The notes beneath the pieces are model-generated. The model was given only the letters and a program-made list of their open reading frames with translations, did no database searches and was not told the DNA's origin. Below, piece after piece: positions 1-64,000 of a stretch of DNA of 64,000 bases. The stretch is taken from NCBI GenBank assembly GCA_035551835.1, contig DASZMN010000072.1, positions 8,573 to 72,572 of the forward strand, written 5' to 3'. The position numbers were made by a program, and so were the translations under genes. The stretch is from Acidimicrobiales bacterium (lineage in GTDB: Bacteria > Actinomycetota > Acidimicrobiia > Acidimicrobiales > RAAP-2). Within the stretch, counting starts at the first letter, position 1. Each line of letters opens with the position of its first letter.

Positions 1-1208
1 TCGACCGTGGTGATTCGCTCGTCATGTACTCCGACGGACTGATCGAGCGCCGCGGTGAGCTGATCACTCACGGAATGGAACGACTCGGCACCGCGGCAAC
101 TGTGATTGCTGGGTCGGGCTGGCCGGAAAACGCGGCCGTGGCTTTCGCGTCCATGCTGGGCAACGAGGAACGCACCGACGACGTGGTGGTGCTGTGCATC
201 AATTACTCCGGGCTCACCGAACAAGGCTTAACCCCCCAGCCTGTGGGTACGTCACGGGATGGCATGGCAACGCTGCACCTCGAACCGGTCGTAGAGAGCA
301 CGCCGGTGGCCCGTCACTGGGTCGCCGCGCACCTGCGCGACCTTCCGGACGAAGTCTCGAGTTGCGCTGCCCTCCTGACCTCCGAGCTCGTGACGAACGG
401 GGTGCTCCATGCCGACACATCAATGTGCGTCACGCTGCACATCCTGCCCGATCGGATACGGGTTGACGTTGCCGACGGCAGCCCGTCGTTCCCTTCAATT
501 AAGGAATACGGTCGCGACGCCGCCACGGGCCGCGGGCTCACGTTGTTCAACACGCTTGCCTCTGATTGGGGCGTCCAGGCCGTCGACGGCGGCAAGATCG
601 TCTGGTTCGAGCTTCCGGTCGATTTCCCGGTGACTCCGATCAACATCTCCGACGGAAGCTTCCGCTTCGACCTCATGGGCCTGACACACCCCGAGCTTCA
701 CGGCGAACAACCTGCATCACCCCTTGTGCACGTGCGACTGCTCGGCATCCCGGTCGCGCTCCTCCAGAAGGCGAGCGAGCAGTATGAGGCCCTGTTCCGC
801 GAGCTCCGGCTCATGAAGGAACGGTCCGGGAGCATCCCCGGCGCGGCCAACCTTCCCGAACGACTCTCCGTTCTCGTCTCGGAGATCGGCACGCGATTCA
901 ACGGGCTGGGTCCAGGAATGGACGAGATGTGGCAGGCGGCGGTCGACAACAAGGTCGAACTGTTCGATTGGACCCTCGACATGCCCCAGTCCGCCGTCGT
1001 GGCCTGCGAGTTCTATGACGCCATGTTGGACGAGGCCGACGAGTTCGGCCTCTCGGCCCGGCTGTTGACGCTCCCGGCGTCACCCACCAGCGTCGCGGTG
1101 CGCCGCTGGTTCCTTTCCGAGCTCATCGGCCAGCTCCACGGCAAGGCGCCTGTCGCGTGGTCCGAGAGCCGGTTCCACACCGCCGTGCAGACAACGGCCG
1201 TTCCCTGA
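1..1208 (+). CDS. SpoIIE/PP2C-type phosphatase C-terminus fused to an HATPase_c (RsbW/anti-sigma kinase-like) domain; the 5' end lies outside the window
   Basis: Frame 3 is open from the window edge. GDSLVMYSDGLIERR matches the SpoIIE GDxLxLYTDGLxE motif. LTSELVTNGVLHA...GRGLTLF looks like a GHKL ATP-binding fold. Stop at 1206-1208. Confidence 0.7.
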   Translation, partial: DRGDSLVMYSDGLIERRGELITHGMERLGTAATVIAGSGWPENAAVAFASMLGNEERTDDVVVLCINYSGLTEQGLTPQPVGTSRDGMATLHLEPVVESTPVARHWVAAHLRDLPDEVSSCAALLTSELVTNGVLHADTSMCVTLHILPDRIRVDVADGSPSFPSIKEYGRDAATGRGLTLFNTLASDWGVQAVDGGKIVWFELPVDFPVTPINISDGSFRFDLMGLTHPELHGEQPASPLVHVRLLGIPVALLQKASEQYEALFRELRLMKERSGSIPGAANLPERLSVLVSEIGTRFNGLGPGMDEMWQAAVDNKVELFDWTLDMPQSAVVACEFYDAMLDEADEFGLSARLLTLPASPTSVAVRRWFLSELIGQLHGKAPVAWSESRFHTAVQTTAVP

Positions 1209-1216
1209 ACGGCGGG

Positions 1217-1801
1217 TCAGCGGGCCTGCGAGGAGGAGGCCTTTTTCAAGACCTTCGCGTAGTGCTCGAGCCCCTCGGTCGAAAGTCCGGCGGAGGGGCC
1301 GCTCGCAATCGAGACTCGCTCGGGAATGATCCCCCAGACCGGCACCTTGAGCTCGTTCCACCACTCGACCGTTGCGTCCAGGTCTTTCGTGCCAAGCCGG
1401 GCGGAACAGATGACGACGCCGGCGGCGACGTCGCGCGGAGTCATGGCAAGAGTGGTCATCACGCGGTTCGGCTCGACCCCGCCGGCGCGGGTGGGAATGA
1501 CGACCGCGTCCGCTCGCCCGAGGGCCGCCTGCACCACGGTGCCTTCGCCCGGTGGGGTGTCCACCACGACGATGCCATCGTTCAGATTCATCGCCTTGCC
1601 GACCGTCCGCACCGACGGCCCTTCGACCAGCTCGACACCTTCGAGCGGGTCCGCCTCATACCATTCGGCCGTTGAACCCTGAGGGTCGGCGTCGACGAGC
1701 ACGACTGGCCCGCGTCCTCGTAGACCGGCGACGGCGGCCAGGTACACGGCGCTGGTCGTCTTTCCCGCGCCACCCTTGACGTTGCTCACCACGATGTTCA
1801 T
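1217..1801 (-). CDS. ParA/MinD-family P-loop ATPase (orphan ParA-like)
   Basis: MNIVVSNVKGGAGKTTSAVYLA has the deviant Walker A immediately after the ATG at 1801. The ORF can extend to 1858, but that extension has no family logic. DADPQGS motif present. Confidence 0.8.
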   Translation of the reverse strand: MNIVVSNVKGGAGKTTSAVYLAAVAGLRGRGPVVLVDADPQGSTAEWYEADPLEGVELVEGPSVRTVGKAMNLNDGIVVVDTPPGEGTVVQAALGRADAVVIPTRAGGVEPNRVMTTLAMTPRDVAAGVVICSARLGTKDLDATVEWWNELKVPVWGIIPERVSIASGPSAGLSTEGLEHYAKVLKKASSSQAR

Positions 1802-1865
1802 TGGATTCTGGTCCTTCACCCTCGGGAATTCGGCCCTTACGGTATCGGCCACCCGCACCTGGGTG

Positions 1866-2714
1866 TCACGGAAGCAGGAGCTTGCCCAGGCGCCGTCGGG
1901 TGACGATGACCCCGCCGACCGCCATCGCGACCAGATAGGCGATGTGGCCGAGCAGCGTCCAGCTGAAGATCCCCAGGTCGGCGGCGCGCACGAGGACGAC
2001 TCCCTGATAAAGGGGCGTGCACCTGACCACCGCCTGCAGCCACCCTGGGTACACGGTCAGCGGGTAGAAGGTCGCAGAAAAGAGGAAGAGCGGGATGAAC
2101 GCCAAGGAGACCATGTCGAAGTCCTGCCAGGTCCGCATGTAGGTCGTCCCGGCCATCCCCGCCGCCGCGAAGGCCAGGCTGATCAGGACGGCGGCTGGCC
2201 AACACAGAACCGCCCACGGCGAGACGATGTAGCCCAACATCGCCATGATGGCGAGGAATGCGGCGGAGTACAGCGTGCCCCGCAACACGCACCAGCTCAG
2301 CTCCCCGAGCGCCACGTCGTCGACGCCCAGCGGCGTGGACAGCATGGCGTCGTAGGTCTTCGCGATCTTGAGCTTGAAGAACACGAGGAACGTCGAATCG
2401 AGCATGGCGCCGTTCATGGCAGAGGAGGCGAGCAACCCGGGGGCGACGAAGGCGGTGTAGGGCACCATCCGGCCGTCGACGTTGATGGGCCCGACGAGGT
2501 GGGAGAGCCCGACGCCGATGGAGAGGAGGTAGAAGAGCGGCTCGAAGAACCCCGACACGATGAAGATCCAGGAGCGCCGATAGACCAGGATGTTGCGCTC
2601 GAGCACCCGCGAGGCGTGTCGGCCCCCCAGGAGGGCGAGTGGGGTGATCCGCGTGGCCGCGCCCGCAGGCCTGCGGTCGGTGACCGAGCTCGAGTCGGTG
2701 ACGCTCACGGCCAT
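1866..2714 (-). CDS. ABC-2 type transporter permease (DrrB/NodJ-like)
   Basis: 282-aa protein with about 6 hydrophobic segments. It lies 1 nt downstream of a paralogous permease and in the same operon as an ABC ATPase. Confidence 0.8.
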   Translation of the reverse strand: MAVSVTDSSSVTDRRPAGAATRITPLALLGGRHASRVLERNILVYRRSWIFIVSGFFEPLFYLLSIGVGLSHLVGPINVDGRMVPYTAFVAPGLLASSAMNGAMLDSTFLVFFKLKIAKTYDAMLSTPLGVDDVALGELSWCVLRGTLYSAAFLAIMAMLGYIVSPWAVLCWPAAVLISLAFAAAGMAGTTYMRTWQDFDMVSLAFIPLFLFSATFYPLTVYPGWLQAVVRCTPLYQGVVLVRAADLGIFSWTLLGHIAYLVAMAVGGVIVTRRRLGKLLLP

Positions 2715-2715
2715 C

Positions 2716-3564
2716 TCACACCACGAGCCGCCGCGCGAAAGTCCGGCGTCCGGCCAGGTAGCCGACCAGTGCGCAGCCGCTCAGATACGCGACATGTCCG
2801 AGGTCGGCCCACGAGACCTGGCCCAAGGTGAGGTCGCGGCAGAGGGCGACGCCGTGGTACAGCGGCGTCGCGTAGGCCACCGCTTGCAGCCAGGCGGGCA
2901 ACTGCGAGACGGGGAAGAATGTGCCCGAGAACAGGAACATCGGAATGATGGCGAAGCGATACAGGGTGGAGAACGACGAGTCCTTGTCCTGGGTCGCGGC
3001 AAACGCGCTCACCGGCGCTGCGAAGGCAAGACCGGTCAGCAAGGCGGCCGGGAGCGCCGCGATCGCCCAGGGCGAGTAGACGACGCCGAAGGCGGCCATG
3101 ACGGCGAGATAGATCGAAACGACGATGGCGAGCCGGGCCATGATCCACGCCAGGTGTCCGAGCAGGACGTCATACACCTCGAGCGGGGTGGCCAACTGGG
3201 CCAGATATGTCCGCATCCACTTGATCGCGCCCATTACCGGATACGTGGCGTCGTTGGTGCCGATCTGCATGCAGGTGCCAGCGAGGAGACCGGGAGCGAG
3301 GTAGGCCACGTAGGTCACGCCGGCAACGCTGTGTGAGTGCTTGTCGATCAAGGAGCCCAGGGCGATGCCCATGGCAGCGAGATAGAGGACCGGAATCAGG
3401 AAACTGGTGACGACCGAGCTGCGCCAGGTGCGGCGGTACTGGTAGCCCCAGTAACCCGCCGCGCGCAGCCACATGGGTGTCGGGATCCGCCGCCTCGGGA
3501 GCACCTCGCCATGCTGGAAGTACACGGCGCCTCCGGCCGCCGCGCCGTGCGCCGTGGTGGTCAT
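2716..3564 (-). CDS. ABC-2 type transporter permease (DrrB/NodJ-like), paralog of the downstream gene
   Basis: 282-aa multi-TM protein, 5 nt downstream of the ATPase gene. Confidence 0.8.
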   Translation of the reverse strand: MTTTAHGAAAGGAVYFQHGEVLPRRRIPTPMWLRAAGYWGYQYRRTWRSSVVTSFLIPVLYLAAMGIALGSLIDKHSHSVAGVTYVAYLAPGLLAGTCMQIGTNDATYPVMGAIKWMRTYLAQLATPLEVYDVLLGHLAWIMARLAIVVSIYLAVMAAFGVVYSPWAIAALPAALLTGLAFAAPVSAFAATQDKDSSFSTLYRFAIIPMFLFSGTFFPVSQLPAWLQAVAYATPLYHGVALCRDLTLGQVSWADLGHVAYLSGCALVGYLAGRRTFARRLVV

Positions 3565-3569
3565 TCGGA

Positions 3570-4586
3570 TCAGTCCACCAGGGTGCGGCCGGTCAAGCGG
3601 AGAAAGACGTCCTCCAGCGTCGACCGACGGACGAGCGTGCTCTGGGCAACGTGGCCCATCCGCGCGACTTCGGCCAGCGCGGCATCACCGTCTTCGGTGT
3701 ACAGAAGGATCCGGTCGGGCAGGACCTCTTGACGATCTGCCAGCGCGGCCAACGACGGTGCGATCGCTTCGTGTTGGCCCGGCGAGAAGCGCAGCTCCAC
3801 GACCTCTTTGGACGAGTAGGCGTCGATCAGTTCTCGCGGGGTGCCTTCCGCAGCAAAGCGTCCTTTGTCCATCACGACGAGTCGGTCGCAGAGCTGCTCC
3901 GCCTCGTCCATGTAGTGCGTCGTGATGATGAGGGTGACCCCCTCCTGCTTGAGCCGGTAGAGGCGGTCCCACAAGAGGTGTCTGGCCTGCGGGTCCAGTC
4001 CGGTGGTGGGCTCGTCGAGGATGAGCAGGTCGGGGTCGGAGATGAGGGCCCGGGCGATGGTGAGCCGGCGCTTCATCCCACCCGACAACGGGTCGACTCT
4101 GTCGTTGGCGCGCTCAGTCAGCTGGGCGAACTCCAGCAGCTGAGCCGCCCGCTCGCGGACGACCTTCTTCGGCATGTCGAAGTAGCGCCCGTAGATCATG
4201 AGGTTGTCGAGGACGGTGAGCTCCAGGTCCAGCGAATCCTCTTGGGGGACGAGCCCCATGCGGGCCCGGATCCTGGATCCGTCGGTCGACGGATCCATTC
4301 CCAGCACGCGCAGGGTCCCGCCGCTGACCGGGCTGATGCACGAGACCATCCGCATCGTCGACGTCTTGCCCGCGCCGTTTGGTCCGAGGAAGCCAAAAGA
4401 CTCTCCCGGCGAGATGGAGAAGTCGACGCCGTCGACCGCCACGAAGTCGCCGAAGCGCTTGACCAGGCCGTGCGCCTCGACCATCGGTGCGCGGGCGGCC
4501 TCGGCCCGCCACGCTCCGGCGGGCGCTCCCGCTCGCTCCCGCTCCGAGTCGGGGACGTCAGTCATCGGCGAGGAATGTGACGCCAT
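3570..4586 (-). CDS. ABC transporter ATP-binding protein (DrrA/NodI-like exporter ATPase)
   Basis: Walker A GPNGAGKTST, signature LSGGMKRR, Walker B LLILDEPTTGLD. The start may be the internal MTDVPD. Confidence 0.9.
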   Translation of the reverse strand: MASHSSPMTDVPDSERERAGAPAGAWRAEAARAPMVEAHGLVKRFGDFVAVDGVDFSISPGESFGFLGPNGAGKTSTMRMVSCISPVSGGTLRVLGMDPSTDGSRIRARMGLVPQEDSLDLELTVLDNLMIYGRYFDMPKKVVRERAAQLLEFAQLTERANDRVDPLSGGMKRRLTIARALISDPDLLILDEPTTGLDPQARHLLWDRLYRLKQEGVTLIITTHYMDEAEQLCDRLVVMDKGRFAAEGTPRELIDAYSSKEVVELRFSPGQHEAIAPSLAALADRQEVLPDRILLYTEDGDAALAEVARMGHVAQSTLVRRSTLEDVFLRLTGRTLVD

Positions 4587-4643
4587 TGTCAGCTAACGAT
4601 ACCGTGCCCACCACGGACCAGGACAGGCGGGGAGGACGTGCAC

Positions 4644-5837
4644 ATGGCCGAGACCGGAAGGAGCAGGAAATTCCCGCAGGGCTTCACCTGGGGCACCGCG
4701 ACGGCGGCCCATCAGGTCGAAGGCGGGAACGTCAACAACGACTGGTGGGCGTTCGAGCACACTTCCGGGTCGGCGTGCACCGAACCATCGGGTGATGCCT
4801 GCGACTCGTGGGCGCGCTGGGAGGAAGACATCGACCTCGTCGCTGGCCTTGGGTTGGACAACTACCGGTTCTCCATCGAGTGGAGCCGGGTCGAGCCGGC
4901 CGACGGCGAGTTCTCCCAGGCGGCACTGGCGCACTACCGCAGGCAGTGCCTCGGCTTGCGGGAGCGCGGCCTCGATCCAGTGGTGACGTTCCACCACTTC
5001 ACGACCCCGCTCTGGCTGACCGGCCAGGGCGGATGGGAGAGCGACGTGACGCTGCAGCGGTTCGCACGCTTCTGCTCCGTGGTGGCAGAGGCACTGGGCG
5101 ACGTCATGACTCGGGCTTGCACGATCAACGAACCGAACATCGTCGCCACCATGGGCTGGCTCGTGGGGATGTTCCCGCCTGGCAAGACCGAAGTCGGGCT
5201 GTCACGACACGTCGCCGAGAACTTCGTCCACGCGCACCGTTTGGCGGTCGACGCCATTCGATCGGCTGCGCCCGGGGTGCCCGTCGGTCTCACGCTGTCG
5301 ATGACGGACTACCAGCTTGCGCCGGGTGGCGAGGAAAAACTCGACGGCATTCGGCACCACGCAGAGGACATTTTCCTCGACGCCACCAAGGGCGACGACT
5401 TCCTGGGCGTGCAGACATACTCCCGTCAGCTCATCGGGCCGAACGGCTGGGCGGGTTACGAAGAGGGCGTGCCCGTCCTCGACATGGGTTACGAGTTCTA
5501 CCCCGCCTCCCTGGGCAACTGCATCCGACGGGCCTGGGAGTACACGGGGGGTTCCGTTCCGTTGCTCGTCACGGAAAACGGCATCGGTACGACTGATGAC
5601 GAGCAGCGCATCGACTACGTACGCCTGGCTCTGTCAGGGGTCCTCGATGCCATCGACGAGGGCATCGACGTGCGGGGCTATACCTATTGGTCGCTGCTCG
5701 ACAATTTCGAGTGGGCTCTCGGCTATCGACCCCGGTTCGGCATCGTCAGCGTCGACCGAGACACCTTCACCAGGACAGCCAAGCCCAGCGCGGCATGGCT
5801 GGCCTCGGTCGCCGCAGCGAATGCCCTCGACGCCTGA
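4644..5837 (+). CDS. GH1 family beta-glucosidase (compact, about 397 aa)
   Basis: FPQGFTWGTATAAHQVEG N-terminus, acid/base TINEPN, nucleophile VTENG. The ATG at 4644 has GGAGGA 7 nt upstream. The GTG at 4638 is too close to the SD. Confidence 0.9.
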   Translation: MAETGRSRKFPQGFTWGTATAAHQVEGGNVNNDWWAFEHTSGSACTEPSGDACDSWARWEEDIDLVAGLGLDNYRFSIEWSRVEPADGEFSQAALAHYRRQCLGLRERGLDPVVTFHHFTTPLWLTGQGGWESDVTLQRFARFCSVVAEALGDVMTRACTINEPNIVATMGWLVGMFPPGKTEVGLSRHVAENFVHAHRLAVDAIRSAAPGVPVGLTLSMTDYQLAPGGEEKLDGIRHHAEDIFLDATKGDDFLGVQTYSRQLIGPNGWAGYEEGVPVLDMGYEFYPASLGNCIRRAWEYTGGSVPLLVTENGIGTTDDEQRIDYVRLALSGVLDAIDEGIDVRGYTYWSLLDNFEWALGYRPRFGIVSVDRDTFTRTAKPSAAWLASVAAANALDA

Positions 5838-5846
5838 CCGAACGCC

Positions 5847-6719
5847 CTAGGACATTGACGCGAGCTCCGCGTTTGCGACGATGGCGTCGGCGACGTCCGC
5901 CCAGAGCGGCTCGGGCAGGTCGTGGCCCATTCCGGGATAGGTGATCAGCTTCGCGTCGGGCACCGCCTCCGCCGTGGCCTGCCCGCCGCTCAGCGTCACG
6001 AGCGGATCTGCCTCACCGTGCAACACCAAGAAAGGCATCGCGACCCCGTGCAGGCCCTCGGTCCGGTCGGGTGACCCCAAAACGGCGGCGAGTTGGCGAG
6101 CGGTACCTTCGGGGCAGTACGACCGGTCGTAGGCGGCGGCCGCCCGGGCGCGGAGCAGTGCCTCGTCGACCGGATACCCGGGCGAGCCGATCACTTTGCT
6201 GCCCGAAACGCTCGCCTCGATCGCCTCCTCTCGACTGGTTGCGATCGGCCGAAGCAACGCGGCGATGGCCTCACCGGTTGGGGCTCCGACCGCGCGGTTC
6301 CCGGTTGTGGACATGATCGAGCAGGCCGAGTGAAATCGGTCCTGATGTTGGATCGCCAACGCCTGGGTGATCATGCCGCCGAGAGAAGCGCCGACCACGT
6401 GGACCTTCGGCAGTCCGAGTTCGGCCAACAGACCGGCCGCGTCGTCCGCCATGTCCTCGATCAGATACCGCGCGGAAGAGGCGTCACCCGTGAAGAGTGC
6501 AGCGATATCCGGGGTGCCCTCGAGCTTCGTGGAAAACCCGGAGTCGCGGTTGTCGAAGCGAATCACGAAGAAGCCTCGTTCGCAAAATGCGTCAACGAAA
6601 CCTTGGGGCCATGTGATGAGTTGGGCCCCCAGTCCCATCACCAAGAGCAGGGGTCGGTCGTTCCTGTCACCCTCGATGAGGTACTCAATGTCGATCCCGT
6701 TGGCCTTGACTTTGGGCAC
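5847..6719 (-). CDS. alpha/beta hydrolase
   Basis: Nucleophile elbow GASLGG (GxSxG) and C-terminal GMGHD His motif. GTG start with AAGGGAG 7 nt upstream. Confidence 0.8.
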   Translation of the reverse strand: MPKVKANGIDIEYLIEGDRNDRPLLLVMGLGAQLITWPQGFVDAFCERGFFVIRFDNRDSGFSTKLEGTPDIAALFTGDASSARYLIEDMADDAAGLLAELGLPKVHVVGASLGGMITQALAIQHQDRFHSACSIMSTTGNRAVGAPTGEAIAALLRPIATSREEAIEASVSGSKVIGSPGYPVDEALLRARAAAAYDRSYCPEGTARQLAAVLGSPDRTEGLHGVAMPFLVLHGEADPLVTLSGGQATAEAVPDAKLITYPGMGHDLPEPLWADVADAIVANAELASMS

Positions 6720-6781
6720 TGCTGGCTCCCTTCGGTGACGATTGCTGCCGATTTCCTACCAGGCCGGGAGCCGTCATCGCT

Positions 6782-7411
6782 CTATGCAGGCGTCGCGGGC
6801 TCGGCCACCGAGGCATCGCGGCCGCGCGCCCGCCGCCAACGAGGGCCCAGCTCCCAGCCCACCAAAAAGACCTCGACCGACCCCATGCAGGCAATGAACA
6901 GCGGAAAGGCCGCGACGTCGAAGGTCCAGTGATCGATCGTGAGGAGCACGATGATCATGCTGATGACCACGCCGACATAGGAGTGGACGGTCTCGGTTTC
7001 GGGATGAGTCCAGCTCTTCATGACGGTCGGCACACCGGCGAGGAAATCGGCGGCGATCGCGGCCGAGATGGCGAGGACGCCGTTGCGTGTGACCAGCCAG
7101 ACAGCTGTGCCGATCACGGACATCGCTCCGCACGCGTAGTCGATTCGCCTGACCTTCCACACCGAGGTCGGGTTGTGAAACGAGGCCACCAAGACGAGAA
7201 CAGGCATGAACCCCACCATGAACGTCGGCAGGGCGCGCAGTCCCACACCCTCGTTCAGCTCCACCGCGGCAGCGAGCAAGGGCGCGATGGCCCAGAGGAG
7301 CCACGTGACCCGGTTGGGCTTCGTCGTCCCTCTGAGGGTGTCCCGCAGATATACGGCTGTACCGAGCGCACCGATTGCGCTCCCGACATACACCCAGTTG
7401 ACGCTGATCAC
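6782..7411 (-). CDS. integral membrane protein of unknown function
   Basis: 209-aa ORF with 6-7 hydrophobic helices and high GC3. No family recognised. Confidence 0.55.
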   Translation of the reverse strand: MISVNWVYVGSAIGALGTAVYLRDTLRGTTKPNRVTWLLWAIAPLLAAAVELNEGVGLRALPTFMVGFMPVLVLVASFHNPTSVWKVRRIDYACGAMSVIGTAVWLVTRNGVLAISAAIAADFLAGVPTVMKSWTHPETETVHSYVGVVISMIIVLLTIDHWTFDVAAFPLFIACMGSVEVFLVGWELGPRWRRARGRDASVAEPATPA

Positions 7412-7551
7412 AGGCGACAGTCTGGTGCGCGTCGAGCCTCCGCGTCATGCCCAGGGTGACGACTCTTTTCCGGGGCCGACCGATAGGTTCTGCGTCAGAG
7501 GGCCGACCGGAGGAGCGCCGGTGACGATGGATCCGAAAGCGAACAACGTGC

Positions 7552-9369
7552 ATGGGTGAGCTCCTCGTCGTTGCCTTCCTGGGTGGCCTCATCACCGGGG
7601 TCTCGCCCTGCATCGTTCCGGTGATCCCCGTGGTGGTCGCCGGAGGTACGTCCACCACCAGCGGGCGGCGCCCGTTCCTCATCATCGGCGGGCTGGTGCT
7701 GAGCTTCAGCCTGACCGTCCTGTTCGCCCAGACGGTGCTCAGCTTCCTGCACCTCCCGCTCAACTTCCTCTTCTGGCTCGGGGTCGCGATGCTGGGAGCG
7801 ATCTCGCTCGGGCTGCTGATCCCCCAACTGGGTGAGCTTCTCGAGCGGCCGTTCGCGCGGCTCGGCTCGACGCGTTACGCCAAGGAGGGCGGCGGGTTCC
7901 TGCTCGGGCTGAGCCTCGGCCCCGTCTTCGTTCCGTGCGCCGGGCCCGTACTGACCGCGATCTCCGTCGCCGCCTCGCACCGCCAAGTCGGAGCTTCGGC
8001 GTTGCTGGTCACGCTCTTCTACGCCATCGGCATCACGCTGCCGCTCTTGATCCTTGCGGTCGTCGCTCAGCGCACCGCGACCAGTTGGAAGGCTCTGCGC
8101 AGTCGCCTGCCGGTCGTACGGCAGGTCGCTGGTGTCGTCCTCGGCATTGCGACGCTGGCGATTGCCTTCAACTGGCTCGGGGCGGTCCAGCGGGACGTCC
8201 CCGGTTACACCACGGCGCTTGAGGACCATATTGAGTCCACCAATTCGGCGTGCACCCAGCTGCGGCAGCTGAGCGGCGAACGTCAGAATCAATTCGCGGC
8301 CGCCAACGCCAAGCTCGAGGGGAAGAAGGCGACCTGCTCGGTCACCGACGCCGGGAACACGCAGAGCGGGCACTTGGCCGCCGGAGGGTCCACCACGTCG
8401 ACGTCGTCACCCACCGCGACGACGTCTCCGCAAAAGCCGACCGTCTTCATGGCGAACAAGACGAACCTGCCCAGCCTTGGCCGAGCACCGAACTTCACCG
8501 GCATCACGGCATGGCTCAACACACCCGGAAATCAGCCTCTTTCGTTGAGTCAGCTTCGGGGCAAGGTCGTGCTCGTCGATTTCTGGACCTACTCGTGCAT
8601 CAACTGCCAGCGCGCGCTTCCGCACGTCGAGGGTTGGTACAAGGACTACCAGAAGGACGGTCTGGTCATCGTCGGGGTGTCGTCACCGGAATTCACCTTT
8701 GAGCACGTGGTGTCCAACGTCAAGAGCGCAGCCGGAAGCCTCGGCATCAATTACCCCGTTGCCGTGGATGACAACCTGGCCACGTGGGATGCCTATAACA
8801 ACGAATACTGGCCGGCCGAATACCTGATCGACCCGACTGGGGTCGTCCGCGCCTACGACTTCGGCGAGGGCGGCTACGGCACCATGGAGAGCAACATCCG
8901 GATGCTCCTGACCGCCAATGGGGTCTCTGACCTTCCTCCGCGGACCGACATCCCCGACAAGACGCCCACGAGCCAAGCCATCACCCCGGAGAGCTATGTC
9001 GGCTACGAGAGGCTCTCCAACGAAGTGGGTACTTCCGTGGTGCAAGACAAGGCGACCGTCTACCACCCGCCGTCGTCAATCCCCTCCAACAGCCTGGCCT
9101 TCGGGGGTACCTGGACCGTTCACAACGAGGAGGCAACCGCGGGCAGCAATGCGACCCTTGGCCTTCAGTTCACCGCCGATACCGTCTATCTCGTCATGAG
9201 TGGCCAAGGAACCGTCGGCGTTTCGGACAACGGGCGACCCGTCACCACCTTGAACATCGGTGGCGTACCAAAGCTCTACACCTTGCTCTCAGGATCCTCA
9301 TTGCAAACCGGGACGCTCACGCTGACCATGTCCCCCGGTGTCGAGGCGTACGACTTCACTTTTGGCTGA
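7552..9369 (+). CDS. dipZ: DipZ-like cytochrome c biogenesis / thiol-disulfide oxidoreductase (CcdA membrane domain + thioredoxin-like domain + C-terminal beta domain)
   Basis: GLITGVSPCIVPVIP (CcdA/DsbD-type Cys) and DFWTYSCINCQRALP (thioredoxin-fold CxxC). The architecture resembles mycobacterial DipZ. Confidence 0.85.
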   Translation: MGELLVVAFLGGLITGVSPCIVPVIPVVVAGGTSTTSGRRPFLIIGGLVLSFSLTVLFAQTVLSFLHLPLNFLFWLGVAMLGAISLGLLIPQLGELLERPFARLGSTRYAKEGGGFLLGLSLGPVFVPCAGPVLTAISVAASHRQVGASALLVTLFYAIGITLPLLILAVVAQRTATSWKALRSRLPVVRQVAGVVLGIATLAIAFNWLGAVQRDVPGYTTALEDHIESTNSACTQLRQLSGERQNQFAAANAKLEGKKATCSVTDAGNTQSGHLAAGGSTTSTSSPTATTSPQKPTVFMANKTNLPSLGRAPNFTGITAWLNTPGNQPLSLSQLRGKVVLVDFWTYSCINCQRALPHVEGWYKDYQKDGLVIVGVSSPEFTFEHVVSNVKSAAGSLGINYPVAVDDNLATWDAYNNEYWPAEYLIDPTGVVRAYDFGEGGYGTMESNIRMLLTANGVSDLPPRTDIPDKTPTSQAITPESYVGYERLSNEVGTSVVQDKATVYHPPSSIPSNSLAFGGTWTVHNEEATAGSNATLGLQFTADTVYLVMSGQGTVGVSDNGRPVTTLNIGGVPKLYTLLSGSSLQTGTLTLTMSPGVEAYDFTFG

Positions 9370-9438
9370 CGCTGCTCACTGGTTCGGCTGACGAAGACCG
9401 GGTATGGACCGCAGACGGCAACAGAGGAGGTAACGACC

Positions 9439-9645
9439 GTGTCAGCGAATGACAAGGCGCAGAACACAGCAGAGGCGGCCCGCGGCAAGGCGAAGGAAGT
9501 CGTTGGCCGCACGATCAGGGACGAAGGCCTCGAGACCGAGGGCAAGGTGGATCAGGTCGTCGGGCACCTGAAGCAGGCGGGCGAGAAGATAAAGGATGCC
9601 CTGAGGAGCGGTTCGACCTCCAAAGACCGCCGCTCCACGCGCTGA
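9439..9645 (+). CDS. CsbD-family stress response protein
   Basis: 68 aa. KAKEVVGRTIRDEGLETEGKVDQVVGHLKQAGEKIKDAL is typical of CsbD. GTG start with GAGGAGG upstream. Confidence 0.8.
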   Translation: MSANDKAQNTAEAARGKAKEVVGRTIRDEGLETEGKVDQVVGHLKQAGEKIKDALRSGSTSKDRRSTR

Positions 9646-9738
9646 CGGCTCGTCCCGCTGGGGCTGCCGTCGGGCCCGCCGATCGGGGCTGCGTCCCGGC
9701 CGGAACGTCGGGCGACCTCGCGTCGTCTCGCGATCAAA

Positions 9739-11349
9739 TCAGTTGATGGCCCGCTCTTGGGCCGCCCAGTACGGAGCCCGCAGCTCGCGCTTGAGGATCT
9801 TGCCGGAAGGATTGCGAGGCAAAGCTTCCGCCCTGTCGACGGAGGTCGGACACTTGTAGTGCGCCAAGTTCGCACGGCAGTGCGTCATCAGGTCCGTATC
9901 GCTCATTTCCGTGCCCGGTGCGACGACGACGACGGCCTTGACGGTTTCACCCCACTTCGGATCAGGGACCCCGATGACCGCCGCGTCGACGACCGCCGGG
10001 TGCGAAAGAAGGACGTTCTCGACTTCCGCCGGATAGATATTCTCGCCTCCGCTCACGATCATGTCCTTTATCCGATCGTGTAGGTACAGATAGCCCTCTG
10101 CGTTGAAATAGCCGGCGTCACCGGTGCGCAGCCATCCTGCGCTGTCGATGGTCAAGGCCGTCTCGTCGGGCTTCCGCCAGTAGCCCGCCATGTTGTAGGC
10201 AGATCGAGTCTGCACCTCCCCGACCTCACCGGCCTGGACCACGTCTCCCGAGTCGGGGTCGACGATCCTGATCTCCACGGAGTCAAGCGGCTTGCCCGCC
10301 GATCTGAGGAGGCCGCGCCGGGGCCCATCCGGATCGTGGTCTTCGAACGGGAGCGACACGATGGCACCAGTGGTTTCTGTCATCCCGTAGACCTGGCAGA
10401 ACCCACAGCCGAAGGCCCCCATGCACTTTACGAGCACGTCCTCGGAGATCGCCGACGCACCGTAAAAGATCAACCGCACGCTCGAGAGGTCCGTCGTGGC
10501 TAACGACGGGGTTGCCAGGAGCACCATGAGCACGGCCGGGACCAGGAACATCTCGGTGATGTGCTCCGCCGCGATCAGCCGCAACAAAAGATCAGGATCG
10601 ACATCACGAAGGATGATCGAACGACCTCCTCGTGACATGGCGCAGAGCGCCCACCCGGAACCACCGATGTGGAACAGCGGCATGGCAACGAGGCTCACCG
10701 TGTCGTCGGAGACGTTGAAGGTGTGATTGGCACCCGCAACCGCCTTCGACAAATTCTCGTTGGTCAGCATGACGCCCTTGGGCAACCCGGTCGTGCCGGA
10801 CGTGTAGAGCTGCATACTTACCTCATCGGCTGTGCCGACGTGACCAAGGTCTTCGGGCGGGCATCCCTCGACCCATTGCTCGAACGTCACCGAACGCGGA
10901 TCACTGCAGTGCGCGGAGCCGACGTCGCCGATCAACACGATCCGGCGGACGCTCTCCAAGCCATTCGTCATGTCCGACAAAACCCCGAGATAGTCGGTGT
11001 GCACGACCAACACCGCGGCTTGGGAATCATCGATGATCGCGGTCATTTCGGCGGGTGCGAGGCGCCAGTTCACCGCGACATTAACCGCTCCGATCAGTGA
11101 ACCACCGAAGAGGAAATCGAAGTACGCGATGCCGTTGCGATCGAGGAACGCTATGCGATCACCGACGGCGACACCCTCGCGCTTGGCCGCCTGCGCGACA
11201 CGACACGCCATGTCGTATTCCTCGCCCCACGTCCGACGCTGCCCGCCGAGAACGAGCATCTCGTGATCGGGTTGTACGTGAGCCAGATGTCGGATCATCC
11301 CGGCCACCGTGTAGCGCTCCTGTTCGGCGACAACGACGCTCGACGGCAC
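9739..11349 (-). CDS. AMP-dependent acyl-CoA synthetase/ligase (FadD-like)
   Basis: LYTSGTTGLPKGV AMP-binding motif, GWLRTGD, C-terminal PRNPSGKILKREL. GGAGG lies 6 nt before the GTG start. Confidence 0.9.
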   Translation of the reverse strand: MPSSVVVAEQERYTVAGMIRHLAHVQPDHEMLVLGGQRRTWGEEYDMACRVAQAAKREGVAVGDRIAFLDRNGIAYFDFLFGGSLIGAVNVAVNWRLAPAEMTAIIDDSQAAVLVVHTDYLGVLSDMTNGLESVRRIVLIGDVGSAHCSDPRSVTFEQWVEGCPPEDLGHVGTADEVSMQLYTSGTTGLPKGVMLTNENLSKAVAGANHTFNVSDDTVSLVAMPLFHIGGSGWALCAMSRGGRSIILRDVDPDLLLRLIAAEHITEMFLVPAVLMVLLATPSLATTDLSSVRLIFYGASAISEDVLVKCMGAFGCGFCQVYGMTETTGAIVSLPFEDHDPDGPRRGLLRSAGKPLDSVEIRIVDPDSGDVVQAGEVGEVQTRSAYNMAGYWRKPDETALTIDSAGWLRTGDAGYFNAEGYLYLHDRIKDMIVSGGENIYPAEVENVLLSHPAVVDAAVIGVPDPKWGETVKAVVVVAPGTEMSDTDLMTHCRANLAHYKCPTSVDRAEALPRNPSGKILKRELRAPYWAAQERAIN

Positions 11350-11541
11350 TGACGACCTCCCCGGAACTGCCGATGGTTCGGGACGGACCCTAGATGCCGC
11401 TGCGTTCGCCCTTCGCCTGGGAGCATGCCCAGGCGGTTCTCCTTCGATGATGCGTCATCGCTACTGGTCAAACGCTTTTTTCGGAATTGAGCAAATATTT
11501 ATCCCAGCCATTCACTTAAAACAGCGCCCACGACCTGGTGG

Positions 11542-11561
11542 TTTGTGATTGATATCACAAA
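11542..11561. promoter_or_regulatory. 8-4-8 inverted repeat TTTGTGAT-tgat-ATCACAAA (operator-like) in a long AT-richer intergenic region
   Basis: The arms are perfectly complementary. It is immediately followed by AAAGGAG and an 11-codon mini-ORF. Confidence 0.4.
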
Positions 11562-11925
11562 GGAGTCGGATGAAATCCCTGGTCAGAGCGGTGATCCACG
11601 GATGAACGCCGGTTCTGGTCACCCGGCTGCTACATTGTTCACCGTAAAGCCTGATTGGCCTTTCCGCATCATGCCGTGAGCAGAGGCTCCCGCTCCATAC
11701 GGATAACACGGGCCTGATCAGTACTGCCAAGCCCCCCCTGTGGAGTCGGCCCGCCTGCCTGCCGGCAGGAACCGTGGTCGCCACAGACGAGAACTGACGA
11801 ATAGAGGACCTCCCGACAGAGCCATCCCTGGGCTGTACAACACCGGCCGCACACCCTGCGGCGATGAGCCAGAACGGACGACGCCTACCGCTCTCCGTTC
11901 GGGGCGCGAATGCAAAAGGCCGGAG

Positions 11926-11984
11926 CCCGCCCTACACCGAGCAGAGCCTGGCGCGCCGATGCGCGCTCGACGAAGGGAGGTGCC
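11926..11984 (+). promoter_or_regulatory. conserved 5' leader (copy 1) with a GC hairpin abutting the SD of the transglycosylase-like gene
   Basis: CCCGCCCUACACCGAGC...GGCGCGC-CGAU-GCGCGCU...GAAGGGAGG is near-identical in layout to 12600-12658 upstream of the paralog. Confidence 0.4.
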
Positions 11985-12587
11985 GTGCGGATCCGCATTG
12001 CACTCGCGACGGCAGCAGCCGTCCTTGTCATTCCAGTAGTTCTTTTCACGTTCCTCAGCAGCAGCCGCAGTCCCGCCGCGCCGCCAGCGGCCAACCACGT
12101 TGCGGGAAGTCGGCACGTTGCCGGAGGCCGACACCGCGCCGCGAGGATCGACATGAAGCTCATGTCGTACGCCGAGGCGCAGAAGTTGGCGAAGGTCGCG
12201 ACCTTTTACAACGCAGTCACCGCGCAGGAAGAGGCGAACTATCTCAAAGCGGTCAGCTTTTTGAAGGCGCTTGCCGTGCAGCAGGCCGCGGCCGCCAGAG
12301 CAAAGGCCGCGCTCGTTGCTGCGCCCGCCCCGTCGGACGGCGGCGCGGACGCCACCAGCACCGACACCGCCGAATGGGCGTGTATCCGCCAGCACGAGTC
12401 CGGCGGCAACTACTCCGAAGGTGGAGGCGGCGCCTACCAGTTCGAGCTTGGGACGTGGGAAGGCCTGACCGGTCTTGGCACCCCGGCTGAGGACTCTCCG
12501 GCGGGGGTGCAGGACGCTGCTGCGCTCAAGCTCTTTTCTGAGCGGGGTTGGACGCCATGGACGACCCGTTACGTGTGTGGGCTGTGA
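11985..12587 (+). CDS. secreted transglycosylase-like domain protein (Rpf-related cell-wall hydrolase)
   Basis: GTG 11985 follows GAAGGGAGG. N-terminal signal/TM RIRIALATAAAVLVIPVVLF. C-terminal WACIRQHESGGNY...GAYQFELGTW transglycosylase-like motif. Confidence 0.8.
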   Translation: MRIRIALATAAAVLVIPVVLFTFLSSSRSPAAPPAANHVAGSRHVAGGRHRAARIDMKLMSYAEAQKLAKVATFYNAVTAQEEANYLKAVSFLKALAVQQAAAARAKAALVAAPAPSDGGADATSTDTAEWACIRQHESGGNYSEGGGGAYQFELGTWEGLTGLGTPAEDSPAGVQDAAALKLFSERGWTPWTTRYVCGL

Positions 12588-12599
12588 GGACCCCCATCG

Positions 12600-12658
12600 C
12601 CCGCCCTACGCCGAGCCGAACCAGGCGCGCACACGCGCGCCCGAAGAAAGGAGGCGCC
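12600..12658 (+). promoter_or_regulatory. conserved 5' leader (copy 2) with perfect hairpin GGCGCGC-ACAC-GCGCGCC before the SD
   Basis: Aligns with 11926-11984. The hairpin is at 12624-12641, followed by GAAAGGAGG and the ATG at 12659. Confidence 0.4.
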
Positions 12659-13138
12659 ATGCGATTCCGCATTGCACTCGCGACGGCGATCGCCGTCTTT
12701 TCCGTTCCACTGTTCCTTTTCGGGATCTCCGGCGGCAGCCCCGCCGCCTCGGCACCAGGCACCCGCCACACGGCGGCGAGCCAGGAGCGGCCCCGGAAAG
12801 TCGGGATGAAGCTGATGTCCTACGACCAGGAGGCCAAGCTGGTGGAGTTCGCCAACGCGGTCGAGGCCAATCAGCTCAAGAATTACCTGCAACTCGCCGC
12901 CTTCCTCGAGGCGGTCGCAAAATCGGAGAACACCATCCCGGCCGCGTGGATGCCGACGGCGATCTGCGAAGAGGGCGGCCGTGACGACCCCACCGCCGGG
13001 TACTTCGGCATCCGCGAGTGGAACGGCTTCGATGGCTACCCCACGGCCGGCAGCGCGCCGTTGTCGGTACAGCTGGCCTGGGAAGCCCGGTACATCGGCG
13101 GACCGCCCGACGCACCCGGACAGTGCCACAGCTACTGA
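12659..13138 (+). CDS. Rpf (resuscitation-promoting factor)-like secreted muralytic protein
   Basis: ATG 12659 follows AAGGAGG. The signal MRFRIALATAIAVFSVPLFLF is homologous to the upstream paralog. C-terminal AICEEGG...GYFGIREW...QLAWEARY...CHSY resembles the Rpf lysozyme-like domain. Confidence 0.7.
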   Translation: MRFRIALATAIAVFSVPLFLFGISGGSPAASAPGTRHTAASQERPRKVGMKLMSYDQEAKLVEFANAVEANQLKNYLQLAAFLEAVAKSENTIPAAWMPTAICEEGGRDDPTAGYFGIREWNGFDGYPTAGSAPLSVQLAWEARYIGGPPDAPGQCHSY

Positions 13139-13177
13139 GTCGTCGCCTCCCTGCCGGGTCGGACTGTTGCGTCGGAC

Positions 13178-13552
13178 CTACGCGATTTCGAAGATGGCGG
13201 TGACCTGTGCCATGTCGAAATAGTCCCGCCACGCACTGATCTTCCCGTCGACAACGTTGAACGCACCCATAACGGGAAGAGGGGCGGTCTTCCCCTTCAT
13301 GGTGAAGGTGTCGGTCCTCTCGGTGAGGACAGTGGAACCGTCCGTCGCCAGGTGGTGCACCTCGAACTCGAGGGCATCGCACATGCCCATGAACATGTTG
13401 ATCACCGCCATGGTCGCCTCGATACCCTCGGCGGGCTCCATCGGGATGTTGTGGTACACGATGTCGTCCGAGAAGAAGGAGCGCAGCGCCTCGGGGTCTC
13501 GGCTGCTTGCAGCGGTGCAGAAGTCACGGACAACCTGTTCGGCGCTGGGCAT
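13178..13552 (-). CDS. SnoaL/NTF2-like protein (limonene-1,2-epoxide hydrolase family)
   Basis: 124 aa starting at MPSAEQVVRDFCTAASSRDPEALRSFFSDDIVYHNIP. Only the last 124 codons of the 422-aa ORF look real. Confidence 0.7.
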   Translation of the reverse strand: MPSAEQVVRDFCTAASSRDPEALRSFFSDDIVYHNIPMEPAEGIEATMAVINMFMGMCDALEFEVHHLATDGSTVLTERTDTFTMKGKTAPLPVMGAFNVVDGKISAWRDYFDMAQVTAIFEIA

Positions 13553-13612
13553 GATGCTCCTCTCGTCGGGCCAGGCAGCACACGGTAGCCAACCATCCGC
13601 CATGATGATGGG

Positions 13613-14326
13613 GTGACGACGACAGAGAGGCGGGTCGCCGTGCTCGCTCCGATGAAGCCCGAGTTGAAGGCGATCGTGAAGTCCTTCTCGCTCAAGCCCA
13701 CGCCCGACGATCACGTGTTCTCGCACGCGGGCCGGGCCGGGTCGTGGGGGGTCGCCGCACTCGTGACCGGCATGGGCCCCGCCCTGGCAAGGGACGCAAC
13801 CCGCAAGGCGTTGGCCGCCGGGTCCTTCGACCACGTCATGGTCATCGGCATCGCGGGCGGACTCGACCCGGCCCTCCCGGTCGGATCGCTCATGGTGCCG
13901 GGCCGGGTACAGCTCTACCCCGACGGACCCGAATTCCAGGCCCATCCACTTCCGCCAAGGCAGGCGCAGGGCGCGTTGATGACAACCGACGGCCTGTTCG
14001 ACAACGACACGGTGTGGCAGCCGATCCTCGAACGGGGGTTCGGCGCGGTGGATATGGAGGCCGCCGGCGTGGCCGAGGTTTGCGAGGCCGAAGGGGTCCC
14101 CTGGTCCATCTATCGCGGCATCAGCGACCGCCCGGACGAGCACATCGTCGACCAAGCCGTCTTCTCCCTGAGCAAGCGGGACGGCTCCGCCGACCCTGTC
14201 GCCGTGGCCAAATACCTGGCACGCGACCCCCGGCGGGCCAAGGCGCTCGCGCACCTCAACCGCTGCATGCAGGAGGCGGCGAGCCGGGCCGCCGACGCCG
14301 CCTACGCCGACCTGACCGGAAGCTAA
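13613..14326 (+). CDS. PNP_UDP_1 family nucleosidase (MTA/SAH nucleosidase- or futalosine hydrolase-like)
   Basis: VAVLAPMKPEL..., VIGIAGGLDP, AVDMEAAGVAEVC and RGISDRPDE motifs are typical of the nucleoside phosphorylase superfamily. Confidence 0.7.
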   Translation: MTTTERRVAVLAPMKPELKAIVKSFSLKPTPDDHVFSHAGRAGSWGVAALVTGMGPALARDATRKALAAGSFDHVMVIGIAGGLDPALPVGSLMVPGRVQLYPDGPEFQAHPLPPRQAQGALMTTDGLFDNDTVWQPILERGFGAVDMEAAGVAEVCEAEGVPWSIYRGISDRPDEHIVDQAVFSLSKRDGSADPVAVAKYLARDPRRAKALAHLNRCMQEAASRAADAAYADLTGS

Positions 14327-14580
14327 CCCACGTCGTCGGCGCTCGGGCGCTCGCCCGGCACGTCGATCACGTGCACGTCGAAGTCGTTCTCCGACGCCAT
14401 GCGGAGAATCGTCTGGATCACCGAGCTTCGCGTCATCGACTGCCAACGGGTGAGCCGCGAGGTCCCGAGGACGATCTGCGTGATCTGCTGATCGACGGCG
14501 GCGGCGAAGATCGTCTTGGCGACGTCGTCACCCGCCATCGTTTGCCAAGTTCCACCGACGTCCCGCACGAGCTCCTGCAA
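14323..14580 (-). pseudogene. kdpD: isolated C-terminal half of a KdpD-type Usp domain (kdpD remnant)
   Basis: ELVRDVGGTWQTMAGDDVAKTIFAAAVDQQITQIVLGTSRLTRWQSMTRSSVIQTILRMASENDFDVHVI parallels the E. coli KdpD Usp segment LAQELGAE...AREHNLGKIILGRPASRRWW...DLDQVLVAL. No KdpD N-domain, TM region or kinase domain is present. Confidence 0.55.
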
Positions 14581-14589
14581 CGGCCAGCG

Positions 14590-14691
14590 TCAGGATCGTC
14601 CAGAAATAGCCCATCCAGGTCGGAACCACTCGGGCTTGAACATGGCAATGCCCAGGTAGATGAAGACCAGGATCGACACGCCCAGCAGCAA
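14590..14691 (-). pseudogene. kdpF: kdpF-like small hydrophobic ORF with an apparent stop-loss extension, followed by the first ~11 codons of a kdpA-like gene
   Basis: LLLGVSILVFIYLGIAMFKPEWF resembles KdpF (hydrophobic helix ending ..PE+F). The codon after F is CGA where TGA is expected. ATGGGCTATTTCTGG (MGYFWTILTLA) starts 8 nt later, as kdpA normally does. Confidence 0.4.
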
Positions 14692-14794
14692 GCCTTGGGG
14701 GGTGTGAACCCGATGTCAACGCGGCGGGGGGCGCCCTTAACAAATCGTCAACGGGCGGTCCGCTGCGTAAGGTGAGGCCGTCGGGTGATCGAAA

Positions 14795-15616
14795 GTGGGG
14801 TGGACGATGGCGCTGGACCTGGAGGGGTGTCGCACGTTGGTGACGGGAGGCTCGTCGGGCATCGGGGCCGGCCTGGCCGTGGCGCTCGCCGAGCGGGGCG
14901 CGGTGGTGGGCATCTGCGCTCGCCGAGCGGACCGCCTGTCCGAGGTGGTCGGACGCTGCATGGAGTACTCGCCCGACAGCCGCATGTGGGTGGTCAACCT
15001 GGCGGACATCAACGCGGTCGATCGGCTGGCGGTCGACGTCATCGACGCCTTCGGCGGGGTGGACCTCCTGATCAACAACGCCGGCATCCCCAAGCGCCGC
15101 CACGTCACCGCGCTCGACATCGACACCATCACGGCCGTGATGCACGTCAACTACCTGTCCCCGGTCCGGCTGACCATGGCGCTTCTGCCCCAGATGCTGG
15201 CGCGGGGGTCGGGCACCGTCGTCAACGTCTCGTCGATCGCAGCCAAGCTCAGCGCCCCAGGCGAAGCCGCCTACGACGCGTCCAAGGCGGCGCTCACCGC
15301 GTTCTCCGAGGCGATGGCCGTGGACCTGTGGGAGGACGGGATCAAGGTGATGGTCGTCTACCCCGGCGTGATCGACACCGAGCTGTTCACCCTGCCCGAC
15401 AACGACGTGCCCGACCTGCCGGTTGCCGCCGAACCGGTGTCGGTGGCCGTGGACGCCATCCTGGCCGGCCTCGGGGCCGGCGCCGCCCAGGTCTACGTGC
15501 CCGAGTGGTTCCACGGTGTGACCGCCAACAAGGAGAAGGACGTAGGCGCGTTCCTCGAGGGCACGGCGGCGTACCTGCGGGACCAGAAACGGAAAAAGGC
15601 CGAGGCCCAGGCGTGA
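14795..15616 (+). CDS. short-chain dehydrogenase/reductase (SDR)
   Basis: TGGSSGIGAG (TGxxxGxG), NNAG, YDASK (YxxxK). The start could be the ATG at 14807. Confidence 0.85.
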   Translation: MGWTMALDLEGCRTLVTGGSSGIGAGLAVALAERGAVVGICARRADRLSEVVGRCMEYSPDSRMWVVNLADINAVDRLAVDVIDAFGGVDLLINNAGIPKRRHVTALDIDTITAVMHVNYLSPVRLTMALLPQMLARGSGTVVNVSSIAAKLSAPGEAAYDASKAALTAFSEAMAVDLWEDGIKVMVVYPGVIDTELFTLPDNDVPDLPVAAEPVSVAVDAILAGLGAGAAQVYVPEWFHGVTANKEKDVGAFLEGTAAYLRDQKRKKAEAQA

Positions 15617-15664
15617 GCGAGCGCAGCGGCACGGGCACGGGCGAGCGCAGGCAAGGGTGAGCGA

Positions 15665-16894
15665 ATGAATTCGGAATTGAAGGTCGAGCCCGACGCCGCC
15701 GGCATGCGCGATGACCGCCTGGAGCGCATCACCGAGCACTTCGGGCCCAACTACGTCGACACCGGGAAGATCACCGGATGCCAGATCACCGTGGTGCGGG
15801 GCGGCCATGTCGCCTACGCCCGCTCCCTCGGTCTGATGGACCGGGAGCGGACGCTCCCGATGGCGGACGACGCCATCTTCCGGATCTATTCCATGACCAA
15901 GCCCATCGCCTCGGTCGCCCTGATGCAGCTGTACGAGCGGGGTGGGTTCCAGCTGCTCGACCCGGTGCACCGCTACATCCCCGAGTGGCGCACCCTGCAG
16001 GTGGCCGAGATGCAGGACGACGGCACCGTCACGCTCGTCAAGCCGCGGCGGCCGATGGACATGCGCGACGTCCTCATGCACACGACGGGGCTTCCCGGCA
16101 GCCTCTTCCCGGACAATCCGGTCGACGAGGGGTTCGCGGCGGCGCGGCGTGCGCTGGGGCCCGACCAGACGCTCGAGAGCGTCACCGCCCTGCTGGCCGA
16201 GCACCCCCTGAAGTTCCACCCCGGCACCCACTGGAACTACGGGCTGTCAACCGACATCGTCGGACGCCTCGTCGAGATCCTCTCGGGCCTGCGATTCGAC
16301 GAGTACCTGCGCCGCGAACTCTTCGAGCCGCTCGGGATGACCGACACTGGGTTCTACGTCCCCGAGGTAGACCTCTCGCGCCTGGCCGCCTGCTACCAGT
16401 ACCGCCCGGCCAACACGCCCCGGCTGATGGAGGGCGAGTTCGCCAACCGGGTGAAGCGCCCGCACCCCTACCTGTCGGGAGCCAGCGGCCTCGTCTCGAC
16501 CACCCACGACTACGTCGCGTTCTGCCAGATGCTGGCGAACGGGGGACAGCTCGACGGCCGCCGCGTGCTCGGGCGCAAGACGATTGAGCTCATGACGGTC
16601 AACCACCTGCCGGGTGGGGCGACGCTGCAGGACCTCGCCATCGGCGGCTTCGGCGAGGGGGGCTTCGAGGGCGTCGGCTTCGGCCTCGGCTTTGCGGTCG
16701 GGCTCGGGCCGGCGGCCACCGCGATGGCCGGCTCGGCGGGCGAGTACTACTGGGGCGGGGCCGCAAGCACCGCGTTCTGGATCGATCCGACCGAGGACCT
16801 CTTCATCGTCTTCATGACGCAGCTCTTCCCGTCGATCGCCTACCCGTTCCGGGCCCAACTGCGGGCGCTGGTGTATCAGGCCATCGACGATTGA
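15665..16894 (+). CDS. serine hydrolase, beta-lactamase/class C esterase family
   Basis: SMTKP (SxxK) active-site motif and length and pattern typical of EstB/AmpC-like hydrolases. SD AAGGGTGAG. Confidence 0.85.
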
Positions 16895-17850
16895 CCGCCG
16901 AACGTCAGGGTCCCCAGGGCCCAGCCGACGCGACCGTCGTCCCCCGCTTCGCCGGCCTCGCGACCTTCGCCCGGCTCCCGACCGTCGACGCAGTGGACAG
17001 GTGGGACATCGCGGTCGCCGGCATCCCCTTTGACGCCGGCACCAGTTACCGGCCGGGCGCCCGTTTCGGGCCGGCGGCGGTGCGCCAGGCGTCCCGGCTG
17101 CTGCGTCCGTACAACCCAGCGCTGAGCGCGCTCCCCTTCGAGCTGACCCAGGTGGTTGACGCCGGCGATCTGGCCTGCACGCCCTTCAGCGCGGAGGAGG
17201 CCGTCGGCCAGATCGAGTCCGCGGCGCGTGCTCTCCTGGCAGACGGGGGCCGACTCGTCGCGGTGGGGGGCGACCACACGGTGGCCTTGCCGCTCCTCCG
17301 GGCCACGGCGGCCCGCCACGGGCCGCTCGCCCTCGTGCACTTCGACGCGCACCTCGACACCTGGGATACCTATTTCGGCCAGCGCTTCACCCACGGCACC
17401 CCGTTCCGGCGCGCCTGGGAGGAGGGACTGTTGCTGCGGGACCACAGCGTGCACGTCGGGCTGCGAGGCCCGCTCTACGCGCGTTCGGACCTGAACGATG
17501 ATGCCGGCATGGGATTCGCACAGATCACGACAGAGCAGGTGTCCGAGCTCGGGGCCGTGGCCGTCACGGAGCGGCTGCGCGAAAGGGTGGGGGATGCACC
17601 CATCTATGTATCGGTGGACATCGACGTGCTCGACCCGGCTCACGCACCCGGTACGGGCACGCCGGAGGCCGGGGGCCTGACTAGCCGAGAGCTCCTTGCG
17701 CTCTTGCGTGGGCTCGCGCCCGCTCGCATCGTCGGCGCCGACGTGGTCGAGGTCTCGCCGGCGTACGACCACGCCGAGATCACAGCGATCGCGGCGTCAC
17801 ACGTGCTGTACGACCTGGTCACTCTGATGGCCCTGCAGGCGCCGCACTGA
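16891..17850 (+). CDS. arginase-fold ureohydrolase (agmatinase / guanidino-acid hydrolase family)
   Basis: [18 protein letters not shown] and [23 protein letters not shown] metal-binding motifs. TTG start overlaps the upstream stop (TTGA). Confidence 0.85.
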
Positions 17851-18811
17851 CCCGCAGCTGCTTCCAGCGGGCGCTGTCGCACAGGTTGCCGAGGAACTCG
17901 ACGACGGTATGCGCGGCCAGGTACGAGGTGACGCCGGTACCCACGTCGAGCTGCGGATTGACCTCGACCAGGTCGAACCCCACTATGCGGGCCCGCTCAG
18001 TCAGCGCGGCGAGCGCATCACGCAGCTCGTCGTACCGCATTCCATTGGGCTCGGCCGAGACGCACCCGGGAACCAGCGAGAGGTCGAGGACGTCCATGTC
18101 GAGACTTATGTAGCAGTCGGCACCCGGCGGCACGAGCGCGGCGACCTCGACCGGCCCGCGGTGCCGGAAGTCAGCCATCGTCACGACCGTGTTCCCGTCT
18201 GCATGGGTGTCGCGCCACATCACCTCCGTGGTGCGCAAGCTGCGGATGCCCACCTGGATGAGACCGCGTACGTGGGAGAGCCGAGCGATGTGGCGGAACG
18301 CATGCGCGTTCGTCATCGAGGCCCCGTGGACGAAGGGCATGTAATCGAGATGCGCATCGAAGTGGACCACGTAGAGCGGCTCGGAGAAGGCCCGGACGAC
18401 GGGATAGGAGATGGCGTGATCGCCCCCAAGCACCAGCGGCGTCCCGCCCCGTGAGAGGGCGCGAGCGGTCAGGGCCGTGATGTTGTCGAAGGTGCCCACG
18501 ACGTTGGTCGGAATCACGTCCGCGTCCCCGAGGTCGACGATCCGGTGCTCGCCCATCTCCCGCTGAAGCCGGCGCTCGGCCCTCGTCGGGTCGAAATAGC
18601 CGGGTTCGTCGGAGACGAAGCGGAGCGAGTGTTCACGGATCGACCGCGGACCGAACCGGGAGCCGGGCATGAAGGGCGAGCCCTCGTCCGTCGGCGCACC
18701 CAGGACGACGAGGTCGGCCGTCACCGGGTCGTCCGGCCCGAGCACCGGAGCGCGTAAGAACGAAGCGATGCCCGTGAACGGCATGTCCATCCGGCTTGGC
18801 GGCACCGTCAA
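17819..18811 (-). CDS. arginase-fold ureohydrolase, divergent paralog
   Basis: [32 protein letters not shown]. Likely TTG start at 18811 (GGGAGGG 4 nt upstream) or ATG at 18790. The upstream 120 codons of the 452-aa ORF look non-coding. Confidence 0.8.
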
Positions 18812-18921
18812 TGTTCCCTCCCGTGCGTGTTGCCGACGGCTCGCGGACACGAGCGCCACCCCCATCTCTGTAACAGTGCATTCACGCGCGGGAAACGGAC
18901 TGCGAATGTTGCAGCCGTAGG

Positions 18922-19824
18922 GTGAGCTTCGCACTCCTGAACAAAGCGGGGAGACCAGATACCGACGTGAAGCGAGACCTTCTTGTTGGCGTGGCCCAGT
19001 GGCTGCCGACGCCGGGCGAGCGACGCCAAAACATGAACGTGGCGCTGGGAATGATCGAGGAGGCGGGCAAGCGCGGTGTCGAGCTCCTGGTGCTCCCGGA
19101 GCTGTGGTCCTGCGGCTACGACCCCGAGTCGCTGGGTCGCGACGCCCGGGCGGACGCCGAACCCCTGGACGGCCCACGGACGGAGCAGCTCTCGCAGGCG
19201 GCCAGCCGCCACGAGATGTGGCTGGCGGCCGGCAGCGTGCCCGAACGGGGCGACGACGGGCTGATTTACGACACGGCGCTCCTCTTCAACCAGCGGGGCA
19301 CACTCGTTGCCTGGCACCGCAAGGCGCACCTCTACCCGCCGACGCTCGAGCCGAACGTGTTCACCCCGGGAGACCGGCTCACGACGTACGACGACCCCAT
19401 TCTCGGGTGCATCGGGCTGGTGGTCTGCTTCGACGGGGACTTCCCCGAGGTCGCCCGTACCCTGGCCTTGCGAGGCGCCCGTCTCATCCTCGCCCCCTCG
19501 GCGTACGAGATCGAGGGGGCCAACGCATGGGACCTGCTGTACCCAGCGCTGGCCCTGACGAACAGCCAATGGTGGGTCCAGGCCAACCAGGCCGGGTCGC
19601 ACTCCACGTCGACGATGCTCGGGGCGAGCCGGATCGTGGCCCCCACGGGGACCGTGGTGGCCGAGGCGACCCGGGCCGTGCCGGGCTCCTCCAGCAAGGC
19701 GGAGCTCCTCGTTCACCGCATCGACCTCCACCTCGCGTACGCCAGGGACGGGATCTCGGGCCTGCTGGAAGAAGGGCGCCATCCCGACCTCTACTTCGAC
19801 CGGGAGCCGGCCAAGTCGAGGTAG
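18922..19824 (+). CDS. carbon-nitrogen hydrolase (nitrilase superfamily amidase)
   Basis: Glu in LVLPELW, Lys in WHRKAHLY, Cys in LVVCFDGDFPE. The start may be the GTG at 18967 (VKRDLLVGVAQ). Confidence 0.8.
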   Translation: MSFALLNKAGRPDTDVKRDLLVGVAQWLPTPGERRQNMNVALGMIEEAGKRGVELLVLPELWSCGYDPESLGRDARADAEPLDGPRTEQLSQAASRHEMWLAAGSVPERGDDGLIYDTALLFNQRGTLVAWHRKAHLYPPTLEPNVFTPGDRLTTYDDPILGCIGLVVCFDGDFPEVARTLALRGARLILAPSAYEIEGANAWDLLYPALALTNSQWWVQANQAGSHSTSTMLGASRIVAPTGTVVAEATRAVPGSSSKAELLVHRIDLHLAYARDGISGLLEEGRHPDLYFDREPAKSR

Positions 19825-21524
19825 GTCCTCCACCCGCCGAACTCGCTGATGTCGGGCGCTCCCTCGAGCGCGACCGGCTCGCAGAGGAAGCCCGGGACCG
19901 ATGTCCCGTCCTCGAGCAGCACCGTCCCGATCAACATCGGAGGCGGGACCGCGGCGACGAAATCGGCAAAGCGCGACGGAGCGAGGTCCCAGACCTCGAC
20001 TTCAATCGGCAGGCCGCCACCCGTGACGCGGACAAGTCCGGGTTTCGGGGGTTCGGTCGCCAGGGCGTGCAGCCGGTAGCAGGATGCAGTGCGGGTGACG
20101 CTGCGAAGCCGTGCCCCGCGCGACGTCAGCTGGTGGTGCAGCGGCTGTCCGCTGAGATGCGCACCCACGACGGCCAGCGACAGCGCGGGCGGCCGCAACC
20201 GCAGCGGGGAATGGTGCGGCGGAGGGGGCGACGACGAGTCCTCGAGCCGGGCCGCGATCTCGAGCTGGACGAGGTCGGTGAAGGCCGGGCCGATACAGCT
20301 GACCCCGAACGGTCGCCCTGCTGCCATCCCGGCCGGGACGGCGACGGCGCACATGTCGAGCAGATTGAGGAACGTCGTGAAATGACCCAGCCCGGCGTTC
20401 ACCCCGACCGGGTCGGCGGCGACCTCGGCCAACGTCGGGTGGCGCGTGGTCGTCGGTAGGAGCAAGGTGTCGGCGTCCACGCGGTCCCACTCGGCCTGGG
20501 CCTCGACCGCCAGCTGGGCCAACGTTTCCTGATCGGCCGCCAGCTCCACGGCGCGGATGCCCGCGGCGGTGCCGATGATGCGGCCGACGATCGCGTCCAC
20601 CTCGTGTGGGTGCGTCTCGACGAAGCGGCCCACCGCGGCGTACCGCTCGGCTACGAACGCGCCATCGTAGAGGAGGCCGCCGGCGCGCAGGAAGGGACCG
20701 AGATCGAGCGGACGGAGGACGCAGCCCGCTTCCACGAGCCTCGCTGTGGCGGCGCCGTACGCGTCCAGCCAATCCGTCGCCAGCACTCCGAGCACCTCGT
20801 CGCCGGGTACCGCGACCACCGCGGGTCTCCGGGGCGCGAGCGGCAGGTCGGACGGGAACGAGCGACGTCCCGGCGCCGCGCCGTGCGGACCCGTCAGCGC
20901 AGCCATCGCTTCCTCGCAACCGGCCACGTCGCGAGCGAAGACCGTCACGCAGTCGAAGGACCGACAGGCCGGCACGACCCCGACGGTCGAGACGAGACCC
21001 ACGGTCGCCTTGAACCCCACGACGCCGTTCAGGGCGGCGGGCACCCGGCCCGACCCGGCGGTGTCGGTACCCAAGGCAAGGTCGACCTCGCCCAGCGCGA
21101 CGGCCACGGCTGAGCCACTGCTGCTCCCGCCCGCGATCAGGTCGGGGTCCGAGGCACTGCGGACCGCGCCGTAGGGGCTGCGTGTCCCCACCAACCCGGT
21201 GGCGAACTGGTCCATGTTCGTCTTCCCGATGCACAGCGCCCCCGACTCCAGCAAGGCCCGAACCGCGGGCGCGTCGTGCACGGGCAGGTAGGAGAAGGCC
21301 GGGCAGCCCGCCGTGGTCGGAAGTCCCGCCACGTCGACGTTGTCCTTGACGGCGAACGTCAGCCCGGCAAGCGGGAGGTCCGCCGCCGAGCGCACCTTCG
21401 CGTCGATCCGGTCCGCCGCCACGAAGATGTCTGTCGGGTCGAAGCGGCTGATCCACGCCTCGGGGCGCGGGGAAGCTTCGATCGCAGCCAGAGCGCGCTC
21501 CGCCGCCTGCCGCGCGCTCGTCAT
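19791..21524 (-). CDS. atzF: allophanate hydrolase (amidase signature domain + AtzF-type C-terminal domain)
   Basis: FAVKDN, GGSSSGSAVAVA amidase signature and C-terminal AHLSGQPLHHQL...YRLHAL domain. The ATG at 21524 is preferred over 21569, which would overlap the carboxylase gene by 32 nt. Confidence 0.9.
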   Translation of the reverse strand: MTSARQAAERALAAIEASPRPEAWISRFDPTDIFVAADRIDAKVRSAADLPLAGLTFAVKDNVDVAGLPTTAGCPAFSYLPVHDAPAVRALLESGALCIGKTNMDQFATGLVGTRSPYGAVRSASDPDLIAGGSSSGSAVAVALGEVDLALGTDTAGSGRVPAALNGVVGFKATVGLVSTVGVVPACRSFDCVTVFARDVAGCEEAMAALTGPHGAAPGRRSFPSDLPLAPRRPAVVAVPGDEVLGVLATDWLDAYGAATARLVEAGCVLRPLDLGPFLRAGGLLYDGAFVAERYAAVGRFVETHPHEVDAIVGRIIGTAAGIRAVELAADQETLAQLAVEAQAEWDRVDADTLLLPTTTRHPTLAEVAADPVGVNAGLGHFTTFLNLLDMCAVAVPAGMAAGRPFGVSCIGPAFTDLVQLEIAARLEDSSSPPPPHHSPLRLRPPALSLAVVGAHLSGQPLHHQLTSRGARLRSVTRTASCYRLHALATEPPKPGLVRVTGGGLPIEVEVWDLAPSRFADFVAAVPPPMLIGTVLLEDGTSVPGFLCEPVALEGAPDISEFGGWRTYLDLAGSRSK

Positions 21525-21537
21525 GCGGCCCCACGCG

Positions 21538-24500
21538 TCACGCTGACTCCAAGACGACGAGCGGCGCACCGGCGGCCACCTGCGTGCCCGGCGTCACGAA
21601 GACCTCGACGACCGCGCCGTTGCAGGGCGAGACCACCGCGGTCTCCGTCTTCATCGCCTCAATGATCACCATGGCCTGGCCGGCGACCACCTGGTCCCCC
21701 GGCTGCACGCTGACCTTCCACACGTTTGACGTCATCGGGGCAGTGACAAGCGTGCCGTTGGCCGGGACCGCGACGCTCGGCAAATCCGGCGGGTCCAGCG
21801 CAGGCTCGTTACGGGGCTCGAATTCGCCGGCGGCCGCCCAGGCGGCGCGCTCGGCTGCGAACGCGGCCGCCTGACGCTCCTTGAAGACCGCGATGCTCGG
21901 TGCCTCCTGGCGCAGCATGTCCTCGTACTCGTGCAACCGGAACGTGCCGGGCTCGGTGCGCACCGGAAACCGCCCCCCGGCAAAGTCGGCGCGCGCGTCG
22001 AGCAGCTCGTCCGCCGTCACCGGGTACCAGTGGATGCGGTCGAAGAACCGCAACAGCCAGGGGACGCCGGGTTCGAACGGGTGATGCTGACGATGGCTGT
22101 TCCAGATCTGCAGTGTCCGCCCGACGAGCTGGTAGCCACCCGGGCTCTCCATGCCATAGATGCATAGGTAGGCCCCGCCGATCCCGACTGAGCTGTCCGC
22201 CGTCCAGGTCCGAGCAGGGTTGTACTTCGTCGTGACCAGGCGGTGGCGTGGGTCGATGGGTGTCGCCAACGGCGCGCCCAGGTACACGTCGCCAAGACCG
22301 AGTACGAGGTAGGTGGCGTCGAACACGGTGCGGCGGACGTCCTCTACGTCGTCGAGCCCGTTGATGCGCCGGATGAACTCGATGTTCCACGGGCACCACG
22401 GCGCGTCCTCCCGGACGCCCGCCGCGTAGCGGGCTGTGGCCTCGTGCGTCACCGGGTCGTCCCAGGACAGCGGGAGGTGGATGGCTCGGCTCGCCACCTC
22501 CAGTTCCTCGGAGCTCGGCAAAGTCTCCTCGAGCGCGCCCACCGCGTCGAGCATGTGCCGGAGCGACGTGGCGCGCGGGTCGAAGTGCACCTGCAAGGTG
22601 CGCACGCCCGGCGTCAGATCGACGATGCCCTCGAGACCGGCCGCGACGATCTGATCCGCCAGCACGTGGACCCGGGCCCGCATAGATAGGTCGAGTTCCA
22701 TCGCGCCGTATTCGACCAGCAGGTTGTCGTCCCCATTGGCCCGGTAGGTGACCGCGGGTGTTGCCCCGGCTGGCCGCCGGTCCAGGACGCCCGACAGGTC
22801 GGCGCCCTTGCCGTTGGCGGTGCACGTGAAGTTGGGCACGAAGCGGACGCGGTCGTCGGGCCGCAGCTGCCCGAGCTTCCAGCGTTCCGAGCTCAAGACC
22901 GTCGCCGGGCAGACGAATCCGCCGAGGCTCGGCCCGTCGGGTCCGAGCAGGATGGGGAGGTCGCCCGTGTAGTTCACCGCACCCACCGAGTACGGCGTGT
23001 CGTGGATGTTCGAGGGGTGGAGGCCGGCGTCGCCGCCGTCGTCCCGGGCCCAGCCCGGGCGCGGCCCGACGAGGCGCACGCCCGTCCGGGCCGAATTGAA
23101 ATGCACCTCCCAGGCCGTTGCGTAGAGCGCGTCCAGGTCCGCCGCTAGGAAGAATTCGGGGGCGGCATGGGGTCCTGGTACGACGCCGAGCTCCCAGTCC
23201 TGCGTGAAGTGCGGCCGCTCTGGCCTGATCCCGGGCGCCCGCACCCCCACGGGTTCTCCAGTCGCATGCAGCACGTCGCCGGCCCTCAGCGTGCGGCCAC
23301 CCAGGCCGCCGATGCCGCCCAGCGTGAAGGTCGCCGCGCTCCCGAGGTACTCGGGCAATTCGAGCGCGCCGGCCACGAGCACGTAGGCCCGGATGCCCGG
23401 AGGCCCGATCGACCCGACGTCGAGCGTGGAGCCAGCGGGCACCGTGACCGGCTCCCACATGGGCACGGCGACGCTGTCCACCTGCACCGCGGCAGGGGCG
23501 CCCGTCACGCAGACCACCGTGTCGACGGCGCAGTGCAGCGCCGGCCCGTCCAACGTCGCCTCCAAGCCGGCCGCACCCTCGGCGTTGCCCAGAGCGAGGT
23601 TGCCCCACCGGAACGACCAATCGTCCATTGGCCCCGAGGGCGGGACGCCGACGTCCCAGTAACCCTGCCGCCCGGGCCAGGCCTGCACTGTCGTCTGGGT
23701 GCCGGGCCGGACGACGTCGATCCGGTGCGAGTCGTACACCACGTCGAGCAGTGTCGCCGTGGTGTGGCGAGCCGACCGGAACTCCGCGTCCTGCAGAGCC
23801 TGCTCCACGAAGGCCAGAGAGGTCTCGATGCCGCCGATCGCGCTCTTGGCGAGCGCCGCCCCGAGCGCGTCGATGGCGCCGTCGCGATCCGGAGCGGTGG
23901 CGACGACCTTGGCCAACAAGGGGTCGTAGGCGGTTGAGATCTCCGTCCCCGCTTCGACCCAGCTGTCCACGCGCACCCCCGTCGGCCAATGGACGGACGT
24001 GATGAGTCCGGGGCTGGGCCGCCAGTCCCGTTCGGGGTCCTCGGCGTAGACCCGAGTCTCGATGGCCGCGCCAGCGGGCCTGGCCAGACGCGCCTCGTGC
24101 AGGGCACCGGGGTCGCCCGCGGCGACCCGCAGCATGATCTCGACCAGGTCGAGCCCGTACACCTGCTCGGTGACGGGGTGCTCCACCTGCAACCGAGTAT
24201 TCACCTCGAGGAACATCGCCTCGGACCTCTCGACGTCATAGAGGAATTCGACGGTGCCGGCGGACCGGTACCAGACCGAGCGGCAGAGGTCGGCGCTGGT
24301 CCGCGCCAGCATCTCGCGCACCGCGTCGGGAAGGTTGGGTGCGGGGGCCTCCTCGACCACCTTCTGGTTCCGACGCTGGAGTGTGCAGTCGCGGTCGCCC
24401 AACACGACGATGTCGCCGCCGCCGTCCCCCATCACCTGCACCTCGACGTGGCGCGCCCGCCGCACTCGACGCTCGAGGAAGACGCCGTCGTCGCCGAAGT

Positions 24501-25077
24501 TCGACCCCGCCAGGCGCGCCACCCGAGCGAAGACCTCGCGCAGCTCGTCCGGCCCGTCGCACGGCGAGATACCGATACCGCCACCGCCGCCCGTCGCCTT
24601 GAGCATGACCGGGTAGCCGATGCGCTCGGCCTCCTCACACGCGTGGTCGACGCTGGAGAGCAGCCCCGACCCGGGCACCAGCGGCACACCAGCCGCCGCC
24701 GCGGCGGCCCGCGCCTCGTGCTTGACGCCGAAGAGCTCGATCTGCGCCGGGGTGGGGCCGACGAAGACGAGTCCCGCCGCCTCGACGGCCCGGGCGAAGG
24801 CCGCGTGCTCGGATAAGAAGCCGTAGCCGGGGTGCACGCCCCACGCTCCCGTGGCAAGGGCGGCCTCAATGACAGCGTCCCCTCGCAGATAGCTCTCCCG
24901 GGCCGGAGCCGTTCCCAGCCGCACGGCCCGGTCGGCGTTGCGCACGTGCAGGGAGTCACGATCCGCGTCGGAAAAGACCGCGATGGTCTCGAGACCCAGG
25001 CGCTTCGCCGTCGCCATGATCCGCGCCGCGATCTCGCCCCGGTTGGCCACCAACAACGGTCCGACCTCGAGGTTCAT
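21538..25077 (-). CDS. urea carboxylase family enzyme (biotin carboxylase + KipA/KipI-like carboxyltransferase + biotinyl domain); possibly a guanidine carboxylase
   Basis: 1179 aa. N-terminus LVANRGEIA ATP-grasp biotin carboxylase, central allophanate-hydrolase-subunit-like domains, C-terminal biotinyl-lysine motif IEAMKTE. Its ATG overlaps the upstream stop (ATGA). Confidence 0.92.
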   Translation of the reverse strand: MNLEVGPLLVANRGEIAARIMATAKRLGLETIAVFSDADRDSLHVRNADRAVRLGTAPARESYLRGDAVIEAALATGAWGVHPGYGFLSEHAAFARAVEAAGLVFVGPTPAQIELFGVKHEARAAAAAAGVPLVPGSGLLSSVDHACEEAERIGYPVMLKATGGGGGIGISPCDGPDELREVFARVARLAGSNFGDDGVFLERRVRRARHVEVQVMGDGGGDIVVLGDRDCTLQRRNQKVVEEAPAPNLPDAVREMLARTSADLCRSVWYRSAGTVEFLYDVERSEAMFLEVNTRLQVEHPVTEQVYGLDLVEIMLRVAAGDPGALHEARLARPAGAAIETRVYAEDPERDWRPSPGLITSVHWPTGVRVDSWVEAGTEISTAYDPLLAKVVATAPDRDGAIDALGAALAKSAIGGIETSLAFVEQALQDAEFRSARHTTATLLDVVYDSHRIDVVRPGTQTTVQAWPGRQGYWDVGVPPSGPMDDWSFRWGNLALGNAEGAAGLEATLDGPALHCAVDTVVCVTGAPAAVQVDSVAVPMWEPVTVPAGSTLDVGSIGPPGIRAYVLVAGALELPEYLGSAATFTLGGIGGLGGRTLRAGDVLHATGEPVGVRAPGIRPERPHFTQDWELGVVPGPHAAPEFFLAADLDALYATAWEVHFNSARTGVRLVGPRPGWARDDGGDAGLHPSNIHDTPYSVGAVNYTGDLPILLGPDGPSLGGFVCPATVLSSERWKLGQLRPDDRVRFVPNFTCTANGKGADLSGVLDRRPAGATPAVTYRANGDDNLLVEYGAMELDLSMRARVHVLADQIVAAGLEGIVDLTPGVRTLQVHFDPRATSLRHMLDAVGALEETLPSSEELEVASRAIHLPLSWDDPVTHEATARYAAGVREDAPWCPWNIEFIRRINGLDDVEDVRRTVFDATYLVLGLGDVYLGAPLATPIDPRHRLVTTKYNPARTWTADSSVGIGGAYLCIYGMESPGGYQLVGRTLQIWNSHRQHHPFEPGVPWLLRFFDRIHWYPVTADELLDARADFAGGRFPVRTEPGTFRLHEYEDMLRQEAPSIAVFKERQAAAFAAERAAWAAAGEFEPRNEPALDPPDLPSVAVPANGTLVTAPMTSNVWKVSVQPGDQVVAGQAMVIIEAMKTETAVVSPCNGAVVEVFVTPGTQVAAGAPLVVLESA

Positions 25078-25682
25078 GGTGCCTGCACCACCACGCGCAC
25101 AGGGGTCGGGTTGAAGCCGTTACACGGGTTGTTCACCTGTGGGCAGTTGGAGATCAGCGTCAACACGGCGACGTGGGACTGCAGGCGGAGCGTGCGGCCG
25201 GGTGCGGAGATCCCGTCGACGATGCCGAGCGTGCCGTCCTCCTCGACCGGCACGTTCATGTACCAGTTGATGTTGCTGACGAGGTCACGCTTACCAAGGC
25301 CCCAGCGGGCGCCCTCGACGAGGAAATTCTCGACGCACGCGTGCTGCGCCTTCGTGTGGTACCCGTAGCGAAGCGTGTTCGCCTCCTTCGAGCAGGCACC
25401 CCCGAGCGTGTCGTGGCGTCCCACCTCGTCGGCGGTGACGGTGAGCAGCGGCCGGCCTTCGTTCGAGCGCAGCTCGCTGCCGGTCGTCAAGAAGATGGAG
25501 CCCTGGCGCGCCACCGTATCGGGGGCGCTGTAGCGCTCGGCGGTGTCCGAGGCGACGTAGAACAGGCAGTCGACCGCCTGGTTGCCCTCGAGGTCGACGA
25601 TCTCGAGGGTGCCCCCAGCGGGCACGATCCCGGACCACGGCGTCCGCGGCGCCACCACGTCGTCACTCACGGTGCGCATCAT
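25074..25682 (-). CDS. urea carboxylase-associated protein 2 (DUF1989; carboxyguanidine deiminase subunit-like)
   Basis: MMRTVSDDVVAPRTPWSGIVPAGGTLEIVDLEGNQAVD... is typical of DUF1989. ATGA overlap with the upstream paralog at 25679-25682. Confidence 0.85.
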   Translation of the reverse strand: MMRTVSDDVVAPRTPWSGIVPAGGTLEIVDLEGNQAVDCLFYVASDTAERYSAPDTVARQGSIFLTTGSELRSNEGRPLLTVTADEVGRHDTLGGACSKEANTLRYGYHTKAQHACVENFLVEGARWGLGKRDLVSNINWYMNVPVEEDGTLGIVDGISAPGRTLRLQSHVAVLTLISNCPQVNNPCNGFNPTPVRVVVQAP

Positions 25683-26530
25683 CTGGTCGCCCGGGCATCG
25701 CGATCGTCCGCGGTGTTGAAGTAGGCGCGCTCGCGCTCGGGACTCGAGGTCCACGTCGGGTCGGTCGGGTTGGTCGGCTCCCCGGACCACCCGGCGATGC
25801 CGAGCGTCGTGGCATGCCACCGATCGGCGGGGTCGATGGGGTGGGCGGTGTTGGCCAGGAGCACGATAAGGGGCAACTCGGCCTTCAGGTCGACAACGGC
25901 GGGTGCACCGGATCCTCCTTGCCACAGCAGCCGGCCGCTCGACGGCTCGACCCGGACGCCCTTGAAGAACGACAGGCTGGGCGGCACGTCGCGGGGGGAA
26001 AGCCCGTGCTTGGCGGCGCCGAGGAGGAAGAGCTCGCGCCCGGCGGGCGAGGGACCCTCGGGACTGCCGCTCCCATAGCGCTCCTCATTGTGCGCCCGCG
26101 AGGAGGTCCCACAGATCGAGTCGTGACGTCCCGAGGTGTCGCTCACGACCGTTGCCAGGACTCGTCCCTGGTCCGAGAGCAGTTGCTGGCCAACAGCGGT
26201 GTAGACCTGCCACTGCACCTTGACGGTGTCCGCCACGTTGAGACGCTCCCAGGGTTGGTCGCTCCGGAACAGGAGCAGGTGTGCGCAGGCATCCGCTTCG
26301 GGGTCACTCAGGCGGATCGTCGTCCCTGCGGCCACGGCCTTGTGGGCGTACCCGCCCGGTGCGACCGTCTCAACCCAGATGAGACGCGCCGCGTCCACGC
26401 CGTCCGGCACGGCGGTGGCCCGGCGGGCCGGGATGGTCGGCATGTGGGTCGCAGCGACTTCGGCCTGGGCGCGAGCATGGTCGCGTGCTCCCGACGTGGT
26501 GGCCGTCTGACCGCTCGTCGGGCTCGACAT
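25679..26530 (-). CDS. urea carboxylase-associated protein 1 (DUF1989; carboxyguanidine deiminase subunit-like)
   Basis: First gene of the carboxylase operon and a paralog of the next gene. LIWVETVAPGGYAHKAVAAGTTIRLSDPEADACAHLLLF pattern. Confidence 0.85.
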   Translation of the reverse strand: MSSPTSGQTATTSGARDHARAQAEVAATHMPTIPARRATAVPDGVDAARLIWVETVAPGGYAHKAVAAGTTIRLSDPEADACAHLLLFRSDQPWERLNVADTVKVQWQVYTAVGQQLLSDQGRVLATVVSDTSGRHDSICGTSSRAHNEERYGSGSPEGPSPAGRELFLLGAAKHGLSPRDVPPSLSFFKGVRVEPSSGRLLWQGGSGAPAVVDLKAELPLIVLLANTAHPIDPADRWHATTLGIAGWSGEPTNPTDPTWTSSPERERAYFNTADDRDARATR

Positions 26531-26575
26531 CCCTTTCCTCTCTGCCGAATACGGTCGGTCCGACTAGGATGATTA

Positions 26576-26591
26576 TCTATCGCACGATAGA
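26576..26591. promoter_or_regulatory. perfect 16-bp palindrome TCTATCG-CA-CGATAGA, candidate TetR operator in the divergent promoter region
   Basis: Lies in the 101-bp gap between the carboxylase operon (start 26530, minus) and the TetR gene (start 26632, plus). Confidence 0.55.
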
Positions 26592-26631
26592 AATCCAGCC
26601 CATGACCCGCTCCTTCACGCGTCGTTAACAC

Positions 26632-27303
26632 ATGGCCATATCCAACGAGGCGATCCGACCGGTCGGCCGTCCGCGCGCGACGCCCGGCTACTCGTCCGAG
26701 GACGTTGCCGAAGAGATCCTGATGGCGGCCGCGGAGCTCTTCGCGGAGAACGGGTTCACCACCACGTCCACGCGCGCCATCGCCGACGCCGTGGGGCTCC
26801 GTCAGGCCTCGCTGTTCCATTACTTCGCGCGCAAGGAAGACATCCTCATCGAATTGCTGGACCGCACCGTGCGTCCGACGCTCGACGTCGTGCACCGCCT
26901 CAAGTTGGAAAAACATGCGCCTGAGCTGGCCTTATGGCACCTCATTCGGGTCGACACGGCCAACCTGTGCGAGCCACAGAACCTGGGCGCCCTCCAGTTG
27001 CTCCCAGAGGCGCGCGGCGACCAGTTCGAATTTTTCTGGCGCCGCCGCAATCAGCTCTTCCGCGTCTACGCGCGACTCATCGCGCGTGGCTATGACGCCG
27101 GCACCTTTCGCGAGGCGGATCCGCGCATGTCGGCCGAAGTCGTGTTCGGGTTGGTCGAAAGCGTCATCACGGCCAGCCACTCCTTCAGGCAAAGATCCAC
27201 CACACCCGTGGTCATTGCGGACGCAGCATTGCGCATCTGCGGTGTGCCGCCCGGCCGCGCACGCGCGGTCGCGCGTGCAGCTCGCCTTCTCGAAGCGCGC
27301 TGA
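26632..27303 (+). CDS. TetR family transcriptional regulator
   Basis: N-terminal HTH TSTRAIADAVGLRQASLFHYF and a helical C-terminal ligand domain. Confidence 0.9.
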   Translation: MAISNEAIRPVGRPRATPGYSSEDVAEEILMAAAELFAENGFTTTSTRAIADAVGLRQASLFHYFARKEDILIELLDRTVRPTLDVVHRLKLEKHAPELALWHLIRVDTANLCEPQNLGALQLLPEARGDQFEFFWRRRNQLFRVYARLIARGYDAGTFREADPRMSAEVVFGLVESVITASHSFRQRSTTPVVIADAALRICGVPPGRARAVARAARLLEAR

Positions 27304-27421
27304 CGCGCGTGTTCACCGTTCTGAAACGTTCTCGAACTCACCCGGAAACAGAAGGGGGTTTGAATCGACCTCGTTGACAGAGAGGCGACGGGGGGCGGCT
27401 CGCAGAAGGTGAGGAGGTGAG

Positions 27422-28066
27422 ATGACGGACGCAGCGCCCATCTTCGTCGGCCGCCCCGTACTGCTCTCCATCGACATCCAGCGCGGGTACGCCCTGCCAC
27501 CCGAGGAGTCGGGCATCGCAATCATGGATGGCCACGCCGGCCTGATCGCCAACGCGGAGCGCGTCGTCGCCGCCGCCAGGTTGGCGGCGATCCCCGTCGT
27601 CTTCTTCCAGGAGGCACACCGGCCCGACCTGGTCGACTTCGGGCGCGAGCTCGACGGCACCGAAGGGGTGCACTGCCTCGAAGGCGACGACGGGACGGAG
27701 CTGTGGCCGACGCTCGTACCGGGGCCGGGCGAGTACGGCATCGCGAAGCGGCGCTACTCCTGCTTCTTCGGCACCGACCTCGAGATCCTCCTCAAGGGTC
27801 TCGGCGCGTCGACCCTCGTACTGATCGGCGGCCTGACGGATGTGTGCATCCACTACACGTTCGCCGACGCCCACCAGCACGACTACCGGGTGCGCGTCGT
27901 CTCCGACTGCGTCATCGGCTCAACCGAGGCCCGGCACGAGGCTTCTCTCAGCGCCATGGAGTACCTCCAGCACGGTGCGCGTCGAACAACTTCCGAGGTG
28001 GTCGAGGCATTTGAGACCCACGGCAACACCAACGAACCGGCCAACGTCCACAAAGGAGCGGCATGA
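27422..28066 (+). CDS. isochorismatase-like cysteine hydrolase (biuret/guanylurea/N-carbamoylsarcosine amidase family)
   Basis: LLSIDIQRGY (catalytic Asp region) and GGLTDVCIHYT (nucleophile Cys). SD GGTGAGGAGG. ATGA overlap with the SBP gene. Confidence 0.85.
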   Translation: MTDAAPIFVGRPVLLSIDIQRGYALPPEESGIAIMDGHAGLIANAERVVAAARLAAIPVVFFQEAHRPDLVDFGRELDGTEGVHCLEGDDGTELWPTLVPGPGEYGIAKRRYSCFFGTDLEILLKGLGASTLVLIGGLTDVCIHYTFADAHQHDYRVRVVSDCVIGSTEARHEASLSAMEYLQHGARRTTSEVVEAFETHGNTNEPANVHKGAA

Positions 28067-29679
28067 TGCCAGGTCTCACGTCGTCGGCGCGCACCGCCCG
28101 ACGCACCCTCGCCACCGCAGCGGTCCTTGCGCTTGCGGCGGCGCCAGCATGGGTGGCCTCGTCGCCTCCAGCCGGCGCGGCCTCGTACCCCACGAGTCAC
28201 ACGCTCAACCTGAGCTTCCTCCAAGACCCCGGCCAGCCGCCCGACCCCGACGTGTACTACGCGGGCGAGGGGCTGCTCCTGACGCGGAACATGTATGAGG
28301 GACTTCTGACCTATAAGGCAGACACCGCTCAGCGAGTGCTCGAGCCGGAGCTGGCCACCAGTTGGTCGGTGTCGAAAAATGGTCTCGTCTACAGCTTCCA
28401 GCTGCGCCACGGCGTGCTGTTCCATGACGGGACAGCCTTCACCTCGGCGGCCATCGCTCCTGACTTTGCCCGGCGTGCGGCCGTCAACGGGGGACCCGCC
28501 TACATGGTGTCCGATGTTGCCTCCGTGGCGACCCCGAATCCCTACCAGGCGGTCATCACCTTGAAGACGCCGAACTCGGCGTTCCTCGACTACTTGGCAT
28601 CCCCATACGGCCCGGCGATGATGAGCCCGACCGCGCTGGCGGCAAATGCCGGGTCGGACAACGACCAGACATACCTCGAAACGCACGACGTCGGGACCGG
28701 CCCCTACACCCTGACCGATGCGAAGGTCGGCGTGATGTACCAGATGAAGGCATTCCCGCAGTACTGGGGGCCCAAGCCCTACTACACGACCATCAACCTT
28801 CCGGTCATCGACGACCTCGCCACCGAGGAGATCGAGTTCAACGACGGTCAGATCGCCGCCATCCTCCATGACATGACCACCTCGGTGATCGCCCAGTACA
28901 AGGCCAAGACCAACGTGTCGTCGTACTCGCTCCCGAGCCTCCAGTCCGACACCGCATACGTGAACGAGAACAAGGGCCTTATGAACTCGGCCGCCAACCG
29001 GCTGGCCGTGCTGGGGGCGATCAACGTGGCCTACTTGGTGGCCGGCATCTTTCCTGGCCGCGGCACGGTGGCCAAGCAGGCCGGTCCGACCGGGCTCATC
29101 CCCGAGCCCTACGGCAAACAGAACATCGCCTACGACCCAGCGAAGTTGAAGGACCTCGTCAAGCGACTACCGGCGTCTGAGCGTTCGTTCACTGTGGGCT
29201 ACGACACCGGAGCGCCCGACGACCAGCTCCTCGCCGAGGACATCGGCGCCGAGCTGCAGGCCGACGGCCTGACCACCAAGGTCGTCGGGTACCAGACCTC
29301 CGAGATATTCGGCTGGGTGGGGAACGTCGCCGCCTCGCAGGGTCCGGGGAGCCCCAACATGCTCATCGACTACTTCTGGCCCGACACGTACAACACCTAT
29401 ACCTGGACGCACATCAGTTTCGATCCCTCGGGGGGCTTGCAGTACGTCAATTGCGACAGCGTGCCTGACGAGACCAACCTCAACACTCAAGCGCTCCAGA
29501 CGGGATCGCTCTCCACGTACAACAAGGTGATCGAGAACTCGGTGAAGAGCGGCTGCTGGCTCAACATCGTCGACAAAGACGACGCGATGGTCGCCCAGCC
29601 GTGGCTGAAGGGCATCCCCCAGGCGCACGTCGTGACCGACCCCGAGATGCTGCACCTCGCCAAGCTCCACCCAGGATGA
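28063..29679 (+). CDS. ABC transporter substrate-binding protein, family 5 (peptide/nickel/opine type), Tat/Sec signal
   Basis: N-terminus ARTARRTLATAAVLALAAAPAWVA. About 540 aa with SBP_bac_5-like pattern (YYAGEGLLLTRNMYEGLL, FHDGTAFT). Confidence 0.85.
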   Translation: MMPGLTSSARTARRTLATAAVLALAAAPAWVASSPPAGAASYPTSHTLNLSFLQDPGQPPDPDVYYAGEGLLLTRNMYEGLLTYKADTAQRVLEPELATSWSVSKNGLVYSFQLRHGVLFHDGTAFTSAAIAPDFARRAAVNGGPAYMVSDVASVATPNPYQAVITLKTPNSAFLDYLASPYGPAMMSPTALAANAGSDNDQTYLETHDVGTGPYTLTDAKVGVMYQMKAFPQYWGPKPYYTTINLPVIDDLATEEIEFNDGQIAAILHDMTTSVIAQYKAKTNVSSYSLPSLQSDTAYVNENKGLMNSAANRLAVLGAINVAYLVAGIFPGRGTVAKQAGPTGLIPEPYGKQNIAYDPAKLKDLVKRLPASERSFTVGYDTGAPDDQLLAEDIGAELQADGLTTKVVGYQTSEIFGWVGNVAASQGPGSPNMLIDYFWPDTYNTYTWTHISFDPSGGLQYVNCDSVPDETNLNTQALQTGSLSTYNKVIENSVKSGCWLNIVDKDDAMVAQPWLKGIPQAHVVTDPEMLHLAKLHPG

Positions 29680-29749
29680 AAAACCCCCACGAACACACGA
29701 GACAGGAGACCCGAACCACACGCCACACGAGCGCGACAGACAGTTTCAA

Positions 29750-29878
29750 CTGCAGCACCTAGGGTTCCGCGCCCGCCGGGGCGGTCTGGACCGAGAGATG
29801 AACAGGTTGCAGCCGCAGCCTGACGCGGAGGGATAAAAGCCCGGGAGGTTTCGGCCAACCGGGCTCTCCCTTTTTTGG
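29750..29878 (+). promoter_or_regulatory. ykkC: guanidine-I riboswitch (ykkC-yxkD class, subtype 1-like) including expression platform
   Basis: CCUAGGGUUCCGCGCCCGCCGGGGCGGUCUGGACCGAGAG...CUGACGCGGAGGGAUAAAAGCCCGGGAGG reproduces the invariant ykkC cores (CUAGGGUUCCG / GGnCCGAGAG / ACGnGGnGGGAUAAAAGCCCGGGAG). Terminator and U6 follow. Confidence 0.9.
29838..29876 (+). terminator. intrinsic terminator of the riboswitch expression platform
   Basis: AGCCCGG/CCGGGCU or alternatively GGGAG/CUCCC pairing, with an inner CGG-CCAA-CCG hairpin, followed by UUUUUU. The 5' arm is shared with the 3' strand of the aptamer. Confidence 0.75.
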
Positions 29879-29894
29879 TACGGGAGAGACACCT

Positions 29895-31298
29895 ATGCAG
29901 ACGATTTTCGAGATCGACGAGCACCACGCCGAGCTGGCGAGCAGCCTGGCAGCGCAGGGCGTGGAGTATGTGTTCGCGTCGTTCGTCGACATTGCCGGGC
30001 GGGCCAAGTCCAAGTGCGTGCCGATCGGGCACCTGCCCGACCTCCTCGCCGGGCACGAGCGGTACACGCCTCGAGGCTTGGGCAACCTCGGGCAAATGAC
30101 ACCGACCGAGGACGAGTGTGTCACCGTGCCCGACGCAAGCACGCTGTGCATCCTGCCCTTTGACCGGCGTTTCGCCCACATGGCCGCTGACCTCCACTAC
30201 GGCGGCACGGAGCCGTTCGCCCACTGCACTCGTTCGATCCTGAAGAAACAGCTCGACCGTGCCAGGGCGTCGGGCTACGAGTTCCAGCTGGGCATCGAGC
30301 CGGAGTTCTATGTCGTCAAGCCCTTCGCCGGGGACCGGCCGGCTCCCCCAGACGGCTACCTCGTCCCGTCGAAGCCTTCCGGGCGGCTGCGCCCGACCGC
30401 CGGCTACGACGTAGAAGCCACTTTGGACGTGATGGATTTCCTCGACCCGATGGTGCGAGCCATGCACGATTGCGGTTTCGGTGCATTCAGCTTCGACCAC
30501 GAGGGTGGGGACGGGCAGGTCGAGTTCGACTTCGAGTTTGCGCCGGCGCTCGTCACGGCCGATCGGGTGACCCTGCTGCGACTGATGGCCAAGCAGATCG
30601 CCAAGCAGATCGGGCTCATGGTGACCTTCATGCCCAAGCCCTACACGGAAGCATGGGGCTCGGGCGCCCACTTCAACATGAGCCTCACTGACCTCGAGGA
30701 AGGGCAGAACCTCTTCCGGGACCCGGAGGACACCCGCGGGCGCGGCTGGAGCAAGACCGCCTACGGCTTCGTTGCCGGCATCATGCGCCACGCGCCGGCG
30801 CTGGCCGCCATCTGCACGCCGACCGTGAACTCGTACAAGCGGCTCCAACCTCGTCTCTCCGACGGCACGGTGTCATGGGCCCCGACCTGGGCCGCCTACG
30901 GCGACAACAACCGGTCCTGCCTCCTGCGACTGCCCAGGAACCGTCCGGCCATCGAGAACCGCGGCGTGGACTCGGCCGCCAACCCTTATCTGGCAGCCGC
31001 CTTCCTCGTGGCGGCCGGGCTTGAGGGAGTCGCCCAGGGTCTGGACCCGGGGAATCCGGTCGAGGACCTGACCTACGACTGGTCTCGAACAGGGCCTTCG
31101 GGCGGAGACGTCCAGGCGACGAAGCTGCCGCGCACGTTGCTCGAGGCGATTGAGGCGTTCGACGCGGACCCCCTCACCCACGAAGTCTTCCCCAAGGAGT
31201 TCGTGACGGCCTACGTCGATATGAAGGTCGCGGAGTGGGAGTCGTACCACACGCGCATCTCCGAGTGGGAGCGCGAAAACTACCTGACCATGTTCTGA
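29895..31298 (+). CDS. glutamine synthetase-family ligase (gamma-glutamyl-amine synthetase-like, GlnA/PuuA-like)
   Basis: FVDIAGRAKSK beta-grasp, GIEPEFYVV, TFMPKP, GSGAHFNMSL and NSYKRL motifs of the GS catalytic domain. SD GGGAGAG. Confidence 0.85.
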   Translation: MQTIFEIDEHHAELASSLAAQGVEYVFASFVDIAGRAKSKCVPIGHLPDLLAGHERYTPRGLGNLGQMTPTEDECVTVPDASTLCILPFDRRFAHMAADLHYGGTEPFAHCTRSILKKQLDRARASGYEFQLGIEPEFYVVKPFAGDRPAPPDGYLVPSKPSGRLRPTAGYDVEATLDVMDFLDPMVRAMHDCGFGAFSFDHEGGDGQVEFDFEFAPALVTADRVTLLRLMAKQIAKQIGLMVTFMPKPYTEAWGSGAHFNMSLTDLEEGQNLFRDPEDTRGRGWSKTAYGFVAGIMRHAPALAAICTPTVNSYKRLQPRLSDGTVSWAPTWAAYGDNNRSCLLRLPRNRPAIENRGVDSAANPYLAAAFLVAAGLEGVAQGLDPGNPVEDLTYDWSRTGPSGGDVQATKLPRTLLEAIEAFDADPLTHEVFPKEFVTAYVDMKVAEWESYHTRISEWERENYLTMF

Positions 31299-31301
31299 CC
31301 G

Positions 31302-32096
31302 ATGACGACAAACGGGCACGACGGACCGGTGCGTTGGGAGGACCTCACGTGGCCGGAGATCGAAGCGCTGGTCCGGCGCCGCCCGGACGAGGTCGCCCTC
31401 TTGCCGGTGGGAGCCACCGAGCAGCACGGCCCTCACCTTCCGTCGGGCACCGACACCATCGTGGCCCGGGGGCTGTGCGACGCCGCTTCGTCGCGCACCG
31501 GCGCCCCCGTGCTCCCGGCGCTCGCACTCGGATGTAGCTACGGACACGGGACGCTGCTCCCGAGCACGATCTCGCTGACGCCCGAGCGACTGGCGGACGT
31601 CGTCGTCGACATGGTGTCCTGGCTCGCAAGCAGTGGCATCCGGCGCGTGCTCGCGGTCAATGGCCACTTCGGCAACCAGGCCTCTTTGTCGGTCGCCGGG
31701 GACCACCTGCGCCATGAGCGACCCGATCTGCGCTTCGGGGTCATCCACTGGTGGACACTCACGCCGGCCATCAGCGCGGAGACGCTGGCTGACGGCGGGG
31801 ACGTGCACGCCAACCGCGCCGAGACGGCGCTGATGCTCGCCCTGGCGCCGCAGCACGTCCGCCTCGGCCAGCTCCACCAGGCCGACGACGAAGACCGCAC
31901 TGCGGGACTCGTCTTCCGCTACACCGCGGCCGTCCTGTCGCGCAACGGGGTGACCGGGCGGCCGTCGGAGGCGACGCCCGAGCTCGGGCACAAGCTCCTC
32001 GACGAGGTGGTCGACGAGTTGTGCGCCGCCATCACCCGCGGCCGGACCGAGGAGCCACCGCTGCGCGGTGCCCCCGCGAGCGCGGCGATCGCGTGA
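31302..32096 (+). CDS. creatininase-fold amidohydrolase (creatinine amidohydrolase / MftE / ArfB family)
   Basis: LLPVGATEQHGPHLPSGTD and VNGHFGN motifs. Starts 3 nt after the GS-like stop. Confidence 0.85.
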   Translation: MTTNGHDGPVRWEDLTWPEIEALVRRRPDEVALLPVGATEQHGPHLPSGTDTIVARGLCDAASSRTGAPVLPALALGCSYGHGTLLPSTISLTPERLADVVVDMVSWLASSGIRRVLAVNGHFGNQASLSVAGDHLRHERPDLRFGVIHWWTLTPAISAETLADGGDVHANRAETALMLALAPQHVRLGQLHQADDEDRTAGLVFRYTAAVLSRNGVTGRPSEATPELGHKLLDEVVDELCAAITRGRTEEPPLRGAPASAAIA

Positions 32097-32788
32097 CGTC
32101 GCCCATGCTGGTCGGCATCTTGTGCGGACGGTCACCGGCTGATCGGTACTCGACCCACCGCGGCTACGTCTCTTCGGTGGCGGGCGTGGGTGCCGTGCCG
32201 GTCGTGTTGCCCGCCGGCCCGGACACCGATCCCCTCGCCCTGACCGCAGTGGTCGACCGCTGCGACGCACTCATCGCCACGGGAGGTGGCGATGTCGACC
32301 CCGACCTCTACGCCGGCACGGCGGCGCGGTCCCACGAGTCGTTGATGGACGTGGATCCCAGCCGCGACGTCGCCGAGATCGCGGCGGTCCAGCACGCGCT
32401 GGGTCTGGGCAAGCGGGTCCTCGGCGTGTGCCGCGGCGCGCAACTGCTCGCCGTCATCGGGGGCGGGACACTCATTTCCGACCTGGTGGAGAAGGGCATC
32501 GACGGCCACTGGCAGGAGGAGCGCCAGTACGAGGCGGTGCACGGGGTCCGCGCCGAGCCGGGCTCCGTGGCGGCGGGGCTCCTCGCCAGGGTCGCACGGG
32601 TCAACTCCATCCACCACCAAGCGATCGCGGACCCGGGCCAAGTACTGCGGGCGACGGCCTGGAGCGACGACGGCGTGATCGAGGCCGTCGAGTCTCCGGG
32701 GCTCCTCGGCGTGCAGTGGCATCCCGAACGTCTCTCGGCCGTCGACCCGCGTCACCTGGCGCCGTTCGCGTGGCTGGTGGGCCGGTGA
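32093..32788 (+). CDS. class I glutamine amidotransferase-like gamma-glutamyl hydrolase (PuuD / peptidase C26-like)
   Basis: GVCRGAQLL nucleophile elbow, NSIHHQAI, GVQWHPE. GTGA overlap with the creatininase-like stop. Confidence 0.85.
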   Translation: MTSPMLVGILCGRSPADRYSTHRGYVSSVAGVGAVPVVLPAGPDTDPLALTAVVDRCDALIATGGGDVDPDLYAGTAARSHESLMDVDPSRDVAEIAAVQHALGLGKRVLGVCRGAQLLAVIGGGTLISDLVEKGIDGHWQEERQYEAVHGVRAEPGSVAAGLLARVARVNSIHHQAIADPGQVLRATAWSDDGVIEAVESPGLLGVQWHPERLSAVDPRHLAPFAWLVGR

Positions 32789-34806
32789 CCCTCTCGCACG
32801 CCGCAGCCATCGGATCCAAGGCGCCTGGACCGCACGAGCAAACCGAGCGCGGCACGACGCGTGAGCCGGTCGCCGCCGTGTCGGATCTGCACGTCAATTT
32901 CGTCCGCGGGGGCAACGACGTCCACGCCCTGCGCGGGGTGACGCTCGACGTCGGCCCCGGCGAGATCGTCGGGATCGTCGGCGAGTCCGGGTCCGGTAAG
33001 TCCGTGCTCGCCCTCACCATGCTCGGCCTATTGCCGGCGCGTCCGAGCCCGACCGTCACCGGCTCCGTGCGCGTCTGCGGCACCGACATGGTGACGGCAA
33101 CGGCGGAGGAGGCGCGCCTGGTGCGCCGCCAGCACCTCGGCGCAGTGTTCCAGGACCCGATGACGTCGCTCAACCCGACCATGCGCGTCGGCCGCCAGAT
33201 CCAGGAGGCGGCCGGCTCGGCCGAGGAAGCGCTGCGGCTGCTCGATGCCGTCGGCGTGCCTGAGGCCAAGCGCCGCCTGCGGGCCTACCCCCACGAGCTC
33301 TCCGGTGGCCTCCGCCAGCGCGTCATGATCGCCATGGCGGTGGCGGGGTCACCCTCTCTCGTCATCGCGGATGAACCCACCACCGCGCTCGACGTGACCG
33401 TCCAGGCGCAGATCCTCGAACTCATCGCCTCCCTGCGCGACGAGGTCGGCACGAGCTTCATCCTGGTCACCCACGATCTCGGCGTCGCAGCGCAGATCTC
33501 GGACCGCATCGCCGTGCTCTACGGCTCGCGTCTGGCGGAGGTGGGGCAGGCGGCCGGAGTGCTCTCCGCACCCGTCCACCCCTACACGTCGGGCCTGCTG
33601 CGGTCTCGCCTCGTGGTCGGCTGCGACCGCAGCCGCCCGATCGTCACGCTCCGCGGCGAACCACCCGATCCGCGGGCGCACCCGCCGGGCTGCCCGTTCG
33701 GCCCGCGTTGCGACCTGCACACCGATATCTGCGACGCCGCGCTCCCCGAGCTCGAGGTCGTCATGACCGCCGACGCGGTCCCGCGCCAGGTGGCCTGCGT
33801 CCGCTGGCAGGAGGCGCTTGGGGGCGCGATGGGGGTGGATCCGGCGGACCCCTGGCCCGAGATCGACCTCGGCGTCCAGGGCAGCGCGCCGCCTGGCGTG
33901 CTCGTGCACGACGTGTCGAAGTCCTTTCCCATCGGCAAGGGGTTCCGCCGCCAGCACCTGAAGGCGTTGCGCGGTGTCTCACTCGAGGTGAACAAGGGCG
34001 AGGCCGTGGCCCTGGTCGGCGAGAGCGGCTGCGGGAAGTCGACGCTGCTTCGCTCGATTGCCGGCCTGCAGCCAATCGACTCGGGCTCCATTGAGTTCGG
34101 GCGTGGCGCGCGGCCCCAGATGGTGTTCCAGGACGCCGGCGCTTCGCTTACACCCTGGCTGACGATCGGCGAGCTCGTCGGCGAGCGGCTGCGCTCGGAG
34201 GACCTGAGCCGATCGGAGCGCGCCGAGCGAGTACGCGCCGCCTTGACCGAGGTGGGCCTGCCGGCCGAGATGGCCACGGCCAAGCCCTCGCAGCTCTCGG
34301 GCGGCCAGCGCCAGCGCGCTGCGCTGGCCCGCGCCACCGTGGTCCCGCCCGACGTGCTGCTCTGCGACGAGCCGACCAGCGCCCTCGATGTCTCCCTCGC
34401 AGCGACGGTGCTCAACCTCATCGGGCAGTTGCGGCGCGACCTCGGCGTCGCGGTGCTCTTCGTGACCCACGACCTCGCGGCGGCGCGGGTGGTGGCCGAC
34501 CGCATCGCCGTGATGTACCTGGGGCGCATCGTCGAGTGCGGGCCCTCGGACGAGATCTGCACGTACCCGGCGCACCCGTACACCGAGTCACTCCTGAACG
34601 CCGTGCCCGACCTCGCCCGAACCACCGTCCGTCTCGGGGGCGAGCCGGCGAGCCCGCTCGACCCCCCGTCGGGATGTGAGTTCCACCCGCGCTGCCCCAA
34701 GGCCGAGCCTGCGTGCGCGTCCGTCGACGCACCGCTGACGTCGTGGGGGACATCGAGCCGCGAGGTGGCGTGCCCGGTCTTCCTGCGCACGGTGGGTGGC
34801 CGCTGA
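32785..34806 (+). CDS. fused double ABC ATPase of a Dpp/Opp/Nik-type importer (DppD-DppF fusion)
   Basis: Two full cassettes: GESGSGKS / LSGGLRQR / [12 protein letters not shown] and GESGCGKST / LSGGQRQR / [16 protein letters not shown] overlap with the upstream gene. Confidence 0.9.
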
Positions 34807-35690
34807 TGGCGGTCGCCGAGGCCTACGTTCCCGGTCGGGCGGGCCGCCGCGGCCTGAAGTCGATCGGCGGCGCGTCCAAGGTGTTCACGGGTGCCACCAA
34901 GGTGGACAAGGCGGGCATCATCTTGCTCGGGTTGCTGGTCGTCCTGGCGGTGTTCGCACCTCTGATCGCGCCCTACAACCCGATCGTCCCCTCCGGTGTC
35001 CCCTTCACCTCCCCCCTGCACGGGGGCCACCTGATGGGCACGGACGAGGTCGGCTACGACATCTTCAGTCGGGTCCTCTTCGGCCTGCGCACCAGCATGC
35101 TCGGCGTCCTCATCGTCGTGACGTCGGGGGTCGTCATCGGCGGCCTGATCGGGCTCGTGGCCGGCGTGGCCGGCGGGTGGGTGGACACGGTGCTGATGCG
35201 CTTCACCGACCTGTTCCTCGCGCTGCCCGGCCCGCTGCTCGCCATCGCGATCGCCGCCTCGCTCGGCCCGAGTTACGCCCATGTGCTCGTGGCCGTGGCG
35301 ATCGTCTGGTGGCCCTTCTACGCGAGGATCATGCGCGGGGAGGTGCGCGCCTGGGCCGCCCGTCCCCATTTGGAGGCGGCGGCCCTGGCCGGCGCCGGGC
35401 CCGTCCGCCGCGGGCTCCGCCACTTGCTGCCCGGCGCGGTGCCCGCGATCGTCGTCACCGCGAGCCTCGACGTGGGCAACCTGGTCGTGACGCTGGCGGC
35501 GTTGTCCTTCCTCGGGCTGGGCGCGCCCGCGCCGTCCCCGGAGCTCGGAGCCATGGCCGCGCGCGGCCTGCAGTTCCTGCTCCAGCAGTGGTGGATCCCG
35601 GTGATGCCCGGGATCGCCGTTGCCCTCCTCGCACTCGGCGCCAACCTCACGGGTGACGCCGTGGCCGACGCAACCGGGCAAGGCGTATGA
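34806..35690 (+). CDS. ABC importer permease (DppC/NikC-like)
   Basis: ATG overlaps the ATPase stop (TGATG). N-terminus LLGLLVVLAVFAPLIAPYNP is typical of OppC/DppC. 6 TM segments. Confidence 0.85.
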   Translation: MAVAEAYVPGRAGRRGLKSIGGASKVFTGATKVDKAGIILLGLLVVLAVFAPLIAPYNPIVPSGVPFTSPLHGGHLMGTDEVGYDIFSRVLFGLRTSMLGVLIVVTSGVVIGGLIGLVAGVAGGWVDTVLMRFTDLFLALPGPLLAIAIAASLGPSYAHVLVAVAIVWWPFYARIMRGEVRAWAARPHLEAAALAGAGPVRRGLRHLLPGAVPAIVVTASLDVGNLVVTLAALSFLGLGAPAPSPELGAMAARGLQFLLQQWWIPVMPGIAVALLALGANLTGDAVADATGQGV

Positions 35691-36694
35691 CCGGCCTGCC
35701 GAGGTTCGTGCTCAAGCGCATCGGCGCCCTGCTGATCATCATCGTCATCCTCACGGCGATCATCTTCTTACTGCAGAAGCTGAGCGGCACCAACCCAGTG
35801 CACGCCTACCTCGGCGCCAACGCGTCCAAAGCGGCCATCGCCAAGGAGTCGGCCGTCCTCGGGTACAACAAGCCCGTACTCAACCAGTATTTCCACTACC
35901 TTGGGAACCTCTTCCACGGCAACCTGGAGAACTCGCTCCGTACGCGCCGCCCGGTCTCGACCGACCTCGCCGCCTACCTGCCGGCCACGATTGAGTTGAC
36001 GATCGCCGCCCTCGGCATCGCCCTCGTGCTCGGCACCGCGCTCGGCCTGGCGTCCGCGGGTCGTTGGCGCGGGGCCAGCGTCATGCGGGTGGCGATGATC
36101 GCCGGTGCCTCGGTCCCCTCCTTCCTCCTCGCCCTCCTCGGCGTGCTCATACTCAACGGTGACTTGCATCTGCTGCCGGCGAGCGGTGACACCGGCGTGG
36201 CCAACCCGCCGACGGGCCCGACCGGGATGATCATCCCCGATGCCCTGCTGCACCTGCAGTTCAACACCGCGTGGGACGGCTTCGAACACCTGATCCTGCC
36301 CGCGCTCTGCGTGGCCATCGGCCCGGCGGTTTCCATCGGACGCGTGTTGCGTGGCTCGCTGCACGCATCCATGCGGTCGGACTTCGTCCGCACGGCCCGT
36401 GCCAAAGGCATCACCGAGAGGCTCGTCCTGTTCCGTCACGCGTTGCGCAACTCTCTGTCCGCCGCGCTCTCCATGACCGGACTCCAGGTGGGCCTCATGT
36501 TCGCCGGCGTTGTGGTCGTCGAGACGGTCTTCGCCTGGCCAGGCATAGGGCTCTACACCGAGCAGAGCATCCCGACCGCGGACTTCCCCGCCATCGCCGG
36601 CGTCACGCTCGTGCTCGGCGTCCTCTACGTCGTCATCAACGCGCTGGTGGACGTCCTCCAGGCAGTGGTCGATCCGCGGGTCGCGCTCGAATGA
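35687..36694 (+). CDS. ABC importer permease (DppB/NikB-like)
   Basis: ATGA overlap. N-terminus FVLKRIGALLIIIVILTAIIFLL is typical of DppB/OppB. Confidence 0.85.
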   Translation: MTGLPRFVLKRIGALLIIIVILTAIIFLLQKLSGTNPVHAYLGANASKAAIAKESAVLGYNKPVLNQYFHYLGNLFHGNLENSLRTRRPVSTDLAAYLPATIELTIAALGIALVLGTALGLASAGRWRGASVMRVAMIAGASVPSFLLALLGVLILNGDLHLLPASGDTGVANPPTGPTGMIIPDALLHLQFNTAWDGFEHLILPALCVAIGPAVSIGRVLRGSLHASMRSDFVRTARAKGITERLVLFRHALRNSLSAALSMTGLQVGLMFAGVVVVETVFAWPGIGLYTEQSIPTADFPAIAGVTLVLGVLYVVINALVDVLQAVVDPRVALE

Positions 36695-36745
36695 GGACGG
36701 GCCGCCGAGAACACGCCGAACAACACGTACAAAAAGGAGAACGCC

Positions 36746-37810
36746 GTGACGGAAAGGCCCCCAGGGCCGATCAGCCTGAACCGCTACGAACTCGAACTCG
36801 CATGGCAGGGCATTCCCACATTTATGAAGCTCCCGGTCTGCCTGACACCCGAAGACCTCAGGGCGGGCAAGGTCGACGTGGCGGTCGGCGGCGCGCCATG
36901 GGACGGCACCGCCGTGACGCGGGCCGGCACCCATATGGGCCCCCAGGCCATCCGGACCTGCGACCACCTGCCGTCTCCTCCCTACGCCCGCCCCCACCTG
37001 CACGTACGGGTCGACCCGTTCGAGCACCTGACCGTGTGCGACTACGGCGACGCCGAGATCATCATCGGGAGCACTGACCGCACCTTCGAGAACATCCGCA
37101 CCTTCGTGGCCGAGATCCTCGGGGGCGGCGCCATGCCCGTCATCCTGGGCGGCGATCACGGCATCACGTGGCCGGCCGCCACCGCAGTGGCGGACGTCTA
37201 TGGGTACGGGAAGATCGGCATTGTCCACTTTGACGCCCACGCCGACACCGCCCCCGACATGCAGGGCGTCCTGGCGGGCCACGGCACGCCCATGCGCCGC
37301 CTGATCGAGAGCGGCGCGGTGCTAGGCCGCAACTTCGTCCAGGTCGGGTTGCGCGGCTACTGGCCGACACCCGACATCGTGGCCTGGATGGAGGAGCAGG
37401 AGATGCACTCGCACTTCATGGCCGAGGTCCAGCGGCACGGCTTCGACACCGTGCTGGAGCGGGCCATCAACGAGGCCCTCTCGGGCAGCGCGGATCACCT
37501 CTACATCTCGGTCGACGTCGACGCGGTCGACCCGGCCCACGCGCCCGGGACCGGCTCGCCCGAGCCGGGTGGCCTCACCAGCGCCGAGGTGCTCCGCGCC
37601 GTGCGGCGGATGTGCGCCGAGGTCGGCATGGTGGCGATGGACGTGGTCGAGGTCAGCCCTCCCTACGACTCGGGCAACAACATCACCGCGCTCTTCGCGC
37701 ACCGCTGCGTCCTCGAGGCTCTGACGGGGACGGCCATGCGTCGGCTCGGCCTGACCACGCCCGACTACCTCGACGAGACCGCTGCGGGCGGGGCCGAGGG
37801 CAGCGAATGA
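36746..37810 (+). CDS. arginase-fold ureohydrolase (agmatinase/guanidine- or guanidino-compound hydrolase family)
   Basis: [44 protein letters not shown] start with AAAGGAG upstream. Confidence 0.85.
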   Translation: MTERPPGPISLNRYELELAWQGIPTFMKLPVCLTPEDLRAGKVDVAVGGAPWDGTAVTRAGTHMGPQAIRTCDHLPSPPYARPHLHVRVDPFEHLTVCDYGDAEIIIGSTDRTFENIRTFVAEILGGGAMPVILGGDHGITWPAATAVADVYGYGKIGIVHFDAHADTAPDMQGVLAGHGTPMRRLIESGAVLGRNFVQVGLRGYWPTPDIVAWMEEQEMHSHFMAEVQRHGFDTVLERAINEALSGSADHLYISVDVDAVDPAHAPGTGSPEPGGLTSAEVLRAVRRMCAEVGMVAMDVVEVSPPYDSGNNITALFAHRCVLEALTGTAMRRLGLTTPDYLDETAAGGAEGSE

Positions 37811-38886
37811 GCATGGTCGACGGCTCGCTCTTGGCCACTGGCAACTCCGACGCAGCCGGCGCATCGTCGCTTGCCGCGCTCTACACGGACCCGGGGGTGC
37901 TGGCCGCAGAGCGGGCCCGCCTCTTGACGCGCAGCTGGGCTCTGGTGGCGTCGGATGAGGAGGTCGCCGGGCCCGGCTCCTACGTCACGGCATTCGTGGG
38001 CGGCATCCCCGTCGCCGTCGTGCGCGGCCACGACGGGGTGCTGCGCGCCTTTCACAACGTGTGCCGCCACCGCGGCATCACGCTGCTCGAGGGGACCGGG
38101 ACGGTGGGGCGGTTCATGACCTGCCCGTACCACCAGTGGAGCTACGCCTCCACCGGGGAGCTCGCCCGCGTGCCCCAGGCCGACGACCAGTTCCCCTCGC
38201 TCGAGCTGTGCGACCTCGGTCTCGTCGAAGCGCAGGTGGCTGTGTGGTGCGGGATGGTCTTCGTCAACCCCTGGGCCGAGTCGCCCCCGCTGGCCGAGGA
38301 GATGTCCGGTCTCGACCTCCGGTTCGAGCGGTTCCTGGCCGGTCCCCTCCGACAGGTGGCCGTGGTCCAGTACGAGGCGGCGTGCAACTGGAAGCTGCTG
38401 GTGGAGAATCACATCGACGTCTACCACCTGTGGTACCTCCACGCCAAGACGCTCGCCGCGTACGACCATCGGGCGTTCAGCTGGGAGTCGCTCGGCGACA
38501 ACTGGTGGAGTCTCGAGCCCCTCAAGGCGCCGTCGGGAAGGGCGGCGGACTGGGTTCCCCCCGACATGCGCGGGACGATCGGGGCATATCTGTTGTTCCC
38601 CAACCTCATGCTGGTGACGACCGACGACTACTTCGCCTCCTACGACGCCGTTCCGGTTGCGCCGGACCGCACGCGGCTCACGTTGCGGGTGCGGGCGCCG
38701 GCCGACGCCGACGCCGACGCGCTCGTGACGTCGATCCGCTCGTTCATGGCCGAGGACGTTGCGGCGTGCGAGCGCATGCAACAGGGCACCGCGTCACCGT
38801 GGTTCGGCGTGGCTGCCCTGGCCACGACGCACGAGGAGCCGATCCGTCGATTCCACGCCGCCCTCGGGCGGCGGCTGGCCCAGTGA
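37807..38886 (+). CDS. Rieske [2Fe-2S] non-heme iron oxygenase, alpha (catalytic) subunit
   Basis: CRH-x17-CPYH Rieske motif and DVYHLWYLH (D-x2-H-x4-H) mononuclear iron motif. ATGA overlap with the upstream gene. No beta subunit or reductase gene adjacent. Confidence 0.8.
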   Translation: MSMVDGSLLATGNSDAAGASSLAALYTDPGVLAAERARLLTRSWALVASDEEVAGPGSYVTAFVGGIPVAVVRGHDGVLRAFHNVCRHRGITLLEGTGTVGRFMTCPYHQWSYASTGELARVPQADDQFPSLELCDLGLVEAQVAVWCGMVFVNPWAESPPLAEEMSGLDLRFERFLAGPLRQVAVVQYEAACNWKLLVENHIDVYHLWYLHAKTLAAYDHRAFSWESLGDNWWSLEPLKAPSGRAADWVPPDMRGTIGAYLLFPNLMLVTTDDYFASYDAVPVAPDRTRLTLRVRAPADADADALVTSIRSFMAEDVAACERMQQGTASPWFGVAALATTHEEPIRRFHAALGRRLAQ

Positions 38887-39515
38887 GCGGCGAGCCTGAG
38901 CGGCCGGCGGAGTTGGCCGACATCCAGGGCTCGTGGCGCCGCGACGGGCGCCGGCTGCACGACGGGCCCTGGGACGAGATCAGCGACGTCCTGTGGCTCC
39001 AGGTCGGCGTGCACTTTTGCGACCTGCGCACGGCGTACGCCGGCACCGTGCCGTCCCACGGCCTCGATCTCGCCCAGGCCTTCAGCGGGACTATCGACGT
39101 CGCCCACGGGGACATCACCTTCCACCACGATCTCGACTCCTTGGACCGCGATCCCGCGCACCCCGACGTGAGCACCGTCCACCGCGTGGCCGAGGCCATG
39201 TACGAACGGGGGCCGGGGTTCGAGGAGCGCTGGGTCCTGGCGTCGCTGCCCGACGACGACGGCGCCGTCGCCGAGCTGCCCGCGGCGGACGGGGGGGCGC
39301 TCGCTCGCATCGTGCGGGTCGGCGCGCTGGCGCTGGCGGTCTGGGGCGGGCGCACTCCCGGCGGCGCACGGTACACCGCACCCCACGGGTGGGCACCTGA
39401 GCCCGCGACGCCGGGCGAACGCGGCGTCGCCGACGCCGACGAGGCGGTCCACGCCCTCGCCTTCGGCGGCCCGCTCCCGGGGAGCTGGCAGTCGGTCACC
39501 ACGATGCCGTCGTGA
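38883..39515 (+). CDS. hypothetical protein (210 aa), translationally coupled on both sides
   Basis: GTGA overlap at both ends (38883-38886 and 39512-39515) and high GC3. No family recognised. Confidence 0.55.
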   Translation: MSGEPERPAELADIQGSWRRDGRRLHDGPWDEISDVLWLQVGVHFCDLRTAYAGTVPSHGLDLAQAFSGTIDVAHGDITFHHDLDSLDRDPAHPDVSTVHRVAEAMYERGPGFEERWVLASLPDDDGAVAELPAADGGALARIVRVGALALAVWGGRTPGGARYTAPHGWAPEPATPGERGVADADEAVHALAFGGPLPGSWQSVTTMPS

Positions 39516-40333
39516 GCGCGGACGGCGTGCGTCGGGTCGTACTGCTGACGCTCGGGTGGGAGGACCTGCCCAAGTCGGTCTCGGTGCACGGCGCGCCGCC
39601 CACCGAGCGGTTGCGCGAGCCCGTGCCCGGCGTCCTTCTCCAGTGCGACGGGGGCTGGCTGCTGCTCGACACGGGCTTCAACCCGGCGCTCATCCGGGAT
39701 CCCGCCCTCAAGCGCCGCTTCCACGGGGACCCGGGCTTCCGGCCGGTGCTGCCCGGGCCGGGCGAGCCGCTCGAGGAGGCCCTGGCGGGCGCGGGCATCG
39801 CGCTCGAGCAGATCTACGCCGTCGGCCTCAGCCACCTGCACAACGACCACGCCGGCGGGTTGCGCCATTTCTCGGGCCGGGTGCCGGTGCACGCGCAGAA
39901 AGCCGAGTTGGACTACGGCCTCGCCAACCACCCCGACCCCGAGCACCACGCCATGTTCCGTATCGACTACGACGACCCCGCCATCGACTGGCGCCTGGCC
40001 GAAGGCGACGGCGAGATCGCCCCGGGTGTGACCGCGGTCCTCACGGCGGGCCACACCCCCGGGCACCAGAGCTTCATCGTGGACCTCGACGAGTCGGTGG
40101 GCGGCGGTGGTCTGGTCTTCGCGTTTGACGCGGCGGACCTGACCGAGAACATCGAGCACGAGCTCCCGATCGGGGGTCGGGTCGGGGTGCCGCCCGAGGC
40201 CACGATCGAGCCGATCCGCCGCCTCAAGCGCCTGGCTGCGACCCGGGGCTACTCGCTCATTCCCGGCCACGATCCGGTGGTGTGGCCCCGCCTCACCCGC
40301 GAGCTGGCCGAGCGTTTCGCCACCACCGGTTAG
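39512..40333 (+). CDS. metallo-beta-lactamase fold hydrolase (N-acyl homoserine lactonase-like)
   Basis: HLHNDHAGG (HxHxDH), LTAGHTPGH, IPGHD motifs. Confidence 0.8.
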   Translation: MSADGVRRVVLLTLGWEDLPKSVSVHGAPPTERLREPVPGVLLQCDGGWLLLDTGFNPALIRDPALKRRFHGDPGFRPVLPGPGEPLEEALAGAGIALEQIYAVGLSHLHNDHAGGLRHFSGRVPVHAQKAELDYGLANHPDPEHHAMFRIDYDDPAIDWRLAEGDGEIAPGVTAVLTAGHTPGHQSFIVDLDESVGGGGLVFAFDAADLTENIEHELPIGGRVGVPPEATIEPIRRLKRLAATRGYSLIPGHDPVVWPRLTRELAERFATTG

Positions 40334-41508
40334 CGCAACGCCATCGCCGCCAACGCCGCGTACCCCTGGGCGCCGCGGCGCAGCGACTTGAGGCTCACGT
40401 GCTCGTCGACCTGGTGCGCCATCGACTCGACCCCCACGCCGAAGCCGATCGTGGGGATGCCGCACACGCCAGCGCTGTACGACCCGTTCGTGCAAAAGGA
40501 GTAGTGCGTGGGTGTGGGGTCGAGGCCGACCGTGCCCAGCGCGCCCGTGGCAGCGCGGACCAGCGCCGAGTCCTCCGGCGTCCACCAGGCCGCCGCGTAC
40601 TCGGGCAGCGAAAAGGTCCGGCCCGTCCACGTCGCGAACGTCGCCTCCACCAGCTTCACCTCGAGTCCGGGCTGCTCGGGCCAGCCGGCCCAGGCGCGCC
40701 GCGCGGCGTCGACGAGGAGTGCGACGACCGACTCCTCGGTTTCGCCAGGGATGAACCGACAGTCGAAGCGCGCCACCGCGGAGCCGGGAATGGTCGAGAC
40801 CGAGGGGTAGGGATCGGAGTGCACGTCGATGCAGTTGAGGTCCCGCGCCCCGAGCTGGGGGTGGGCGGGGTGCGTAATCCGAGCTGCCTCGTCGATCAGA
40901 GCCGCCACGGCCAGAGCCGCGTTGAGCCCGTAGCCCGCGTGGCCCGCGTGACAGGCGCGGCCGGTCACCGTAACCTCCACCTTGGCCCGGCCGCGCTGGC
41001 CGATGCACAGCTGCGTGTCGTTGGGCTCGCTCGTCACGAAGGCATCCGGTCTCCAGGTGGCCACCGGCTCGGCGAGGGCGCCGCCCTCCATCTCCTCCTC
41101 GCACACGCTGGCCACCACGACGACGCGGCTCGCGGCCACCGGAGCCGCCACCGCCACGCCCCAGATGGCGGCGGCGATCGACGCCTTCTGGTCGCAGATG
41201 CCGAGGCCGTACAGCATCCCGTCGCGGACCATGCCGCCGAAGGGATCGACGCTCCAGCGTTCGGCGGAGTGCAACGGTATCGAGTCGATGTGGCCGTCGA
41301 TCATGAGCGTCGGGCGGTCGGCGGGTCCCAGCACACCGACTGCGTTCCCGCTGTCGTCGACCCCGACCTCGTCGAAGCCGGCCGCCTGCATGGCGCCGGT
41401 CACGAGCGCGACCGCCTCACCCTCGGTTCCCGACACGCTGCTCGTTTGCGCCAGCGCGACAGCCAGAGCGCAGAGCGCGTCGTCGTCGACCGGGAATTGC
41501 GTCGTCAC
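40330..41508 (-). CDS. M20 family metallopeptidase / amidohydrolase (ArgE/DapE/carbamoylase-like)
   Basis: MIDGHIDSIP, GLGICDQK and SEPND-like motifs. GTG start overlaps the upstream stop (GTGA at 41505-41508). Confidence 0.85.
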   Translation of the reverse strand: MTTQFPVDDDALCALAVALAQTSSVSGTEGEAVALVTGAMQAAGFDEVGVDDSGNAVGVLGPADRPTLMIDGHIDSIPLHSAERWSVDPFGGMVRDGMLYGLGICDQKASIAAAIWGVAVAAPVAASRVVVVASVCEEEMEGGALAEPVATWRPDAFVTSEPNDTQLCIGQRGRAKVEVTVTGRACHAGHAGYGLNAALAVAALIDEAARITHPAHPQLGARDLNCIDVHSDPYPSVSTIPGSAVARFDCRFIPGETEESVVALLVDAARRAWAGWPEQPGLEVKLVEATFATWTGRTFSLPEYAAAWWTPEDSALVRAATGALGTVGLDPTPTHYSFCTNGSYSAGVCGIPTIGFGVGVESMAHQVDEHVSLKSLRRGAQGYAALAAMALR

Positions 41509-42797
41509 CGCGCCACACCGATGAGGCGCGCACTGCGCGACAGCGCGCCGGGTGAGAGGAAGCGCCCGATCGGCTCGCCGGCCAGCGCGCCGTCTTCGTA
41601 CACGACTTCGCCGCGCACCAGGGTCGCTTGCACCACGCCAGACAGCACCCGACCGCTGAAGGGCGAGCGCCGGTGGCGCGTCTGGAGCGTGTCCGGGCCC
41701 ACGGTCCACGTCGCCGCCAGATCGACCAGCGCCACGTCGGCGTCCGAGCCGACGGCGAGCGCACCCTTGCCGGTGAGCGCGCACAGCCGGGCCGCGGCAG
41801 TGCGCAGACGGTCAAGGACCGCGAGCGGGAGGTCCAAGGTGAGGAGCACCGACAGCGTCGTCTGCACTCCCGACACGCCGGCGAACGGCGCGTCGCCCTC
41901 CTTCTCTTCGGGCGGGCACGGCGAGTGGTCGGACGCGATCGTGTCGATGCTGCCGTCGAGGACGGCACGCACCATGCGAAGGCGATTGCTCTCGTCGCGG
42001 ACAGGAGGGCAGCACTGCGCGTCGGGCCCGATCCGATCGGCGGCTTGGTCGTCGAGGGCAAGGTAGTGCGGGCAGGTCTCGATCGTGGTTCCCGGCCAGC
42101 GCATCGACTCCTCGACCGCCTCGCTCGAGGAACAGTGGACGACGTGCAGGCGCGCTCCGTGGCGGACGGCGGCCGCCCCGGCCGTCGCGACGGCGGCGAC
42201 CTCGGAAGCCATGGGACGGTCACGCCCACCCCGCTCGAAGAGGACCGGGTCCTCGCAGTGCACGGCGACTGGGACATCCGCCGCGGCGGCGGCGCGCATG
42301 CCGCGGTCGAGGGCCTCGGGCGTGCAGGCTGGGAACTCGGGCCACCCGCTGTCACAGAGAAAGGCCTTGAGCCCCACGACCCCGGCGTCGAGGAGCGAGT
42401 TCAACGCCCCGAGATTGCGCGGGACGAGCCCACCCCACAGCGCGAAGTCGACCACGGACACTCCCGTCGCGCTGGCGCGCTTGTCGCGCACGGCGGCGGC
42501 CGTCAGGGTCGGGGGGTGCGAGTCGATCGGCATGTCGACGACCGTCGTGACCCCGCCGGCGGCCGCAGCCAGGCTCCCGGTGGCCCAGCCTTCCCACTCG
42601 TCGCGCCCCGGTGCGTCGAAGTGCACGTGGGCGTCGACCGCGCCGGGGAGCACGTCCAAGCCGTCGGCATCGACCGACCGCCGGGCCGGGCCACCCCGGC
42701 CAGCCTCGGTGAGCGCGACGATCACGCCGCGGTCGACGACCACGTCGCGCGGCACGCCGCGCACCCTGCCCGCACGCACCACCAGATCGGCCGTCAC
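41505..42797 (-). CDS. allantoinase / cyclic amidohydrolase (dihydroorotase-hydantoinase superfamily)
   Basis: GAVDAHVHFDAPGRDEWEGWATGSLAAAAGGVTTVVDMP closely follows the allantoinase N-terminal pattern. GLKAFL (carbamylated Lys) and VHCED present. GTG 42797 follows GGGAGA. Confidence 0.85.
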   Translation of the reverse strand: MTADLVVRAGRVRGVPRDVVVDRGVIVALTEAGRGGPARRSVDADGLDVLPGAVDAHVHFDAPGRDEWEGWATGSLAAAAGGVTTVVDMPIDSHPPTLTAAAVRDKRASATGVSVVDFALWGGLVPRNLGALNSLLDAGVVGLKAFLCDSGWPEFPACTPEALDRGMRAAAAADVPVAVHCEDPVLFERGGRDRPMASEVAAVATAGAAAVRHGARLHVVHCSSSEAVEESMRWPGTTIETCPHYLALDDQAADRIGPDAQCCPPVRDESNRLRMVRAVLDGSIDTIASDHSPCPPEEKEGDAPFAGVSGVQTTLSVLLTLDLPLAVLDRLRTAAARLCALTGKGALAVGSDADVALVDLAATWTVGPDTLQTRHRRSPFSGRVLSGVVQATLVRGEVVYEDGALAGEPIGRFLSPGALSRSARLIGVAR

Positions 42798-42933
42798 CAG
42801 GTTCTCCCGGATTCCATGTCCCGCGTACAGTCTTGGGCTTCGAGGTTTCTGCCGGATCTCGCCCGTGTAATTGCTCTGTGAATTCGGCACTGCTCGCGCT
42901 TCGGCGGCAACGCCTCGGTGCGAGGATGCCCCC

Positions 42934-43809
42934 ATGAGCGATCCCCGGGTGGTGGACGTCCACGTCCATCTCTTCGAGCAGCCGGACGACCCGGTGCGCG
43001 ACGGGTACGAGATCTGGGAGTACGGGTCGCACGACGGCGTCGAGTTCGGCACCCGGCGCGGCACGCCCGAAGATCTCGTCGCGGCGCTGGGGCGCGGCGA
43101 GCCGGTCGCGCACTCGGTGTTGCTTGGCATGTTCTGCCCGCAGCCCGCCGCCACCGGCGAGGCGGACCGCCTGCGCGACTACAACGGCTGGGTGCTCGAG
43201 ACGGCGGCCACCTCGCCGCATCTCACTCCGTTCGTCGCCGCCGACCCCGGCGCGCTCGGGGGCCGGGCGGGCGCGGCGCACCTGCGCTGGGCGGCGGAGC
43301 GGGGCGCCAAGGGAATCAAGCTCCACCCGCCGATGCAGTCGTTCGCGCCGGACGACCCCCGTCTCGACGCGATCTATGAAACGTGCCTCGAGCTCGGCCT
43401 CAGCGTGTTGGCGCATTCGGGCTCGACCCGGCACGGTCCGGCCGCTGACCCCTTCGCCTTCAGCGCCGTCCTCGAGGCGCACCCGGGGCTCCATCTGGTG
43501 CTGGCCCACCTGGGCGGCGCGAGCTGGCGGCAGGTGACCCCCTTCGCTGCGGCCTACCCGTCCGTGTCGTTCGACCTCTGCGAGATCATCGCCTGGACCG
43601 GAGCGCCGCACGCACCGACGGCCGACGAGCTCGGCGTCCTCATCCGGAACGTCGGGCCCGAACGGGTGCTGTTCGGTACGGATTTCCCCTGGTACGAGCT
43701 GGACCGCACGATCGAGCACCTCATGTCGCTCCCGCACCTCTCCGACGAGGAGCGGCTCGGGATCCTCGGCGAGAACGCCATCAGCCGCATCGGCCTCGAC
43801 CTGTCCTGA
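42934..43809 (+). CDS. amidohydrolase 2 family (TIM-barrel metal-dependent hydrolase/decarboxylase)
   Basis: VVDVHVHLF HxH motif and GIKLHP. The ATG at 42934 has GAGGA 8 nt upstream. Confidence 0.8.
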   Translation: MSDPRVVDVHVHLFEQPDDPVRDGYEIWEYGSHDGVEFGTRRGTPEDLVAALGRGEPVAHSVLLGMFCPQPAATGEADRLRDYNGWVLETAATSPHLTPFVAADPGALGGRAGAAHLRWAAERGAKGIKLHPPMQSFAPDDPRLDAIYETCLELGLSVLAHSGSTRHGPAADPFAFSAVLEAHPGLHLVLAHLGGASWRQVTPFAAAYPSVSFDLCEIIAWTGAPHAPTADELGVLIRNVGPERVLFGTDFPWYELDRTIEHLMSLPHLSDEERLGILGENAISRIGLDLS

Positions 43810-43847
43810 GATCGGGCGCCAGGGGGCGGTTGGTAGCGTCGCCGGCG

Positions 43848-44594
43848 ATGACAGAGCGTGAGGTGCGACCCGCTGTCGGCAGCACGTCGGACGGCGTCTC
43901 GCTCTACGACGGCCTCCTCACGACGCGGGCCATCCGCCGCTACGCCGACGAGAAGGTCCCCGACGAGGTCCTGCGCGACATCCTCTTCGCCGCCACCCGG
44001 GCCCCGAGCGGGTCGAACCGCCAGCCATTCCGCTTCATCGTGCTGACCGACGGTCTGGTCGCCGCCGAGGCCAAGCGGATGATCGGGGTTGGCGCCCGCC
44101 GGTTCTGGGACGCCAAGCGGGCCGAGGACGGTTACGACAAGGGGTCGGGCACCCAGGCCGACTCGCCCAAGTCACGACTGGCCCGCGTCATGCAGCGCTA
44201 CGTCGACGAGTACGAGTCGGTGCCCGTGCTCATCCTCGCCTGCTTCGAGCGCCACCGCGCCGAGGCCCACAGCAGCGACGGCGCCTCGGTCTACCCGGCC
44301 TGTCAGAACCTGCTGCTGGCCGCCCGGGCCCTGGGCTACGGGGGCGTGCTGACCGGGTTGCACTACATGGCCGACGGCGACCTGCGGAGGCTGTTGGGCC
44401 TCCCCGACCGCGTGGAGATCATGGCCACGATCACGCTCGGGCGGCCACTGGGGAGGCACGGTCCGGTGCGCCGACGCCCGCTCCCCGAGTTGGTGTTCGG
44501 TGAACAGTGGGGGCAGCCACCCGACTGGGCGGTCGACCCAACCGGCGTGCGCCACACCGCTGCCGGGCCACCGCGCCCCGAGCCCTCGGGCTGA
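43848..44594 (+). CDS. nitroreductase family protein
   Basis: TRAIRRY, APSGSNRQPFRFIV and ARALGYGGVLT motifs. Confidence 0.8.
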   Translation: MTEREVRPAVGSTSDGVSLYDGLLTTRAIRRYADEKVPDEVLRDILFAATRAPSGSNRQPFRFIVLTDGLVAAEAKRMIGVGARRFWDAKRAEDGYDKGSGTQADSPKSRLARVMQRYVDEYESVPVLILACFERHRAEAHSSDGASVYPACQNLLLAARALGYGGVLTGLHYMADGDLRRLLGLPDRVEIMATITLGRPLGRHGPVRRRPLPELVFGEQWGQPPDWAVDPTGVRHTAAGPPRPEPSG

Positions 44595-44643
44595 CCGGGC
44601 CCCACCCGCCAGCCAATACAGTTTGGGGGCGGCGCCACGCTCC

Positions 44644-44679
44644 GCACGCCAGACACGCAAGGCACGCCAGGCACGCCAG
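44644..44679. repeat. 9-bp tandem repeat GCACGCCAG x4 (second copy degenerate)
   Basis: gcacgccag acacgcaag gcacgccag gcacgccag, about 30 nt upstream of the ATG at 44711. Confidence 0.85.
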
Positions 44680-44710
44680 GGACCACGGAACGAGGATTGG
44701 GAAGGCTGAC

Positions 44711-45898
44711 ATGTCCACGCTCGACGCACCCGTCTTCGACGCCGACAACCACTACTACGAGGCGCTCGATGCGTTCACCCGCCATCTCGACCCCTCGCTC
44801 GGGCCGCGGGTGATCGAATGGGTCGAGATCGGTGGCCGGCGCTACCACTCGCTCGGCGGGCGGGTCAGCCGCGCCGTGACCAACCCGACGTTCAATCCGA
44901 TCTCGCCGGCCGGCGCACTGTTCGACTACTTCCGCGGCAACCCCAACGGCGTGCCGATACACGAGCTGATGGGCACGCCCGAGCCGATCCGGCCCGAGTA
45001 CCGCGACCGTGACGCCCGGCTGGCATCGATGGACACGCAAGGCCTGGCGCAGGTCTGGCTCTTCCCCACCTTGGGCATGCTCTACGAGGAGGCGCTCAAG
45101 GAGGACCCCGAGGCGGTGGTGCTCCTGTTCCGCGCCTTCAACCGCTGGCTGGCCGAGGACTGGGGCATGGCGTACCGGGACCGCATCTTCGCCTCCCCCT
45201 ACGTCACCCTGGCCAGCGTCGACGAGGCCGTGCGCGAGCTGGAGTGGGCCCTCGACCAGGACGCGCGCACCGTCGTGCTGCGTGCCGCTGCGCCGGTCAC
45301 CGCGGCCGGCCCGCTCTCGCCGGCGGCCAACGAGTTCGACCCCTTCTGGGCGCGGGTCAACGAGTCGGGCATCACGGTCGTGGTGCACGCCGGGGACGCC
45401 GGCCTGTCCTCGAACGGCTACGCGCCCGAGGGGTTCTCGGCCTCGTTCAAGGGCGGGGGGCCGGCGCGGCCGAACATCAAGATGTTCGCCATCGAGCGGG
45501 CGGCGCACGACTGGCTGGCCACGCTCATCTTGGAGAAATTGTTCGACCGGTTCCCCAACGTGCGCATCGCCTCGGTCGAGAACGGCTCGGAGTTCCTCGC
45601 TCCCCTCTTCCGCAAAATGCGCACGACGGCGCGCCGCATGCCCGGCTACTTCGCCGAGGACCCGGTCGACACCTTCCGGCGCCACGTCTGGATCAACCCC
45701 TTCTGGGAGGACGACGTCGACGAGATCGTGGACCTGATGGGCGACGACCGCGTCATCTTCGGGTCGGACTGGCCCCACGTGGAGGGGCTGCCCGAGCCAA
45801 CCGACTGGGTCACCGAGCTGCAGAAGCTCCCACCCGAGGCCGTGCGCAAGATCATGGGTGCCAACACGTCCGAGCTCAACGTCCGGAGGCCTGCATGA
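44711..45898 (+). CDS. amidohydrolase 2 family protein (actinobacterial type)
   Basis: MSTLDAPVFDADNHYYE N-terminus and C-terminal VIFGSDWPHVEG. SD GGGAAGG. Confidence 0.8.
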   Translation: MSTLDAPVFDADNHYYEALDAFTRHLDPSLGPRVIEWVEIGGRRYHSLGGRVSRAVTNPTFNPISPAGALFDYFRGNPNGVPIHELMGTPEPIRPEYRDRDARLASMDTQGLAQVWLFPTLGMLYEEALKEDPEAVVLLFRAFNRWLAEDWGMAYRDRIFASPYVTLASVDEAVRELEWALDQDARTVVLRAAAPVTAAGPLSPAANEFDPFWARVNESGITVVVHAGDAGLSSNGYAPEGFSASFKGGGPARPNIKMFAIERAAHDWLATLILEKLFDRFPNVRIASVENGSEFLAPLFRKMRTTARRMPGYFAEDPVDTFRRHVWINPFWEDDVDEIVDLMGDDRVIFGSDWPHVEGLPEPTDWVTELQKLPPEAVRKIMGANTSELNVRRPA

Positions 45899-47397
45899 CC
45901 GAGGTGGTGGACCGTAACGAGGTGGTGGGCGTGAACGAATCGGCGAACCCGCCGGTGGGGGCGCAGATCGACCCGCACGTCATTGTGATGTTCGGGGCGA
46001 CGGGCGACCTGGCGGCGCGCAAGCTGCTTCCCGGCCTGCTCCACCTGTCGATGTCGGGCATGTTGCCCGACTACCGCATCGTCGGCAGCTCCACGCGCCA
46101 GATGACCGACGAGGAGTTCCGGCACCTGGCCCGCCTGGCGTGCGACCAGTACTTCACGGGCAAGATCTCTCTGCTCCAGTGGGCCAACTTCGAGAAGCGG
46201 CTCACCTTCGTGTCGACGTCCGCCGGGGCGCAGGCCCTGGCCGACCACGTGGGGGAGGCCGAGAAGTCCATCGGGAGCGACCAGGTGCGCCGGCTGCACT
46301 ACCTGAGCATCCCCCCGGCGGCTGACCGCGACGTGATCCAGATGATCGCCGACGCCAAGCTCGTCGAGCGGTCCCGCGTCGTGATGGAGAAGCCGTTCGG
46401 CACCGACCTGGCTTCCGCGGTGGCGCTCAACGACATGCTCCACCAGTACTTCGACGAGGAGCAGATCTTCCGCATCGACCACTTCCTGGGCAAGGAGGCG
46501 GTCCAGAACATCTTGGCCTTCCGCTTCGCCAACGGCCTCTTCGAGCCCATCTGGAACCGCGATCACATCGACCACGTGCAGATCGACGTGCCCGAGACGC
46601 TCGGCGTCGACGACCGCGTCGGGTTCTACGAGGCGACGGGTGCGTTCAAGGACATGGTGGTGACACATCTCTTCCAGATCCTCGGGTTCATGGCCATGGA
46701 GCCGCCGACGGCCCTGGCGCCCGACCCCATCGGTGAGGAGAAGAACAAGGTGTTCCGCTCCATGCTCCCGCTCGACGTCACCCAGGTCGTGCGCGGTCAG
46801 TACGAGGGCTACCGCGACATCCCCGGCGTGGCGCCCGACTCCGACTGCGAGACGTTCGTGGCGCTGCGCTGCGAGATCGACAACTGGCGCTGGGCCGGTG
46901 TGCCCTTCTTTCTCCGCACGGGTAAGCAGATGGGGGGCGGCGAGCGCATCATCTCGATCGCGTTCCGCGAGCCACCCAAGTCGATGTTCTCCGAGAGCTC
47001 GGGCGTGGGCGCCCAGGGCCCCGACCACCTCACTTTCGATCTGGCCGACTCATCCAAGCTCTCGCTCTCGTTCTACGGCAAGCGGCCCGGCGCCGGCATG
47101 AGGCTCGAGAAGCTGTCGCTGCAGTTCGCGCTGCACGAGACGGGTCAGGACGCCGACGTGCTCGAGGCCTACGAGCGCCTGATCCACGACGCCATGGTCG
47201 GGGACCACACGCTGTTCAACACGGCCGAGGGGATCGAGCGGCTGTGGGAGGTGTCGACGCCGCTGCTCGAGAACCCGCCGCCCGTCGAGCAGTACGCCAA
47301 GGGGAGCTGGGGCCCGCCCGCGATCAACGACCTCGTGGCGCCCCGGACCTGGCGCCTGCCGTTCGAGCGGCGCTGGCGCTCGTCGACGCGGCCCTAG
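45895..47397 (+). CDS. zwf: glucose-6-phosphate 1-dehydrogenase
   Basis: MFGATGDLAARKL (GxxGDLA), EKPFGTDL, RIDHFLGKE. ATGA overlap with the amidohydrolase gene. Confidence 0.92.
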   Translation: MTEVVDRNEVVGVNESANPPVGAQIDPHVIVMFGATGDLAARKLLPGLLHLSMSGMLPDYRIVGSSTRQMTDEEFRHLARLACDQYFTGKISLLQWANFEKRLTFVSTSAGAQALADHVGEAEKSIGSDQVRRLHYLSIPPAADRDVIQMIADAKLVERSRVVMEKPFGTDLASAVALNDMLHQYFDEEQIFRIDHFLGKEAVQNILAFRFANGLFEPIWNRDHIDHVQIDVPETLGVDDRVGFYEATGAFKDMVVTHLFQILGFMAMEPPTALAPDPIGEEKNKVFRSMLPLDVTQVVRGQYEGYRDIPGVAPDSDCETFVALRCEIDNWRWAGVPFFLRTGKQMGGGERIISIAFREPPKSMFSESSGVGAQGPDHLTFDLADSSKLSLSFYGKRPGAGMRLEKLSLQFALHETGQDADVLEAYERLIHDAMVGDHTLFNTAEGIERLWEVSTPLLENPPPVEQYAKGSWGPPAINDLVAPRTWRLPFERRWRSSTRP

Positions 47398-47448
47398 GCG
47401 CAGACTCTGTCGGGCTCGTCGGCGCGCAACGGCGTCGGGAGCGAAGGC

Positions 47449-48417
47449 TCAGGGGGCGAGCAGGACCCGCCCGAAGGCCTGGCGGCTCTCGATGTAGGCG
47501 TGCGCCCCCGCCGCGTCGGACAGCGGAAAGATGCGGTCGATCACGACCTTGAGCTCGCCACGGGCGATGGCGTCGAGGTGTCGGGCGATCATGGCGTGGG
47601 TTCCCGGGACGAGGAGCAGCTCCGCCCCGAGGAAGTAGCCCGACAGGGTCTGGTTGTTGGGTCGCATGTTCGAGATGTCGACCTGCTCGGCCCGCGCCCG
47701 GCCGGCGTCGCCCACGCTCACGCAGCGGCCGCGGTACGCCAGCGCGTTGATGCTGCCCTGCAACGTCGCACCACCCACCGAGTCGACGATGACGTCGACA
47801 CCGCGACCGTCGGTCAGGCGGCGGGCCTCGGCAACGAAATCATGCGTGACGTAGTTGATGCCCTCGTCGAGGCCCAGCTCCTTCAGCCGCTCGAGGCGGT
47901 CATCGCTCGACGCCGTCGACAACACGCGTGCGCCGGCGCGCTTGGCCATCTGGATCGCCGCGATGCCGACGCCACCGGCGCCGGCGTGTATCAGCGCCGT
48001 CTCCCCCGCCTGCAGCCGGCCGAATTCGAAGAGACACCCGTCGGCGGTGCCGAACGGCACCGGCACGCAGGCCGCGTCGTCCGTGCTGACGCCGTCGGGG
48101 ATCTTCCAGGCGAAGCCGGCGGGCACCGCCCGGCGCGCGGCGTGCGAGCCGTCGACCCCCACCGTCACGGCGCGGTCCCCCGCCGCGAAGCCCTGGACGT
48201 CGGCCCCGACCTCGGCCACCGTGCCGGCGGCCTGGTAGCCGACGATGTGCGGCACGCGGGCCAGTTCGCCACCCAGACGGCTGAGCGTGTCGCCGCCCTC
48301 GATGCTCACCGCCGCGACGTCGATCAGGATGTCACCGGGGCCGGCCACCGGGTCGGGCACGTCCTCGTAGCGGAAGACGTCGGGCGCCCCCGTCTCGTAG
48401 TACACCGCAGCCTTCAT
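47449..48417 (-). CDS. zinc-type alcohol dehydrogenase-like NADPH:quinone oxidoreductase (MDR family)
   Basis: MKAAVYYETGAPDVFRYEDVPDP N-terminus and HAGAGGVGIAAIQ Rossmann motif. ATGA overlap with the BVMO stop. Confidence 0.85.
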   Translation of the reverse strand: MKAAVYYETGAPDVFRYEDVPDPVAGPGDILIDVAAVSIEGGDTLSRLGGELARVPHIVGYQAAGTVAEVGADVQGFAAGDRAVTVGVDGSHAARRAVPAGFAWKIPDGVSTDDAACVPVPFGTADGCLFEFGRLQAGETALIHAGAGGVGIAAIQMAKRAGARVLSTASSDDRLERLKELGLDEGINYVTHDFVAEARRLTDGRGVDVIVDSVGGATLQGSINALAYRGRCVSVGDAGRARAEQVDISNMRPNNQTLSGYFLGAELLLVPGTHAMIARHLDAIARGELKVVIDRIFPLSDAAGAHAYIESRQAFGRVLLAP

Positions 48418-49898
48418 ACGCGTTCGTAGTCCTCCATCTCGAATTGCTTCGTTCTCTCGGCATACCACAGAGAGGTCTGCGGCAGCTGGGTCGCGATCCT
48501 TCCGCTGGCGTTCTTGAAGTAGCTCTGACAGCCGTGATGCCAGACCGTGCCTTCGAGCGCGACGTGCAGTTCGTCGTTGTAGCGACCCATCACGTCAGGC
48601 TTGACCTCGACCGCTGCCACGCCAGCGTCGCGCATCGCGTCGAGTGCGCTGACCACATAGGCGGCCTGCGCCTCGAGGATCAAGATGATCGAGTTGCCCC
48701 CCTGGTTCGTGTTCGGCCCGTACATCATGAAGAAGTTCGGATACCCGGTGACGGAGAGGCCCAGGTAGGCATGGGCCACCTCGGCCCAGTCGTCGTGCAA
48801 CAGGCGGCCCCCGGTGCCGACGACCTCGATGCCCTCGAGGTACTCGGTCGCCTTGAACCCGGTCGCCAGGACGATGGCGTCGACCGTCCGTTCGGTTCCG
48901 TCGGCCGTCACAACGGCGCCGGGGGTCACGTGGTCGATGGGCTCGGTGATGATGTCGACGTTGTCCCGGAGCACCGCCTTGTAGAAATCGCTGCACACGA
49001 GCGTCCGCTTGCAGCCGAACTCATAGTTCGGCGTCAGCTTGGCTTTGAGCGCCTCGTCCTTGATCCGGTAGTCGATGTGGCTCAGCGCGATTTCGCGTAG
49101 TCGGTCGGCGGTCGGGTCGTCGACGCGGAAGGCGATGGTGTTCTCGTAGGCCCAGAAGATCTCCTCGCGGTGTTGCTCCATGGCCTCGCGGTTCTTGGCA
49201 AAGAGCTGCTTCTCCTCTTCGCTGAACGGCTTGTCGCGCCGGGGCAGGATCCACTGCGGCGTCCGTTGGTAGACGTCGACCCGTGCTGCAACCTTGGCCA
49301 GCTCGGGCACGATCTGGGCCGAGCTCGCCCCTGTTCCGACGACCGCCACCCGCCGGCCTGACAGGTCGTGCTGGTGCTCCCAGCGCGCCGAGTGGAAGCA
49401 CGGGCCGGCGAAGCAGTCGAGGCCCGCGGTGTCGGGGTACGACGGCGTCGTAAACGTCCCGATGGCACTCACCACGACATCGGCGGTATAGCGGCCGCCT
49501 TCGTGATCGGACAACCGCCAGTGCCTCGCGCCCGCATCCCACTGCGCCGAGACGATCCGCACACCGGTACGCAGGTGGGTACGGACGCCCCAGCGGTCGG
49601 CACACTCCTCGAAGTACCGCAGGATCTCGGGCTGCTGGGCGTACGTCTTGCTCCAATCGGGCTTGAGCGCGAAGGAGTACGAGTACAGGTGCGAGGGCAC
49701 GTCACAGGCCGCGCCGGGGTAGGTGTTCACCCGCCAGGTGCCACCGACGCCGTCGGTCGCCTCGAACACCACGAAGTCGCGCCGGCCCGACTCCACCAGC
49801 GAGATCGCGAGCCCCAACCCGCCGGGCCCGGCTCCGATGATCGCCACCTGCCAGTGCGACGGGCCGTCCTCGTGTCCGGGCGGGTCCATGGTGCTCAC
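48414..49898 (-). CDS. Baeyer-Villiger type flavin-containing monooxygenase
   Basis: IIGAGPGGLG (FAD), BVMO fingerprint FAGPCFHSARW (FxGxxxHxxxW), VVGTGASSAQ (NADPH). Confidence 0.88.
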   Translation of the reverse strand: MSTMDPPGHEDGPSHWQVAIIGAGPGGLGLAISLVESGRRDFVVFEATDGVGGTWRVNTYPGAACDVPSHLYSYSFALKPDWSKTYAQQPEILRYFEECADRWGVRTHLRTGVRIVSAQWDAGARHWRLSDHEGGRYTADVVVSAIGTFTTPSYPDTAGLDCFAGPCFHSARWEHQHDLSGRRVAVVGTGASSAQIVPELAKVAARVDVYQRTPQWILPRRDKPFSEEEKQLFAKNREAMEQHREEIFWAYENTIAFRVDDPTADRLREIALSHIDYRIKDEALKAKLTPNYEFGCKRTLVCSDFYKAVLRDNVDIITEPIDHVTPGAVVTADGTERTVDAIVLATGFKATEYLEGIEVVGTGGRLLHDDWAEVAHAYLGLSVTGYPNFFMMYGPNTNQGGNSIILILEAQAAYVVSALDAMRDAGVAAVEVKPDVMGRYNDELHVALEGTVWHHGCQSYFKNASGRIATQLPQTSLWYAERTKQFEMEDYERV

Positions 49899-50356
49899 GG
49901 GTCGCCTCGGGTCAAGCCGTCGAGCGTGGAGCGGGCGGCGGTGTCCATCAGCTCGACCCGCACACCGTCGGGGTCGTAGACGACGGCAAGACGGGTGGGG
50001 CCCAGGTCAGCCACCTTTATCTCGCCTCCGATGTCGAGAGCCGCGAGCCGCGGCAGGACCTCGTCGAGGTCGGCAAAGAGGGAAAGCAGGAAGAAGCCGT
50101 CGGCCGGGCTCGAAATGGCCCTGTCCGTCGCCGCCGCGCCCTCGGTCGCGACCAGCTCGACGATGCCGCTGTCCCCCGTCGACGCGTCACCGAGGAAGAC
50201 CGAGCGCAGTTTCGTCGAGCCCGTCCCGAACAGCTCCGGCCAGGGGCCCTCGAAGGTCTCGTCCATGATGACATCGAGGCCCAAGCCGTCGCGCCAGAAC
50301 ACGAGGCTGGCTTCGACGTCATGCGTCACGATCGCTGAGTGGTGCACCTTCGCCAC
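49895..50356 (-). CDS. VOC/glyoxalase family protein
   Basis: 153 aa from GTG 50356 (GGAGG upstream): VAKVHHSAIVTHDVEASLVFWRDGLGL. Its stop overlaps the BVMO ATG. Confidence 0.7.
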   Translation of the reverse strand: MAKVHHSAIVTHDVEASLVFWRDGLGLDVIMDETFEGPWPELFGTGSTKLRSVFLGDASTGDSGIVELVATEGAAATDRAISSPADGFFLLSLFADLDEVLPRLAALDIGGEIKVADLGPTRLAVVYDPDGVRVELMDTAARSTLDGLTRGDP

Positions 50357-50434
50357 TGGGCCTCCGAGCTTGGGAACGAGCCAGAGTCTGTCACCGCCCG
50401 CCGGGTACGGTCTGGCCCGGACACTCCGGGCGAT

Positions 50435-50472
50435 GTGGGACGTGGGACGTGGGACGTGGGACGTGGGACGTG
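50435..50472. repeat. 7-bp tandem repeat GTGGGAC x5 (+ partial) in a divergent promoter region
   Basis: gtgggac gtgggac gtgggac gtgggac gtgggac gtg, between the VOC-BVMO operon (start 50356, minus) and the SDR gene (start 50495, plus). Confidence 0.9.
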
Positions 50473-50494
50473 AGTTCGAAGGGAGGCAAGGCAC

Positions 50495-51280
50495 ATGGGC
50501 GACGCGAGCGAAGGCCTCGCACTGGTGATCGGTGGCGCGTCCGGCATCGGGGCCGCCCTGGTCGAGGCGTACCGGACGGGGGGCACGCCGGTGGCGACAT
50601 GGGACGTGGCCGGCGACCCGGACATCACGTGTGACGTCGCCGACCCCGCCGCGGTCGACGCGGCGGTCGAGGAGACCCAACGGCGATTCGGCGTGCCGAC
50701 CGCGGTCACCGTGACGGCCGGCGTCGGGCACGGCGGCCTGCTCCTCGACGTCGACCCGGCGGAATTCGACCGCGTGATGACGGTGAACACCCGCGGGCCG
50801 TTGCTGTGCCTGCGAGGGTGGGCCCGCGTCCTGCGGGCCGAGCAGCGGAGCGGCTCTCTGGTCGCGGTGTCGAGCATCAGCGCGCGGCTGGCCGACCGGG
50901 CCATGGGCGTCTACTGCGCGTCGAAGGCCGCTCTCTCCATGTTGGTGCGGGTGGCGGCGGACGAGTGGGGTCCCGATGGCCTTCGGGTCAACGCCGTGGC
51001 GCCGGGCGTGACGCGGACGCCGATGCTCGGTCGCGGGCCTGTGGTGAGCGTGGAGGGCTCGCCGTGGCTGGCCGGGGTGGCCGGGCGCACGACCCTGGGC
51101 CGACTCGGCGAGGCCGACGACGTCGCCCTGGTCATCCTGGCCGTCCACGGGATGGACTGGGTGACCGGCCAGGTGATCGAGTGCGACGGTGGCCTGTCGC
51201 TGCGCAGTCCGATCGACTCCTATGGCGAGGGCCTGCGCGCCCTCCCGTCGGGGCGGTCGGCATCTCGACCAAGCGCCTGA
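50495..51280 (+). CDS. short-chain dehydrogenase/reductase (SDR)
   Basis: IGGASGIGAAL, YCASKAAL (YxxxK), NAVAPG. SD GAAGGGAGG. Confidence 0.85.
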   Translation: MGDASEGLALVIGGASGIGAALVEAYRTGGTPVATWDVAGDPDITCDVADPAAVDAAVEETQRRFGVPTAVTVTAGVGHGGLLLDVDPAEFDRVMTVNTRGPLLCLRGWARVLRAEQRSGSLVAVSSISARLADRAMGVYCASKAALSMLVRVAADEWGPDGLRVNAVAPGVTRTPMLGRGPVVSVEGSPWLAGVAGRTTLGRLGEADDVALVILAVHGMDWVTGQVIECDGGLSLRSPIDSYGEGLRALPSGRSASRPSA

Positions 51281-51509
51281 AATACCGAGCGCCCGGTGCT
51301 TCCACCGCAAGTGACTACGCGCTCCGACTAATGAAAATAAGCGAGGGCAGGCCAGATTTGCCCAAAATATAAGGGGGAGCCCGTATGCAGCCTGAGGCGA
51401 CCTCGCCCTCCTGACGAAGGCAGTCGCGGGAGAGAGATCGGCTTCGTCGCGAGCCAGCGATTGAGAGAAGTTCGAGTTTCCGCGCGCGAGGGGTGCGGTG
51501 CGGCGACCG

Positions 51510-52148
51510 TCAGCCGGTCGCCTGGGGGCGCAACCCGTCGCAGACGATGCTGAGCAGGTCGCAGGCCGCCGACGAGTCCGAATGCCCGGCGGCCTGGCAG
51601 GTTGCGCCGACGAGCGAGAGGACCACGTCCGGCGTGACGTCCGCGCGCACGGCCGCGGCGTCCTGGGCCCGGCGCAACAGGACGCCGACCGCCTCGCGCA
51701 GGTCCTGCTTGACCGGCGCGGCGGACACCTCGAATTCCAACCCGGCACCCATGACGGCGGCGATCAGGTCGCGCTTGGCCTCGCCCATGAGGACGAAGTG
51801 GTCGAGGAAGCCGAAGAAGGCGGCGGCGGGGTCCTTCGCGTCTGCCTGGGCGCGGGCGTCCTCGGTCAGGTCCCGCAGCCGCTCGAGCAGGATGGCCTCG
51901 CAGAGCTTCTCCTTGGTCGGGAAGTGCCGGTACAGCGTGCCCACGCCGACTCCGGCCTTCTCCGCGATGACGTCCACGGGGGCCTCGATGCCCTCGGAGG
52001 CGAAGACCACCTCGGCCGCATCGAGGATGCGGGCCCGGTTGCGGACGGCGTCTGCCCGCTGCGGGCGGTCCTCGCCGGTCGGCTCGTCACAGCCACCCGT
52101 TACCTTCGACTTCGGGTCCACGGAACTCACTTCCTCCCCTGTTGACAA
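51510..52148 (-). CDS. TetR family transcriptional regulator
   Basis: HTH APVDVIAEKAGVGVGTLYRHFPTKE. The maximal ORF starts at TTG 52148. GTG 52130 or 52121 (after GGGGAGGAA) are alternatives. Confidence 0.85.
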   Translation of the reverse strand: MSTGEEVSSVDPKSKVTGGCDEPTGEDRPQRADAVRNRARILDAAEVVFASEGIEAPVDVIAEKAGVGVGTLYRHFPTKEKLCEAILLERLRDLTEDARAQADAKDPAAAFFGFLDHFVLMGEAKRDLIAAVMGAGLEFEVSAAPVKQDLREAVGVLLRRAQDAAAVRADVTPDVVLSLVGATCQAAGHSDSSAACDLLSIVCDGLRPQATG

Positions 52149-52171
52149 ACGGAACTTTGGTTCCGTATAGT
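52142..52171 (+). promoter_or_regulatory. sigma70-like promoter TTGACA-18 nt-TATAGT with an embedded operator palindrome ACGGAAC-tttg-GTTCCGT
   Basis: Near-consensus hexamers. The 7-4-7 inverted repeat (52149-52166) fills the spacer. It lies between the TetR and MFS genes. Confidence 0.65.
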
Positions 52172-52268
52172 GTAAGTGGAACCTGAACTCCGATTCCGAT
52201 TGTAGGCCGTTGCGGTCGCCGAGTCCACCCTCTCCTGGTGAGAGGGCCGGCGAGCCGGAGCGGGCCTG

Positions 52269-52327
52269 GAACCGAACCGAACCGAACCGGATTCACCGGA
52301 CCACCCGCACCACCCGCACCACCAGGA
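52269..52327. repeat. short tandem repeats in the MFS 5' UTR: GAACC x4, then CCACCCGCA x2 (+ partial)
   Basis: ggaaccgaaccgaaccgaaccgg...ccacccgcaccacccgcaccaccagg, directly upstream of the SD GGAGGAG. Confidence 0.8.
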
Positions 52328-52337
52328 GGAGACCGCA

Positions 52338-53891
52338 ATGACCTCGACCCTCGACCAGCCGAACCGGGACCGCGCCGCCGCCGATGCGGGCGGCGGGCCC
52401 CAGCTGGATCCCAAGCGCTTCCGCGCCCTCGGCGTCATCGCCGTCGCCCAGCTGATGGTGGTGCTCGACGCCTCCGTCGTCATCATCGCCCTGCCGTCGG
52501 CGCAGAAGGCCCTGCACATCTCGACGGCCAACCGCCAGTGGATGCTGACGGCGTACACGCTGGCCTTCGCCGGCCTGCTGCTCCTCGGTGGGCGCATAGC
52601 CGACTACTTCGGCCGCAAGCGCATGTTCGTGGTGAGCCTGATCGGGTTCGCGGCGGCGTCCGCCCTCGGCGGGCTGGCGCAGAACTCCGCCATGCTCTTC
52701 AGCGCGCGCGCCCTGCAGGGTGCGTTCGCCGCGATCATGGCGCCCGCCGCGCTGTCCCTGCTGACGGTGGCGTTCACCGAGCCCAAGGAACGGGCGCGCG
52801 CCTTCGCCGTCTACGGCGGCATCTCGGGCGGCGGCGCCGCCATCGGCCTGATCCTCGGTGGCTTCCTCACCCAGTACGCGTCGTGGCGCTGGACGCTCCT
52901 CATCAACGTGCCCTTCGCCGTCTTCGCGGCGCTGGTGGCGCTGCGCACCGTGCGCGAGAGCCGCGGCGCGGCCAACCACGGGTACGACCTCCCCGGCGCG
53001 GTGACCGTAACCGGCGGCCTGCTCGCGCTCGTCTACGGCTTCACCAAGGCCGGCTCCGACGGCTGGGGATCGTCGACGGCGGTGGCCTTCTTCGCCGCCG
53101 CGGCCGTCCTGTTGGTTTCGTTCGTCGTGATCGAGCTGCGGGCCGAGCACCCGCTCCTCCCCATGCGGGTCGTGCTGCACCGCGACCGCGGCGGCTCGTT
53201 CCTGGCCTCGCTGCTCGTCGGCACCGCCCTCCTCGGCACGTTCCTGTCGCTGACCTACTACTTCCAGGGCACGCTGCACTACTCGGCGCTCAAGAGCGGG
53301 TTCGCCTTCCTCCCGTTCTCGCTCGGCATCATCGCCGGGGCAACGGTGGCCAGCCGGTTCCTGCCGCGCGTCGGCCCCCGGATGGTCATGGTCTCCGGGC
53401 TGGTCTTCGGCACCGCCGGGCTGTTCCTGTTGAGCACGCTCGACCCGTCCTCGACCTACGTGTCGATCGTGCTACCGGCCGAGCTCATCATCAGCCTCGG
53501 CATGGGGATGGCGTTCGTCTCCCTGAGCAGCACCGCCCTGATCGGCGTGGACCCCGTGGACGCCGGCGTCGCCAGCGCACTGGTCAACTCGACGCAGCAG
53601 ACCGGTGGGTCCATGGGCGCCGCCCTGATCAACACGATCGCCACGTCGGCGACCGCCACGTATCTCGTGGCGCACGGGCACTCGCCCGCCGCACTCGAGG
53701 CCGGTTCCATCCACGGCTACACGACGGCGTTCACCTTCAGCGGCATCGTGCTGGCGGTCGCCGCCGTCACCACCTTCGGCCTCATCCGCCGGGCGCGGGC
53801 CCAGGAGCAGACGGTGGGCGAGCTCGACGAGGAGGTCCTCGTGGAAGAGACCGAGGCCGTGGCCCTCGCCGGCGCCGGCGCCGGCATGTAG
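52338..53891 (+). CDS. MFS transporter, DHA2 (EmrB/QacA, 14-TMS) drug:H+ antiporter family
   Basis: 517 aa with about 14 TM segments. LDASVVIIALPS, GRIADYFGRKR (motif A-like) and ALQGAFAAIMAPAALS motifs. Divergent from the TetR gene. Confidence 0.9.
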   Translation: MTSTLDQPNRDRAAADAGGGPQLDPKRFRALGVIAVAQLMVVLDASVVIIALPSAQKALHISTANRQWMLTAYTLAFAGLLLLGGRIADYFGRKRMFVVSLIGFAAASALGGLAQNSAMLFSARALQGAFAAIMAPAALSLLTVAFTEPKERARAFAVYGGISGGGAAIGLILGGFLTQYASWRWTLLINVPFAVFAALVALRTVRESRGAANHGYDLPGAVTVTGGLLALVYGFTKAGSDGWGSSTAVAFFAAAAVLLVSFVVIELRAEHPLLPMRVVLHRDRGGSFLASLLVGTALLGTFLSLTYYFQGTLHYSALKSGFAFLPFSLGIIAGATVASRFLPRVGPRMVMVSGLVFGTAGLFLLSTLDPSSTYVSIVLPAELIISLGMGMAFVSLSSTALIGVDPVDAGVASALVNSTQQTGGSMGAALINTIATSATATYLVAHGHSPAALEAGSIHGYTTAFTFSGIVLAVAAVTTFGLIRRARAQEQTVGELDEEVLVEETEAVALAGAGAGM

Positions 53892-53937
53892 CCGCTCGCC
53901 TCTCACATTCTCCCGCCCCTGCCAAGGGAGACCCTCG

Positions 53938-53966
53938 GCCGCACCGGCGCTCAGCGCCGGTGCGGC
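53938..53966. terminator. perfect 13-bp GC-rich hairpin (GCCGCACCGGCGC-tca-GCGCCGGTGCGGC) between convergent genes
   Basis: The loop tca is the stop codon (TGA) of the minus-strand hydrolase gene. There is no U-tract, so it would be an I-shaped, bidirectional terminator candidate. Confidence 0.5.
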
Positions 53967-54850
53967 TCCGAGTGGTCCCAGTCGGCCAGCAGCGTGCGCA
54001 GCGCCGTCAACAAGATGAGGGGCTGGTCGAGCATGGCGTGGTGGCCGGCCTCGGGGATCTCGATCACGGGCGTCACCCGGCCCAACTTCTCGTACATGAA
54101 GGCGCCGATCTCGGGCGTCACCAGGCCGCGCTCGGAGCGCAAGAGCGCCAGCCGGCAGTCGACCTGGCTCAGGTAGGGCACGGCCAGGCCGCGCACCCCG
54201 CGGGCGAACTGCTCGAAGATGCGGCGGTCGAACTTCCACTGCCACCCGCCGTCGACGTACCTGAGGGACTCCCGGGCCACGAAGTCGACGACGTAGTCGA
54301 GGTAGTGCTCCTGTGGCGGGACGGTGCGGAAGCGGGCCACGGCCGCGTCCAGCGTCGGATAGGTCCGGGGCCGCCCGAACGCATCGTGCGCGCTGATCTC
54401 GGGGTCGGCCTCGGTCACCGGCGAGTCGCACACGATCACCCCGGCCACCCGGTCGGAGTGGTGCGCCGCCGTGACGATCGTGATGAACCCGCCCATGGAG
54501 TGCCCGATCACGACGGGCACCCCGCCGATGCCGGCGTCGCCGGCGACGGCGATCACCTCCTCGGCCCACTGCTCGGGGTCGTAGTGGTCGCGGTGGCCGC
54601 TGTCGCCGTGGCCGGACAGGTCGATCGCCACCACCCGGAACTCGCCGGCGAACGTCGCCGCCACGTGGGTCCACCAGTGGGCGTGGGCGCCACCGCCGTG
54701 CACGAACACGAGCCCGCGGCGGCCGCGCTCGCCCCAGTCGAGGTAGTGCACCGGGCAACCGTCCACCACGACGGTGCCGTGGCCGTTCGGCACCGTCACG
54801 GCGCGGCTGAACCAGGCCGGCGCGTCCGGGAGGATCGGGGGGACCGTCAT
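53951..54850 (-). CDS. alpha/beta hydrolase
   Basis: VFVHGGGAHAHWW oxyanion region, nucleophile elbow GHSMGG, C-terminal EAGHH. Confidence 0.8.
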   Translation of the reverse strand: MTVPPILPDAPAWFSRAVTVPNGHGTVVVDGCPVHYLDWGERGRRGLVFVHGGGAHAHWWTHVAATFAGEFRVVAIDLSGHGDSGHRDHYDPEQWAEEVIAVAGDAGIGGVPVVIGHSMGGFITIVTAAHHSDRVAGVIVCDSPVTEADPEISAHDAFGRPRTYPTLDAAVARFRTVPPQEHYLDYVVDFVARESLRYVDGGWQWKFDRRIFEQFARGVRGLAVPYLSQVDCRLALLRSERGLVTPEIGAFMYEKLGRVTPVIEIPEAGHHAMLDQPLILLTALRTLLADWDHSEPHRR

Positions 54851-54884
54851 CGCAGGCGGATGCGACGTGGCCGGCCGGAGCCGG

Positions 54885-55079
54885 CTACTCGCTGATGATC
54901 TCGATGGCGTACTCGGGGCAGTTGGCGATGGCCAGACGGGCCTTGTCCTCGAGCTCGACCGGCACCTCGTCGACGATCACGGTCGACTGGCCGTAGTCGT
55001 CGACGTCGAAGAGCTCCGGCGCCAGGCCGTAGCAGCGGGCGTGTCCCTGGCACTTGTCGGGATCGACGCGGATCTTCAT
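54885..55079 (-). CDS. small ferredoxin (P450-associated, 3Fe-4S/4Fe-4S type)
   Basis: 64 aa: MKIRVDPDKCQGHARCY...ANCPEYAIEI. Its ATG overlaps the P450 stop (ATGA). Confidence 0.8.
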   Translation of the reverse strand: MKIRVDPDKCQGHARCYGLAPELFDVDDYGQSTVIVDEVPVELEDKARLAIANCPEYAIEIISE

Positions 55080-56293
55080 GGGAACACCACGGGCAGGATA
55101 CGGGGTCCCCGCACCTGGCCACCGGCCCACGTGATCTCCTGGCCCTCGGCGAGCGAGAACTCGGGGATGCGGGCGAGCCATTCCTCGAGCGCCACCTGCA
55201 GCTCCATGCGCGCCAGGTTGGACCCGGCACAACGGTGGATGCCCGAGCCGAAGGCGACGTGGCGGTTGTGGGCCCTGTCCAGCTGGACGACCTCGGGGTG
55301 CTCGAAGGCCTCGGGGTCGCGGTTGGCGGCCGGGAAGTTCATGAGCACCTTGTCGCCCTGCTTCATGGGGCAGCCGGCGTAGTCGATGTCCTGGGTCACC
55401 TCGCGGGCCATGGTCACCGGCGAGTAGGCCCGCAGCAGCTCCTCGACCGCGGTCGCCATGAGCTGGGGCTCGGCCACCAGCCGCTTGCGGTCCTCGTCGT
55501 GCGTGGCCAGGTGCCACAGCGACGAGCCGATGGCGCTCCACGTCGTGTCGACGCCGGCGATGAGCACGAGGGCCGCCATGCCCAGCACGATGCCGTCGTC
55601 GACCGGCTGGCCCTCCACCTCGGTGTGCAGCAGCTCGCTCAGCAGGTCGTCGCCCGGATTCTCCTTGCGGTAGGCCACCTGCTCGACGAAGTAGTAGAGC
55701 AGCCCGTCCGCGCCGCGTTGGCGGCGCTCCTGGTCGTCGGCGAACTCGAGGACGTCGCGCACCCACCCGGTGAACGTGTCGGCCAGGTCGGTCGAGACCC
55801 CGAGGATGCGGGCGATCACGCGGACGGGTATCTGCTGGGCATAGTCGGCCGCCGCGTCGGCGTGGCCTTTGTCCGCGAAGCCGTCGAGCAGCGCGCGGCA
55901 GAGGTCGCGCGTCAGCGGCACATAGGTGTCGACCCGGTTGTGCGAGAACCACGGCAACAGCAGGCGGCGCGTCCAGGTGTGCAGCGGCGGGTCGGCCGAA
56001 ATGGGCGGCAGGCCGTACTCGAGGTTCGGCCCGTCGAAGTTGGCGTTGGGGTCCTCGTCCTCGTCGCCGGGGATGACCGCCACCTTCAGCGAGCTGAAGT
56101 GCTCGATGTCGTGGGCGATCGCCGTCACATCGTCGTAGCGCAGCGGCATCCAGCTGCTCTTGCGGCGGCCGGTGTGCGGGATCGGACAGGTCTGGCGGAG
56201 CTCGTCCCAGATGCTGAACGGGTCGGCCAGGTACCTCGGGTCCATCACGTCGAAGTCCGCCGCCCAGTCGGTGACCGGCGCCGTGTGTGTCAT
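55076..56293 (-). CDS. cytochrome P450
   Basis: Heme-binding loop FGSGIHRCAGSNLA, ExxR in VEELLRAY, I-helix AGVDTT. SD AAGGGGG. Confidence 0.92.
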   Translation of the reverse strand: MTHTAPVTDWAADFDVMDPRYLADPFSIWDELRQTCPIPHTGRRKSSWMPLRYDDVTAIAHDIEHFSSLKVAVIPGDEDEDPNANFDGPNLEYGLPPISADPPLHTWTRRLLLPWFSHNRVDTYVPLTRDLCRALLDGFADKGHADAAADYAQQIPVRVIARILGVSTDLADTFTGWVRDVLEFADDQERRQRGADGLLYYFVEQVAYRKENPGDDLLSELLHTEVEGQPVDDGIVLGMAALVLIAGVDTTWSAIGSSLWHLATHDEDRKRLVAEPQLMATAVEELLRAYSPVTMAREVTQDIDYAGCPMKQGDKVLMNFPAANRDPEAFEHPEVVQLDRAHNRHVAFGSGIHRCAGSNLARMELQVALEEWLARIPEFSLAEGQEITWAGGQVRGPRILPVVFP

Positions 56294-56368
56294 CGGGAGC
56301 CCCCTTGTGGTGCGCGTGCCCGGCGCGGTCGTCGCCGGCGTTGCGGTGGTGTGCTCTGCCCGCCCCGG

Positions 56369-57205
56369 TCACACTACCGGCTGCCCGCCCCGCAGCACCT
56401 CGTACTGGCGGTCCGCGTCGTCGGCTGGCACCCGCAGGGCGGCGCCGGTGGGCTGGGGCCGGACCACCACGGCCCCGCTGGGCGCGAACTGCACGATGTA
56501 GGCCTTGCGCACCCCTTCGGTGCGGTTGGGGCCCGTCGAGTGCGGGGTGAGCGACGAGAAGACGACGATGCTGCCCGCGGCCACGGGAACGGGCACGGCG
56601 TCGGCGGGGTCGCGCAGGCAGACGAAGCCGATGTCGGAGTAGTCGTGGGCCAAGGTTCCGAGGCGGTGCAGGCGGGGCACCACCCACGGGCAGCCGTTCT
56701 CCTCGGTGGCGTCGGTCAACGCGACCCAACAGGTCAGGTACTGCTGCGGCTCGACGAACGCGTAGCCGTTGTCCTGGTGCCAGGGGAAGGGCGACTCGGT
56801 GCCCGGCTTCTTGTACACGGCTTGGTCCCAATAGAGGCGGACGTCGGGCCCGATCAGGTCGGCGCACACGCCGGCGAGGAGCGCGGCACAGGTGAAGCGG
56901 CGCAGCCGGGGCGAGCGCGCCACCAGGTGCGTGGTGAACGTGATCTCGTCGGCCCGGGCGATGAAGAAGCGGCCGCCCTCCATCTCGCGCAGCGCCTCTT
57001 CCTGGCGCGCCTCGAACGGGTCGATCTCGGCGACCAGCTCGTCGACGGCGGCGGGCTCCAGCGCGTCTTCGAGCACGAAGTAGCCGAGCTCGTCGTACTG
57101 CCGCACCTGTTCGGGCGCCACGACGCGGAAGGGGCCCGCGTGATCGCGCCACTCGAACGCCGTGTTCAGCGCGTGACGCGGCGGGGCGCCGGCGCCGGCG
57201 CTCAT
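56369..57205 (-). CDS. phytanoyl-CoA dioxygenase (PhyH) family Fe(II)/2-oxoglutarate oxygenase
   Basis: PWHQDNGY (HxD) and SSLTPHSTGPNRT (distal His, Arg). ATGA overlap with the crotonase stop. Confidence 0.8.
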   Translation of the reverse strand: MSAGAGAPPRHALNTAFEWRDHAGPFRVVAPEQVRQYDELGYFVLEDALEPAAVDELVAEIDPFEARQEEALREMEGGRFFIARADEITFTTHLVARSPRLRRFTCAALLAGVCADLIGPDVRLYWDQAVYKKPGTESPFPWHQDNGYAFVEPQQYLTCWVALTDATEENGCPWVVPRLHRLGTLAHDYSDIGFVCLRDPADAVPVPVAAGSIVVFSSLTPHSTGPNRTEGVRKAYIVQFAPSGAVVVRPQPTGAALRVPADDADRQYEVLRGGQPVV

Positions 57206-57963
57206 GTCCCGGTGAACCGCGGGGCGCGACGCTCCGCGGTGGCCCGCACGCCCTCGGCGAAGTCGGCGGTGGACTGCAGGCGGAGCTGTTGCGCGCACTC
57301 CTGCTCCATGGCGACGCGCGTCGCCTCGACCAAGCCGAGGCGCAGGGTGGCCCTGATGGCGCGCACGGCGAGCGGGCCCGAGCCGGCCAACTCGCCGGCA
57401 TAGGCGAGGGCGTCGGTCATGAGGTCGCCCTCGGCGTCGCCGGCCAGGCGGTCGCACAGGCCGAGGGCGAAGGCTTCCTCGCCACCCACCCGGCGCCCGG
57501 TGAGCAACAGGTCGGCGGCGGCCTGGCGCCCGACGACGGCCGGCAGCGTGACGGTCAGAGCGAAGCCGTGGTGGAAGCCGAGGCGGGCGAAGTTCGCGCT
57601 GAAGCGGCTCGCCGTGCTGGCCACGCGGAAGTCCGCCGACAACGCGAGCCCGAAGCCACCGCCGATGGCGGCGCCTTGGACCGCGGCGACGACCGGGAGC
57701 GGCGCCGCGAAGAGCCGCAAGGCCTGCCGGTAGAGCTCGGCGATGTCCTGTCCCGCGTTGGCGCCGAAGTCGAGACCGGCACAGAAGTGCCGGCCTTCCG
57801 CCGCCAGCACGATGGCGCGGCACCAGCCGGTGCGGTCGAGCTCCTCGTAGGCGTCGGCGACCTCGGCCAGCAGTGCCGTGTCGAAGAAGTTGTTGGGCGG
57901 CCGGCCCAGGCGGACCACGCCGACGTGCTCGCCGTGCTGTTCGACCGAGACGTCGTCGGTCAC
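57202..57963 (-). CDS. enoyl-CoA hydratase/isomerase (crotonase) family
   Basis: GRHFCAGLDF and AAIGGGFGLALSAD oxyanion-hole motifs. GTG start overlaps the GNAT stop. Confidence 0.88.
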   Translation of the reverse strand: MTDDVSVEQHGEHVGVVRLGRPPNNFFDTALLAEVADAYEELDRTGWCRAIVLAAEGRHFCAGLDFGANAGQDIAELYRQALRLFAAPLPVVAAVQGAAIGGGFGLALSADFRVASTASRFSANFARLGFHHGFALTVTLPAVVGRQAAADLLLTGRRVGGEEAFALGLCDRLAGDAEGDLMTDALAYAGELAGSGPLAVRAIRATLRLGLVEATRVAMEQECAQQLRLQSTADFAEGVRATAERRAPRFTGT

Positions 57964-58427
57964 AGCGGGACGTCCTCGAGGCTGCGCCAGTAGATCAGCG
58001 CGTCCTCACCGTCGACGGCGCGGGGGATCCGGCCCACCTCGGTGAAGCCGAGTCGGCGGTACATGGCGCGGGCGGGGTTGGACTCGAAGACGAGGTTGAA
58101 CTGGATGGCGTCGAAGCCGAGGCGGCGTGCTTCGAGCAGCGAGTGCTCGACCAGGCTCCGCCCGACGCCGGTCCCGCGGTAGGCGGACAGCACGAAGTAG
58201 CCGGCGTTGGCGATGTGGGCCGCCCGTCCGACGAAATTCGGCTTGATGTAGTACGCGCCGACCAGATGGTTCCCGAATTTCGCCACCGAGACGGTGGCGG
58301 AGTGATCGACCCAGTAGTCGTCGAACTCGTCCCGGGTGATCGGCGCCGACTGCGGGAACCCGTCGCCGGCGCTCACGATGCGGCCGAACGCGGCGAACAG
58401 CTCGTCGTAGTCATCGACCGTGGCCAT
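57960..58427 (-). CDS. GNAT family N-acetyltransferase
   Basis: YRGTGVGRSLVEHSL (Q/RxxGxG/A acetyl-CoA loop) and NPARAMYRRLGF. Start likely MATVDDYDE (58427); the ORF extends to 58478. Confidence 0.8.
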   Translation of the reverse strand: MATVDDYDELFAAFGRIVSAGDGFPQSAPITRDEFDDYWVDHSATVSVAKFGNHLVGAYYIKPNFVGRAAHIANAGYFVLSAYRGTGVGRSLVEHSLLEARRLGFDAIQFNLVFESNPARAMYRRLGFTEVGRIPRAVDGEDALIYWRSLEDVPL

Positions 58428-58521
58428 GTTGATGGAGACCGGCACGAGACCCACGGTACTGGCGCGGAGCGCGCGCACCGGGCCAACACAGGCATGACAC
58501 AGCCGCCGCGCCGGGCGCGCG

Positions 58522-59349
58522 TCAGTGCGCGGCGAACCCCGTCGTCCCGATGCCGGGACGCACGGCCTCGATGGGATCGCGCAGGTCGTCGATGTAACCC
58601 AGTGCGTACGCCCCGCGGTCGTAGCCCATCAGCCGCAGGAGGTCGACCGGCAGCGTCTCGGCCACCTCGCGCGGCACCGAGAGGTACTGGTTCTCCTCCT
58701 GGCGCAGCCAGGCCACGACGTAGGTGATGTTGAGCCCGATCCGGGTGGCGGCGGAGTCGTTGGCGCCGCCGCCGTGGTACACGCTGCCCGAATAGAAGAG
58801 CGCCGAGCCCCGTGGCATCTCGGCGGGCTCGGTGTCGCCAGGGCCGAAGGAGAGGCGGTCTTCCTGGGCGTTGCTCCCGAGCACGACCCGGGTTGCGCCG
58901 TTTTCCTCGGTGAAGTCCGTCAGCGCCCAGATGGTGTTGCACTGGACCTCGTAGCCGGCCGGGAACGGGAAGAAGTCGAACGCCCACTGGTCGCGGTGGA
59001 TCGGCTGGGCCGTCTCGCCCGATCCGATGGCGATGGCCTGGGTCAGGTGGAGCTGAATGTTGGTCGCATGGCCCAGGAACGCCCGCGCCGCGCCCACGGC
59101 CAGCGGATGCATGACCAGGTCACGGCACGCGGGCGAGCGGGCGATGAGTGACCCGGTGCGGCGGGTCAGTTGGCCACTGAAGTCGTCCGGCCCGGTCGGC
59201 GTGGTGTCGAGGAAGGGGCGCAGCTCCGACTCGATCCGTTCGAGCAACGCTGCGTCGGCCGCGCCCTCGACGATGACCGCACCGTCGCGGCCCACGACGG
59301 CCGCCACCTCGTCGGGGCCGGCGTCGGCGCGCAGGCGGGAGATGGGCAC
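58522..59349 (-). CDS. phytanoyl-CoA dioxygenase (PhyH) family Fe(II)/2-oxoglutarate oxygenase, second copy
   Basis: QPIHRDQW (HxD), GSVYHGGGAN (distal His), TRIGLNI (Arg). Starts 5 nt after the PqqD-like stop. Confidence 0.8.
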   Translation of the reverse strand: MPISRLRADAGPDEVAAVVGRDGAVIVEGAADAALLERIESELRPFLDTTPTGPDDFSGQLTRRTGSLIARSPACRDLVMHPLAVGAARAFLGHATNIQLHLTQAIAIGSGETAQPIHRDQWAFDFFPFPAGYEVQCNTIWALTDFTEENGATRVVLGSNAQEDRLSFGPGDTEPAEMPRGSALFYSGSVYHGGGANDSAATRIGLNITYVVAWLRQEENQYLSVPREVAETLPVDLLRLMGYDRGAYALGYIDDLRDPIEAVRPGIGTTGFAAH

Positions 59350-59354
59350 GCCGG

Positions 59355-59684
59355 CTAACCGGGTGCCGCCGGAGACGCCGGCGCCGCCGGCGCCGCCGGT
59401 CCCTCGGACACCAGGCCCATGTCGGCCAGCTTGCGCAGCGTCTCACGCACGTCGTCGCCGATGACCGACGCCTCCTCGGGGTACGTCTCGCCCAACGCCC
59501 CGACGATCTCGTCCACGGTGGTGGAGCCGTCACAGAGCTTCCATACCGACCCGGCGCTCGAATTGAGCAGGATAAGGAGCTGGCCCACGTCGTCGTAGAC
59601 GGCGACGTTCTCGTCCAGCTCGACCGCCGTGGCGCCCTCCCGGCGCACCGGCACCAAACCCGCTTCCGGCCACTCAGCGTCCAT
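59355..59684 (-). CDS. PqqD-family protein (RiPP recognition element-like peptide chaperone)
   Basis: From ATG 59684 (GAGGAG 6 nt upstream): VELDENVAVYDDVGQLLILLNSSAGSVWKLCDGSTTVDEIVGALGETYPEEASVIGDDVRETLRKLADMGLV, the canonical PqqD pattern. Confidence 0.8.
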   Translation of the reverse strand: MDAEWPEAGLVPVRREGATAVELDENVAVYDDVGQLLILLNSSAGSVWKLCDGSTTVDEIVGALGETYPEEASVIGDDVRETLRKLADMGLVSEGPAAPAAPASPAAPG

Positions 59685-59716
59685 GCCCGCTCCTCTGCTG
59701 TCCCACGATGTCCGTC

Positions 59717-59760
59717 TCGACCCTGGCTCGACCCTGGCTCGACCCTGGCTCAACCCTGGC
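59717..59760. repeat. 11-bp tandem repeat TCGACCCTGGC x4 (last copy TCAACCCTGGC) abutting the kinase stop codon
   Basis: Exact head-to-tail copies at 59717, 59728, 59739 and 59750. The unit length is not a multiple of 3. It lies in the 75-nt gap between the HprK-like and PqqD-like genes. Confidence 0.9.
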
Positions 59761-60680
59761 TATACCCGGGCGGCCACGAGCCCGAGCACCAGTCTGCACG
59801 CCTCGTCGAGGTCGGACAGGGTGAGGGTGTAGCACGCGCAGCCCGCGGCCAGCCGGCCCAGGGCCTCGGTACCGGACGCGCCGTGGGGCAACAGGTTCAC
59901 CGCGTGGAGGGCCAGCGTGAAGAAGGCCTCCGTCTCGCTCAGCCGCGTGAGCGTCGTCTCGGCGGCCGGGTCGTAGTGGGGGACGATCACAAAACCCGGT
60001 CCGCACGGGTCCCCGACCCGGCGCCCGGCGCGCTCGCCCACCGGGACCAGCCATTCGCCGCCGGGCTCGCCTTCGCCGCCTTCGCCGCCATCCTCGCCGT
60101 ACCACCCGTCGCCGAGCGGACCTGGGTCCATCTCGGCCAACACGGCGAAGCTGCCCGGCTTGACCGTGATCGGCTTGGGGTACGCCAGGAGCCGCCCCGG
60201 TCCCGCGCCGTCGAGCTCGAGCGCGACGAGCTCGTCGCTCAGGTACCCGAGCCCCGCCCGCGACAGCCCCGCCGTGAGCGTCGACTTGCCCGACCCCGAG
60301 GCCGCGGGCACCAGGATCCCGATGCCGTCCGCCTCGAGCCCGCCGGCGTGGAAGAGCAGGTGCTGACCGCTCTGCTCGGCGGCCAGGCGGTTGACGTCCC
60401 ACACCAGCCACCCCACCGCGTCGCCCGGCGCCAGCCCCGCCTTCACGAGCTCCCCGTCGCGGCCGACGTCGACGACGACGACGTGGCGTCCACGCGACAC
60501 CGTCAGCGAGTAACGGTGGATCGCCGGTGCACCATCTGCCGGGTCAGAGGGGTCGCGCAGCGACGCCAGCAGCGCATCGATGTGGGCAGCGAGCGACGGG
60601 TCGTCGCAACAGACCGCGAAGCGGTACGAGAGTGCCTTCAGGTTGGGGGTGCAATGCGCCCGGTCGTGCGCGTGCGCCAC
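59760..60680 (-). CDS. HprK-related serine kinase-like P-loop protein
   Basis: LFHAGGLEADGIGILVPAASGSGKSTLTAGLSRAGLGYLSDELVAL matches the HPr-kinase C-terminal P-loop region as found in RiPP-associated HprK-related kinases. Confidence 0.75.
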   Translation of the reverse strand: MAHAHDRAHCTPNLKALSYRFAVCCDDPSLAAHIDALLASLRDPSDPADGAPAIHRYSLTVSRGRHVVVVDVGRDGELVKAGLAPGDAVGWLVWDVNRLAAEQSGQHLLFHAGGLEADGIGILVPAASGSGKSTLTAGLSRAGLGYLSDELVALELDGAGPGRLLAYPKPITVKPGSFAVLAEMDPGPLGDGWYGEDGGEGGEGEPGGEWLVPVGERAGRRVGDPCGPGFVIVPHYDPAAETTLTRLSETEAFFTLALHAVNLLPHGASGTEALGRLAAGCACYTLTLSDLDEACRLVLGLVAARV

Positions 60681-60683
60681 GGA

Positions 60684-61166
60684 CTAACTGGGTTGGTCCG
60701 GGCTCCCCGCCTCGTGCACCACGGGCGCGGGCTTGGGTGCCCGGCTGGCCCAGTGGTGCATCGCCCAACCGCCGGCGATGAGCGCCGCGCCGATTTCGGC
60801 GTCGCGCTGGATGTTGAGGCCGGTCTGGGCCAGTGACCCGCCGGCGCCGGCCGCAGCCGGTGTGGTCGCGGCGGTGAGGTTGGCGTTCGTCCCGCCCGTC
60901 CCGCCCGCTCCCGTGCCCCCGGTGTTCGACGGAGTCGTCGTCGGCTTGCCGGTCGTGTTGCCGCCGCCCCCGCTGTTGCCGGACAACGTGGCCCCGGCCG
61001 CCGGCTTGGCCGTCAGGATCTCGGGGACGACCCAGGCCGCCGCACCGGCGGTGGCCACGGCGGACATCCGACCGAGGGCCTGGCGCCTCGAAAACGTGCG
61101 CCCTGAGCCCGCGCTCGGTGCAACCGGAGATGCCCCCACATCTCGATTTGACCGTTCCCTCGTCAT
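60684..61166 (-). CDS. Tat-signal, Gly/Thr-rich, LAxTG-type sortase-anchored surface protein lacking any globular domain
   Basis: SRRQALGRMSAVATAGAAAWVV (twin-arginine signal), about 50 aa of G/T/N/A low complexity, then LAQTG + hydrophobic IGAALIAGGWAMHHWA + SRAPK. High GC3. Confidence 0.6.
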   Translation of the reverse strand: MTRERSNRDVGASPVAPSAGSGRTFSRRQALGRMSAVATAGAAAWVVPEILTAKPAAGATLSGNSGGGGNTTGKPTTTPSNTGGTGAGGTGGTNANLTAATTPAAAGAGGSLAQTGLNIQRDAEIGAALIAGGWAMHHWASRAPKPAPVVHEAGSPDQPS

Positions 61167-61494
61167 ATCGTCCGTCCGTTCCTCAAGTTATGGGGGGAGA
61201 CTTTACTGCTGTTCTCCCACCTAGACCGCACATTTTCGCCTGTTTTTCGGCAACCCCGACTGCCCACACCGAGAGCCGCCTGACCTCCAGTGCCTAGATA
61301 ACGCCCGATCCGACCGTTTACTACCGCTTCACCCTCAGTGAATTGTGCAATGGTTGTGACATATTCTCGGTCACCCCGGCCGATGGCCGGGCCCCGGGGC
61401 GCTCCCAGGGCCATCCCCGACCCCCTCGCCCGACCCGCGCCCGGACCCATCCGCCCTGCACTCACGGGGGCTACCCGGACGGCATGATGAGCGG

Positions 61495-62631
61495 ATGAGG
61501 GGAGAGGGGGGGGCAGCCACCGAAGAGGCGATCGAGCCGACGGCACTCCTGCTCTGGGAGGCCTGCCGCCCGGATCCCGCTGCGGCCGGGGTGCGGCGGG
61601 CCCTGGCCGGTGGCGCCGACCTCGGCCTCGCCGTCACCGCCGCCAACGAACACCGGATCAGCCCGTTGCTGTGGCGCGCGCTCGGGGTGGCCGACGCGCT
61701 GGACGCGCTGGGTCCCGAGCGGGCCGCGTTGCACGGGACGGCGGACGCCTTCGCCATGGAGGCCCTCCTACTCATCCCGCGCGCCGTCGCCCTCGCGGTC
61801 CGCCCGCTCACCGACGTCGGGCTGGAGCCGGTGATCTTCAAGGGCCCCGCCGTGGCCGCCCGCTACCCCCGACCCGGCCTGCGCCCCATGGAGGACATCG
61901 ACGTGCTGCTTCCCCGCGTCGACCATGCCCGCGCCCTCGAGGCGCTCGGCGGGTCCGGATGGCGGGTCGTTCGGGCGGCCGGGGGCGAGCAGTACGACAC
62001 GGTCCTCGCCCACGACGAGGTGCCGTCCTTGTTCCTCGAGCTCCACTTCGGGCTCGAGTCGGCGTCGCAACGCGTGACCGCGCTCGACCCCGAGACGCTC
62101 TGGGCGCACCGTCAGCCGGCCGAGATCGCCGGCACCCCCGCCTTCGTGCTCCCGCAAAACGAAGAGCTGGTGGTGCTCGCCGCGCACGCGGGGAAACCCC
62201 ACCACGGCTTCGCCCGGCTGGTGTGGATTGCCGACCTCGCCATGATCGTGCGCGCCGCCGAGGCCGACGGCAACCCGGTCGACTGGGCGCGGGTGCACGC
62301 GGTCGCCCGGTCCACCCACTGCGTGACGGTGGTCGGCGCCGCCCTCGCCATGGCGCGGCGGGCCGGCGTCGAGGTGCCACCGGAGCTCTTCCCCCTCCCC
62401 ACCCGGGGCTGGCGCGGTGAGGCCATGGCCCGGCTCCTGTCGGTGACGTGGCCCCTCACGCACCTCGAACTGCCGGGCTACCAGCTCAACTACGCCCTCG
62501 CCGACGACCGCGCGCAGCGCGTCAAGATCCTGCTTGTGCTGCTTGCCTCCGGATACGGCATCGGTGCGCGCGTCCGGCGGGTGGCGGCACTGCCGCGACG
62601 GGCGCGCACCGGGACCCGGTCCGCGAGCTGA
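61495..62631 (+). CDS. NTP_transf_5 (uncharacterised nucleotidyltransferase) family protein
   Basis: IFKGPAVAARYPRPGLRPMEDIDVLLPRVDHARALEALGGSGW is the hallmark KG...Y...R...DIDLL motif of this family. Divergent from the LAxTG-kinase-PqqD array. Confidence 0.75.
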   Translation: MRGEGGAATEEAIEPTALLLWEACRPDPAAAGVRRALAGGADLGLAVTAANEHRISPLLWRALGVADALDALGPERAALHGTADAFAMEALLLIPRAVALAVRPLTDVGLEPVIFKGPAVAARYPRPGLRPMEDIDVLLPRVDHARALEALGGSGWRVVRAAGGEQYDTVLAHDEVPSLFLELHFGLESASQRVTALDPETLWAHRQPAEIAGTPAFVLPQNEELVVLAAHAGKPHHGFARLVWIADLAMIVRAAEADGNPVDWARVHAVARSTHCVTVVGAALAMARRAGVEVPPELFPLPTRGWRGEAMARLLSVTWPLTHLELPGYQLNYALADDRAQRVKILLVLLASGYGIGARVRRVAALPRRARTGTRSAS

Positions 62632-62656
62632 CGCCGGCGGACGCCCCGCCGTGGGC

Positions 62657-63415
62657 TTACACGCCCGGGAAGACCCGGCGCAGGATGCCGAGCACCTCGC
62701 CGTTGGCGCGCACGGGCGGGCTGTGCTCGGGGTCGAGCCGCCCGTAGACAAGTCGGCAGAACGACTCGGCCGGCAGTTCCAGGTCGGGGGCGATCCCGCC
62801 GTCCCCCTCGAGCATCTCCGCACTCTCGGGCGTCAGTCGCACCGTGAAGTGCCGCACTGGATGGGCCGTGCGGATCCGGATCTCTCGCTCGTCGCCGGTC
62901 GCGCGGGCCGCAAAGCGACCGATCAGACCGAGATTGTCCACGATCACGTCGGCCGCAGCGGCCGGGAGGCGGGCCTGCGCATCCGACATGACCTCGATGT
63001 CCCAGGTGTGCAGCGCGTGCTCGTTCAGACGCAACGCCGCCGCCGTGTCGAAGCTCACTGACAGCGGACCGAAGGAAAACTCGATGCGGGCCCGGTCGGC
63101 CTCGCTCACCGCGGCGAAGGCCAGATCGAGTCGCTCGTCCTCGACGAGGGCGTCGTCCGCTTTTGCCCGCGGCGACTTGGCGTTCCATTCATCCCACACC
63201 GGCTGCGGGTTGTCGTCGGGCAGCGGCGCGCCGGCGAGCGCGGCTTGGAGTCGGCGCGACATGAGCACGCCACTCGAGCCCAGATGCGACAACACGTCCG
63301 CAATCGTCCAATCCGTGCTGTAGGACGGGCGCTCGAGTTGCTCGTCGTCGAAGCCGCCCACCAGGGTGCGGAGTCGACCGACCGAGGCGGTCAGGGGAGG
63401 CAGCGGGTTGTCCAT
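62657..63415 (-). CDS. DinB/MDMPI_N family protein (mycothiol-dependent maleylpyruvate isomerase-like, TIGR03083-type)
   Basis: N-terminus LRTLVGGFDDEQLERPSYSTDWTIADVLSHLG is typical of the actinobacterial DinB-like family. Confidence 0.7.
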   Translation of the reverse strand: MDNPLPPLTASVGRLRTLVGGFDDEQLERPSYSTDWTIADVLSHLGSSGVLMSRRLQAALAGAPLPDDNPQPVWDEWNAKSPRAKADDALVEDERLDLAFAAVSEADRARIEFSFGPLSVSFDTAAALRLNEHALHTWDIEVMSDAQARLPAAAADVIVDNLGLIGRFAARATGDEREIRIRTAHPVRHFTVRLTPESAEMLEGDGGIAPDLELPAESFCRLVYGRLDPEHSPPVRANGEVLGILRRVFPGV

Positions 63416-63467
63416 GCCCCGCGGTCTAGCGGAAGCGTGACCGCCCCGGAACGGGCCGGTCCTGTCA

Positions 63468-63501
63468 TTAACTTGACAGTTAACTAACCGCGCGGTTAAA
63501 T
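63468..63501 (+). promoter_or_regulatory. promoter TTGACA-17 nt-TTAAAT with two operator-like palindromes (TTAACT-tgac-AGTTAA and TAACCGC|GCGGTTA), probably giving a leaderless arsR-family transcript
   Basis: -35 at 63473-63478, -10-like at 63496-63501, ATG at 63508 (7 nt after the -10). No SD is visible. Confidence 0.55.
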
Positions 63502-63507
63502 AGCTGC

Positions 63508-63870
63508 ATGCCGACCCTGGCCGAGGAGCACCTCGACGCCGCGTTCGCCGCGCTGGCGGACCCGACCCGGCGGGCCATCGTCGGCCGGCTGGCCCGCGGC
63601 GATGCGACGGTGAGCGAGCTGGCCGCCCCGTTCGCCATGTCGCTACCGGGCATCTCCAAGCACCTCAAGGTGCTCGAGCGCAGTGGCCTCATCTCCCGGC
63701 GGCGCGCCGCGCAGTTCCGGCCCTGCCACCTCGAGGTCGATGCGCTGGACCAGACGCTCGACTGGATCACCACGCACCGGCGGATCTGGGACGAGCGTTT
63801 CGACAAGCTGGATGCGCACCTCAGCGCGGTGCAGTCCGGACGGCGCGGCGGCAAGGACGCCGCGCGATGA
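63508..63870 (+). CDS. ArsR/SmtB family transcriptional regulator
   Basis: ALADPTRRAIVGRLARGDATVSELAAPFAMSLPGISKHLKVLERSGLI winged-helix signature. Confidence 0.88.
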   Translation: MPTLAEEHLDAAFAALADPTRRAIVGRLARGDATVSELAAPFAMSLPGISKHLKVLERSGLISRRRAAQFRPCHLEVDALDQTLDWITTHRRIWDERFDKLDAHLSAVQSGRRGGKDAAR

Positions 63871-64000
63871 GCGCCCCCGGGCGTGAGCTGCAGTTCACCC
63901 GCGTCTTCGATGCGCCGCGCCAGCTCGTCTTCGCCTGCATGATCGACCCCGACCATCTCACGCACTTCTGGGGGCCCGCCGGCACGAGCGCGCCGCGCCA
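63867..64000 (+). CDS. SRPBCC/AHSA1 (Aha1-like) domain protein, 3' end outside the window
   Basis: ATGA overlap with the arsR-family stop. ELQFTRVFDAPRQLVFACMIDPDHLTHFWGP is typical of ArsR-linked SRPBCC proteins. Confidence 0.7.
   Translation, partial: MSAPGRELQFTRVFDAPRQLVFACMIDPDHLTHFWGPAGTSAPR

Follow-up and report, generated by a model that had tools for sequence, protein, structure and literature searches.

A guanidine-I (ykkC subtype 1) riboswitch, probably a transcriptional ON switch, precedes a GmaS-like/creatininase-like gene pair in an Acidimicrobiales bacterium

The window analyzed here is a stretch of 64,000 nucleotides from an Acidimicrobiales bacterium, and the features named below lie on its + strand unless stated otherwise. 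A guanidine-I (ykkC subtype 1) aptamer occupies positions 29748..29849 and is followed by an intrinsic-terminator-like expression platform (29827..29876), by the Shine-Dalgarno sequence GGGAGAG (29882..29888), 6 nt before the ATG, and by the start codon of the first regulated gene (29895-29897). This gene (29895..31298) encodes a glutamine-synthetase-family ligase of 467 aa (Pfam Gln-synt_C, E = 8e-94) that is closest to glutamate-methylamine ligase (GmaS)/GlnT. It scores 436 bits against TIGR03105, under the cutoff of 469.6, and its best solved structures are the glutamate--methylamine ligase 9QUR (1.9e-86) and 7CQL. An exact-sequence look-up of the window protein returned no record, and the 98%-identical protein P0001 stood in for it. 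The second gene encodes a creatininase-family amidohydrolase of 264 aa (31302..32096; PF02633, E = 1.9e-65), which reaches neither the MftE nor the creatininase equivalog cutoff and matches creatinine amidohydrolase structures at ~1e-21. Its stop codon is overlapped by the start of a gene for a peptidase C26/class-I amidotransferase-like gamma-glutamyl hydrolase (PuuD-like; 32093..32788, with the start position following the gene call at the related locus L201). An Opp/Dpp/Nik-type ABC transporter (32785..36694) follows, made up of a double ATPase fusion (to 34806) plus a pair of permeases (about 34800-35690 and 35687-36694). The last gene encodes an arginase-family ureohydrolase (36746..37810; Pfam Arginase, E = 1e-79) that is 81-98% identical across related loci. 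Among solved structures it matches the Ni-dependent guanidine hydrolase GdmH (Sll1077) best, with 7ESR/7OI1 at 1e-51, and guanidinobutyrase comes next at 5e-48. On the opposite strand, 3-10 kb upstream, lie genes for a guanidine (urea) carboxylase, a CgdAB-type DUF1989 pair and an allophanate hydrolase. This nearby cluster and the GdmH-like gene within the operon provide a guanidine context that would favor a guanidine-responsive element, although the two genes next to the riboswitch have no documented role in guanidine metabolism; on the divergent carboxylase operon itself, no second riboswitch was found in the window at the Rfam gathering threshold.

Immediately upstream, a family-5 solute-binding protein gene (28063..29679) ends 69 nt before the aptamer and is the probable source of the riboswitch transcript; no + strand terminator was found after its stop codon. 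A sigma-70 promoter scan found none for the element, the 80-nt spacer (29680-29759) contains no TA dinucleotide, and the 380 nt upstream (29380-29759) contain no TANNNT hexamer (-10 motif). The upstream spacers of the related loci L001 and L201-203 likewise lack a TA dinucleotide. A dedicated riboswitch promoter was dropped from consideration on these sigma-70, TA and TANNNT negatives, bearing in mind that Acidimicrobiia promoters are poorly known. Since 380 nt upstream lack a -10-like hexamer, the riboswitch is most likely an internal attenuator, and we infer that the start of its transcript most likely lies ahead of the isochorismatase-like and binding-protein genes.

Scanning the window with Infernal against all 4227 Rfam families gave one match at the gathering threshold, RF00442 (Guanidine-I) at 29748-29849 (+), with 72.1 bits (E = 7.4e-11) against a gathering score of 63. 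The match covers the full length of the model (positions 1-107 of 107) and is far beyond chance. This search, which the preliminary description had proposed, bears out its assignment of the element to the ykkC/guanidine-I family. A permissive Rfam rescan of 29650-29950 revealed no second credible family, with runners-up at 13-15 bits. Guanidine-I riboswitches are a class of thousands of members, and the RNA described here is a new member of this well-known class; as an RNA it is ordinary, and any Rfam-based annotation would detect it.

Read from the sequence, the element consists of the core block CCUAGGGUUCCG (29758-29769), the P1b hairpin CGCCC-GCCG-GGGCG (29770-29783), the core block UCUGGACCGAGAG (29785-29797), the P2 hairpin CAGGUUGC-AGCC-GCAGCCUG (29803-29822) and the block ACGCGGAGGGAUAAAAGCCCGGGAGG (29823-29848). 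The blocks quoted in the preliminary description are all present, including the U6, GGGAGAG and the ATG at 29895; its list is correct apart from one trivial omission, the AUG (29798-29800) that comes after GAGAG and before the P2 hairpin. The helices are P1 (29756-59/29797-800), P1a (29762-63/29791-92 and 29767-69/29786-89), P1b (29770-74/29779-83), P2 (29803-10/29815-22) and P3 (29824/29844 and 29830-32/29840-42), the latter with the A-rich loop AUAAAAG (29833-39), and all their pairs are canonical except one C·A in P1. Compensatory changes occur in P1 and P1b across 30 homologs. In 97 independent metagenomic guanidine-I aptamers, 45 columns are conserved at 90% or more; the window aptamer agrees with 42 of them, and the matched columns include all named pocket bases except the A65 equivalent.

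The position that discriminates the ykkC subtypes is A46 in Sulfobacillus acidophilus, equal to A38 in Dickeya dadantii, and a pyrimidine in subtypes 2a/2b (PMC6031431). It belongs to a G-A dinucleotide bulge (D. dadantii G37/A38, S. acidophilus G45/A46), which we mapped via GUCCGAGAG, corresponding to G31..G39 of D. dadantii (PMC5340920), to 29795..29796; the discriminator at 29796 is A. Across the 97 metagenomic aptamers, the first bulge base is G in 100% and the second is A in 98%. In the D. dadantii structure, guanidinium is contacted by G37, G67, G68 and G85, the last of which binds it through its Hoogsteen edge (PMC5340920). Their equivalents in the window are all G (29795, 29827, 29828 and 29845, respectively), the A86 equivalent is A (29846), and the long-range pairs C64-G84 (29824/29844) and C66-G87 (29826/29847) are kept. 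The 3' side of the pocket, the S-turn G83-G84-G85-A86-G87 (29843..29847), has the consensus base at 5 of 5 positions, and the 5' side, C64-A65-C66-G67-G68 in D. dadantii (29824..29828), reads C-G-C-G-G. Every nucleotide that separates subtype 1 (guanidine) from subtype 2 is of the guanidine type, so that inspection of the positions singled out earlier upheld the original subtype 1 call. Judged by its discriminator and pocket bases, the aptamer is ykkC subtype 1, and a subtype 2 assignment was rejected. An origin in another RNA family was likewise rejected, RF00442 being the only family found in the permissive Rfam scan of 29650-29950.

Downstream of and overlapping the aptamer, the predicted expression platform consists of a hairpin (29827-29873) and a U6 tract (29871-29876). 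The hairpin is built from the stems GGAGGGA/UCCCUUU, AGCCCGG/CCGGGCU and GGU/GCC and folds with a predicted free energy of -26.3 kcal/mol (z = -2.7 relative to shuffled sequences). A simple terminator scanner did not call it because its stem has internal loops, which are outside the scanner's pattern. GGG 29830-32 and CCC 29840-42 are partners in P3, but each has another partner in the terminator: the GGG pairs with CCC 29868-70 and the CCC with GGG 29861-63. As both P3 strands are re-used, the aptamer and terminator folds are mutually exclusive. Considering secondary structure only, the terminator state reaches -48.7 kcal/mol against -21.5 kcal/mol for the aptamer state. A whole-leader minimum free energy fold, in which the 5' core pairs with the Shine-Dalgarno region, was set aside; it ignores the tertiary-structured aptamer. 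A hairpin re-using the P3 3' strand is present in nearly all of 18 canonical relatives, and it is followed by a run of at least four U in 8 of the 18, the other 10 having a weak U tract (3) or none. The re-use of both P3 strands by a hairpin with U6 makes the antitermination reading sound, and the earlier ON-switch proposal is supported. Guanidine-I riboswitches are described as transcriptional ON switches of the same design (PMC5340920; PMC12186494).

The element probably acts as a transcriptional ON switch of the guanidine-I (ykkC subtype 1) riboswitch class. The riboswitch is probably functional, possibly in a weakened form. During transcription, the P1/P1a/P1b-P2 domain would fold and dock the short P3 hairpin (29824-29844). 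Guanidinium would sit between this domain and P3, stacked on G29827 and held by hydrogen bonds with three partners: the Hoogsteen edge of G29845, the phosphate of G29828 and O6 of G29795. When guanidine is absent, the far more stable hairpin 29827-29873 would capture both P3 strands and, together with U6, halt transcription ahead of the ATG at 29895. We infer that guanidine binding would instead hold P3 and block nucleation of the terminator, so that RNA polymerase enters the operon and the GS-like ligase, the creatininase-like hydrolase, the gamma-glutamyl hydrolase, the ABC transporter and the GdmH-like ureohydrolase are switched on.

The arrangement is conserved: the GmaS-like and creatininase-like pair follows a canonical aptamer in 19 Acidimicrobiia sequences, i.e., the window and 18 related loci. 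The L201-203 and L001 lineages have identical aptamers (0/102 differences) whereas their upstream spacers differ at 17/68 positions, and the window differs from both at 5/102 aptamer positions and at 11-20/68 upstream. The aptamer is hence 3-6 times better conserved than the spacer, and this divergence pattern suggests that it is under purifying selection.

The five aptamer differences are nonetheless specific to the window lineage, none having arisen in the two sister lineages, and they bear on the possibility that the riboswitch is weakened or decaying. The most conspicuous is G at 29825 in place of A65 of D. dadantii, an otherwise invariant position that is A in 97/97 metagenomic aptamers and in 29/29 homologs, so that 0/126 share the window base; the A65 column had been left free in the search pattern that gathered the metagenomic set. 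In D. dadantii, A65 is joined by two hydrogen bonds to G37, a base that contacts the ligand (PMC5340920). The second P1 pair is broken by a C29758·A29798 mismatch (columns 11/75: CG in 27, CA only in the window) next to the conserved C6-G39 pair. Homologs with an intact element have G at 29798, and A recurs solely in the decayed remnant of L002. The remaining changes are one loop substitution and two in the unpaired 5' tail. Together, these substitutions accompany an Rfam score 11.3 bits lower than that of the nearest relative, L001 (72.1 versus 83.4 bits). A at 29790, where U32 is expected, is a minority variant (6/97) common to the window's clade.

The element has been lost from several close relatives whose gene order is identical, which shows that it is dispensable in this clade. 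The loss is graded: L002 lacks the 5' core, L008 retains only the 5' core, L007 only the 3' half of the terminator, and in L004/L005 the element is unrecognizable. In 14 related loci that lack the element, no riboswitch was found at the Rfam gathering threshold, and so no other guanidine class as a replacement. From these observations one could argue that the A65-to-G change and the P1 mismatch cripple binding, leaving a constitutive, possibly leaky terminator or an element en route to loss. We regard this as unlikely. The terminator and U6 are intact, and a dead aptamer would thus silence seven tightly coupled, well conserved genes; by contrast, aptamer loss in L002, L007 and L008 comes with a destroyed U tract, as in every decayed relative, which argues that the aptamer in the window is still needed for expression. 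The sustained conservation of the aptamer relative to the spacer also speaks against decay, and the substitutions may be assembly or consensus errors. Moreover, the neighboring-pocket mutants G37A and A38G of D. dadantii lose only ~10-fold in affinity (PMC5340920), and G29825 and the C·A at 29798 may lower affinity without abolishing function. The word "clear" in the preliminary description is therefore apt for family membership but not for full function, which the changes at 29825 and 29798, the absence of a -10 motif and the losses in relatives leave without guarantee. With its change at an invariant nucleotide that supports the pocket, the window aptamer is a naturally occurring mutant and, together with its canonical sisters and decayed relatives, offers a ready series on how much of the aptamer is needed.

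Control might also be exerted mainly on translation. CUCUCCC in the 3' arm of the terminator (29864..29870) is an exact 7-nt complement of the Shine-Dalgarno sequence; with the aptamer excluded, the leader folds so that 29864-70 pairs with 29882-88, and this complementarity recurs in L001, L003 and L006. CUCUCCC could accordingly switch its pairing partner from the P3 5' strand to the Shine-Dalgarno sequence and back, the U run being incidental, and eight relatives (L009-L011, L013, L024, L027, L028 and L030) indeed have the hairpin with a weak or absent U run. We nevertheless judge this very unlikely: the complementarity is automatic given that the P3 strand GGAGGG is itself Shine-Dalgarno-like, U6 straight after a -26 kcal/mol hairpin is classic terminator geometry, and the direction of control would be opposite to that of an ON switch, since ligand binding would free CUCUCCC to mask the ribosome binding site. 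The same potential masking in the antiterminated fold is an observation that counts against an ON response in general.

Altered ligand specificity, with the element being subtype-2-like or a new subtype by virtue of 29825, is highly improbable: one pocket-adjacent base is unlike that of all other guanidine-I aptamers and a true ykkC pocket variant precedes orthologous genes in Mycobacterium and others, but the discriminator is A, G67, G68 and G85 are guanidine-type, conserved 5'/3' extensions forming P0 as in subtypes 2a/2b are lacking, and the change occurs in one lineage only, with the canonical A in the four closest relatives.

A pocket-variant ykkC aptamer precedes the same gene pair in 11 other actinobacterial loci (L048-L079), the hosts being Mycobacterium palustre (element at L051 9019-9115), M. 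asiaticum, M. sherrisii, M. arosiense, Dactylosporangium fulvum, Plantibacter and uncultured relatives. Its P3 reads ACACC[A/U]GGGGA...CCCGG[A/C/U]AGGA, with G67 changed to C, G68 to A/U, G85 to A/C/U and, in 8/11, A38 to G. The scaffold is the same as in the window, the downstream gene pair is orthologous, and the loci often adjoin a guanidine-carboxylase cluster (L050, L051); the guanidine-contacting bases, however, are replaced, and the window element does not belong to this group. Scoring at the RF00442 threshold (63.1 versus 63), the variant may be an unrecognized ykkC subtype, and with a rebuilt pocket at the orthologous position it may sense a different ligand.

The guanidine-I riboswitch of the window would tie an uncharacterized, widely conserved pair of a GmaS-like ligase and a creatininase-like hydrolase to guanidine. 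Our literature search found no documented guanidine role for these proximal genes, no link of guanidine riboswitches to glutamine-synthetase-like or creatininase genes, and no mention of gamma-glutamylguanidine. The 2025 reviews consulted list only two routes of guanidine degradation, the carboxylase route and GdmH. It is conceivable, although we hold it to be rather doubtful, that the riboswitch marks a third, ATP-dependent route of guanidine use. The GmaS-like ligase would join guanidine to the gamma-carboxyl group of glutamate, and the resulting acylguanidine would then be hydrolyzed by the creatininase-like enzyme, assisted by the PuuD-like hydrolase where present, to yield glutamine or glutamate and urea or ammonia. 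Creatinine is itself a cyclic acylguanidine.

In comparison with the guanidine-I leaders of D. dadantii, S. acidophilus and B. subtilis ykkC, the three-hairpin fold and the cores are the same, as are the pocket (G37, A38, G67, G68, G85, A86, C64-G84 and C66-G87), the A-rich P3 loop and the P3-competing terminator of an ON switch. The window element differs by G at A65 (29825), the C·A in P1 (29798) and A at U32 (29790). It is also probably operon-internal rather than at the 5' end, and its first genes are GmaS-like and creatininase-like instead of encoding a carboxylase, a Gdx exporter or a NitT/TauT-type importer.

Subtype 2 of ykkC comprises 2a (ppGpp), 2b (PRPP), 2c (ADP/CDP) and the orphan 2d. 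The window shares its scaffold and many conserved nucleotides, whereas subtype 2 has pyrimidines at A38/A46 and at G67, where the window has A (29796) and G (29827). Conserved 5'/3' extensions form helix P0 in subtype 2; in the window there is no such extension, the 5' tail (29748-29755) differs from one close relative to another, the 3' sequence is the terminator, and no pairing of the two was obvious by eye in alignments. Subtype 2 gene contexts (amino-acid or purine biosynthesis, NUDIX, EamA) differ from that of the window as well.

The sll1077 (gdmH) operon of Synechocystis has in common with the window a guanidine-I ON switch, an ABC transporter and a GdmH-related arginase-family enzyme. 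In the window, we saw no nickel-loading genes of the HypA/HypB kind, the transporter belongs to the Opp/Dpp/Nik type, the arginase-family gene comes last, and the place next to the riboswitch is taken by the GS-like/creatininase-like pair.

The preliminary description placed a riboswitch of the ykkC/guanidine-I family in this region, and the Rfam scan bears this out. RF00442 matched positions 29748-29849 (+) with 72.1 bits (Infernal; gathering score 63, E = 7.4e-11), spanning model positions 1-107. This was the sole gathering-threshold match in the 64 kb window among the 4227 Rfam families scanned, and a permissive rescan of 29650-29950 revealed no competing RNA family, all others scoring at most 15 bits. 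The sequence written out in the preliminary description matches the window exactly, save for three bases that were left out. According to the Infernal alignment and a direct check of the pairs, the aptamer comprises, all on the + strand, P1 (29756-59/29797-800, with a C29758·A29798 mismatch at the second pair), P1a (29762-63/29791-92 and 29767-69/29786-89), P1b (29770-74/29779-83, loop GCCG), P2 (29803-10/29815-22, loop AGCC), and P3 (C29824-G29844 and GGG 29830-32 with CCC 29840-42, loop AUAAAAG). P1 and P1b show compensatory changes across 30 homologous elements from other genomes, e.g., CG to UA in 6 sequences, AU to GC in 9, and UA, AU, GC, or CG at one P1b pair. Judged by its sequence, the element is real and belongs to the ykkC scaffold.

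We derived the numbering of the binding pocket from the Dickeya dadantii crystal structure (PMC5340920). GUCCGAGAG corresponds to G31-G39 of that aptamer, so that the G37-A38 bulge lies at 29795-29796, and CACGG...GGGAG, C64-G68...G83-G87 in D. dadantii, corresponds to 29824-29828 and 29843-29847. Guanidine-I is told apart from subtype 2 by the base at A46 of S. acidophilus (A38 of D. dadantii), where the ppGpp and PRPP classes have a pyrimidine (PMC6031431); the window has A there. It also keeps G67, on which the guanidinium stacks, G68, whose phosphate contacts the ligand, G85, which binds it through the Hoogsteen edge, and A86, together with the long-range pairs C64-G84 and C66-G87. As a yardstick, 120 metagenomic stretches were pulled with the pattern CNCNNNGGGANAAAAGCCCGGNAG, leaving positions A65, G67, G68, 69, and G85 free, and 97 good aptamers were aligned to a covariance model. 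The window agrees with them at 42 of the 45 columns conserved in at least 90%; the mismatches are one P2 alignment column, U32 to A (29790), which is a 6% minority variant among the metagenomic aptamers and common to the window's whole clade, and the A65 equivalent (29825). Given the discriminator A, the guanidine-type G67, G68, and G85, and this agreement, the earlier assignment to subtype 1 rather than subtype 2 stands.

A terminator-like hairpin at 29827-29873 (+; stems GGAGGGA/UCCCUUU, AGCCCGG/CCGGGCU, and GGU/GCC; -26.3 kcal/mol, z = -2.7) overlaps P3 and continues directly into a run of six U at 29871-29876. Because the hairpin takes both P3 strands, the two folds exclude each other in our computation, in agreement with the earlier proposal of an ON switch whose 3' aptamer strand is shared with the terminator 5' arm. 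With the 5' domain fixed, the computed energies, which exclude tertiary and ligand contributions, are -48.7 kcal/mol for the terminator state and -21.5 kcal/mol for the aptamer state. The terminator state being far more stable, the switch should be OFF by default, and the ligand would have to be captured while the RNA is being made; antitermination of this kind is the mechanism given for the guanidine-I class (PMC5340920; PMC12186494). Nearly all of the other 18 homologs with a canonical aptamer have, 3' of it, a hairpin that re-uses the P3 3' strand (AAAAGCCCGGGAGG); in L020 this hairpin was missed by the truncated fold. It is followed by a run of at least four U in 8 of the 18, by a weak U tract in 3, and by none in 7. 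On its 3' side the terminator has the arm CUCUCCC (29864-70), perfectly complementary to the Shine-Dalgarno sequence GGGAGAG (29882-88), and such complementarity also occurs in three related loci (L001, L003, and L006). In the modeled antiterminated fold, the Shine-Dalgarno sequence can be masked exactly when the terminator is absent, but the complementarity may be a simple consequence of the P3 strand GGAGGG resembling a Shine-Dalgarno sequence.

To place the element among its relatives, we fetched 80 loci encoding relatives of the glutamine-synthetase-family (GS-like) ligase from species-representative genomes and searched them with a covariance model made from the elements recovered. A ykkC-type aptamer is present in 29 of the 80 loci, plus a remnant in L002. 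Eighteen Acidimicrobiia loci carry a canonical aptamer as in the window, 16 of them immediately 5' of the GS-like gene, which is followed by a creatininase-like gene; the other two, L017 and L022, have the aptamer about 2.4 kb farther upstream. Loci L059-L080 have the GS-like gene with a C26 hydrolase gene and neither creatininase-like gene nor aptamer; their GS-like gene is probably a different paralog.

At 29825 the window has G, and the A65 equivalent is A in all 97 metagenomic aptamers and all 29 homologs adjoining orthologous genes. In the D. dadantii structure, the ligand-contacting G37 makes two hydrogen bonds to A65 (PMC5340920). The four nearest relatives, L201-203 and L001 (GS-like protein identity 98% and 97%, respectively), share a single aptamer sequence despite 17 differences over the 68 positions of their upstream spacers. 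Against this sequence the window has five substitutions, two of them in the unpaired 5' tail and the others at 29778 (P1b loop), 29798 (P1), and 29825, and L001 scores 83.4 bits in Rfam versus 72.1 for the window. The main rival reading is a crippled or decaying element, and close relatives of the same gene order show stages of loss: in L002 (9841-9957) the 5' core is deleted and the U tract broken, at about 9870-10000 L008 retains only the 5' core and L007 only the terminator 3' half, and in L004 and L005 the element is unrecognizable there. No other known riboswitch replaces it, 14 loci lacking the element having given no riboswitch hit at the Rfam gathering threshold. All five of these decayed relatives have lost the U tract. 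The intact U run of the window is our main reason for regarding its aptamer as still working. Moreover, the window diverges from its four nearest relatives by 5% in the aptamer versus 16-29% in the flank, which argues for constraint, though less strict than in the sister loci. We therefore consider decay unlikely; the element is probably a working antiterminator that depends on guanidine, perhaps with lowered affinity. An assembly error may lie behind the deviating bases, and ykkC subtype 2 is ruled out, its defining features failing in the window.

The solute-binding-protein gene upstream of the aptamer stops at 29679. The 80-nt spacer of the window contains no TA dinucleotide, and neither do the spacers of L001 and L201-203; the 380 nt preceding the aptamer contain no TANNNT hexamer. 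Scans found no sigma-70 promoter and no + strand terminator after the binding-protein stop codon. For these reasons the switch is probably internal to a longer transcript running from an isochorismatase-like gene through the binding-protein gene and the switch to the GS-like gene and onward. In L017 and L022 the aptamer instead precedes the isochorismatase-like gene, consistent with all these genes being a single unit that responds to guanidine. The isochorismatase-family hydrolase (27422-28066) is weakly similar to the biuret hydrolase BiuH, and the family-5 binding protein (28063-29679) to the nickel-binding NikA.

The genes downstream of the switch form a compact series in which stop and start codons overlap. 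The best solved relatives of the GS-like ligase (29895-31298) are glutamate-methylamine ligases (9QUR at 1.9e-86, and 7CQL), and it falls below the type III GS equivalog cutoff; the creatininase-family hydrolase (31302-32096) falls below both the creatininase and MftE cutoffs. A PuuD-like C26 hydrolase (32093-32788) and an Opp/Dpp/Nik-type ABC transporter follow. The arginase-family protein (36746-37810) has the Ni-dependent guanidine hydrolase GdmH as best solved relative (7ESR/7OI1 at 1e-51). An enzyme of the GdmH type might receive its nickel through the Nik-like transporter. We noticed no HypA/HypB-like nickel-insertion genes near it. Across related loci this protein is the most conserved of the cluster (90-98% identity, GS-like 82-97%). 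Genes for a Rieske oxygenase alpha subunit (about 37800-38886) and a metallo-beta-lactamase-fold protein (39512-40333) lie 3' of the operon, and many related loci have them together with it. Genes for methylguanidine demethylation were recently described in operons under riboswitch control (PMC12508155); by analogy, the oxygenase and the metallo-beta-lactamase-fold protein might convert substituted guanidines.

Upstream, a complete guanidine-carboxylase-type cluster (19791-26530, -) encodes allophanate hydrolase, urea/guanidine carboxylase (TIGR02712, 1682 bits), and two DUF1989 (CgdAB-type) proteins, divergent from a TetR-family gene (26632-27303, +). Since no Rfam riboswitch matches this cluster and it adjoins the TetR gene, the classical pathway may be controlled by a protein, beside the RNA-based control of the neighboring operon. 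The whole neighborhood looks like a guanidine-related gene island.

Eleven loci from Mycobacterium, Dactylosporangium, Plantibacter, and uncultured relatives (L048-L051, L053, L054, L056, L058, L067, L071, and L079; e.g., 9019-9115 in L051, Mycobacterium palustre) carry a pocket-variant aptamer 5' of a creatininase-like and then a GS-like gene. Its guanidine contacts are replaced (G67 to C, G68 to A/U, G85 to A/C/U, and A38 to G in 8 of 11), P3 reads ACACC[A/U]GGGGA..CCCGG[A/C/U]AGGA, and CCGAGGG stands in place of CCGAGAG in 8 of 11. Its score of 63.1 bits coincides with the RF00442 gathering score, so that annotation would label it guanidine-I. This type was absent from 122 metagenomic P3 matches. 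It may be an unrecognized ykkC subtype with another ligand.

Taken alone, the RNA of the window belongs to a known class and has modest value; it is useful as a pointer to the unstudied GS-like and creatininase-like enzyme pair and to the pocket-variant aptamer in other actinobacteria. The reviews and papers searched give only the carboxylase and GdmH routes of guanidine breakdown and make no mention of GS-like or creatininase-like genes under guanidine control; the gene-association table of Nelson et al. (2017), outside this search, may list such genes. Compared with guanidine-I riboswitches, the element agrees in all testable features of sequence and structure except the invariant A65, and is on this basis predicted to work like textbook members. 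It differs from typical members in its probable internal operon position and, above all, in its unusual cargo.

Follow-up and report, generated by a model that had tools for sequence, protein, structure and literature searches.

The window analysed here is a 64,000-nucleotide stretch of DNA from an uncultured soil actinobacterium of the Acidimicrobiales. From the gene junctions it is clear that positions 29895-40333 carry ten translationally coupled genes, which lie downstream of a guanidine-I riboswitch. These genes and their neighbours are as follows:

19791-26530, minus strand (divergent): guanidine carboxylase pathway, with cgdA/B (UAAP1/2), urea/guanidine carboxylase and allophanate hydrolase
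26632-27303, plus strand: TetR-family regulator (TetR_N, 52 bits), upstream of the isochorismatase-binding protein pair
27422-28066, plus strand: isochorismatase-like amidohydrolase, similar to biuret hydrolase/N-carbamoylsarcosine amidase (PF00857, 135 bits)
28063-29679, plus strand: family-5 solute-binding protein, Dpp/Nik-type (SBP_bac_5, 170 bits)
29748-29849, plus strand: guanidine-I riboswitch aptamer (RF00442, full model)
29828-29876, plus strand: expression platform, terminator hairpin and T6 (sequence and fold)
29895-31298, plus strand: GmaS-type gamma-glutamyl-amine ligase, GS-like (Gln-synt_C, 315 bits)
31302-32096, plus strand: creatininase-family metal amidohydrolase (PF02633, 221 bits)
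32093-32788, plus strand: peptidase C26/class-I GATase-like gamma-glutamyl hydrolase (PF07722, 167 bits)
32785-34806, plus strand: fused double ATPase of a Dpp/Opp/Nik-type ABC importer (two ABC_tran and two oligo_HPY domains)
34806-35690, plus strand: ABC permease, DppC/NikC-like (BPD_transp_1 and OppC_N)
35687-36694, plus strand: ABC permease, DppB/NikB-like (BPD_transp_1 and BPD_transp_1_N)
36746-37810, plus strand: arginase-fold ureohydrolase, metal ligands intact (PF00491, 268 bits)
37807-38886, plus strand: alpha-only Rieske monooxygenase of the CntA/Stc2 structural type (Rieske and Ring_hydroxyl_A domains, Foldseek)
38883-39515, plus strand: putative MgdL-family hemiaminal lyase (hhalign, HMM, conserved D47/R49)
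39512-40333, plus strand: metallo-beta-lactamase (MBL)-fold hydrolase, AHL-lactonase-like (Lactamase_B, 50 bits)
40330-43154, minus strand (convergent): YgeY-like M20 hydrolase and allantoinase-like cyclic amidohydrolase, the second start uncertain

The stop codon of the GS-like gene (TGA 31296-31298) is followed by the creatininase-like start (ATG 31302), and the next junctions are a GTGA at 32093 (creatininase-like/C26), a GTGA at 32785 (C26/ABC ATPase), a TGATG at 34804 (ABC ATPase/first permease) and an ATGA at 35687 (between the permeases). After the second permease, a 51-nt gap with AAAGGAGAA precedes the GTG at 36746 of the arginase-fold gene; an ATGA at 37807 (arginase-fold/Rieske), a GTGA at 38883 (Rieske/MgdL-like) and a GTGA at 39512 (MgdL-like/MBL) complete the chain, and the last stop codon is 40331-40333. 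Every junction listed in the original prediction was correct when re-read, and its family assignments agree with Pfam and NCBIfam; its count of eleven genes after the riboswitch is reduced to ten, since the family-5 binding protein gene, which overlaps the isochorismatase-like gene (ATGA at 28063), lies upstream of the riboswitch.

The RF00442 match reaches 72.1 bits (E 7.4e-11; gathering score, 63), and a purpose-built covariance model gives the same aptamer 102.9 bits; together with the junctions, this bears out a guanidine-riboswitch-controlled, translationally coupled operon. No other Rfam family was found in 26400-29950, even at E<=1, and no riboswitch was found ahead of the divergent carboxylase cluster. 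The hairpin at 29828-29870 takes its 5′ arm from the 3′ end of the aptamer, with T6 following at 29871-29876; the minimum-free-energy fold of 29745-29900 likewise includes this hairpin and then UUUUUU, so that the platform is predicted to be a terminator-type transcriptional ON switch. A Shine-Dalgarno-like GGGAGAGA and ATG 29895 stand directly 3′ of it.

For comparison we used 65 related actinobacterial loci, each with a fetched stretch of up to 10 kb on either side. The close relatives L003, L006, L008 and L009 have lost the internal riboswitch or retain it in decayed form, and hairpin relics persist in relatives without the aptamer. In L015 and L023 the riboswitch stands before the isochorismatase-like gene, and in other lineages it lies ahead of isochorismatase-like, cgdA or arginase-fold genes; therefore its adjacency to the ligase is not conserved.

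The 210-residue product of 38883-39515, regarded as an orphan in the original prediction, had no match in Pfam or NCBIfam, but it belongs to a family with a published member of known reaction, MgdL, the lyase for N-(hydroxymethyl)guanidine reported in 2025 (PMC12508155). Alignment of its family with the published MgdL family gave an hhalign probability of 98.4% (E 5.7e-15, 146 columns), and an MgdL-family HMM matched this ORF at E 1.2e-10 and no other in the window, pointing to a distant MgdL homologue. Residues D47 and R49 align with the MgdL catalytic D49 and R51, and this Asp and Arg are conserved in 58 of 58 sequences. Among the 57-58 untruncated homologues next to a Rieske gene, none departs from these two or from 11 further conserved positions, and 3 more hold only as W/F or Y/F or with few exceptions. 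By position, W16, R18, W40, F82, G84, D112, E126, E135 and W137 persist in all or almost all untruncated sequences, and Q42, D104, W/F99 and Y/F133 with few exceptions. The AlphaFold model is all-beta (pLDDT 90.6), with yeast Hri1 (3RBY) as its top fold match. Identity to MgdL-family members is only about 22% in the profile alignment, so a different hemiaminal substrate, for example guanidinoglycolate, is possible.

As the original prediction had noted, the motifs of the Rieske protein are complete: both the Fe-S motif (C86-x-H88, C106-x2-H109) and the mononuclear-iron motif (E200-x3-D204-x2-H207-x4-H212) are invariant in 28 homologues. With its AlphaFold model (pLDDT 86.6), Foldseek returned CntA (TM 0.80-0.81) and the stachydrine demethylase Stc2 as the best matches, and sequence searches also placed CntA first (113 bits). 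The model thus puts the protein in the CntA/Stc2-type structural class, which N-dealkylates cationic amines. No reductase or ferredoxin gene for it was found in the operon or among the window ORFs scanned.

By strict count, an MgdL homologue comes immediately after the Rieske gene in 57 of the 65 loci, and in about 60 (up to 61) once fused or mislabelled ORFs are resolved; in L017, L019 and L020 the Rieske gene is there but the homologue is missing. The pair is conserved across Acidimicrobiia and related actinobacterial genomes, frequently closing a riboswitch-led cgdAB-gca-atzF operon, and is the conserved core rather than a passenger. In L046, L048, L051, L055, L062 and L065 the order is cgdAB-gca-atzF, in some cases the MBL gene, Rieske and MgdL, and a guanidine-I riboswitch leads the operon; a riboswitch, carboxylase or arginase-fold gene is present in 35 of the 42 long loci. 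An MBL-fold gene adjoins the Rieske or arginase-fold gene in many loci (including L019, L020, L027, L051 and L058). Recurrence of the same gene set in dozens of genomes is far beyond chance. The set was not found in the guanidine reviews consulted or by full-text literature searches, in line with the claim that the combination is undescribed.

We consider it fairly likely that guanidine induces this operon and that its products take up and break down a substituted guanidine, most probably one that is N-methylated. The Rieske enzyme is proposed to hydroxylate the carbon carried by a guanidino nitrogen; for methylguanidine, the simplest case, this would be the methyl group. The product would be an N-(hydroxyalkyl)guanidine, an unusually stable hemiaminal, from which the MgdL-like protein is proposed to release guanidine together with an aldehyde (formaldehyde from methylguanidine). 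The guanidine would hold the riboswitch ON and then be cleared by the adjacent carboxylase pathway and/or a ureohydrolase. Because riboswitches of the guanidine-I class discriminate against methylguanidine (PMC12508155), induction would depend on the product guanidine or on basal read-through. The substituted guanidines named in the original prediction are supported, and its wording 'oxygenation or demethylation' pointed in the right direction.

In the carboxylase pathway, the carboxylase scores 1681.7 with TIGR02712 (cutoff 1303.85), cgdA/B score 317 and 262 with TIGR03424 and TIGR03425 (both over cutoff), and the allophanate hydrolase has Amidase and AH_C domains. The roles of the other genes are more weakly inferred. 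The arginase-fold protein, the most conserved of the operon (89-97% identity in L001-L010), has the metal motifs GGDH, DAHAD and DVDAVD, and its best solved relatives are GdmH (7esr, 179 bits), GbuA (167) and GpuA (164). Thr97 and Trp305, the guanidinase specificity residues of GdmH (PMC11410670), align with Val57 and a Ser (Thr in GbuA and GpuA), so the enzyme lacks both determinants and is not guanidinase-like; with an open pocket, it probably cleaves a substituted guanidine into urea and an amine.

The GS-like protein falls under the cutoffs of TIGR03105 (436 versus 469.6) and of the GlnA model (287 versus 429), and its best solved relatives are glutamate-methylamine ligase (9qur, 294 bits) and GmaS (7cql, 255 bits). 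The 'DGSS' motif of the Asp50′ loop was not found in it, and its Glu-flap reads VSWAP, with Trp in place of Glu, resembling Trp300 of RhGmaS (PMC7948447). A plain glutamine synthetase was rejected on these grounds (GlnA score, no Asp50′ loop, no GS catalytic Glu). Mapping by eye onto the RhGmaS amine-pocket numbering, a weak guide, suggests Gln175 to Ser and Asn188 to Asp, changes that would enlarge and acidify the pocket. By way of a gamma-glutamyl intermediate, the ligase and the C26 protein (PuuD equivalog only 79.6, cutoff 266) probably process a small amine, for instance methylamine.

The importer (fused ATPase, 484 bits with the dipeptide ABC subfamily model; binding protein, weak matches of about 85 bits to NikA and DppA) probably takes up the parent compound. 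The best NCBIfam models for the DppC/NikC-like permease are nickel/oligopeptide permeases, all under cutoff. The remaining hydrolases probably act on guanidine or ureide precursors that are cyclic or acylated, by ring opening or deacylation. Among these, the creatininase-like protein (TIGR04448 131.5, cutoff 235; about 80 bits to solved creatininases) carries EQHGPHLP, NGH and HANRAET motifs, and its gene directly adjoins the GS-like one in 39 of 65 loci. The MBL protein scores 99.7 with the AiiA model (cutoff 375) and about 85 bits with solved AiiA lactonases; the isochorismatase-like protein, closest among solved structures to an N-carbamoylsarcosine-amidase-related protein and biuret hydrolase, scores 72.6 with BiuH (cutoff 370). 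The M20 hydrolase (NF009555 284, cutoff 321) and the allantoinase-like protein (TIGR03178 398, cutoff 357.85) are syntenic with the operon in L001-L010, and lie on the Rieske-MgdL strand in L004, L033 and L047. The dealkylation model does not account for why a ligase, a hydrolase that acts on the same bond, a creatininase-like enzyme and a peptide-type importer should be so closely linked.

It is unlikely, in our judgement, that the ligase instead gamma-glutamylates (substituted) guanidine first and that the Rieske enzyme oxidizes the adduct as in the aniline and isopropylamine pathways, with glutamate freed by the C26 and/or creatininase-like enzyme. The position of the ligase as first gene after the riboswitch, its missing ammonium-handling residues of true GS and, weakly, its larger and more acidic pocket as mapped by eye would fit, as would the many loci in which the ligase, creatininase-like and C26 genes form a contiguous stretch with Rieske-MgdL (L026, L028, L029, L031, L037, L045, L059 and L066 among them). 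Creatininases hydrolyse a cyclic acylguanidine, which also suits such a scheme. However, the aniline-dioxygenase analogy (AtdA1-A2-A3/TdnQ-T-A1) of the original prediction is unsupported, because the Rieske-MgdL pair is also found without the ligase: in loci such as L021, L027, L033, L034, L040, L047 and L058 no ligase or creatininase gene was found within the fetched stretch. The Rieske protein is of the CntA/Stc2-like, alpha-only type and not alpha-beta, with no beta subunit or reductase, unlike Atd/Tdn systems; its constant partner is the lyase and not the ligase, which speaks against gamma-glutamylation as the entry step, as does the variable gene behind the riboswitch. Furthermore, the MgdH/MgdL pair of Vreelandella acts on free methylguanidine (PMC12508155).

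A creatinine, creatine or guanidinoacetate route is equally improbable. Here the creatininase-like enzyme would open a creatinine-type ring, the Rieske enzyme would hydroxylate the guanidino acid so formed at its alpha-carbon or N-methyl group, the MgdL-like protein would free glyoxylate or formaldehyde together with guanidine or methylguanidine (with ureidoglycolate lyase as a parallel), and the arginase-fold protein would be a guanidino-acid amidinohydrolase. In its favour, three families that have representatives in established creatinine pathways occur here (creatininase, the N-carbamoylsarcosine-amidase-like isochorismatase fold and the arginase fold near GbuA/GpuA), along with the syntenic allantoinase-like and M20 hydrolases and the peptide/amino-acid-type importer; the substrates of the nearest Rieske structures, carnitine and stachydrine, are zwitterionic carboxylates with a cationic nitrogen, and creatinine is the sole documented precursor of methylguanidine (PMC12508155). 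Yet the creatininase equivalog score is far under its cutoff, the ligase and C26 hydrolase are left without a role, Vreelandella MgdL rejected N,N-disubstituted hemiaminals (PMC12508155), and conservation of the MgdL residues favours the same small substrate.

Plain guanidine assimilation, with the arginase-fold protein as a nickel-dependent guanidinase, the Dpp/Nik-type importer for nickel, the GS-like protein for ammonia and the rest as passengers, is very improbable: GdmH is the best solved relative, the best NCBIfam models of the permeases and binding protein are nickel transporters (all under cutoff) and guanidine-I control is present, but both guanidinase determinants are replaced, the ligase fails the GlnA model and lacks the Asp50′ loop and catalytic Glu, the transporter stays with the ligase and creatininase-like genes in lineages where the arginase-fold gene is absent (for example L051, L037 and L066), and Rieske-MgdL is a core rather than a passenger.

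Taken together, the proposed oxidative dealkylation of a substituted guanidine has a parallel in the mgdH-mgdL operon of Vreelandella (PMC12508155). Since the layout is the same, the Rieske-MgdL core most likely removes a methyl or other alkyl group, probably converting methylguanidine into guanidine and an aldehyde. With hydroxylation assigned to the Rieske enzyme and cleavage to the MgdL-like lyase, the former would be a non-homologous substitute for MgdH, a Rieske oxygenase standing here where Vreelandella has a 2-oxoglutarate dioxygenase.

The operon is preceded by a full-length guanidine-I aptamer (RF00442) at 29748-29849, which scores 72.1 bits against a gathering score of 63, covers model positions 1-107 and is the sole Rfam RNA family in the whole window (G+C content 69%). 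A permissive scan of 26400-29950 gave no other Rfam family, any other ykkC-type model included, at E ≤ 1, and a class II guanidine riboswitch was not found. By sequence reading and folding, the expression platform consists of a terminator hairpin at 29828-29870, whose 5′ arm is the 3′ part of the aptamer, followed by T6; this layout is predicted to be the usual transcriptional ON design. A simple terminator scan did not pick up the platform because the loop is long, and the hairpin was revealed by folding. The original prediction of a guanidine-riboswitch-controlled operon with an undescribed gene set has been confirmed as an observation. Pfam and NCBIfam agree with the family labels of its ORFs, and no description of the gene set was found in the literature on guanidine riboswitches with GS, Rieske or creatininase, on methylguanidine with Rieske, or on creatine/guanidinoacetate with Rieske. 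Eleven genes had been counted; the junctions all read as described between 29895 and 40333, but the ORFs that follow the riboswitch number ten.

Upstream of the riboswitch, a family-5 binding protein gene is ATGA-coupled to an isochorismatase-like gene, with a TetR gene ahead of both. The divergent cluster beyond is predicted to encode a complete guanidine carboxylase pathway, namely the carboxylase (TIGR02712, 1681.7 bits against a cutoff of 1303.85), both CgdA/B (UAAP) proteins (TIGR03424 and TIGR03425 above cutoff) and an allophanate hydrolase with Amidase and AH_C domains. No riboswitch of any Rfam class is present at 26530-26632, ahead of the carboxylase cluster, or at 27303-27422, ahead of the isochorismatase-binding protein pair. 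The cluster and the pair both flank the TetR gene, and two control layers, TetR and riboswitch, thus seem to act on the locus. Two other genes of the window lie past the allophanate hydrolase gene.

Within the ORF 17819-19177 (probable start near 18850), minus strand: a second arginase-fold gene, agmatinase-like, with 1WOG as the best solved relative of its product
18922-19824, plus strand: a nitrilase-superfamily C-N hydrolase

The 210-aa protein of the operon (38883-39515, plus strand) had been described as an orphan. Its approximately 150 relatives are all labelled hypothetical and carry no Pfam domains, and searches of Pfam, NCBIfam and PDB sequence profiles with the protein returned nothing. 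An AlphaFold model built on 37 relatives is all-beta (pLDDT 90.6), and its best fold match is yeast Hri1/YLR301w (3RBY), a pair of lipocalin-like barrels. A candidate family is offered by the work of Sinn et al. (2025), who described a cgdAB-gca-atzF operon of Vreelandella boliviensis that is headed by a guanidine-I switch and carries two extra genes (PMC12508155). One of these encodes MgdH, a 2-oxoglutarate dioxygenase that hydroxylates methylguanidine, and the other the N-(hydroxymethyl)guanidine lyase MgdL, in which Asp49 and Arg51 are essential by mutagenesis (PMC12508155). With MgdL as a single sequence, pairwise BLASTP gave no significant match (E 0.2) and hhalign a weak one (E 0.026); the relationship was settled only by comparing family against family. 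When the window family was aligned by hhalign with MgdL and 15 diverse members from the supplementary alignment of PMC12508155, the match extended over 146 columns with 98.4% probability (E 5.7e-15). Likewise, an HMM built on the published MgdL family matched the window ORF at E 1.2e-10, with no other match in the window.

Residue conservation agrees with these matches. Asp47 and Arg49 of the window protein, located in an invariant FCDLR motif, align on Asp49 and Arg51 of MgdL, and this catalytic pair is conserved in all 58 of the untruncated homologues encoded next to a Rieske gene. In the same set W16, R18, W40, F82, G84, D112, E126, E135 and W137 are present in all or nearly all members, and Q42, D104, W/F99 and Y/F133 are conserved with a few exceptions. 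R23, R89 and R109 are further conserved arginines of the lyase. MgdL is a beta-barrel in which conserved Glu, Asp and Trp line the guanidine site; the window model is likewise all-beta with lipocalin-like fold matches, and D104, D112, E126, E135 and W137 are conserved in its sequence. Conservation of the catalytic Asp and Arg together with the family matches identifies the supposed orphan as a distant member of the MgdL family, with a catalytic apparatus that is predicted to be intact.

The gene directly upstream (37807-38886, plus strand) encodes a Rieske oxygenase; the operon encodes no 2OG-Fe(II) oxygenase domain. The Rieske and mononuclear-iron motifs of the oxygenase are complete and invariant (C86, H88, C106, H109, E200, D204, H207, H212 and the distal Asp D317). 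The nearest solved protein by sequence is the carnitine monooxygenase CntA, on which the model (pLDDT 86.6) superposes over the whole chain with a TM score of 0.80-0.81; the value for the stachydrine demethylase Stc2 is 0.77-0.78. No oxygenase beta-subunit gene is present in the operon, and neither the operon nor the scanned subset of window ORFs showed a reductase or ferredoxin.

A genome scan anchored on the window Rieske protein gave 80 loci (designated L001, L002 and so on), 65 of them actinobacterial relatives with 42-91% identity. By strict count, 57 of the 65 have an MgdL-family ORF directly 3′ of the Rieske gene, and about 60 have it once ambiguous loci are resolved (a mislabelled ORF in one, a fused ORF in another, and two with the lyase on a second Rieske gene); the Rieske gene stands without an MgdL homologue only in L017, L019, L020 and the truncated L016. 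L050 and L060 each hold two Rieske paralogues: one has MBL and isochorismatase-like genes on its flanks but no lyase, and the other, on the opposite strand, carries the MgdL homologue. In twelve loci (L030, L039, L043, L046-L048, L051, L054, L055, L059, L062 and L065) cgdAB-gca-atzF immediately precedes the pair, with an MBL gene in between in L051, and a guanidine-I riboswitch heads the operon in six of these loci. This arrangement matches that of Vreelandella, except for the exchange of the oxygenase.

The other genes vary around this pair. Rieske-MgdL occurs without ligase or creatininase-like genes in L021, L027, L033, L034, L040, L047 and L058, as judged over the fetched stretches of at most 10 kb on each side. 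Almost everywhere, the genes for the creatininase-like protein and the ligase, in many cases accompanied by C26, adjoin those of the Dpp-type transporter, and they frequently lie directly 3′ of Rieske-MgdL (L026, L028, L029, L031, L037, L045, L059, L061 and L066). In the window, genes for a YgeY-like M20 hydrolase and for an allantoinase-like protein that exceeds the TIGR03178 cutoff (398 bits against 357.85) lie convergently downstream (40330-43154, minus strand), and the two are syntenic across many genomes; in L004, L033 and L047 they share the strand of Rieske-MgdL. They resemble a hydantoinase plus carbamoyl-amidohydrolase pair, a likeness that hints at a cyclic parent substrate, either a ureide or a guanidine. 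Overall, modules for nitrogen-rich guanidine and ureide compounds form a mosaic in this neighbourhood, recombined in varying order and usually under guanidine-I control.

The switch itself is evolutionarily labile in position. In five close relatives with the same operon (L002, L003, L006, L008 and L009), the riboswitch that stands in the window between the genes for the binding protein and the ligase has decayed or disappeared: at L002:1931-2011 it lacks the 5′ CTAGGGTTCCG part and its T-run is spoiled, at L008:1857-2000 the 5′ third alone is left, at L009:2013-2050 the terminator arm alone is left, and in L003 and L006 no remnant persists between the SBP and GS genes. An intact riboswitch lies upstream of the isochorismatase-like gene in L015 and L023, ahead of the arginase-fold gene in L019, L020 and L058, and ahead of cgdA or of the ligase gene in other loci.

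Taken together, the adjacency of Rieske and MgdL-like genes and the Vreelandella-type layout with a swapped oxygenase lead us to infer that the locus encodes an MgdL-dependent guanidine dealkylation, with the Rieske enzyme replacing MgdH, in a larger catabolic operon. The Rieske enzyme would convert its substrate, in the simplest case methylguanidine, into an N-(hydroxyalkyl)guanidine, from which the MgdL-like lyase would release free guanidine. A possible alternative substrate is a guanidino acid, which after alpha-hydroxylation would give glyoxylate and guanidine. The guanidine-I class discriminates against methylguanidine (PMC12508155). The original prediction had allowed for a demethylation step, and this part of it is in line with dealkylation of the MgdH/MgdL type.

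The first gene of the operon had been read as encoding the ligase of a gamma-glutamylation pathway for guanidine or an N-substituted guanidine. A plain glutamine synthetase can be excluded from the model scores and from the missing Asp50′ loop and flap Glu: the protein reaches 287 bits with the GlnA model TIGR00653 (cutoff 429) and 436.2 bits with the type III/GmaS equivalog TIGR03105, a narrow miss of the cutoff of 469.6. Its best solved relatives are glutamate-methylamine ligase and GmaS. Read by eye, its motifs lack the Asp50′ 'DGSS' loop and show NSYKRL...VSWAP in place of the GYEAP of GS; in GmaS, the Asp50′ of GS is missing and a Trp replaces the catalytic Glu of the Glu-flap (PMC7948447). 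The protein is thus a putative amine ligase of the GmaS type, and genes for N-methylglutamate synthase/dehydrogenase are absent from the operon and its flanks. The remaining enzymes are assigned more broadly. The creatininase-like protein falls short of TIGR04448 (131.5 bits, cutoff 235) and is placed at the Pfam family level (221 bits), and a search with it returned only close relatives (at least 63% identity), mostly of Acidimicrobiales where the source was named. The C26 protein is far below the PuuD equivalog NF008471 (79.6 bits, cutoff 266) and is held at the level of Pfam Peptidase_C26, and the MBL protein is likewise assigned at the family level only. The solved relatives of the binding protein, NikA and DppA at approximately 85 bits, are too distant to name its ligand.

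Gamma-glutamylation of guanidine is no more than a possibility. A broader proposal is that the GmaS-type ligase, the creatininase-like protein and the C26 protein, beside a peptide-type importer, form an undescribed gamma-glutamyl branch of guanidine-compound catabolism, widespread in soil Acidimicrobiia and working alongside the Rieske/MgdL dealkylase; we regard this as rather unlikely. The ligase of such a branch would attach glutamate to guanidine, to methylguanidine or to the amine formed from them. If it is true, the natural substrate of the branch might reveal the source of methylguanidine in the environment, which could be creatinine-type rings or oxidised methylated guanines, for instance.

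For the arginase-fold protein, the metal ligands are all present (GGDH, DAHAD and DVDAVD align to the ligand positions). Thr97 and Trp305 (Synechocystis numbering) are the GdmH residues responsible for specificity towards free guanidine (PMC11410670), and in the window protein they are replaced by Val57 and a Ser. These two replacements speak against a GdmH-type guanidinase served by a nickel importer, and the retention of the transporter where there is no arginase-fold gene, as in L051-type loci, argues against a pure nickel-supply role; this candidate was rejected on these grounds. The DAHAD and GHGTPMRR motifs resemble those of GbuA and GpuA, and the protein scores 117 bits against metformin hydrolase subunit A and 179 bits against GdmH. 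A substituted guanidine is, from these residues, the more likely substrate than guanidine itself. The arginase-fold protein (36746-37810) is also the most conserved of the operon, with 89-97% identity against 66-90% for its neighbours among L001-L010, and its identity remains at 87% in MAGs with the labels Actinomycetes and Acidobacteriota (a comparison that includes L019 and L020). Such conservation suggests either a strong constraint or a recent transfer. Two adjacent arginase-fold paralogues ('Argin' and 'Argin2') are found in L014, L015, L019, L020, L023 and L027, some of them directly behind a guanidine-I riboswitch, and this pairing recalls the heteromeric dimethylguanidine/metformin hydrolases DmgH/MefH. 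L012 (~16500-18300, minus strand) is grouped with these loci; the Rfam 5_ureB_sRNA match at L012:15964-16258 is presumably just the ureB gene.

Oxidative demethylation of methylguanidine with a hemiaminal lyase was described in 2025 for a few halophilic Gammaproteobacteria that use a 2-oxoglutarate dioxygenase (PMC12508155). The present loci indicate that dozens of uncultured Acidimicrobiia from soil and peat combine the MgdL lyase family with a Rieske oxygenase, non-homologous to that dioxygenase, and that the two genes are usually guanidine-I-controlled or beside guanidine carboxylase genes. This would widen the known reach of substituted-guanidine catabolism. A large unannotated Rieske clade would also gain a proposed function, and a 'hypothetical' family without a Pfam entry a concrete one, which by extension would provide a lead for the yeast Hri1 fold. 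In the L051 lineage, the MgdL homologue (L051:11020-11640) matches Pfam PF16815, the yeast Hri1 family, at 63 bits, and a green-alga sequence is among the members of the published MgdL alignment (PMC12508155). The eukaryotic HRI1 family may share the same lyase fold or chemistry. The linked ligase, creatininase-like, C26 and importer genes would offer a handle on the origin of methylguanidine and on the guanidine nitrogen sources of soil bacteria.

Among known systems, the aniline dioxygenases (AtdA1-A5/TdnQ-T-A1-A2-B) and the Puu/Ipu pathways share with the window a ligase and a class-I amidotransferase-like hydrolase, in an operon with a Rieske oxygenase. The aniline-dioxygenase analogy put forward originally nevertheless fails: the window has neither beta subunit nor reductase, its Rieske protein belongs to another structural class, its ligase is of the GmaS type, and the conserved partner of its oxygenase is the lyase, seen without the ligase in several genomes; moreover, MgdH/MgdL is the better precedent. 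GdmH and DmgH/MefH resemble the window ureohydrolase in the arginase fold with all metal ligands, in guanidine-I control and in the link to (methylated) guanidine, but the Thr97 and Trp305 of GdmH are missing, and a single ureohydrolase gene is present here as against two adjacent paralogues in some relatives.

CntA and Stc2 are likewise alpha-only (alpha3) monooxygenases with complete Rieske and 2-His-1-carboxylate motifs and no beta subunit, and they hydroxylate the carbon adjacent to a cationic nitrogen with ensuing C-N cleavage, much as is proposed here. Their identity to the window protein is, however, just 23-25%, and their substrates are quaternary ammonium compounds rather than a guanidinium. 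CntB and GbcB are encoded adjacent to their oxygenases, whereas the window Rieske gene, unlike CntA-type systems, has no adjacent reductase gene; it is followed by a gene for a dedicated lyase, which the CntA/Stc2 systems do not need.

The better precedent is the Vreelandella system; its host is a halophilic gammaproteobacterium and that of the window a member of the Acidimicrobiales. MgdH is a 2-oxoglutarate/Fe(II) dioxygenase, whereas the window enzyme is an alpha-only Rieske protein that would depend on an electron-transfer partner instead of 2-oxoglutarate, and in the profile alignment the lyase shares just ~22% identity with members of the MgdL family. Guanidine regulons usually have an importer of the nitrate/sulfonate (NitT/TauT) type, but that of the window is of the Dpp/Opp/Nik type, and the GmaS-type ligase, the creatininase-like and C26 proteins, the non-guanidinase ureohydrolase and the MBL hydrolase are extra. 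In both systems a guanidine-I ON switch heads an operon that includes an ABC importer; cgdAB, gca and atzF are present in the window locus, and in the same operon in relatives such as L051; and an MgdL-family gene that retains the catalytic Asp-x-Arg stands immediately behind the gene for the oxygenase.

Follow-up and report, generated by a model that had tools for sequence, protein, structure and literature searches.

The 64,000-nucleotide stretch of Acidimicrobiales DNA analysed here (the window) carries, towards its right end, minus-strand genes for a PqqD-family RRE, an HprK-like kinase and a Gly/Thr-rich protein, and an NTP_transf_5 gene transcribed divergently from this precursor operon. 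The gene identities can be read directly: the clustering of PqqD, HprK-related kinase and divergent NTP_transf_5 genes reported in a preliminary description of the window was confirmed by matches to PF05402 (E 4.7e-14), TIGR04352 HprK_rel_A (E 2.3e-35; 122 bits against a model cutoff of 200) and PF14907 (E 1e-37). The adjacent Gly/Thr-rich LAxTG gene was also found as described (LAQTG; 60684-61166, minus strand; GC3 0.86). The main features are as follows.

59355-59684, minus strand: discrete RRE of the PqqD family, 109 aa from the ATG at 59684 (PF05402)
59760-60680, minus strand: HprK-like P-loop kinase, counterpart of LppK/PadeK/PsmK (TIGR04352)
60279-60296, minus strand: P-loop GSGKST of the kinase, invariant
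60684-61166, minus strand: precursor, 160 aa, with leader/Tat-type signal, 52-aa Gly/Thr-rich core, LAQTG, membrane helix and basic residue
60741-60794, minus strand: hydrophobic segment IGAALIAGGWAMHHWA of the precursor, followed by S-R, with invariant residues
60819-60833, minus strand: LAQTG, class E sortase-type sorting motif of the precursor
60981-60983, minus strand: Ser62, predicted phospho-acceptor of the precursor, invariant in 47 sequences
60990-61100, minus strand: leader/Tat-type signal peptide, precursor residues 23-59, with invariant residues
61017-61034, minus strand: W45VVPEI50 leader motif of the precursor, which fits [Y/W]xxPx[L/V/I] (PMC13381572)
61083-61088, minus strand: R27R28 of the precursor, with the h-region next
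61167-61494, no strand: divergent intergenic region between the NTP_transf_5 gene and the precursor operon, read from the sequence
61495-62631, plus strand: NTP_transf_5 nucleotidyltransferase-fold enzyme, counterpart of LppN/PsmN (PF14907)
61837-61851, plus strand: KG motif of NTP_transf_5
61894-61908, plus strand: D134-x-D136 of NTP_transf_5

The PqqD open reading frame spans 59355-59753 (minus strand), with the ATG at 59684 as its likely true start, and a GAGGA Shine-Dalgarno-like site can be read about 12-16 nt ahead of the precursor ATG at 61166. GC content is lower (0.66) in the intergenic region 61167-61494, where a scan for consensus promoter and terminator gave none. Both flanks of the cluster had been placed inside the window; in fact the right flank runs for only 1.4 kb before the window ends, and this flank was therefore read in relatives.

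The ten largest window ORFs, which were tested (463-1179 aa), include no Asn-synthase-type cyclase. Precomputed Pfam annotation of the surrounding +/-10 kb in a relative with 80-94% identity (L080) contained no Asn_synthase, transglutaminase-type B2, MsbA-type exporter, S26/S24 peptidase or sortase, and the ORFs tested in three alternative genomic contexts of the unit contained no cyclase, B2 protease, LppS-like peptidase or LppD-like exporter. The earlier observation that no lasso cyclase, B2 protease or exporter lies nearby thus holds for the ten largest ORFs and for L080 +/-10 kb. A lasso peptide cluster was rejected as a description of the locus, macrolactam cyclase C and the B2 peptidase being missing from both of these sets.

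The RRE fold proposed for the PqqD protein is borne out, with the Pfam match, the AF2 model and the Foldseek comparison in agreement. The model (pLDDT 76) has the topology b1-b2-b3-b4-a1-a2-a3-b5 and is matched best by the lasso RRE TbiB1 with bound leader (TM 0.78-0.80, rmsd 2.4 A), with the PbtF RRE, PqqD and 6jx3 as further best matches; the structures nearest to it are those of lasso B1 proteins in complex with YxxPxL leaders. The RRE profile matched LppB (9x8z_B) weakly (E 0.088), TIGR04353 gave no match at E<=0.01, and lasso PqqD models did not rise above threshold. The kinase has 404 homologues and an invariant P-loop, GSGKST; the kinase profile aligned weakly with the HprK/P P-loop region in the PDB (E 0.27), and the resemblance of a low-confidence AF2 kinase model to PEPCK and HprK/P folds is only suggestive. 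When NTP_transf_5 is compared with homologues from Planctomycetota, Thiobacillus and other actinobacteria, its KG, R...DxD, H, H and D residues do not vary. A kinase-RRE fusion protein (P0061) also exists.

A conserved and mobile four-gene unit

The trio had been regarded as an orphan without a recognisable precursor; it is not, for the adjacent 160-aa Gly/Thr-rich gene is the precursor, and carries the lasso/LPP-type leader motif WVVPEI. The arrangement of NTP_transf_5 (minus) beside precursor (plus), kinase and RRE is intact in 55 of 60 loci from Acidimicrobiaceae species, a count that partly reflects shared ancestry, most of the loci being syntenic over >10 kb; the precursor gene lies directly upstream of the kinase gene in 57. 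Linkage of the trio to the LAxTG gene across other genomes, which had been set beforehand as a point of refutation, is thus conserved.

The unit has also been duplicated and relocated. One locus (L012) holds a tandem duplication of all four genes, five others (L017, L019, L031, L044, L047) hold additional copies of the precursor or of the NTP_transf_5-precursor pair, and in L018 that pair has been relocated together. The intact unit further occurs beside thrS/HIT/LPG-synthase genes (L016, L021) and beside GH5/FUSC/CtaA-UbiA-family genes (L039). In two distant Actinomycetota (L062, L068) the kinase and RRE are paired with Tat proteins, with NTP_transf_5 also present in L062; these proteins share the W-x-x-P-x-I leader of the window precursor, and their mature domains are unrelated to it.

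The precursor: leader, predicted acceptor serine and C-terminus

Across 47 aligned members the architecture of the precursor is unchanged, and R27, R28, W45, P48, L51, A53 and P55 are invariant. From the N-terminus the order is a twin-arginine motif, W45-x-x-P48-x-I-L51, an A-G-A signal-peptidase-type site and a Ser at +3; the second of these agrees with [Y/W]xxPx[L/V/I], to which lasso-type RREs bind. The window copy displays SRRQALG, an h-region, K54 and A57-G-A59 as Tat features, with the AxA site spaced from the h-region as expected. Substitutions at the RR codons number 73/10/171 by codon position, a pattern of purifying selection that indicates that these codons are translated. The TIGR01409 TAT_signal_seq model matched 16 of the 47 family members (best E 3.4e-4), and the window copy matched none of the TAT_signal models. 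With its invariant twin-arginine motif and hydrophobic h-region, the leader looks like a genuine Tat signal. Enzyme genes excluded, WVVPEI is the sole RRE-type motif in a credible coding frame in a scan of 58.4-62.8 kb. The leader is almost invariant, so that RRE-leader covariation is not measurable.

Cleavage is predicted between A59 and T60, which places Ser62 at +3, 17 residues beyond W45; this Ser is invariant in 47/47 sequences. In LPP biosynthesis, the residue of LppA that becomes polyphosphorylated is core Ser3, which lies 18 residues beyond the motif Tyr (PMC13381572), and by analogy we infer that Ser62 is the phospho-acceptor. The Gly/Thr core is variable while the leader motif and Ser62 are fixed. 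We found 468 homologues of the precursor, none with a Pfam domain among the 120 matches listed.

At the C-terminus, LA[x][T/S]G was found in 49/49 precursor copies, and L112, T115 and G116 are invariant in the 47 aligned members; LPFTG replaces it in one distant member, and the precursor of L048 lacks LAxTG and retains the helix. LAXTG is the recognition motif of class E sortases (PMC5148588). LPXTG-anchor models matched no precursor member, the window copy included. Within the hydrophobic segment G126, G133, W134, W139, S141 and R142 are invariant and GGWAMHHWASR nearly so (47 members), a helix more conserved than generic sorting-signal helices usually are. A variable acidic tail of 15-25 aa follows the basic residue, where classic sorting signals have a shorter one, and the hydrophobic segment with S-R could be either a sorting-signal helix with its basic stop or a tail anchor. 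No sortase, signal peptidase or tat genes were present in any fetched locus. After signal-peptide and sortase cleavage the product would be about 56 aa, peptide-sized and not a folded surface protein, which departs from the initial view of a surface protein rather than a small peptide.

Relation to known systems

The trio had been introduced as an accessory set of lasso-peptide clusters. That tailoring role stands, but is no longer the sole one: a related cassette of kinase, PqqD and NTP_transf_5 (HPr-rel-A) occurs in Proteobacteria, and the trio forms the core of the Bacillota clusters for linear polyphosphorylated peptides (LPPs; Popov et al., Nat Commun 2026; PMC13381572), in which non-lasso precursors of 35-200 aa undergo RRE-dependent phosphorylation, LppK polyphosphorylating Ser3 (PMC13381572). 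The suggestion of a new use of RRE-dependent modification is therefore superseded by the 2026 publication of LPPs (PMC13381572); such phosphorylation of non-lasso precursors is already known, and the window system is a variant, not the first.

The RRE of PqqD/lasso-B1 type, the HprK-like kinase and the PF14907 enzyme expected of an LPP cluster are present in the window, and its 160-aa gene, with an N-terminal WxxPxI, an invariant near-cleavage Ser and a variable core, has the properties of an LPP precursor. The two systems share a conserved N-terminal [Y/W]xxPx[V/I]L leader, including [V/I]-L after the proline as in LppA, and a variable C-terminus; the macrolactam cyclase is missing in both. 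The predicted acceptor Ser here likewise occupies position 3 past leader cleavage, with a motif-to-Ser spacing of 17 residues versus 18 in LppA, and a signal-peptidase-type activity, which takes off the LPP leader, is predicted to do so here as well. In contrast to LPPs, which are described as Bacillota-restricted, the host is a member of the Acidimicrobiia. Whereas SipW-like LppS and MsbA-like LppD belong to the conserved LPP core genes (PMC13381572), they occur in neither the window, L080 +/-10 kb nor the tested alternative-context ORFs, and the module does without them. In the motif, Trp stands where LPPs have Tyr, and the rest of the LPP leader consensus (HQxIxFET) is missing from the window precursor. 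Also unlike LPPs, the leader combines an invariant twin-arginine motif with a hydrophobic h-region, the precursor terminates in LAxTG, a membrane helix and a basic residue, NTP_transf_5 is transcribed divergently, and the module does not lie within a capsule locus.

With paeninodin/pseudomycoidin lasso tailoring (PadeK/PsmK, PsmN) the window cluster has three protein families in common; in that pathway a Ser is phosphorylated and a hexose is then joined to the phosphate, PsmN placing it on phospho-Ser with D134/D136 required (PMC6993621). This required DxD motif is kept in the window NTP_transf_5. Paeninodin-type leaders carry WxxPxL, and W stands at -15 from the cleavage site here as in PbaA. 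Unlike those clusters, the window system has no lasso cyclase or B2 protease, its invariant Ser is leader-adjacent whereas the acceptor Ser of lasso peptides is C-terminal, and its predicted product is linear and probably wall-anchored rather than a lasso.

The NCBIfam HPr-rel-A system, found mainly in Proteobacteria, combines TIGR04352 HprK-related kinase A with a TIGR04353 PqqD family peptide chaperone, and resembles the window cluster in having kinase, PqqD and NTP_transf_5 as a cassette. The gene order there is PqqD-kinase-NTP_transf_5, all colinear, whereas NTP_transf_5 is divergent here. Directly upstream of the cassette, the examined Thiobacillus loci have a gene for a protein of about 200 aa with a Tat-like SRRKL...TLASRPVLA N-terminus; the W-x-x-P spacing of the window precursor is missing from this proteobacterial leader, and a Cys-containing domain with no LAxTG forms the cargo. 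By cutoffs the window cluster was rejected as a member of this system, its kinase scoring 122 against 200 bits and its PqqD giving no TIGR04353 match; for a Thiobacillus PqqD (L074) the score is 58.9 bits, with the cutoff at 35.

Tat signal-peptide-binding chaperones (TorD/DmsD-type 'REMPs') are small cytoplasmic proteins that hold a twin-arginine signal peptide until maturation is done; in TorD-type maturation this means cofactor insertion, not phosphorylation. Their likeness to the role proposed for the window RRE is a functional analogy only, the TorD fold being all-helical and the RRE a winged helix. Class E sortase substrates such as chaplins share with the precursor the LAxTG, the hydrophobic segment, the basic residue and the actinobacterial lineage (PMC5148588). 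The window family differs from chaplin-type substrates in its longer acidic tail, its unusually conserved helix, its lack of matches to LPXTG models and its Tat-type rather than Sec-type signal, and the window precursor lacks a folded passenger domain.

A possible route from leader recognition to the cell wall

We think it reasonably probable that the locus is a self-contained system of four genes, kin to LPP clusters and to the paeninodin-type tailoring set, in which a ribosomal precursor undergoes RRE-dependent modification. The LAxTG protein, proposed earlier as the substrate, is supported in silico by its linkage in 55 of 60 loci, by co-duplication, by its RRE-type motif and by the invariant Ser. 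In the cytoplasm, the PqqD-type RRE would bind W45-V-V-P-E-I-L51 at the end of the twin-arginine signal peptide, as suggested by the identity of the motif and the RRE fold, and would hand the 160-aa precursor to the HprK-like kinase, which may phosphorylate Ser62, possibly several times, as LppK does Ser3 of LppA. NTP_transf_5 might then elaborate the phosphate, for example with a hexose as PsmN does; its chemistry is uncertain, because LppN was inactive in the sole LPP reconstitution. The modified precursor would exit via Tat, with general signal peptidase I cleaving after A57-G-A59 to leave Ser62 as mature residue 3; because the leader itself is the proposed export signal, a dedicated peptidase or ABC exporter would not be needed. 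A housekeeping class E sortase would cleave LAQTG between T and G and link the Gly/Thr-rich chain of about 56 aa to peptidoglycan, its distal N-terminus displaying phospho(glyco)-serine. More tentatively, and with rather less than even confidence, we propose that leader and export signal are one element, that cytoplasmic phospho(glyco)sylation of Ser+3 and Tat export are coupled, the RRE serving much like a proofreading chaperone, and that the product is a sortase-anchored 'proteophosphoglycan-like' wall stalk.

Enzymes and substrate could be as proposed and the trafficking different, with the C-terminus serving as a Tat-inserted tail anchor or a tag for another sorting enzyme, or the N-terminus serving solely as an RRE leader, not as a functional Tat signal, and being cut off by a peptidase encoded elsewhere. 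This would fit the unmatched LPXTG-anchor models, the failure of TAT models to match the window copy, the near-invariance of GGWAMHHWASR (unlike ordinary sorting-signal helices), the variable 15-25 aa tail, the retention of the helix without LAxTG in L048 and the lack of a sortase in cis in the fetched loci. We nevertheless consider it unlikely, given that L, T and G of LAxTG do not vary among 47 members, that one member has LPFTG, that RR is invariant and under purifying selection, that TAT_signal_seq matches 16/47 relatives and that the AxA site lies where the h-region predicts.

More improbable still is that the Gly/Thr-rich gene is a conserved neighbour and nothing more, and that the enzymes have as their substrate a small peptide encoded elsewhere, a different protein or a non-peptide compound. 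Synteny over >10 kb in most of the 60 loci means that adjacency could be inherited, one locus (L043) has kinase and RRE with both precursor and NTP_transf_5 missing within 10 kb, and Planctomycetota trios (L071) have no obvious adjoining Tat protein; yet the four genes have been moved and duplicated together in differing contexts, the protein holds the region's only RRE-type motif outside the enzyme genes together with an invariant Ser at LPP spacing, and distant kinase/RRE sets adjoin unrelated Tat proteins with the same leader. Least probable is that the trio works in trans, tailoring a lasso peptide whose cluster lies elsewhere in the genome. The RRE model is indeed nearest to lasso B1 proteins, but a lasso set would be expected to come with a B1 of its own, the cognate leader motif is present in the protein encoded in cis, neither L080 +/-10 kb nor the tested ORFs of three alternative contexts hold a cyclase or B2, and LPPs provide a precedent for the trio working without a cyclase.

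On the more tentative reading, with leader and export signal as one element, the Tat-type neighbours in other Actinomycetota and the proteobacterial HPr-rel-A cassettes point to a possibly widespread, unrecognised RRE-dependent modification of exported proteins. If true, this would hint that the role of LPPs and of paeninodin lies at the cell surface or capsule.

The module and its putative precursor

The genes lie in high-GC DNA (about 0.7) whose closest relatives are metagenome-assembled genomes of Acidimicrobiales and Acidimicrobiaceae. On the minus strand, the precursor, kinase, PqqD and PhyH genes follow one another almost without gaps, four in a row, and a nucleotidyltransferase gene (NTP5) is transcribed away from them.

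Module genes and their downstream neighbors
61495-62631, divergent from the precursor across a 328-bp spacer: NTP_transf_5 gene (NTP5; PF14907, E = 1e-37)
60684-61166, minus strand: putative precursor, 160 aa, Gly/Thr-rich
59760-60680, minus strand: HprK-like kinase (TIGR04352 HprK_rel_A, E = 2.3e-35)
59355-59753, minus strand, likely start ATG 59684: PqqD-family gene (RRE; PF05402, E = 4.7e-14)
58522-59349, minus strand: first PhyH dioxygenase
53951-59349, minus strand, directly downstream of the RRE gene: PhyH, GNAT, enoyl-CoA hydratase, PhyH, P450, ferredoxin and alpha/beta hydrolase

The domain assignments of PqqD, kinase and NTP5 are solid. The kinase scores 122 bits on TIGR04352, under the 200-bit cutoff of that model, and its P-loop GSGKST and a subsequent DE are invariant among 22 homologues. 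Its profile found weak HprK P-loop matches among PDB sequences (E about 0.3), and an AF2 model (pLDDT 58) gave Foldseek matches to PEPCK and HprK/P at TM 0.2-0.4, which weakly supports a possible kinship with these folds. In NTP5, a KG, an R...DxD (D134, D136), two His and one Asp are invariant in comparison with very distant homologues; a sequence search of the PDB returned no match. No promoter or terminator was found by scanning. Elsewhere in the window, the 1179-aa urea carboxylase gene adjoins that of a 592-aa allophanate hydrolase (19791-25077, minus strand), an ordinary urea amidolyase pair unrelated to the module.

We aligned 49 precursor copies from the relatives' loci, as well as 47 database members including the most divergent, and the same three parts were apparent in both alignments. 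The N-terminus comprises a variable stretch, S-R27-R28-Q-A-x-G, an uncharged Ala/Gly/Val segment, then W45-V-V-P48-E-I-L51-T-A-K-P-A-A-G-A59 and T/A-L-S62-G; R27, R28, W45, P48, L51, A53, P55 and S62 are invariant. The middle varies freely between species in length, sequence and composition, and in the window consists of 52 residues of G (16), T (13), A, N, S and P. At the C-terminus, eight polar residues separate L112-A-x-T115-G116 from I-G-A-A-L-I-A-G-G-W-A-M-H-H-W-A-S-R142, after which a variable tail follows. All 49 copies contain LA[x][T/S]G, as LAFTG in 34 and with M, S, Y, Q or K at x in the others; distant members have LAATG, LAETG or LANTG, and one has LPFTG.

Public annotation often starts the precursor at the internal Met34, giving proteins of 123-126 aa (e.g. 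9626-9997 in L080, one of the loci around kinase homologues, and database proteins P0121 and P0122), and because of this internal start the twin-arginine motif, and hence the predicted signal peptide, is hidden. A GAGGA site lies 5' of ATG 61166. Across 58 copies, the eight codons of SRRQALGR show 73, 10 and 171 substitutions at codon positions 1, 2 and 3, a pattern which indicates that the RR codons are translated.

The leader bears the hallmarks of a twin-arginine signal: an S-R-R-x-x-L motif, an h-region, a c-region Lys and an AxA site. Of 47 family members, 16 are recognised by the NCBIfam model TAT_signal_seq (best E = 3.4e-4) and 10 by formate_TAT; in Pfam and NCBIfam scans, no TAT model matched the window precursor itself. 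Tat export of the precursor is therefore predicted as likely from these features. Class E sortases process LAXTG (PMC5148588), and the precursor C-terminus has the same tripartite type of signal as their substrates, so that anchoring by a sortase is likewise predicted as likely. We retain the alternative that the C-terminal segment is a tail anchor instead: the LPXTG-anchor models of Pfam and NCBIfam do not match the precursor family, no sortase was seen in the fetched DNA, and a scan for the sortase TLxTC motif across the window and 79 loci returned spurious short ORFs only. L112, T115 and G116, invariant in the 47 database members, speak for the sortase signal.

Leader, RRE and the precedent of linear polyphosphorylated peptides

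Linear polyphosphorylated peptides (LPPs) were described in 2026 (Popov et al., Nat Commun; PMC13381572). In Bacillota, the conserved core of an LPP cluster encodes LppB, which is a discrete RRE, the HprK-like kinase LppK, the NTP transferase LppN, the SipW-like signal peptidase LppS and the MsbA-like exporter LppD; the precursors are 35-200 aa long with the leader consensus YxxPxVLxHQxIxFETxxS (PMC13381572). LppK adds several phosphates to core Ser3, and LppS cleaves after T-1 only if the leader is presented by LppB (PMC13381572). The LPP RRE binds [Y/W]xxP exactly as lasso B1 proteins do; paeninodin-type leaders have Trp in place of Tyr, with W at -15, and according to the paper neither LPPs nor paeninodins occur outside Bacillota (PMC13381572). 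In the pseudomycoidin pathway, PsmN places one or two hexoses on the phospho-serine, for which D134/D136 are required (PMC6993621).

The start of the window precursor fits this leader pattern. W45-V-V-P-E-I-L matches [Y/W]xxPx[V/I]L, and if signal peptidase I cleaves after A57-G-A59, W45 would fall at -15 and the invariant Ser62 at +3, as in paeninodins and LPPs, respectively. The aromatic residue and Ser62 are 17 residues apart; in the LPP consensus this spacing is 18. The precursor copy of the [Y/W]xxPx-type motif is the only one in a credible coding frame between 58.4 and 62.8 kb, bar one inside NTP5. A lasso-style Thr at leader position -2 was considered as a conserved feature and rejected, as Thr occurs there in only ~60% of copies. 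The preliminary description had picked out the right genes and, as far as we infer, guessed the right substrate in the adjacent LAxTG protein; its statement that no precursor was recognisable does not stand, given the RRE-type leader motif of this 160-aa gene.

The RRE fold that had been proposed for the PqqD-like protein held up in structure prediction. A model built from a 34-sequence alignment (pLDDT 76) has the order b1-b2-b3-b4-a1-a2-a3-b5, the same as described for LppB and PbaB1, and its best PDB match is leader-bound TbiB1 (E = 6e-5, TM 0.78-0.80, rmsd 2.4 A), with the PbtF RRE, PqqD and the B1-leader complex 6jx3 among the other top matches. Sequence profiles of the RRE reach PqqD, TbiB1 and LppB (9x8z_B) weakly. 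Unlike LPP loci, the window module has neither a dedicated peptidase nor a dedicated exporter.

Neighborhood, conservation and mobility

We looked for lasso machinery on both sides of the module. None of the ten largest window ORFs (463-1179 aa) contains an Asn-synthase domain; they code for enzymes such as urea carboxylase, allophanate hydrolase, acyl-CoA ligase, glutamine synthetase and amidohydrolases. Only 1.4 kb of the window lies beyond NTP5 on the right, and this flank was read in a relative whose proteins are 80-94% identical. Within +/-10 kb, the relative has genes for a branched-chain amino-acid ABC importer, cysteine dioxygenase, rhodanese, MDMPI, AHSA1, ArsR, MFS, TetR, SDR and FMO. 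Nothing in this interval encodes a cyclase, a B2 protease, an S26 peptidase, a sortase or an exporter of the MsbA type. Within these ORFs and this interval, the trio does stand apart from lasso machinery, as initially described.

We retrieved the surroundings of kinase homologues as 79 loci, taking a single genome for each species, and mapped the window proteins onto them. Of the 60 closest loci, almost all of them from Acidimicrobiaceae or Acidimicrobiales, 55 have an intact arrangement of NTP5 (minus) divergent from Gly/Thr-rich gene, kinase and PqqD (plus), and 57 have the Gly/Thr-rich gene immediately 5' of the kinase. Linkage of the trio with the LAxTG gene in other genomes was thereby confirmed; much of it reflects shared synteny, so the exceptional loci are the informative ones. 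Among these, L012 holds all four genes as two complete tandem copies, L019 and L047 have an extra NTP5-precursor pair, and L017, L031 and L044 an extra precursor; in L018 the NTP5-precursor pair lies 4-6 kb off amid other genes. The four genes occur in different neighborhoods in L016 and L021, beside thrS, HIT and LPG-synthase-like genes, and in L039, beside GH5, FUSC, CtaA and UbiA-family prenyltransferase genes; genome OY970336 carries two copies. The module proteins have also diverged more quickly than the metabolic enzymes on either side (typically 50-70% versus 75-90% identity in L001-L060; 54-67% versus 77-87% in L027).

In protein P0061 (411 aa, from a 389-kb contig), kinase and PqqD/RRE domain appear to be naturally fused, consistent with kinase and RRE working as one unit. 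One close locus alone (L043, 10001-11264) has the kinase and RRE with neither precursor nor NTP5 within 10 kb; its partners may lie elsewhere in the genome, or the system may be decaying.

The run from PhyH to hydrolase (53951-59349) is found in most Acidimicrobiaceae loci at 75-94% identity and looks like a separate oxidative pathway. Its first PhyH gene is downstream of the RRE in most loci, on the opposite side of the module in L036 and L055, and absent from L016, L039, L051 and the first L012 copy. Because it still adjoins the module after switching sides, this PhyH might be an accessory or fifth gene.

Related systems and implications

When 1.84 billion representatives were searched exhaustively with the 54-aa leader, only 57 proteins (cluster representatives) came back. 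The divergent matches that were read all had the Gly/Ser/Thr-rich LAxTG architecture, with no new cargo type among them. Two more distant actinobacterial loci, L062 and L068, encode kinase and RRE paralogues, in L062 also NTP5, together with Tat-signal proteins. Their leaders contain W-x-x-P-x-I stretches (VWVAPVIDSF, twice, in L062; AWTTPIIAS in L068), an AxA-type site at the same distance and a Ser 1-4 residues further on. Beyond the leader the proteins are unrelated (one is Cys-rich with 138 aa, one has 198 aa and one carries a choice-of-anchor C domain), and one leader with differing cargo is a mark of leader-guided modification.

The L062 set (4540-13252, from another Acidimicrobiales lineage) comprises two divergent kinase paralogues, three PqqD-like genes, one NTP5 and two Tat proteins. 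It adjoins a chain-length-determinant/ParA-like gene and a further large ORF (12068-13252), neighbors that hint at a tie to polysaccharide synthesis like that of LPPs in Bacilli. The L068 set (9977-16285, Actinomycetota) has three kinase paralogues and a fusion of PqqD with a thioredoxin-like domain, as well as two Tat-signal proteins, one a beta-helix protein and the other the AWTTPIIAS-leader protein with its choice-of-anchor C domain.

In Thiobacillus and relatives (L063-L078), prmC and grxD flank canonical HPr-rel-A cassettes, at about 8800-11800 of each locus, and the Thiobacillus PqqD scores 58.9 bits on TIGR04353. Directly upstream of the proteobacterial PqqD-kinase-NTP5 genes is a ~200-aa protein with a Tat-like SRRKL...TLASRPVLA N-terminus followed by a conserved SAAASGN(L/M)S.HG stretch; neither Pfam nor NCBIfam has a model for this protein. 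A second kinase-NTP5 pair is present in L063. Planctomycetota trios showed no obvious equivalent of the Tat protein.

The description that fits best is an RRE-dependent, LPP-like modification module whose leader appears merged with a Tat signal and which appears to dispense with a dedicated peptidase and exporter; a short Gly/Thr-rich product would probably be fixed to the cell wall. Every step of chemistry and trafficking here is one that we infer. As LPPs were published in 2026, this is not a categorically new kind of system. Our literature search found no description of an RRE with a twin-arginine leader, or of HprK-related kinase A or PF14907 in such an arrangement.

RRE-dependent chemistry has so far been regarded as the preserve of small secreted natural products. 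The module is of real interest because it would carry a known kind of system outside Bacillota and suggests that its product is located at the surface. If this reading is true, the LPP enzyme set would reach Acidimicrobiia and, more loosely, Proteobacteria, with the general machinery of Tat, signal peptidase I and sortase standing in for a dedicated peptidase and exporter. The module would then be a natural case of a signal peptide that also acts as an enzyme-recruiting leader. Its product would gain an address, the cell wall, and the purpose of phosphorylated peptides would become a testable question about surface decoration.
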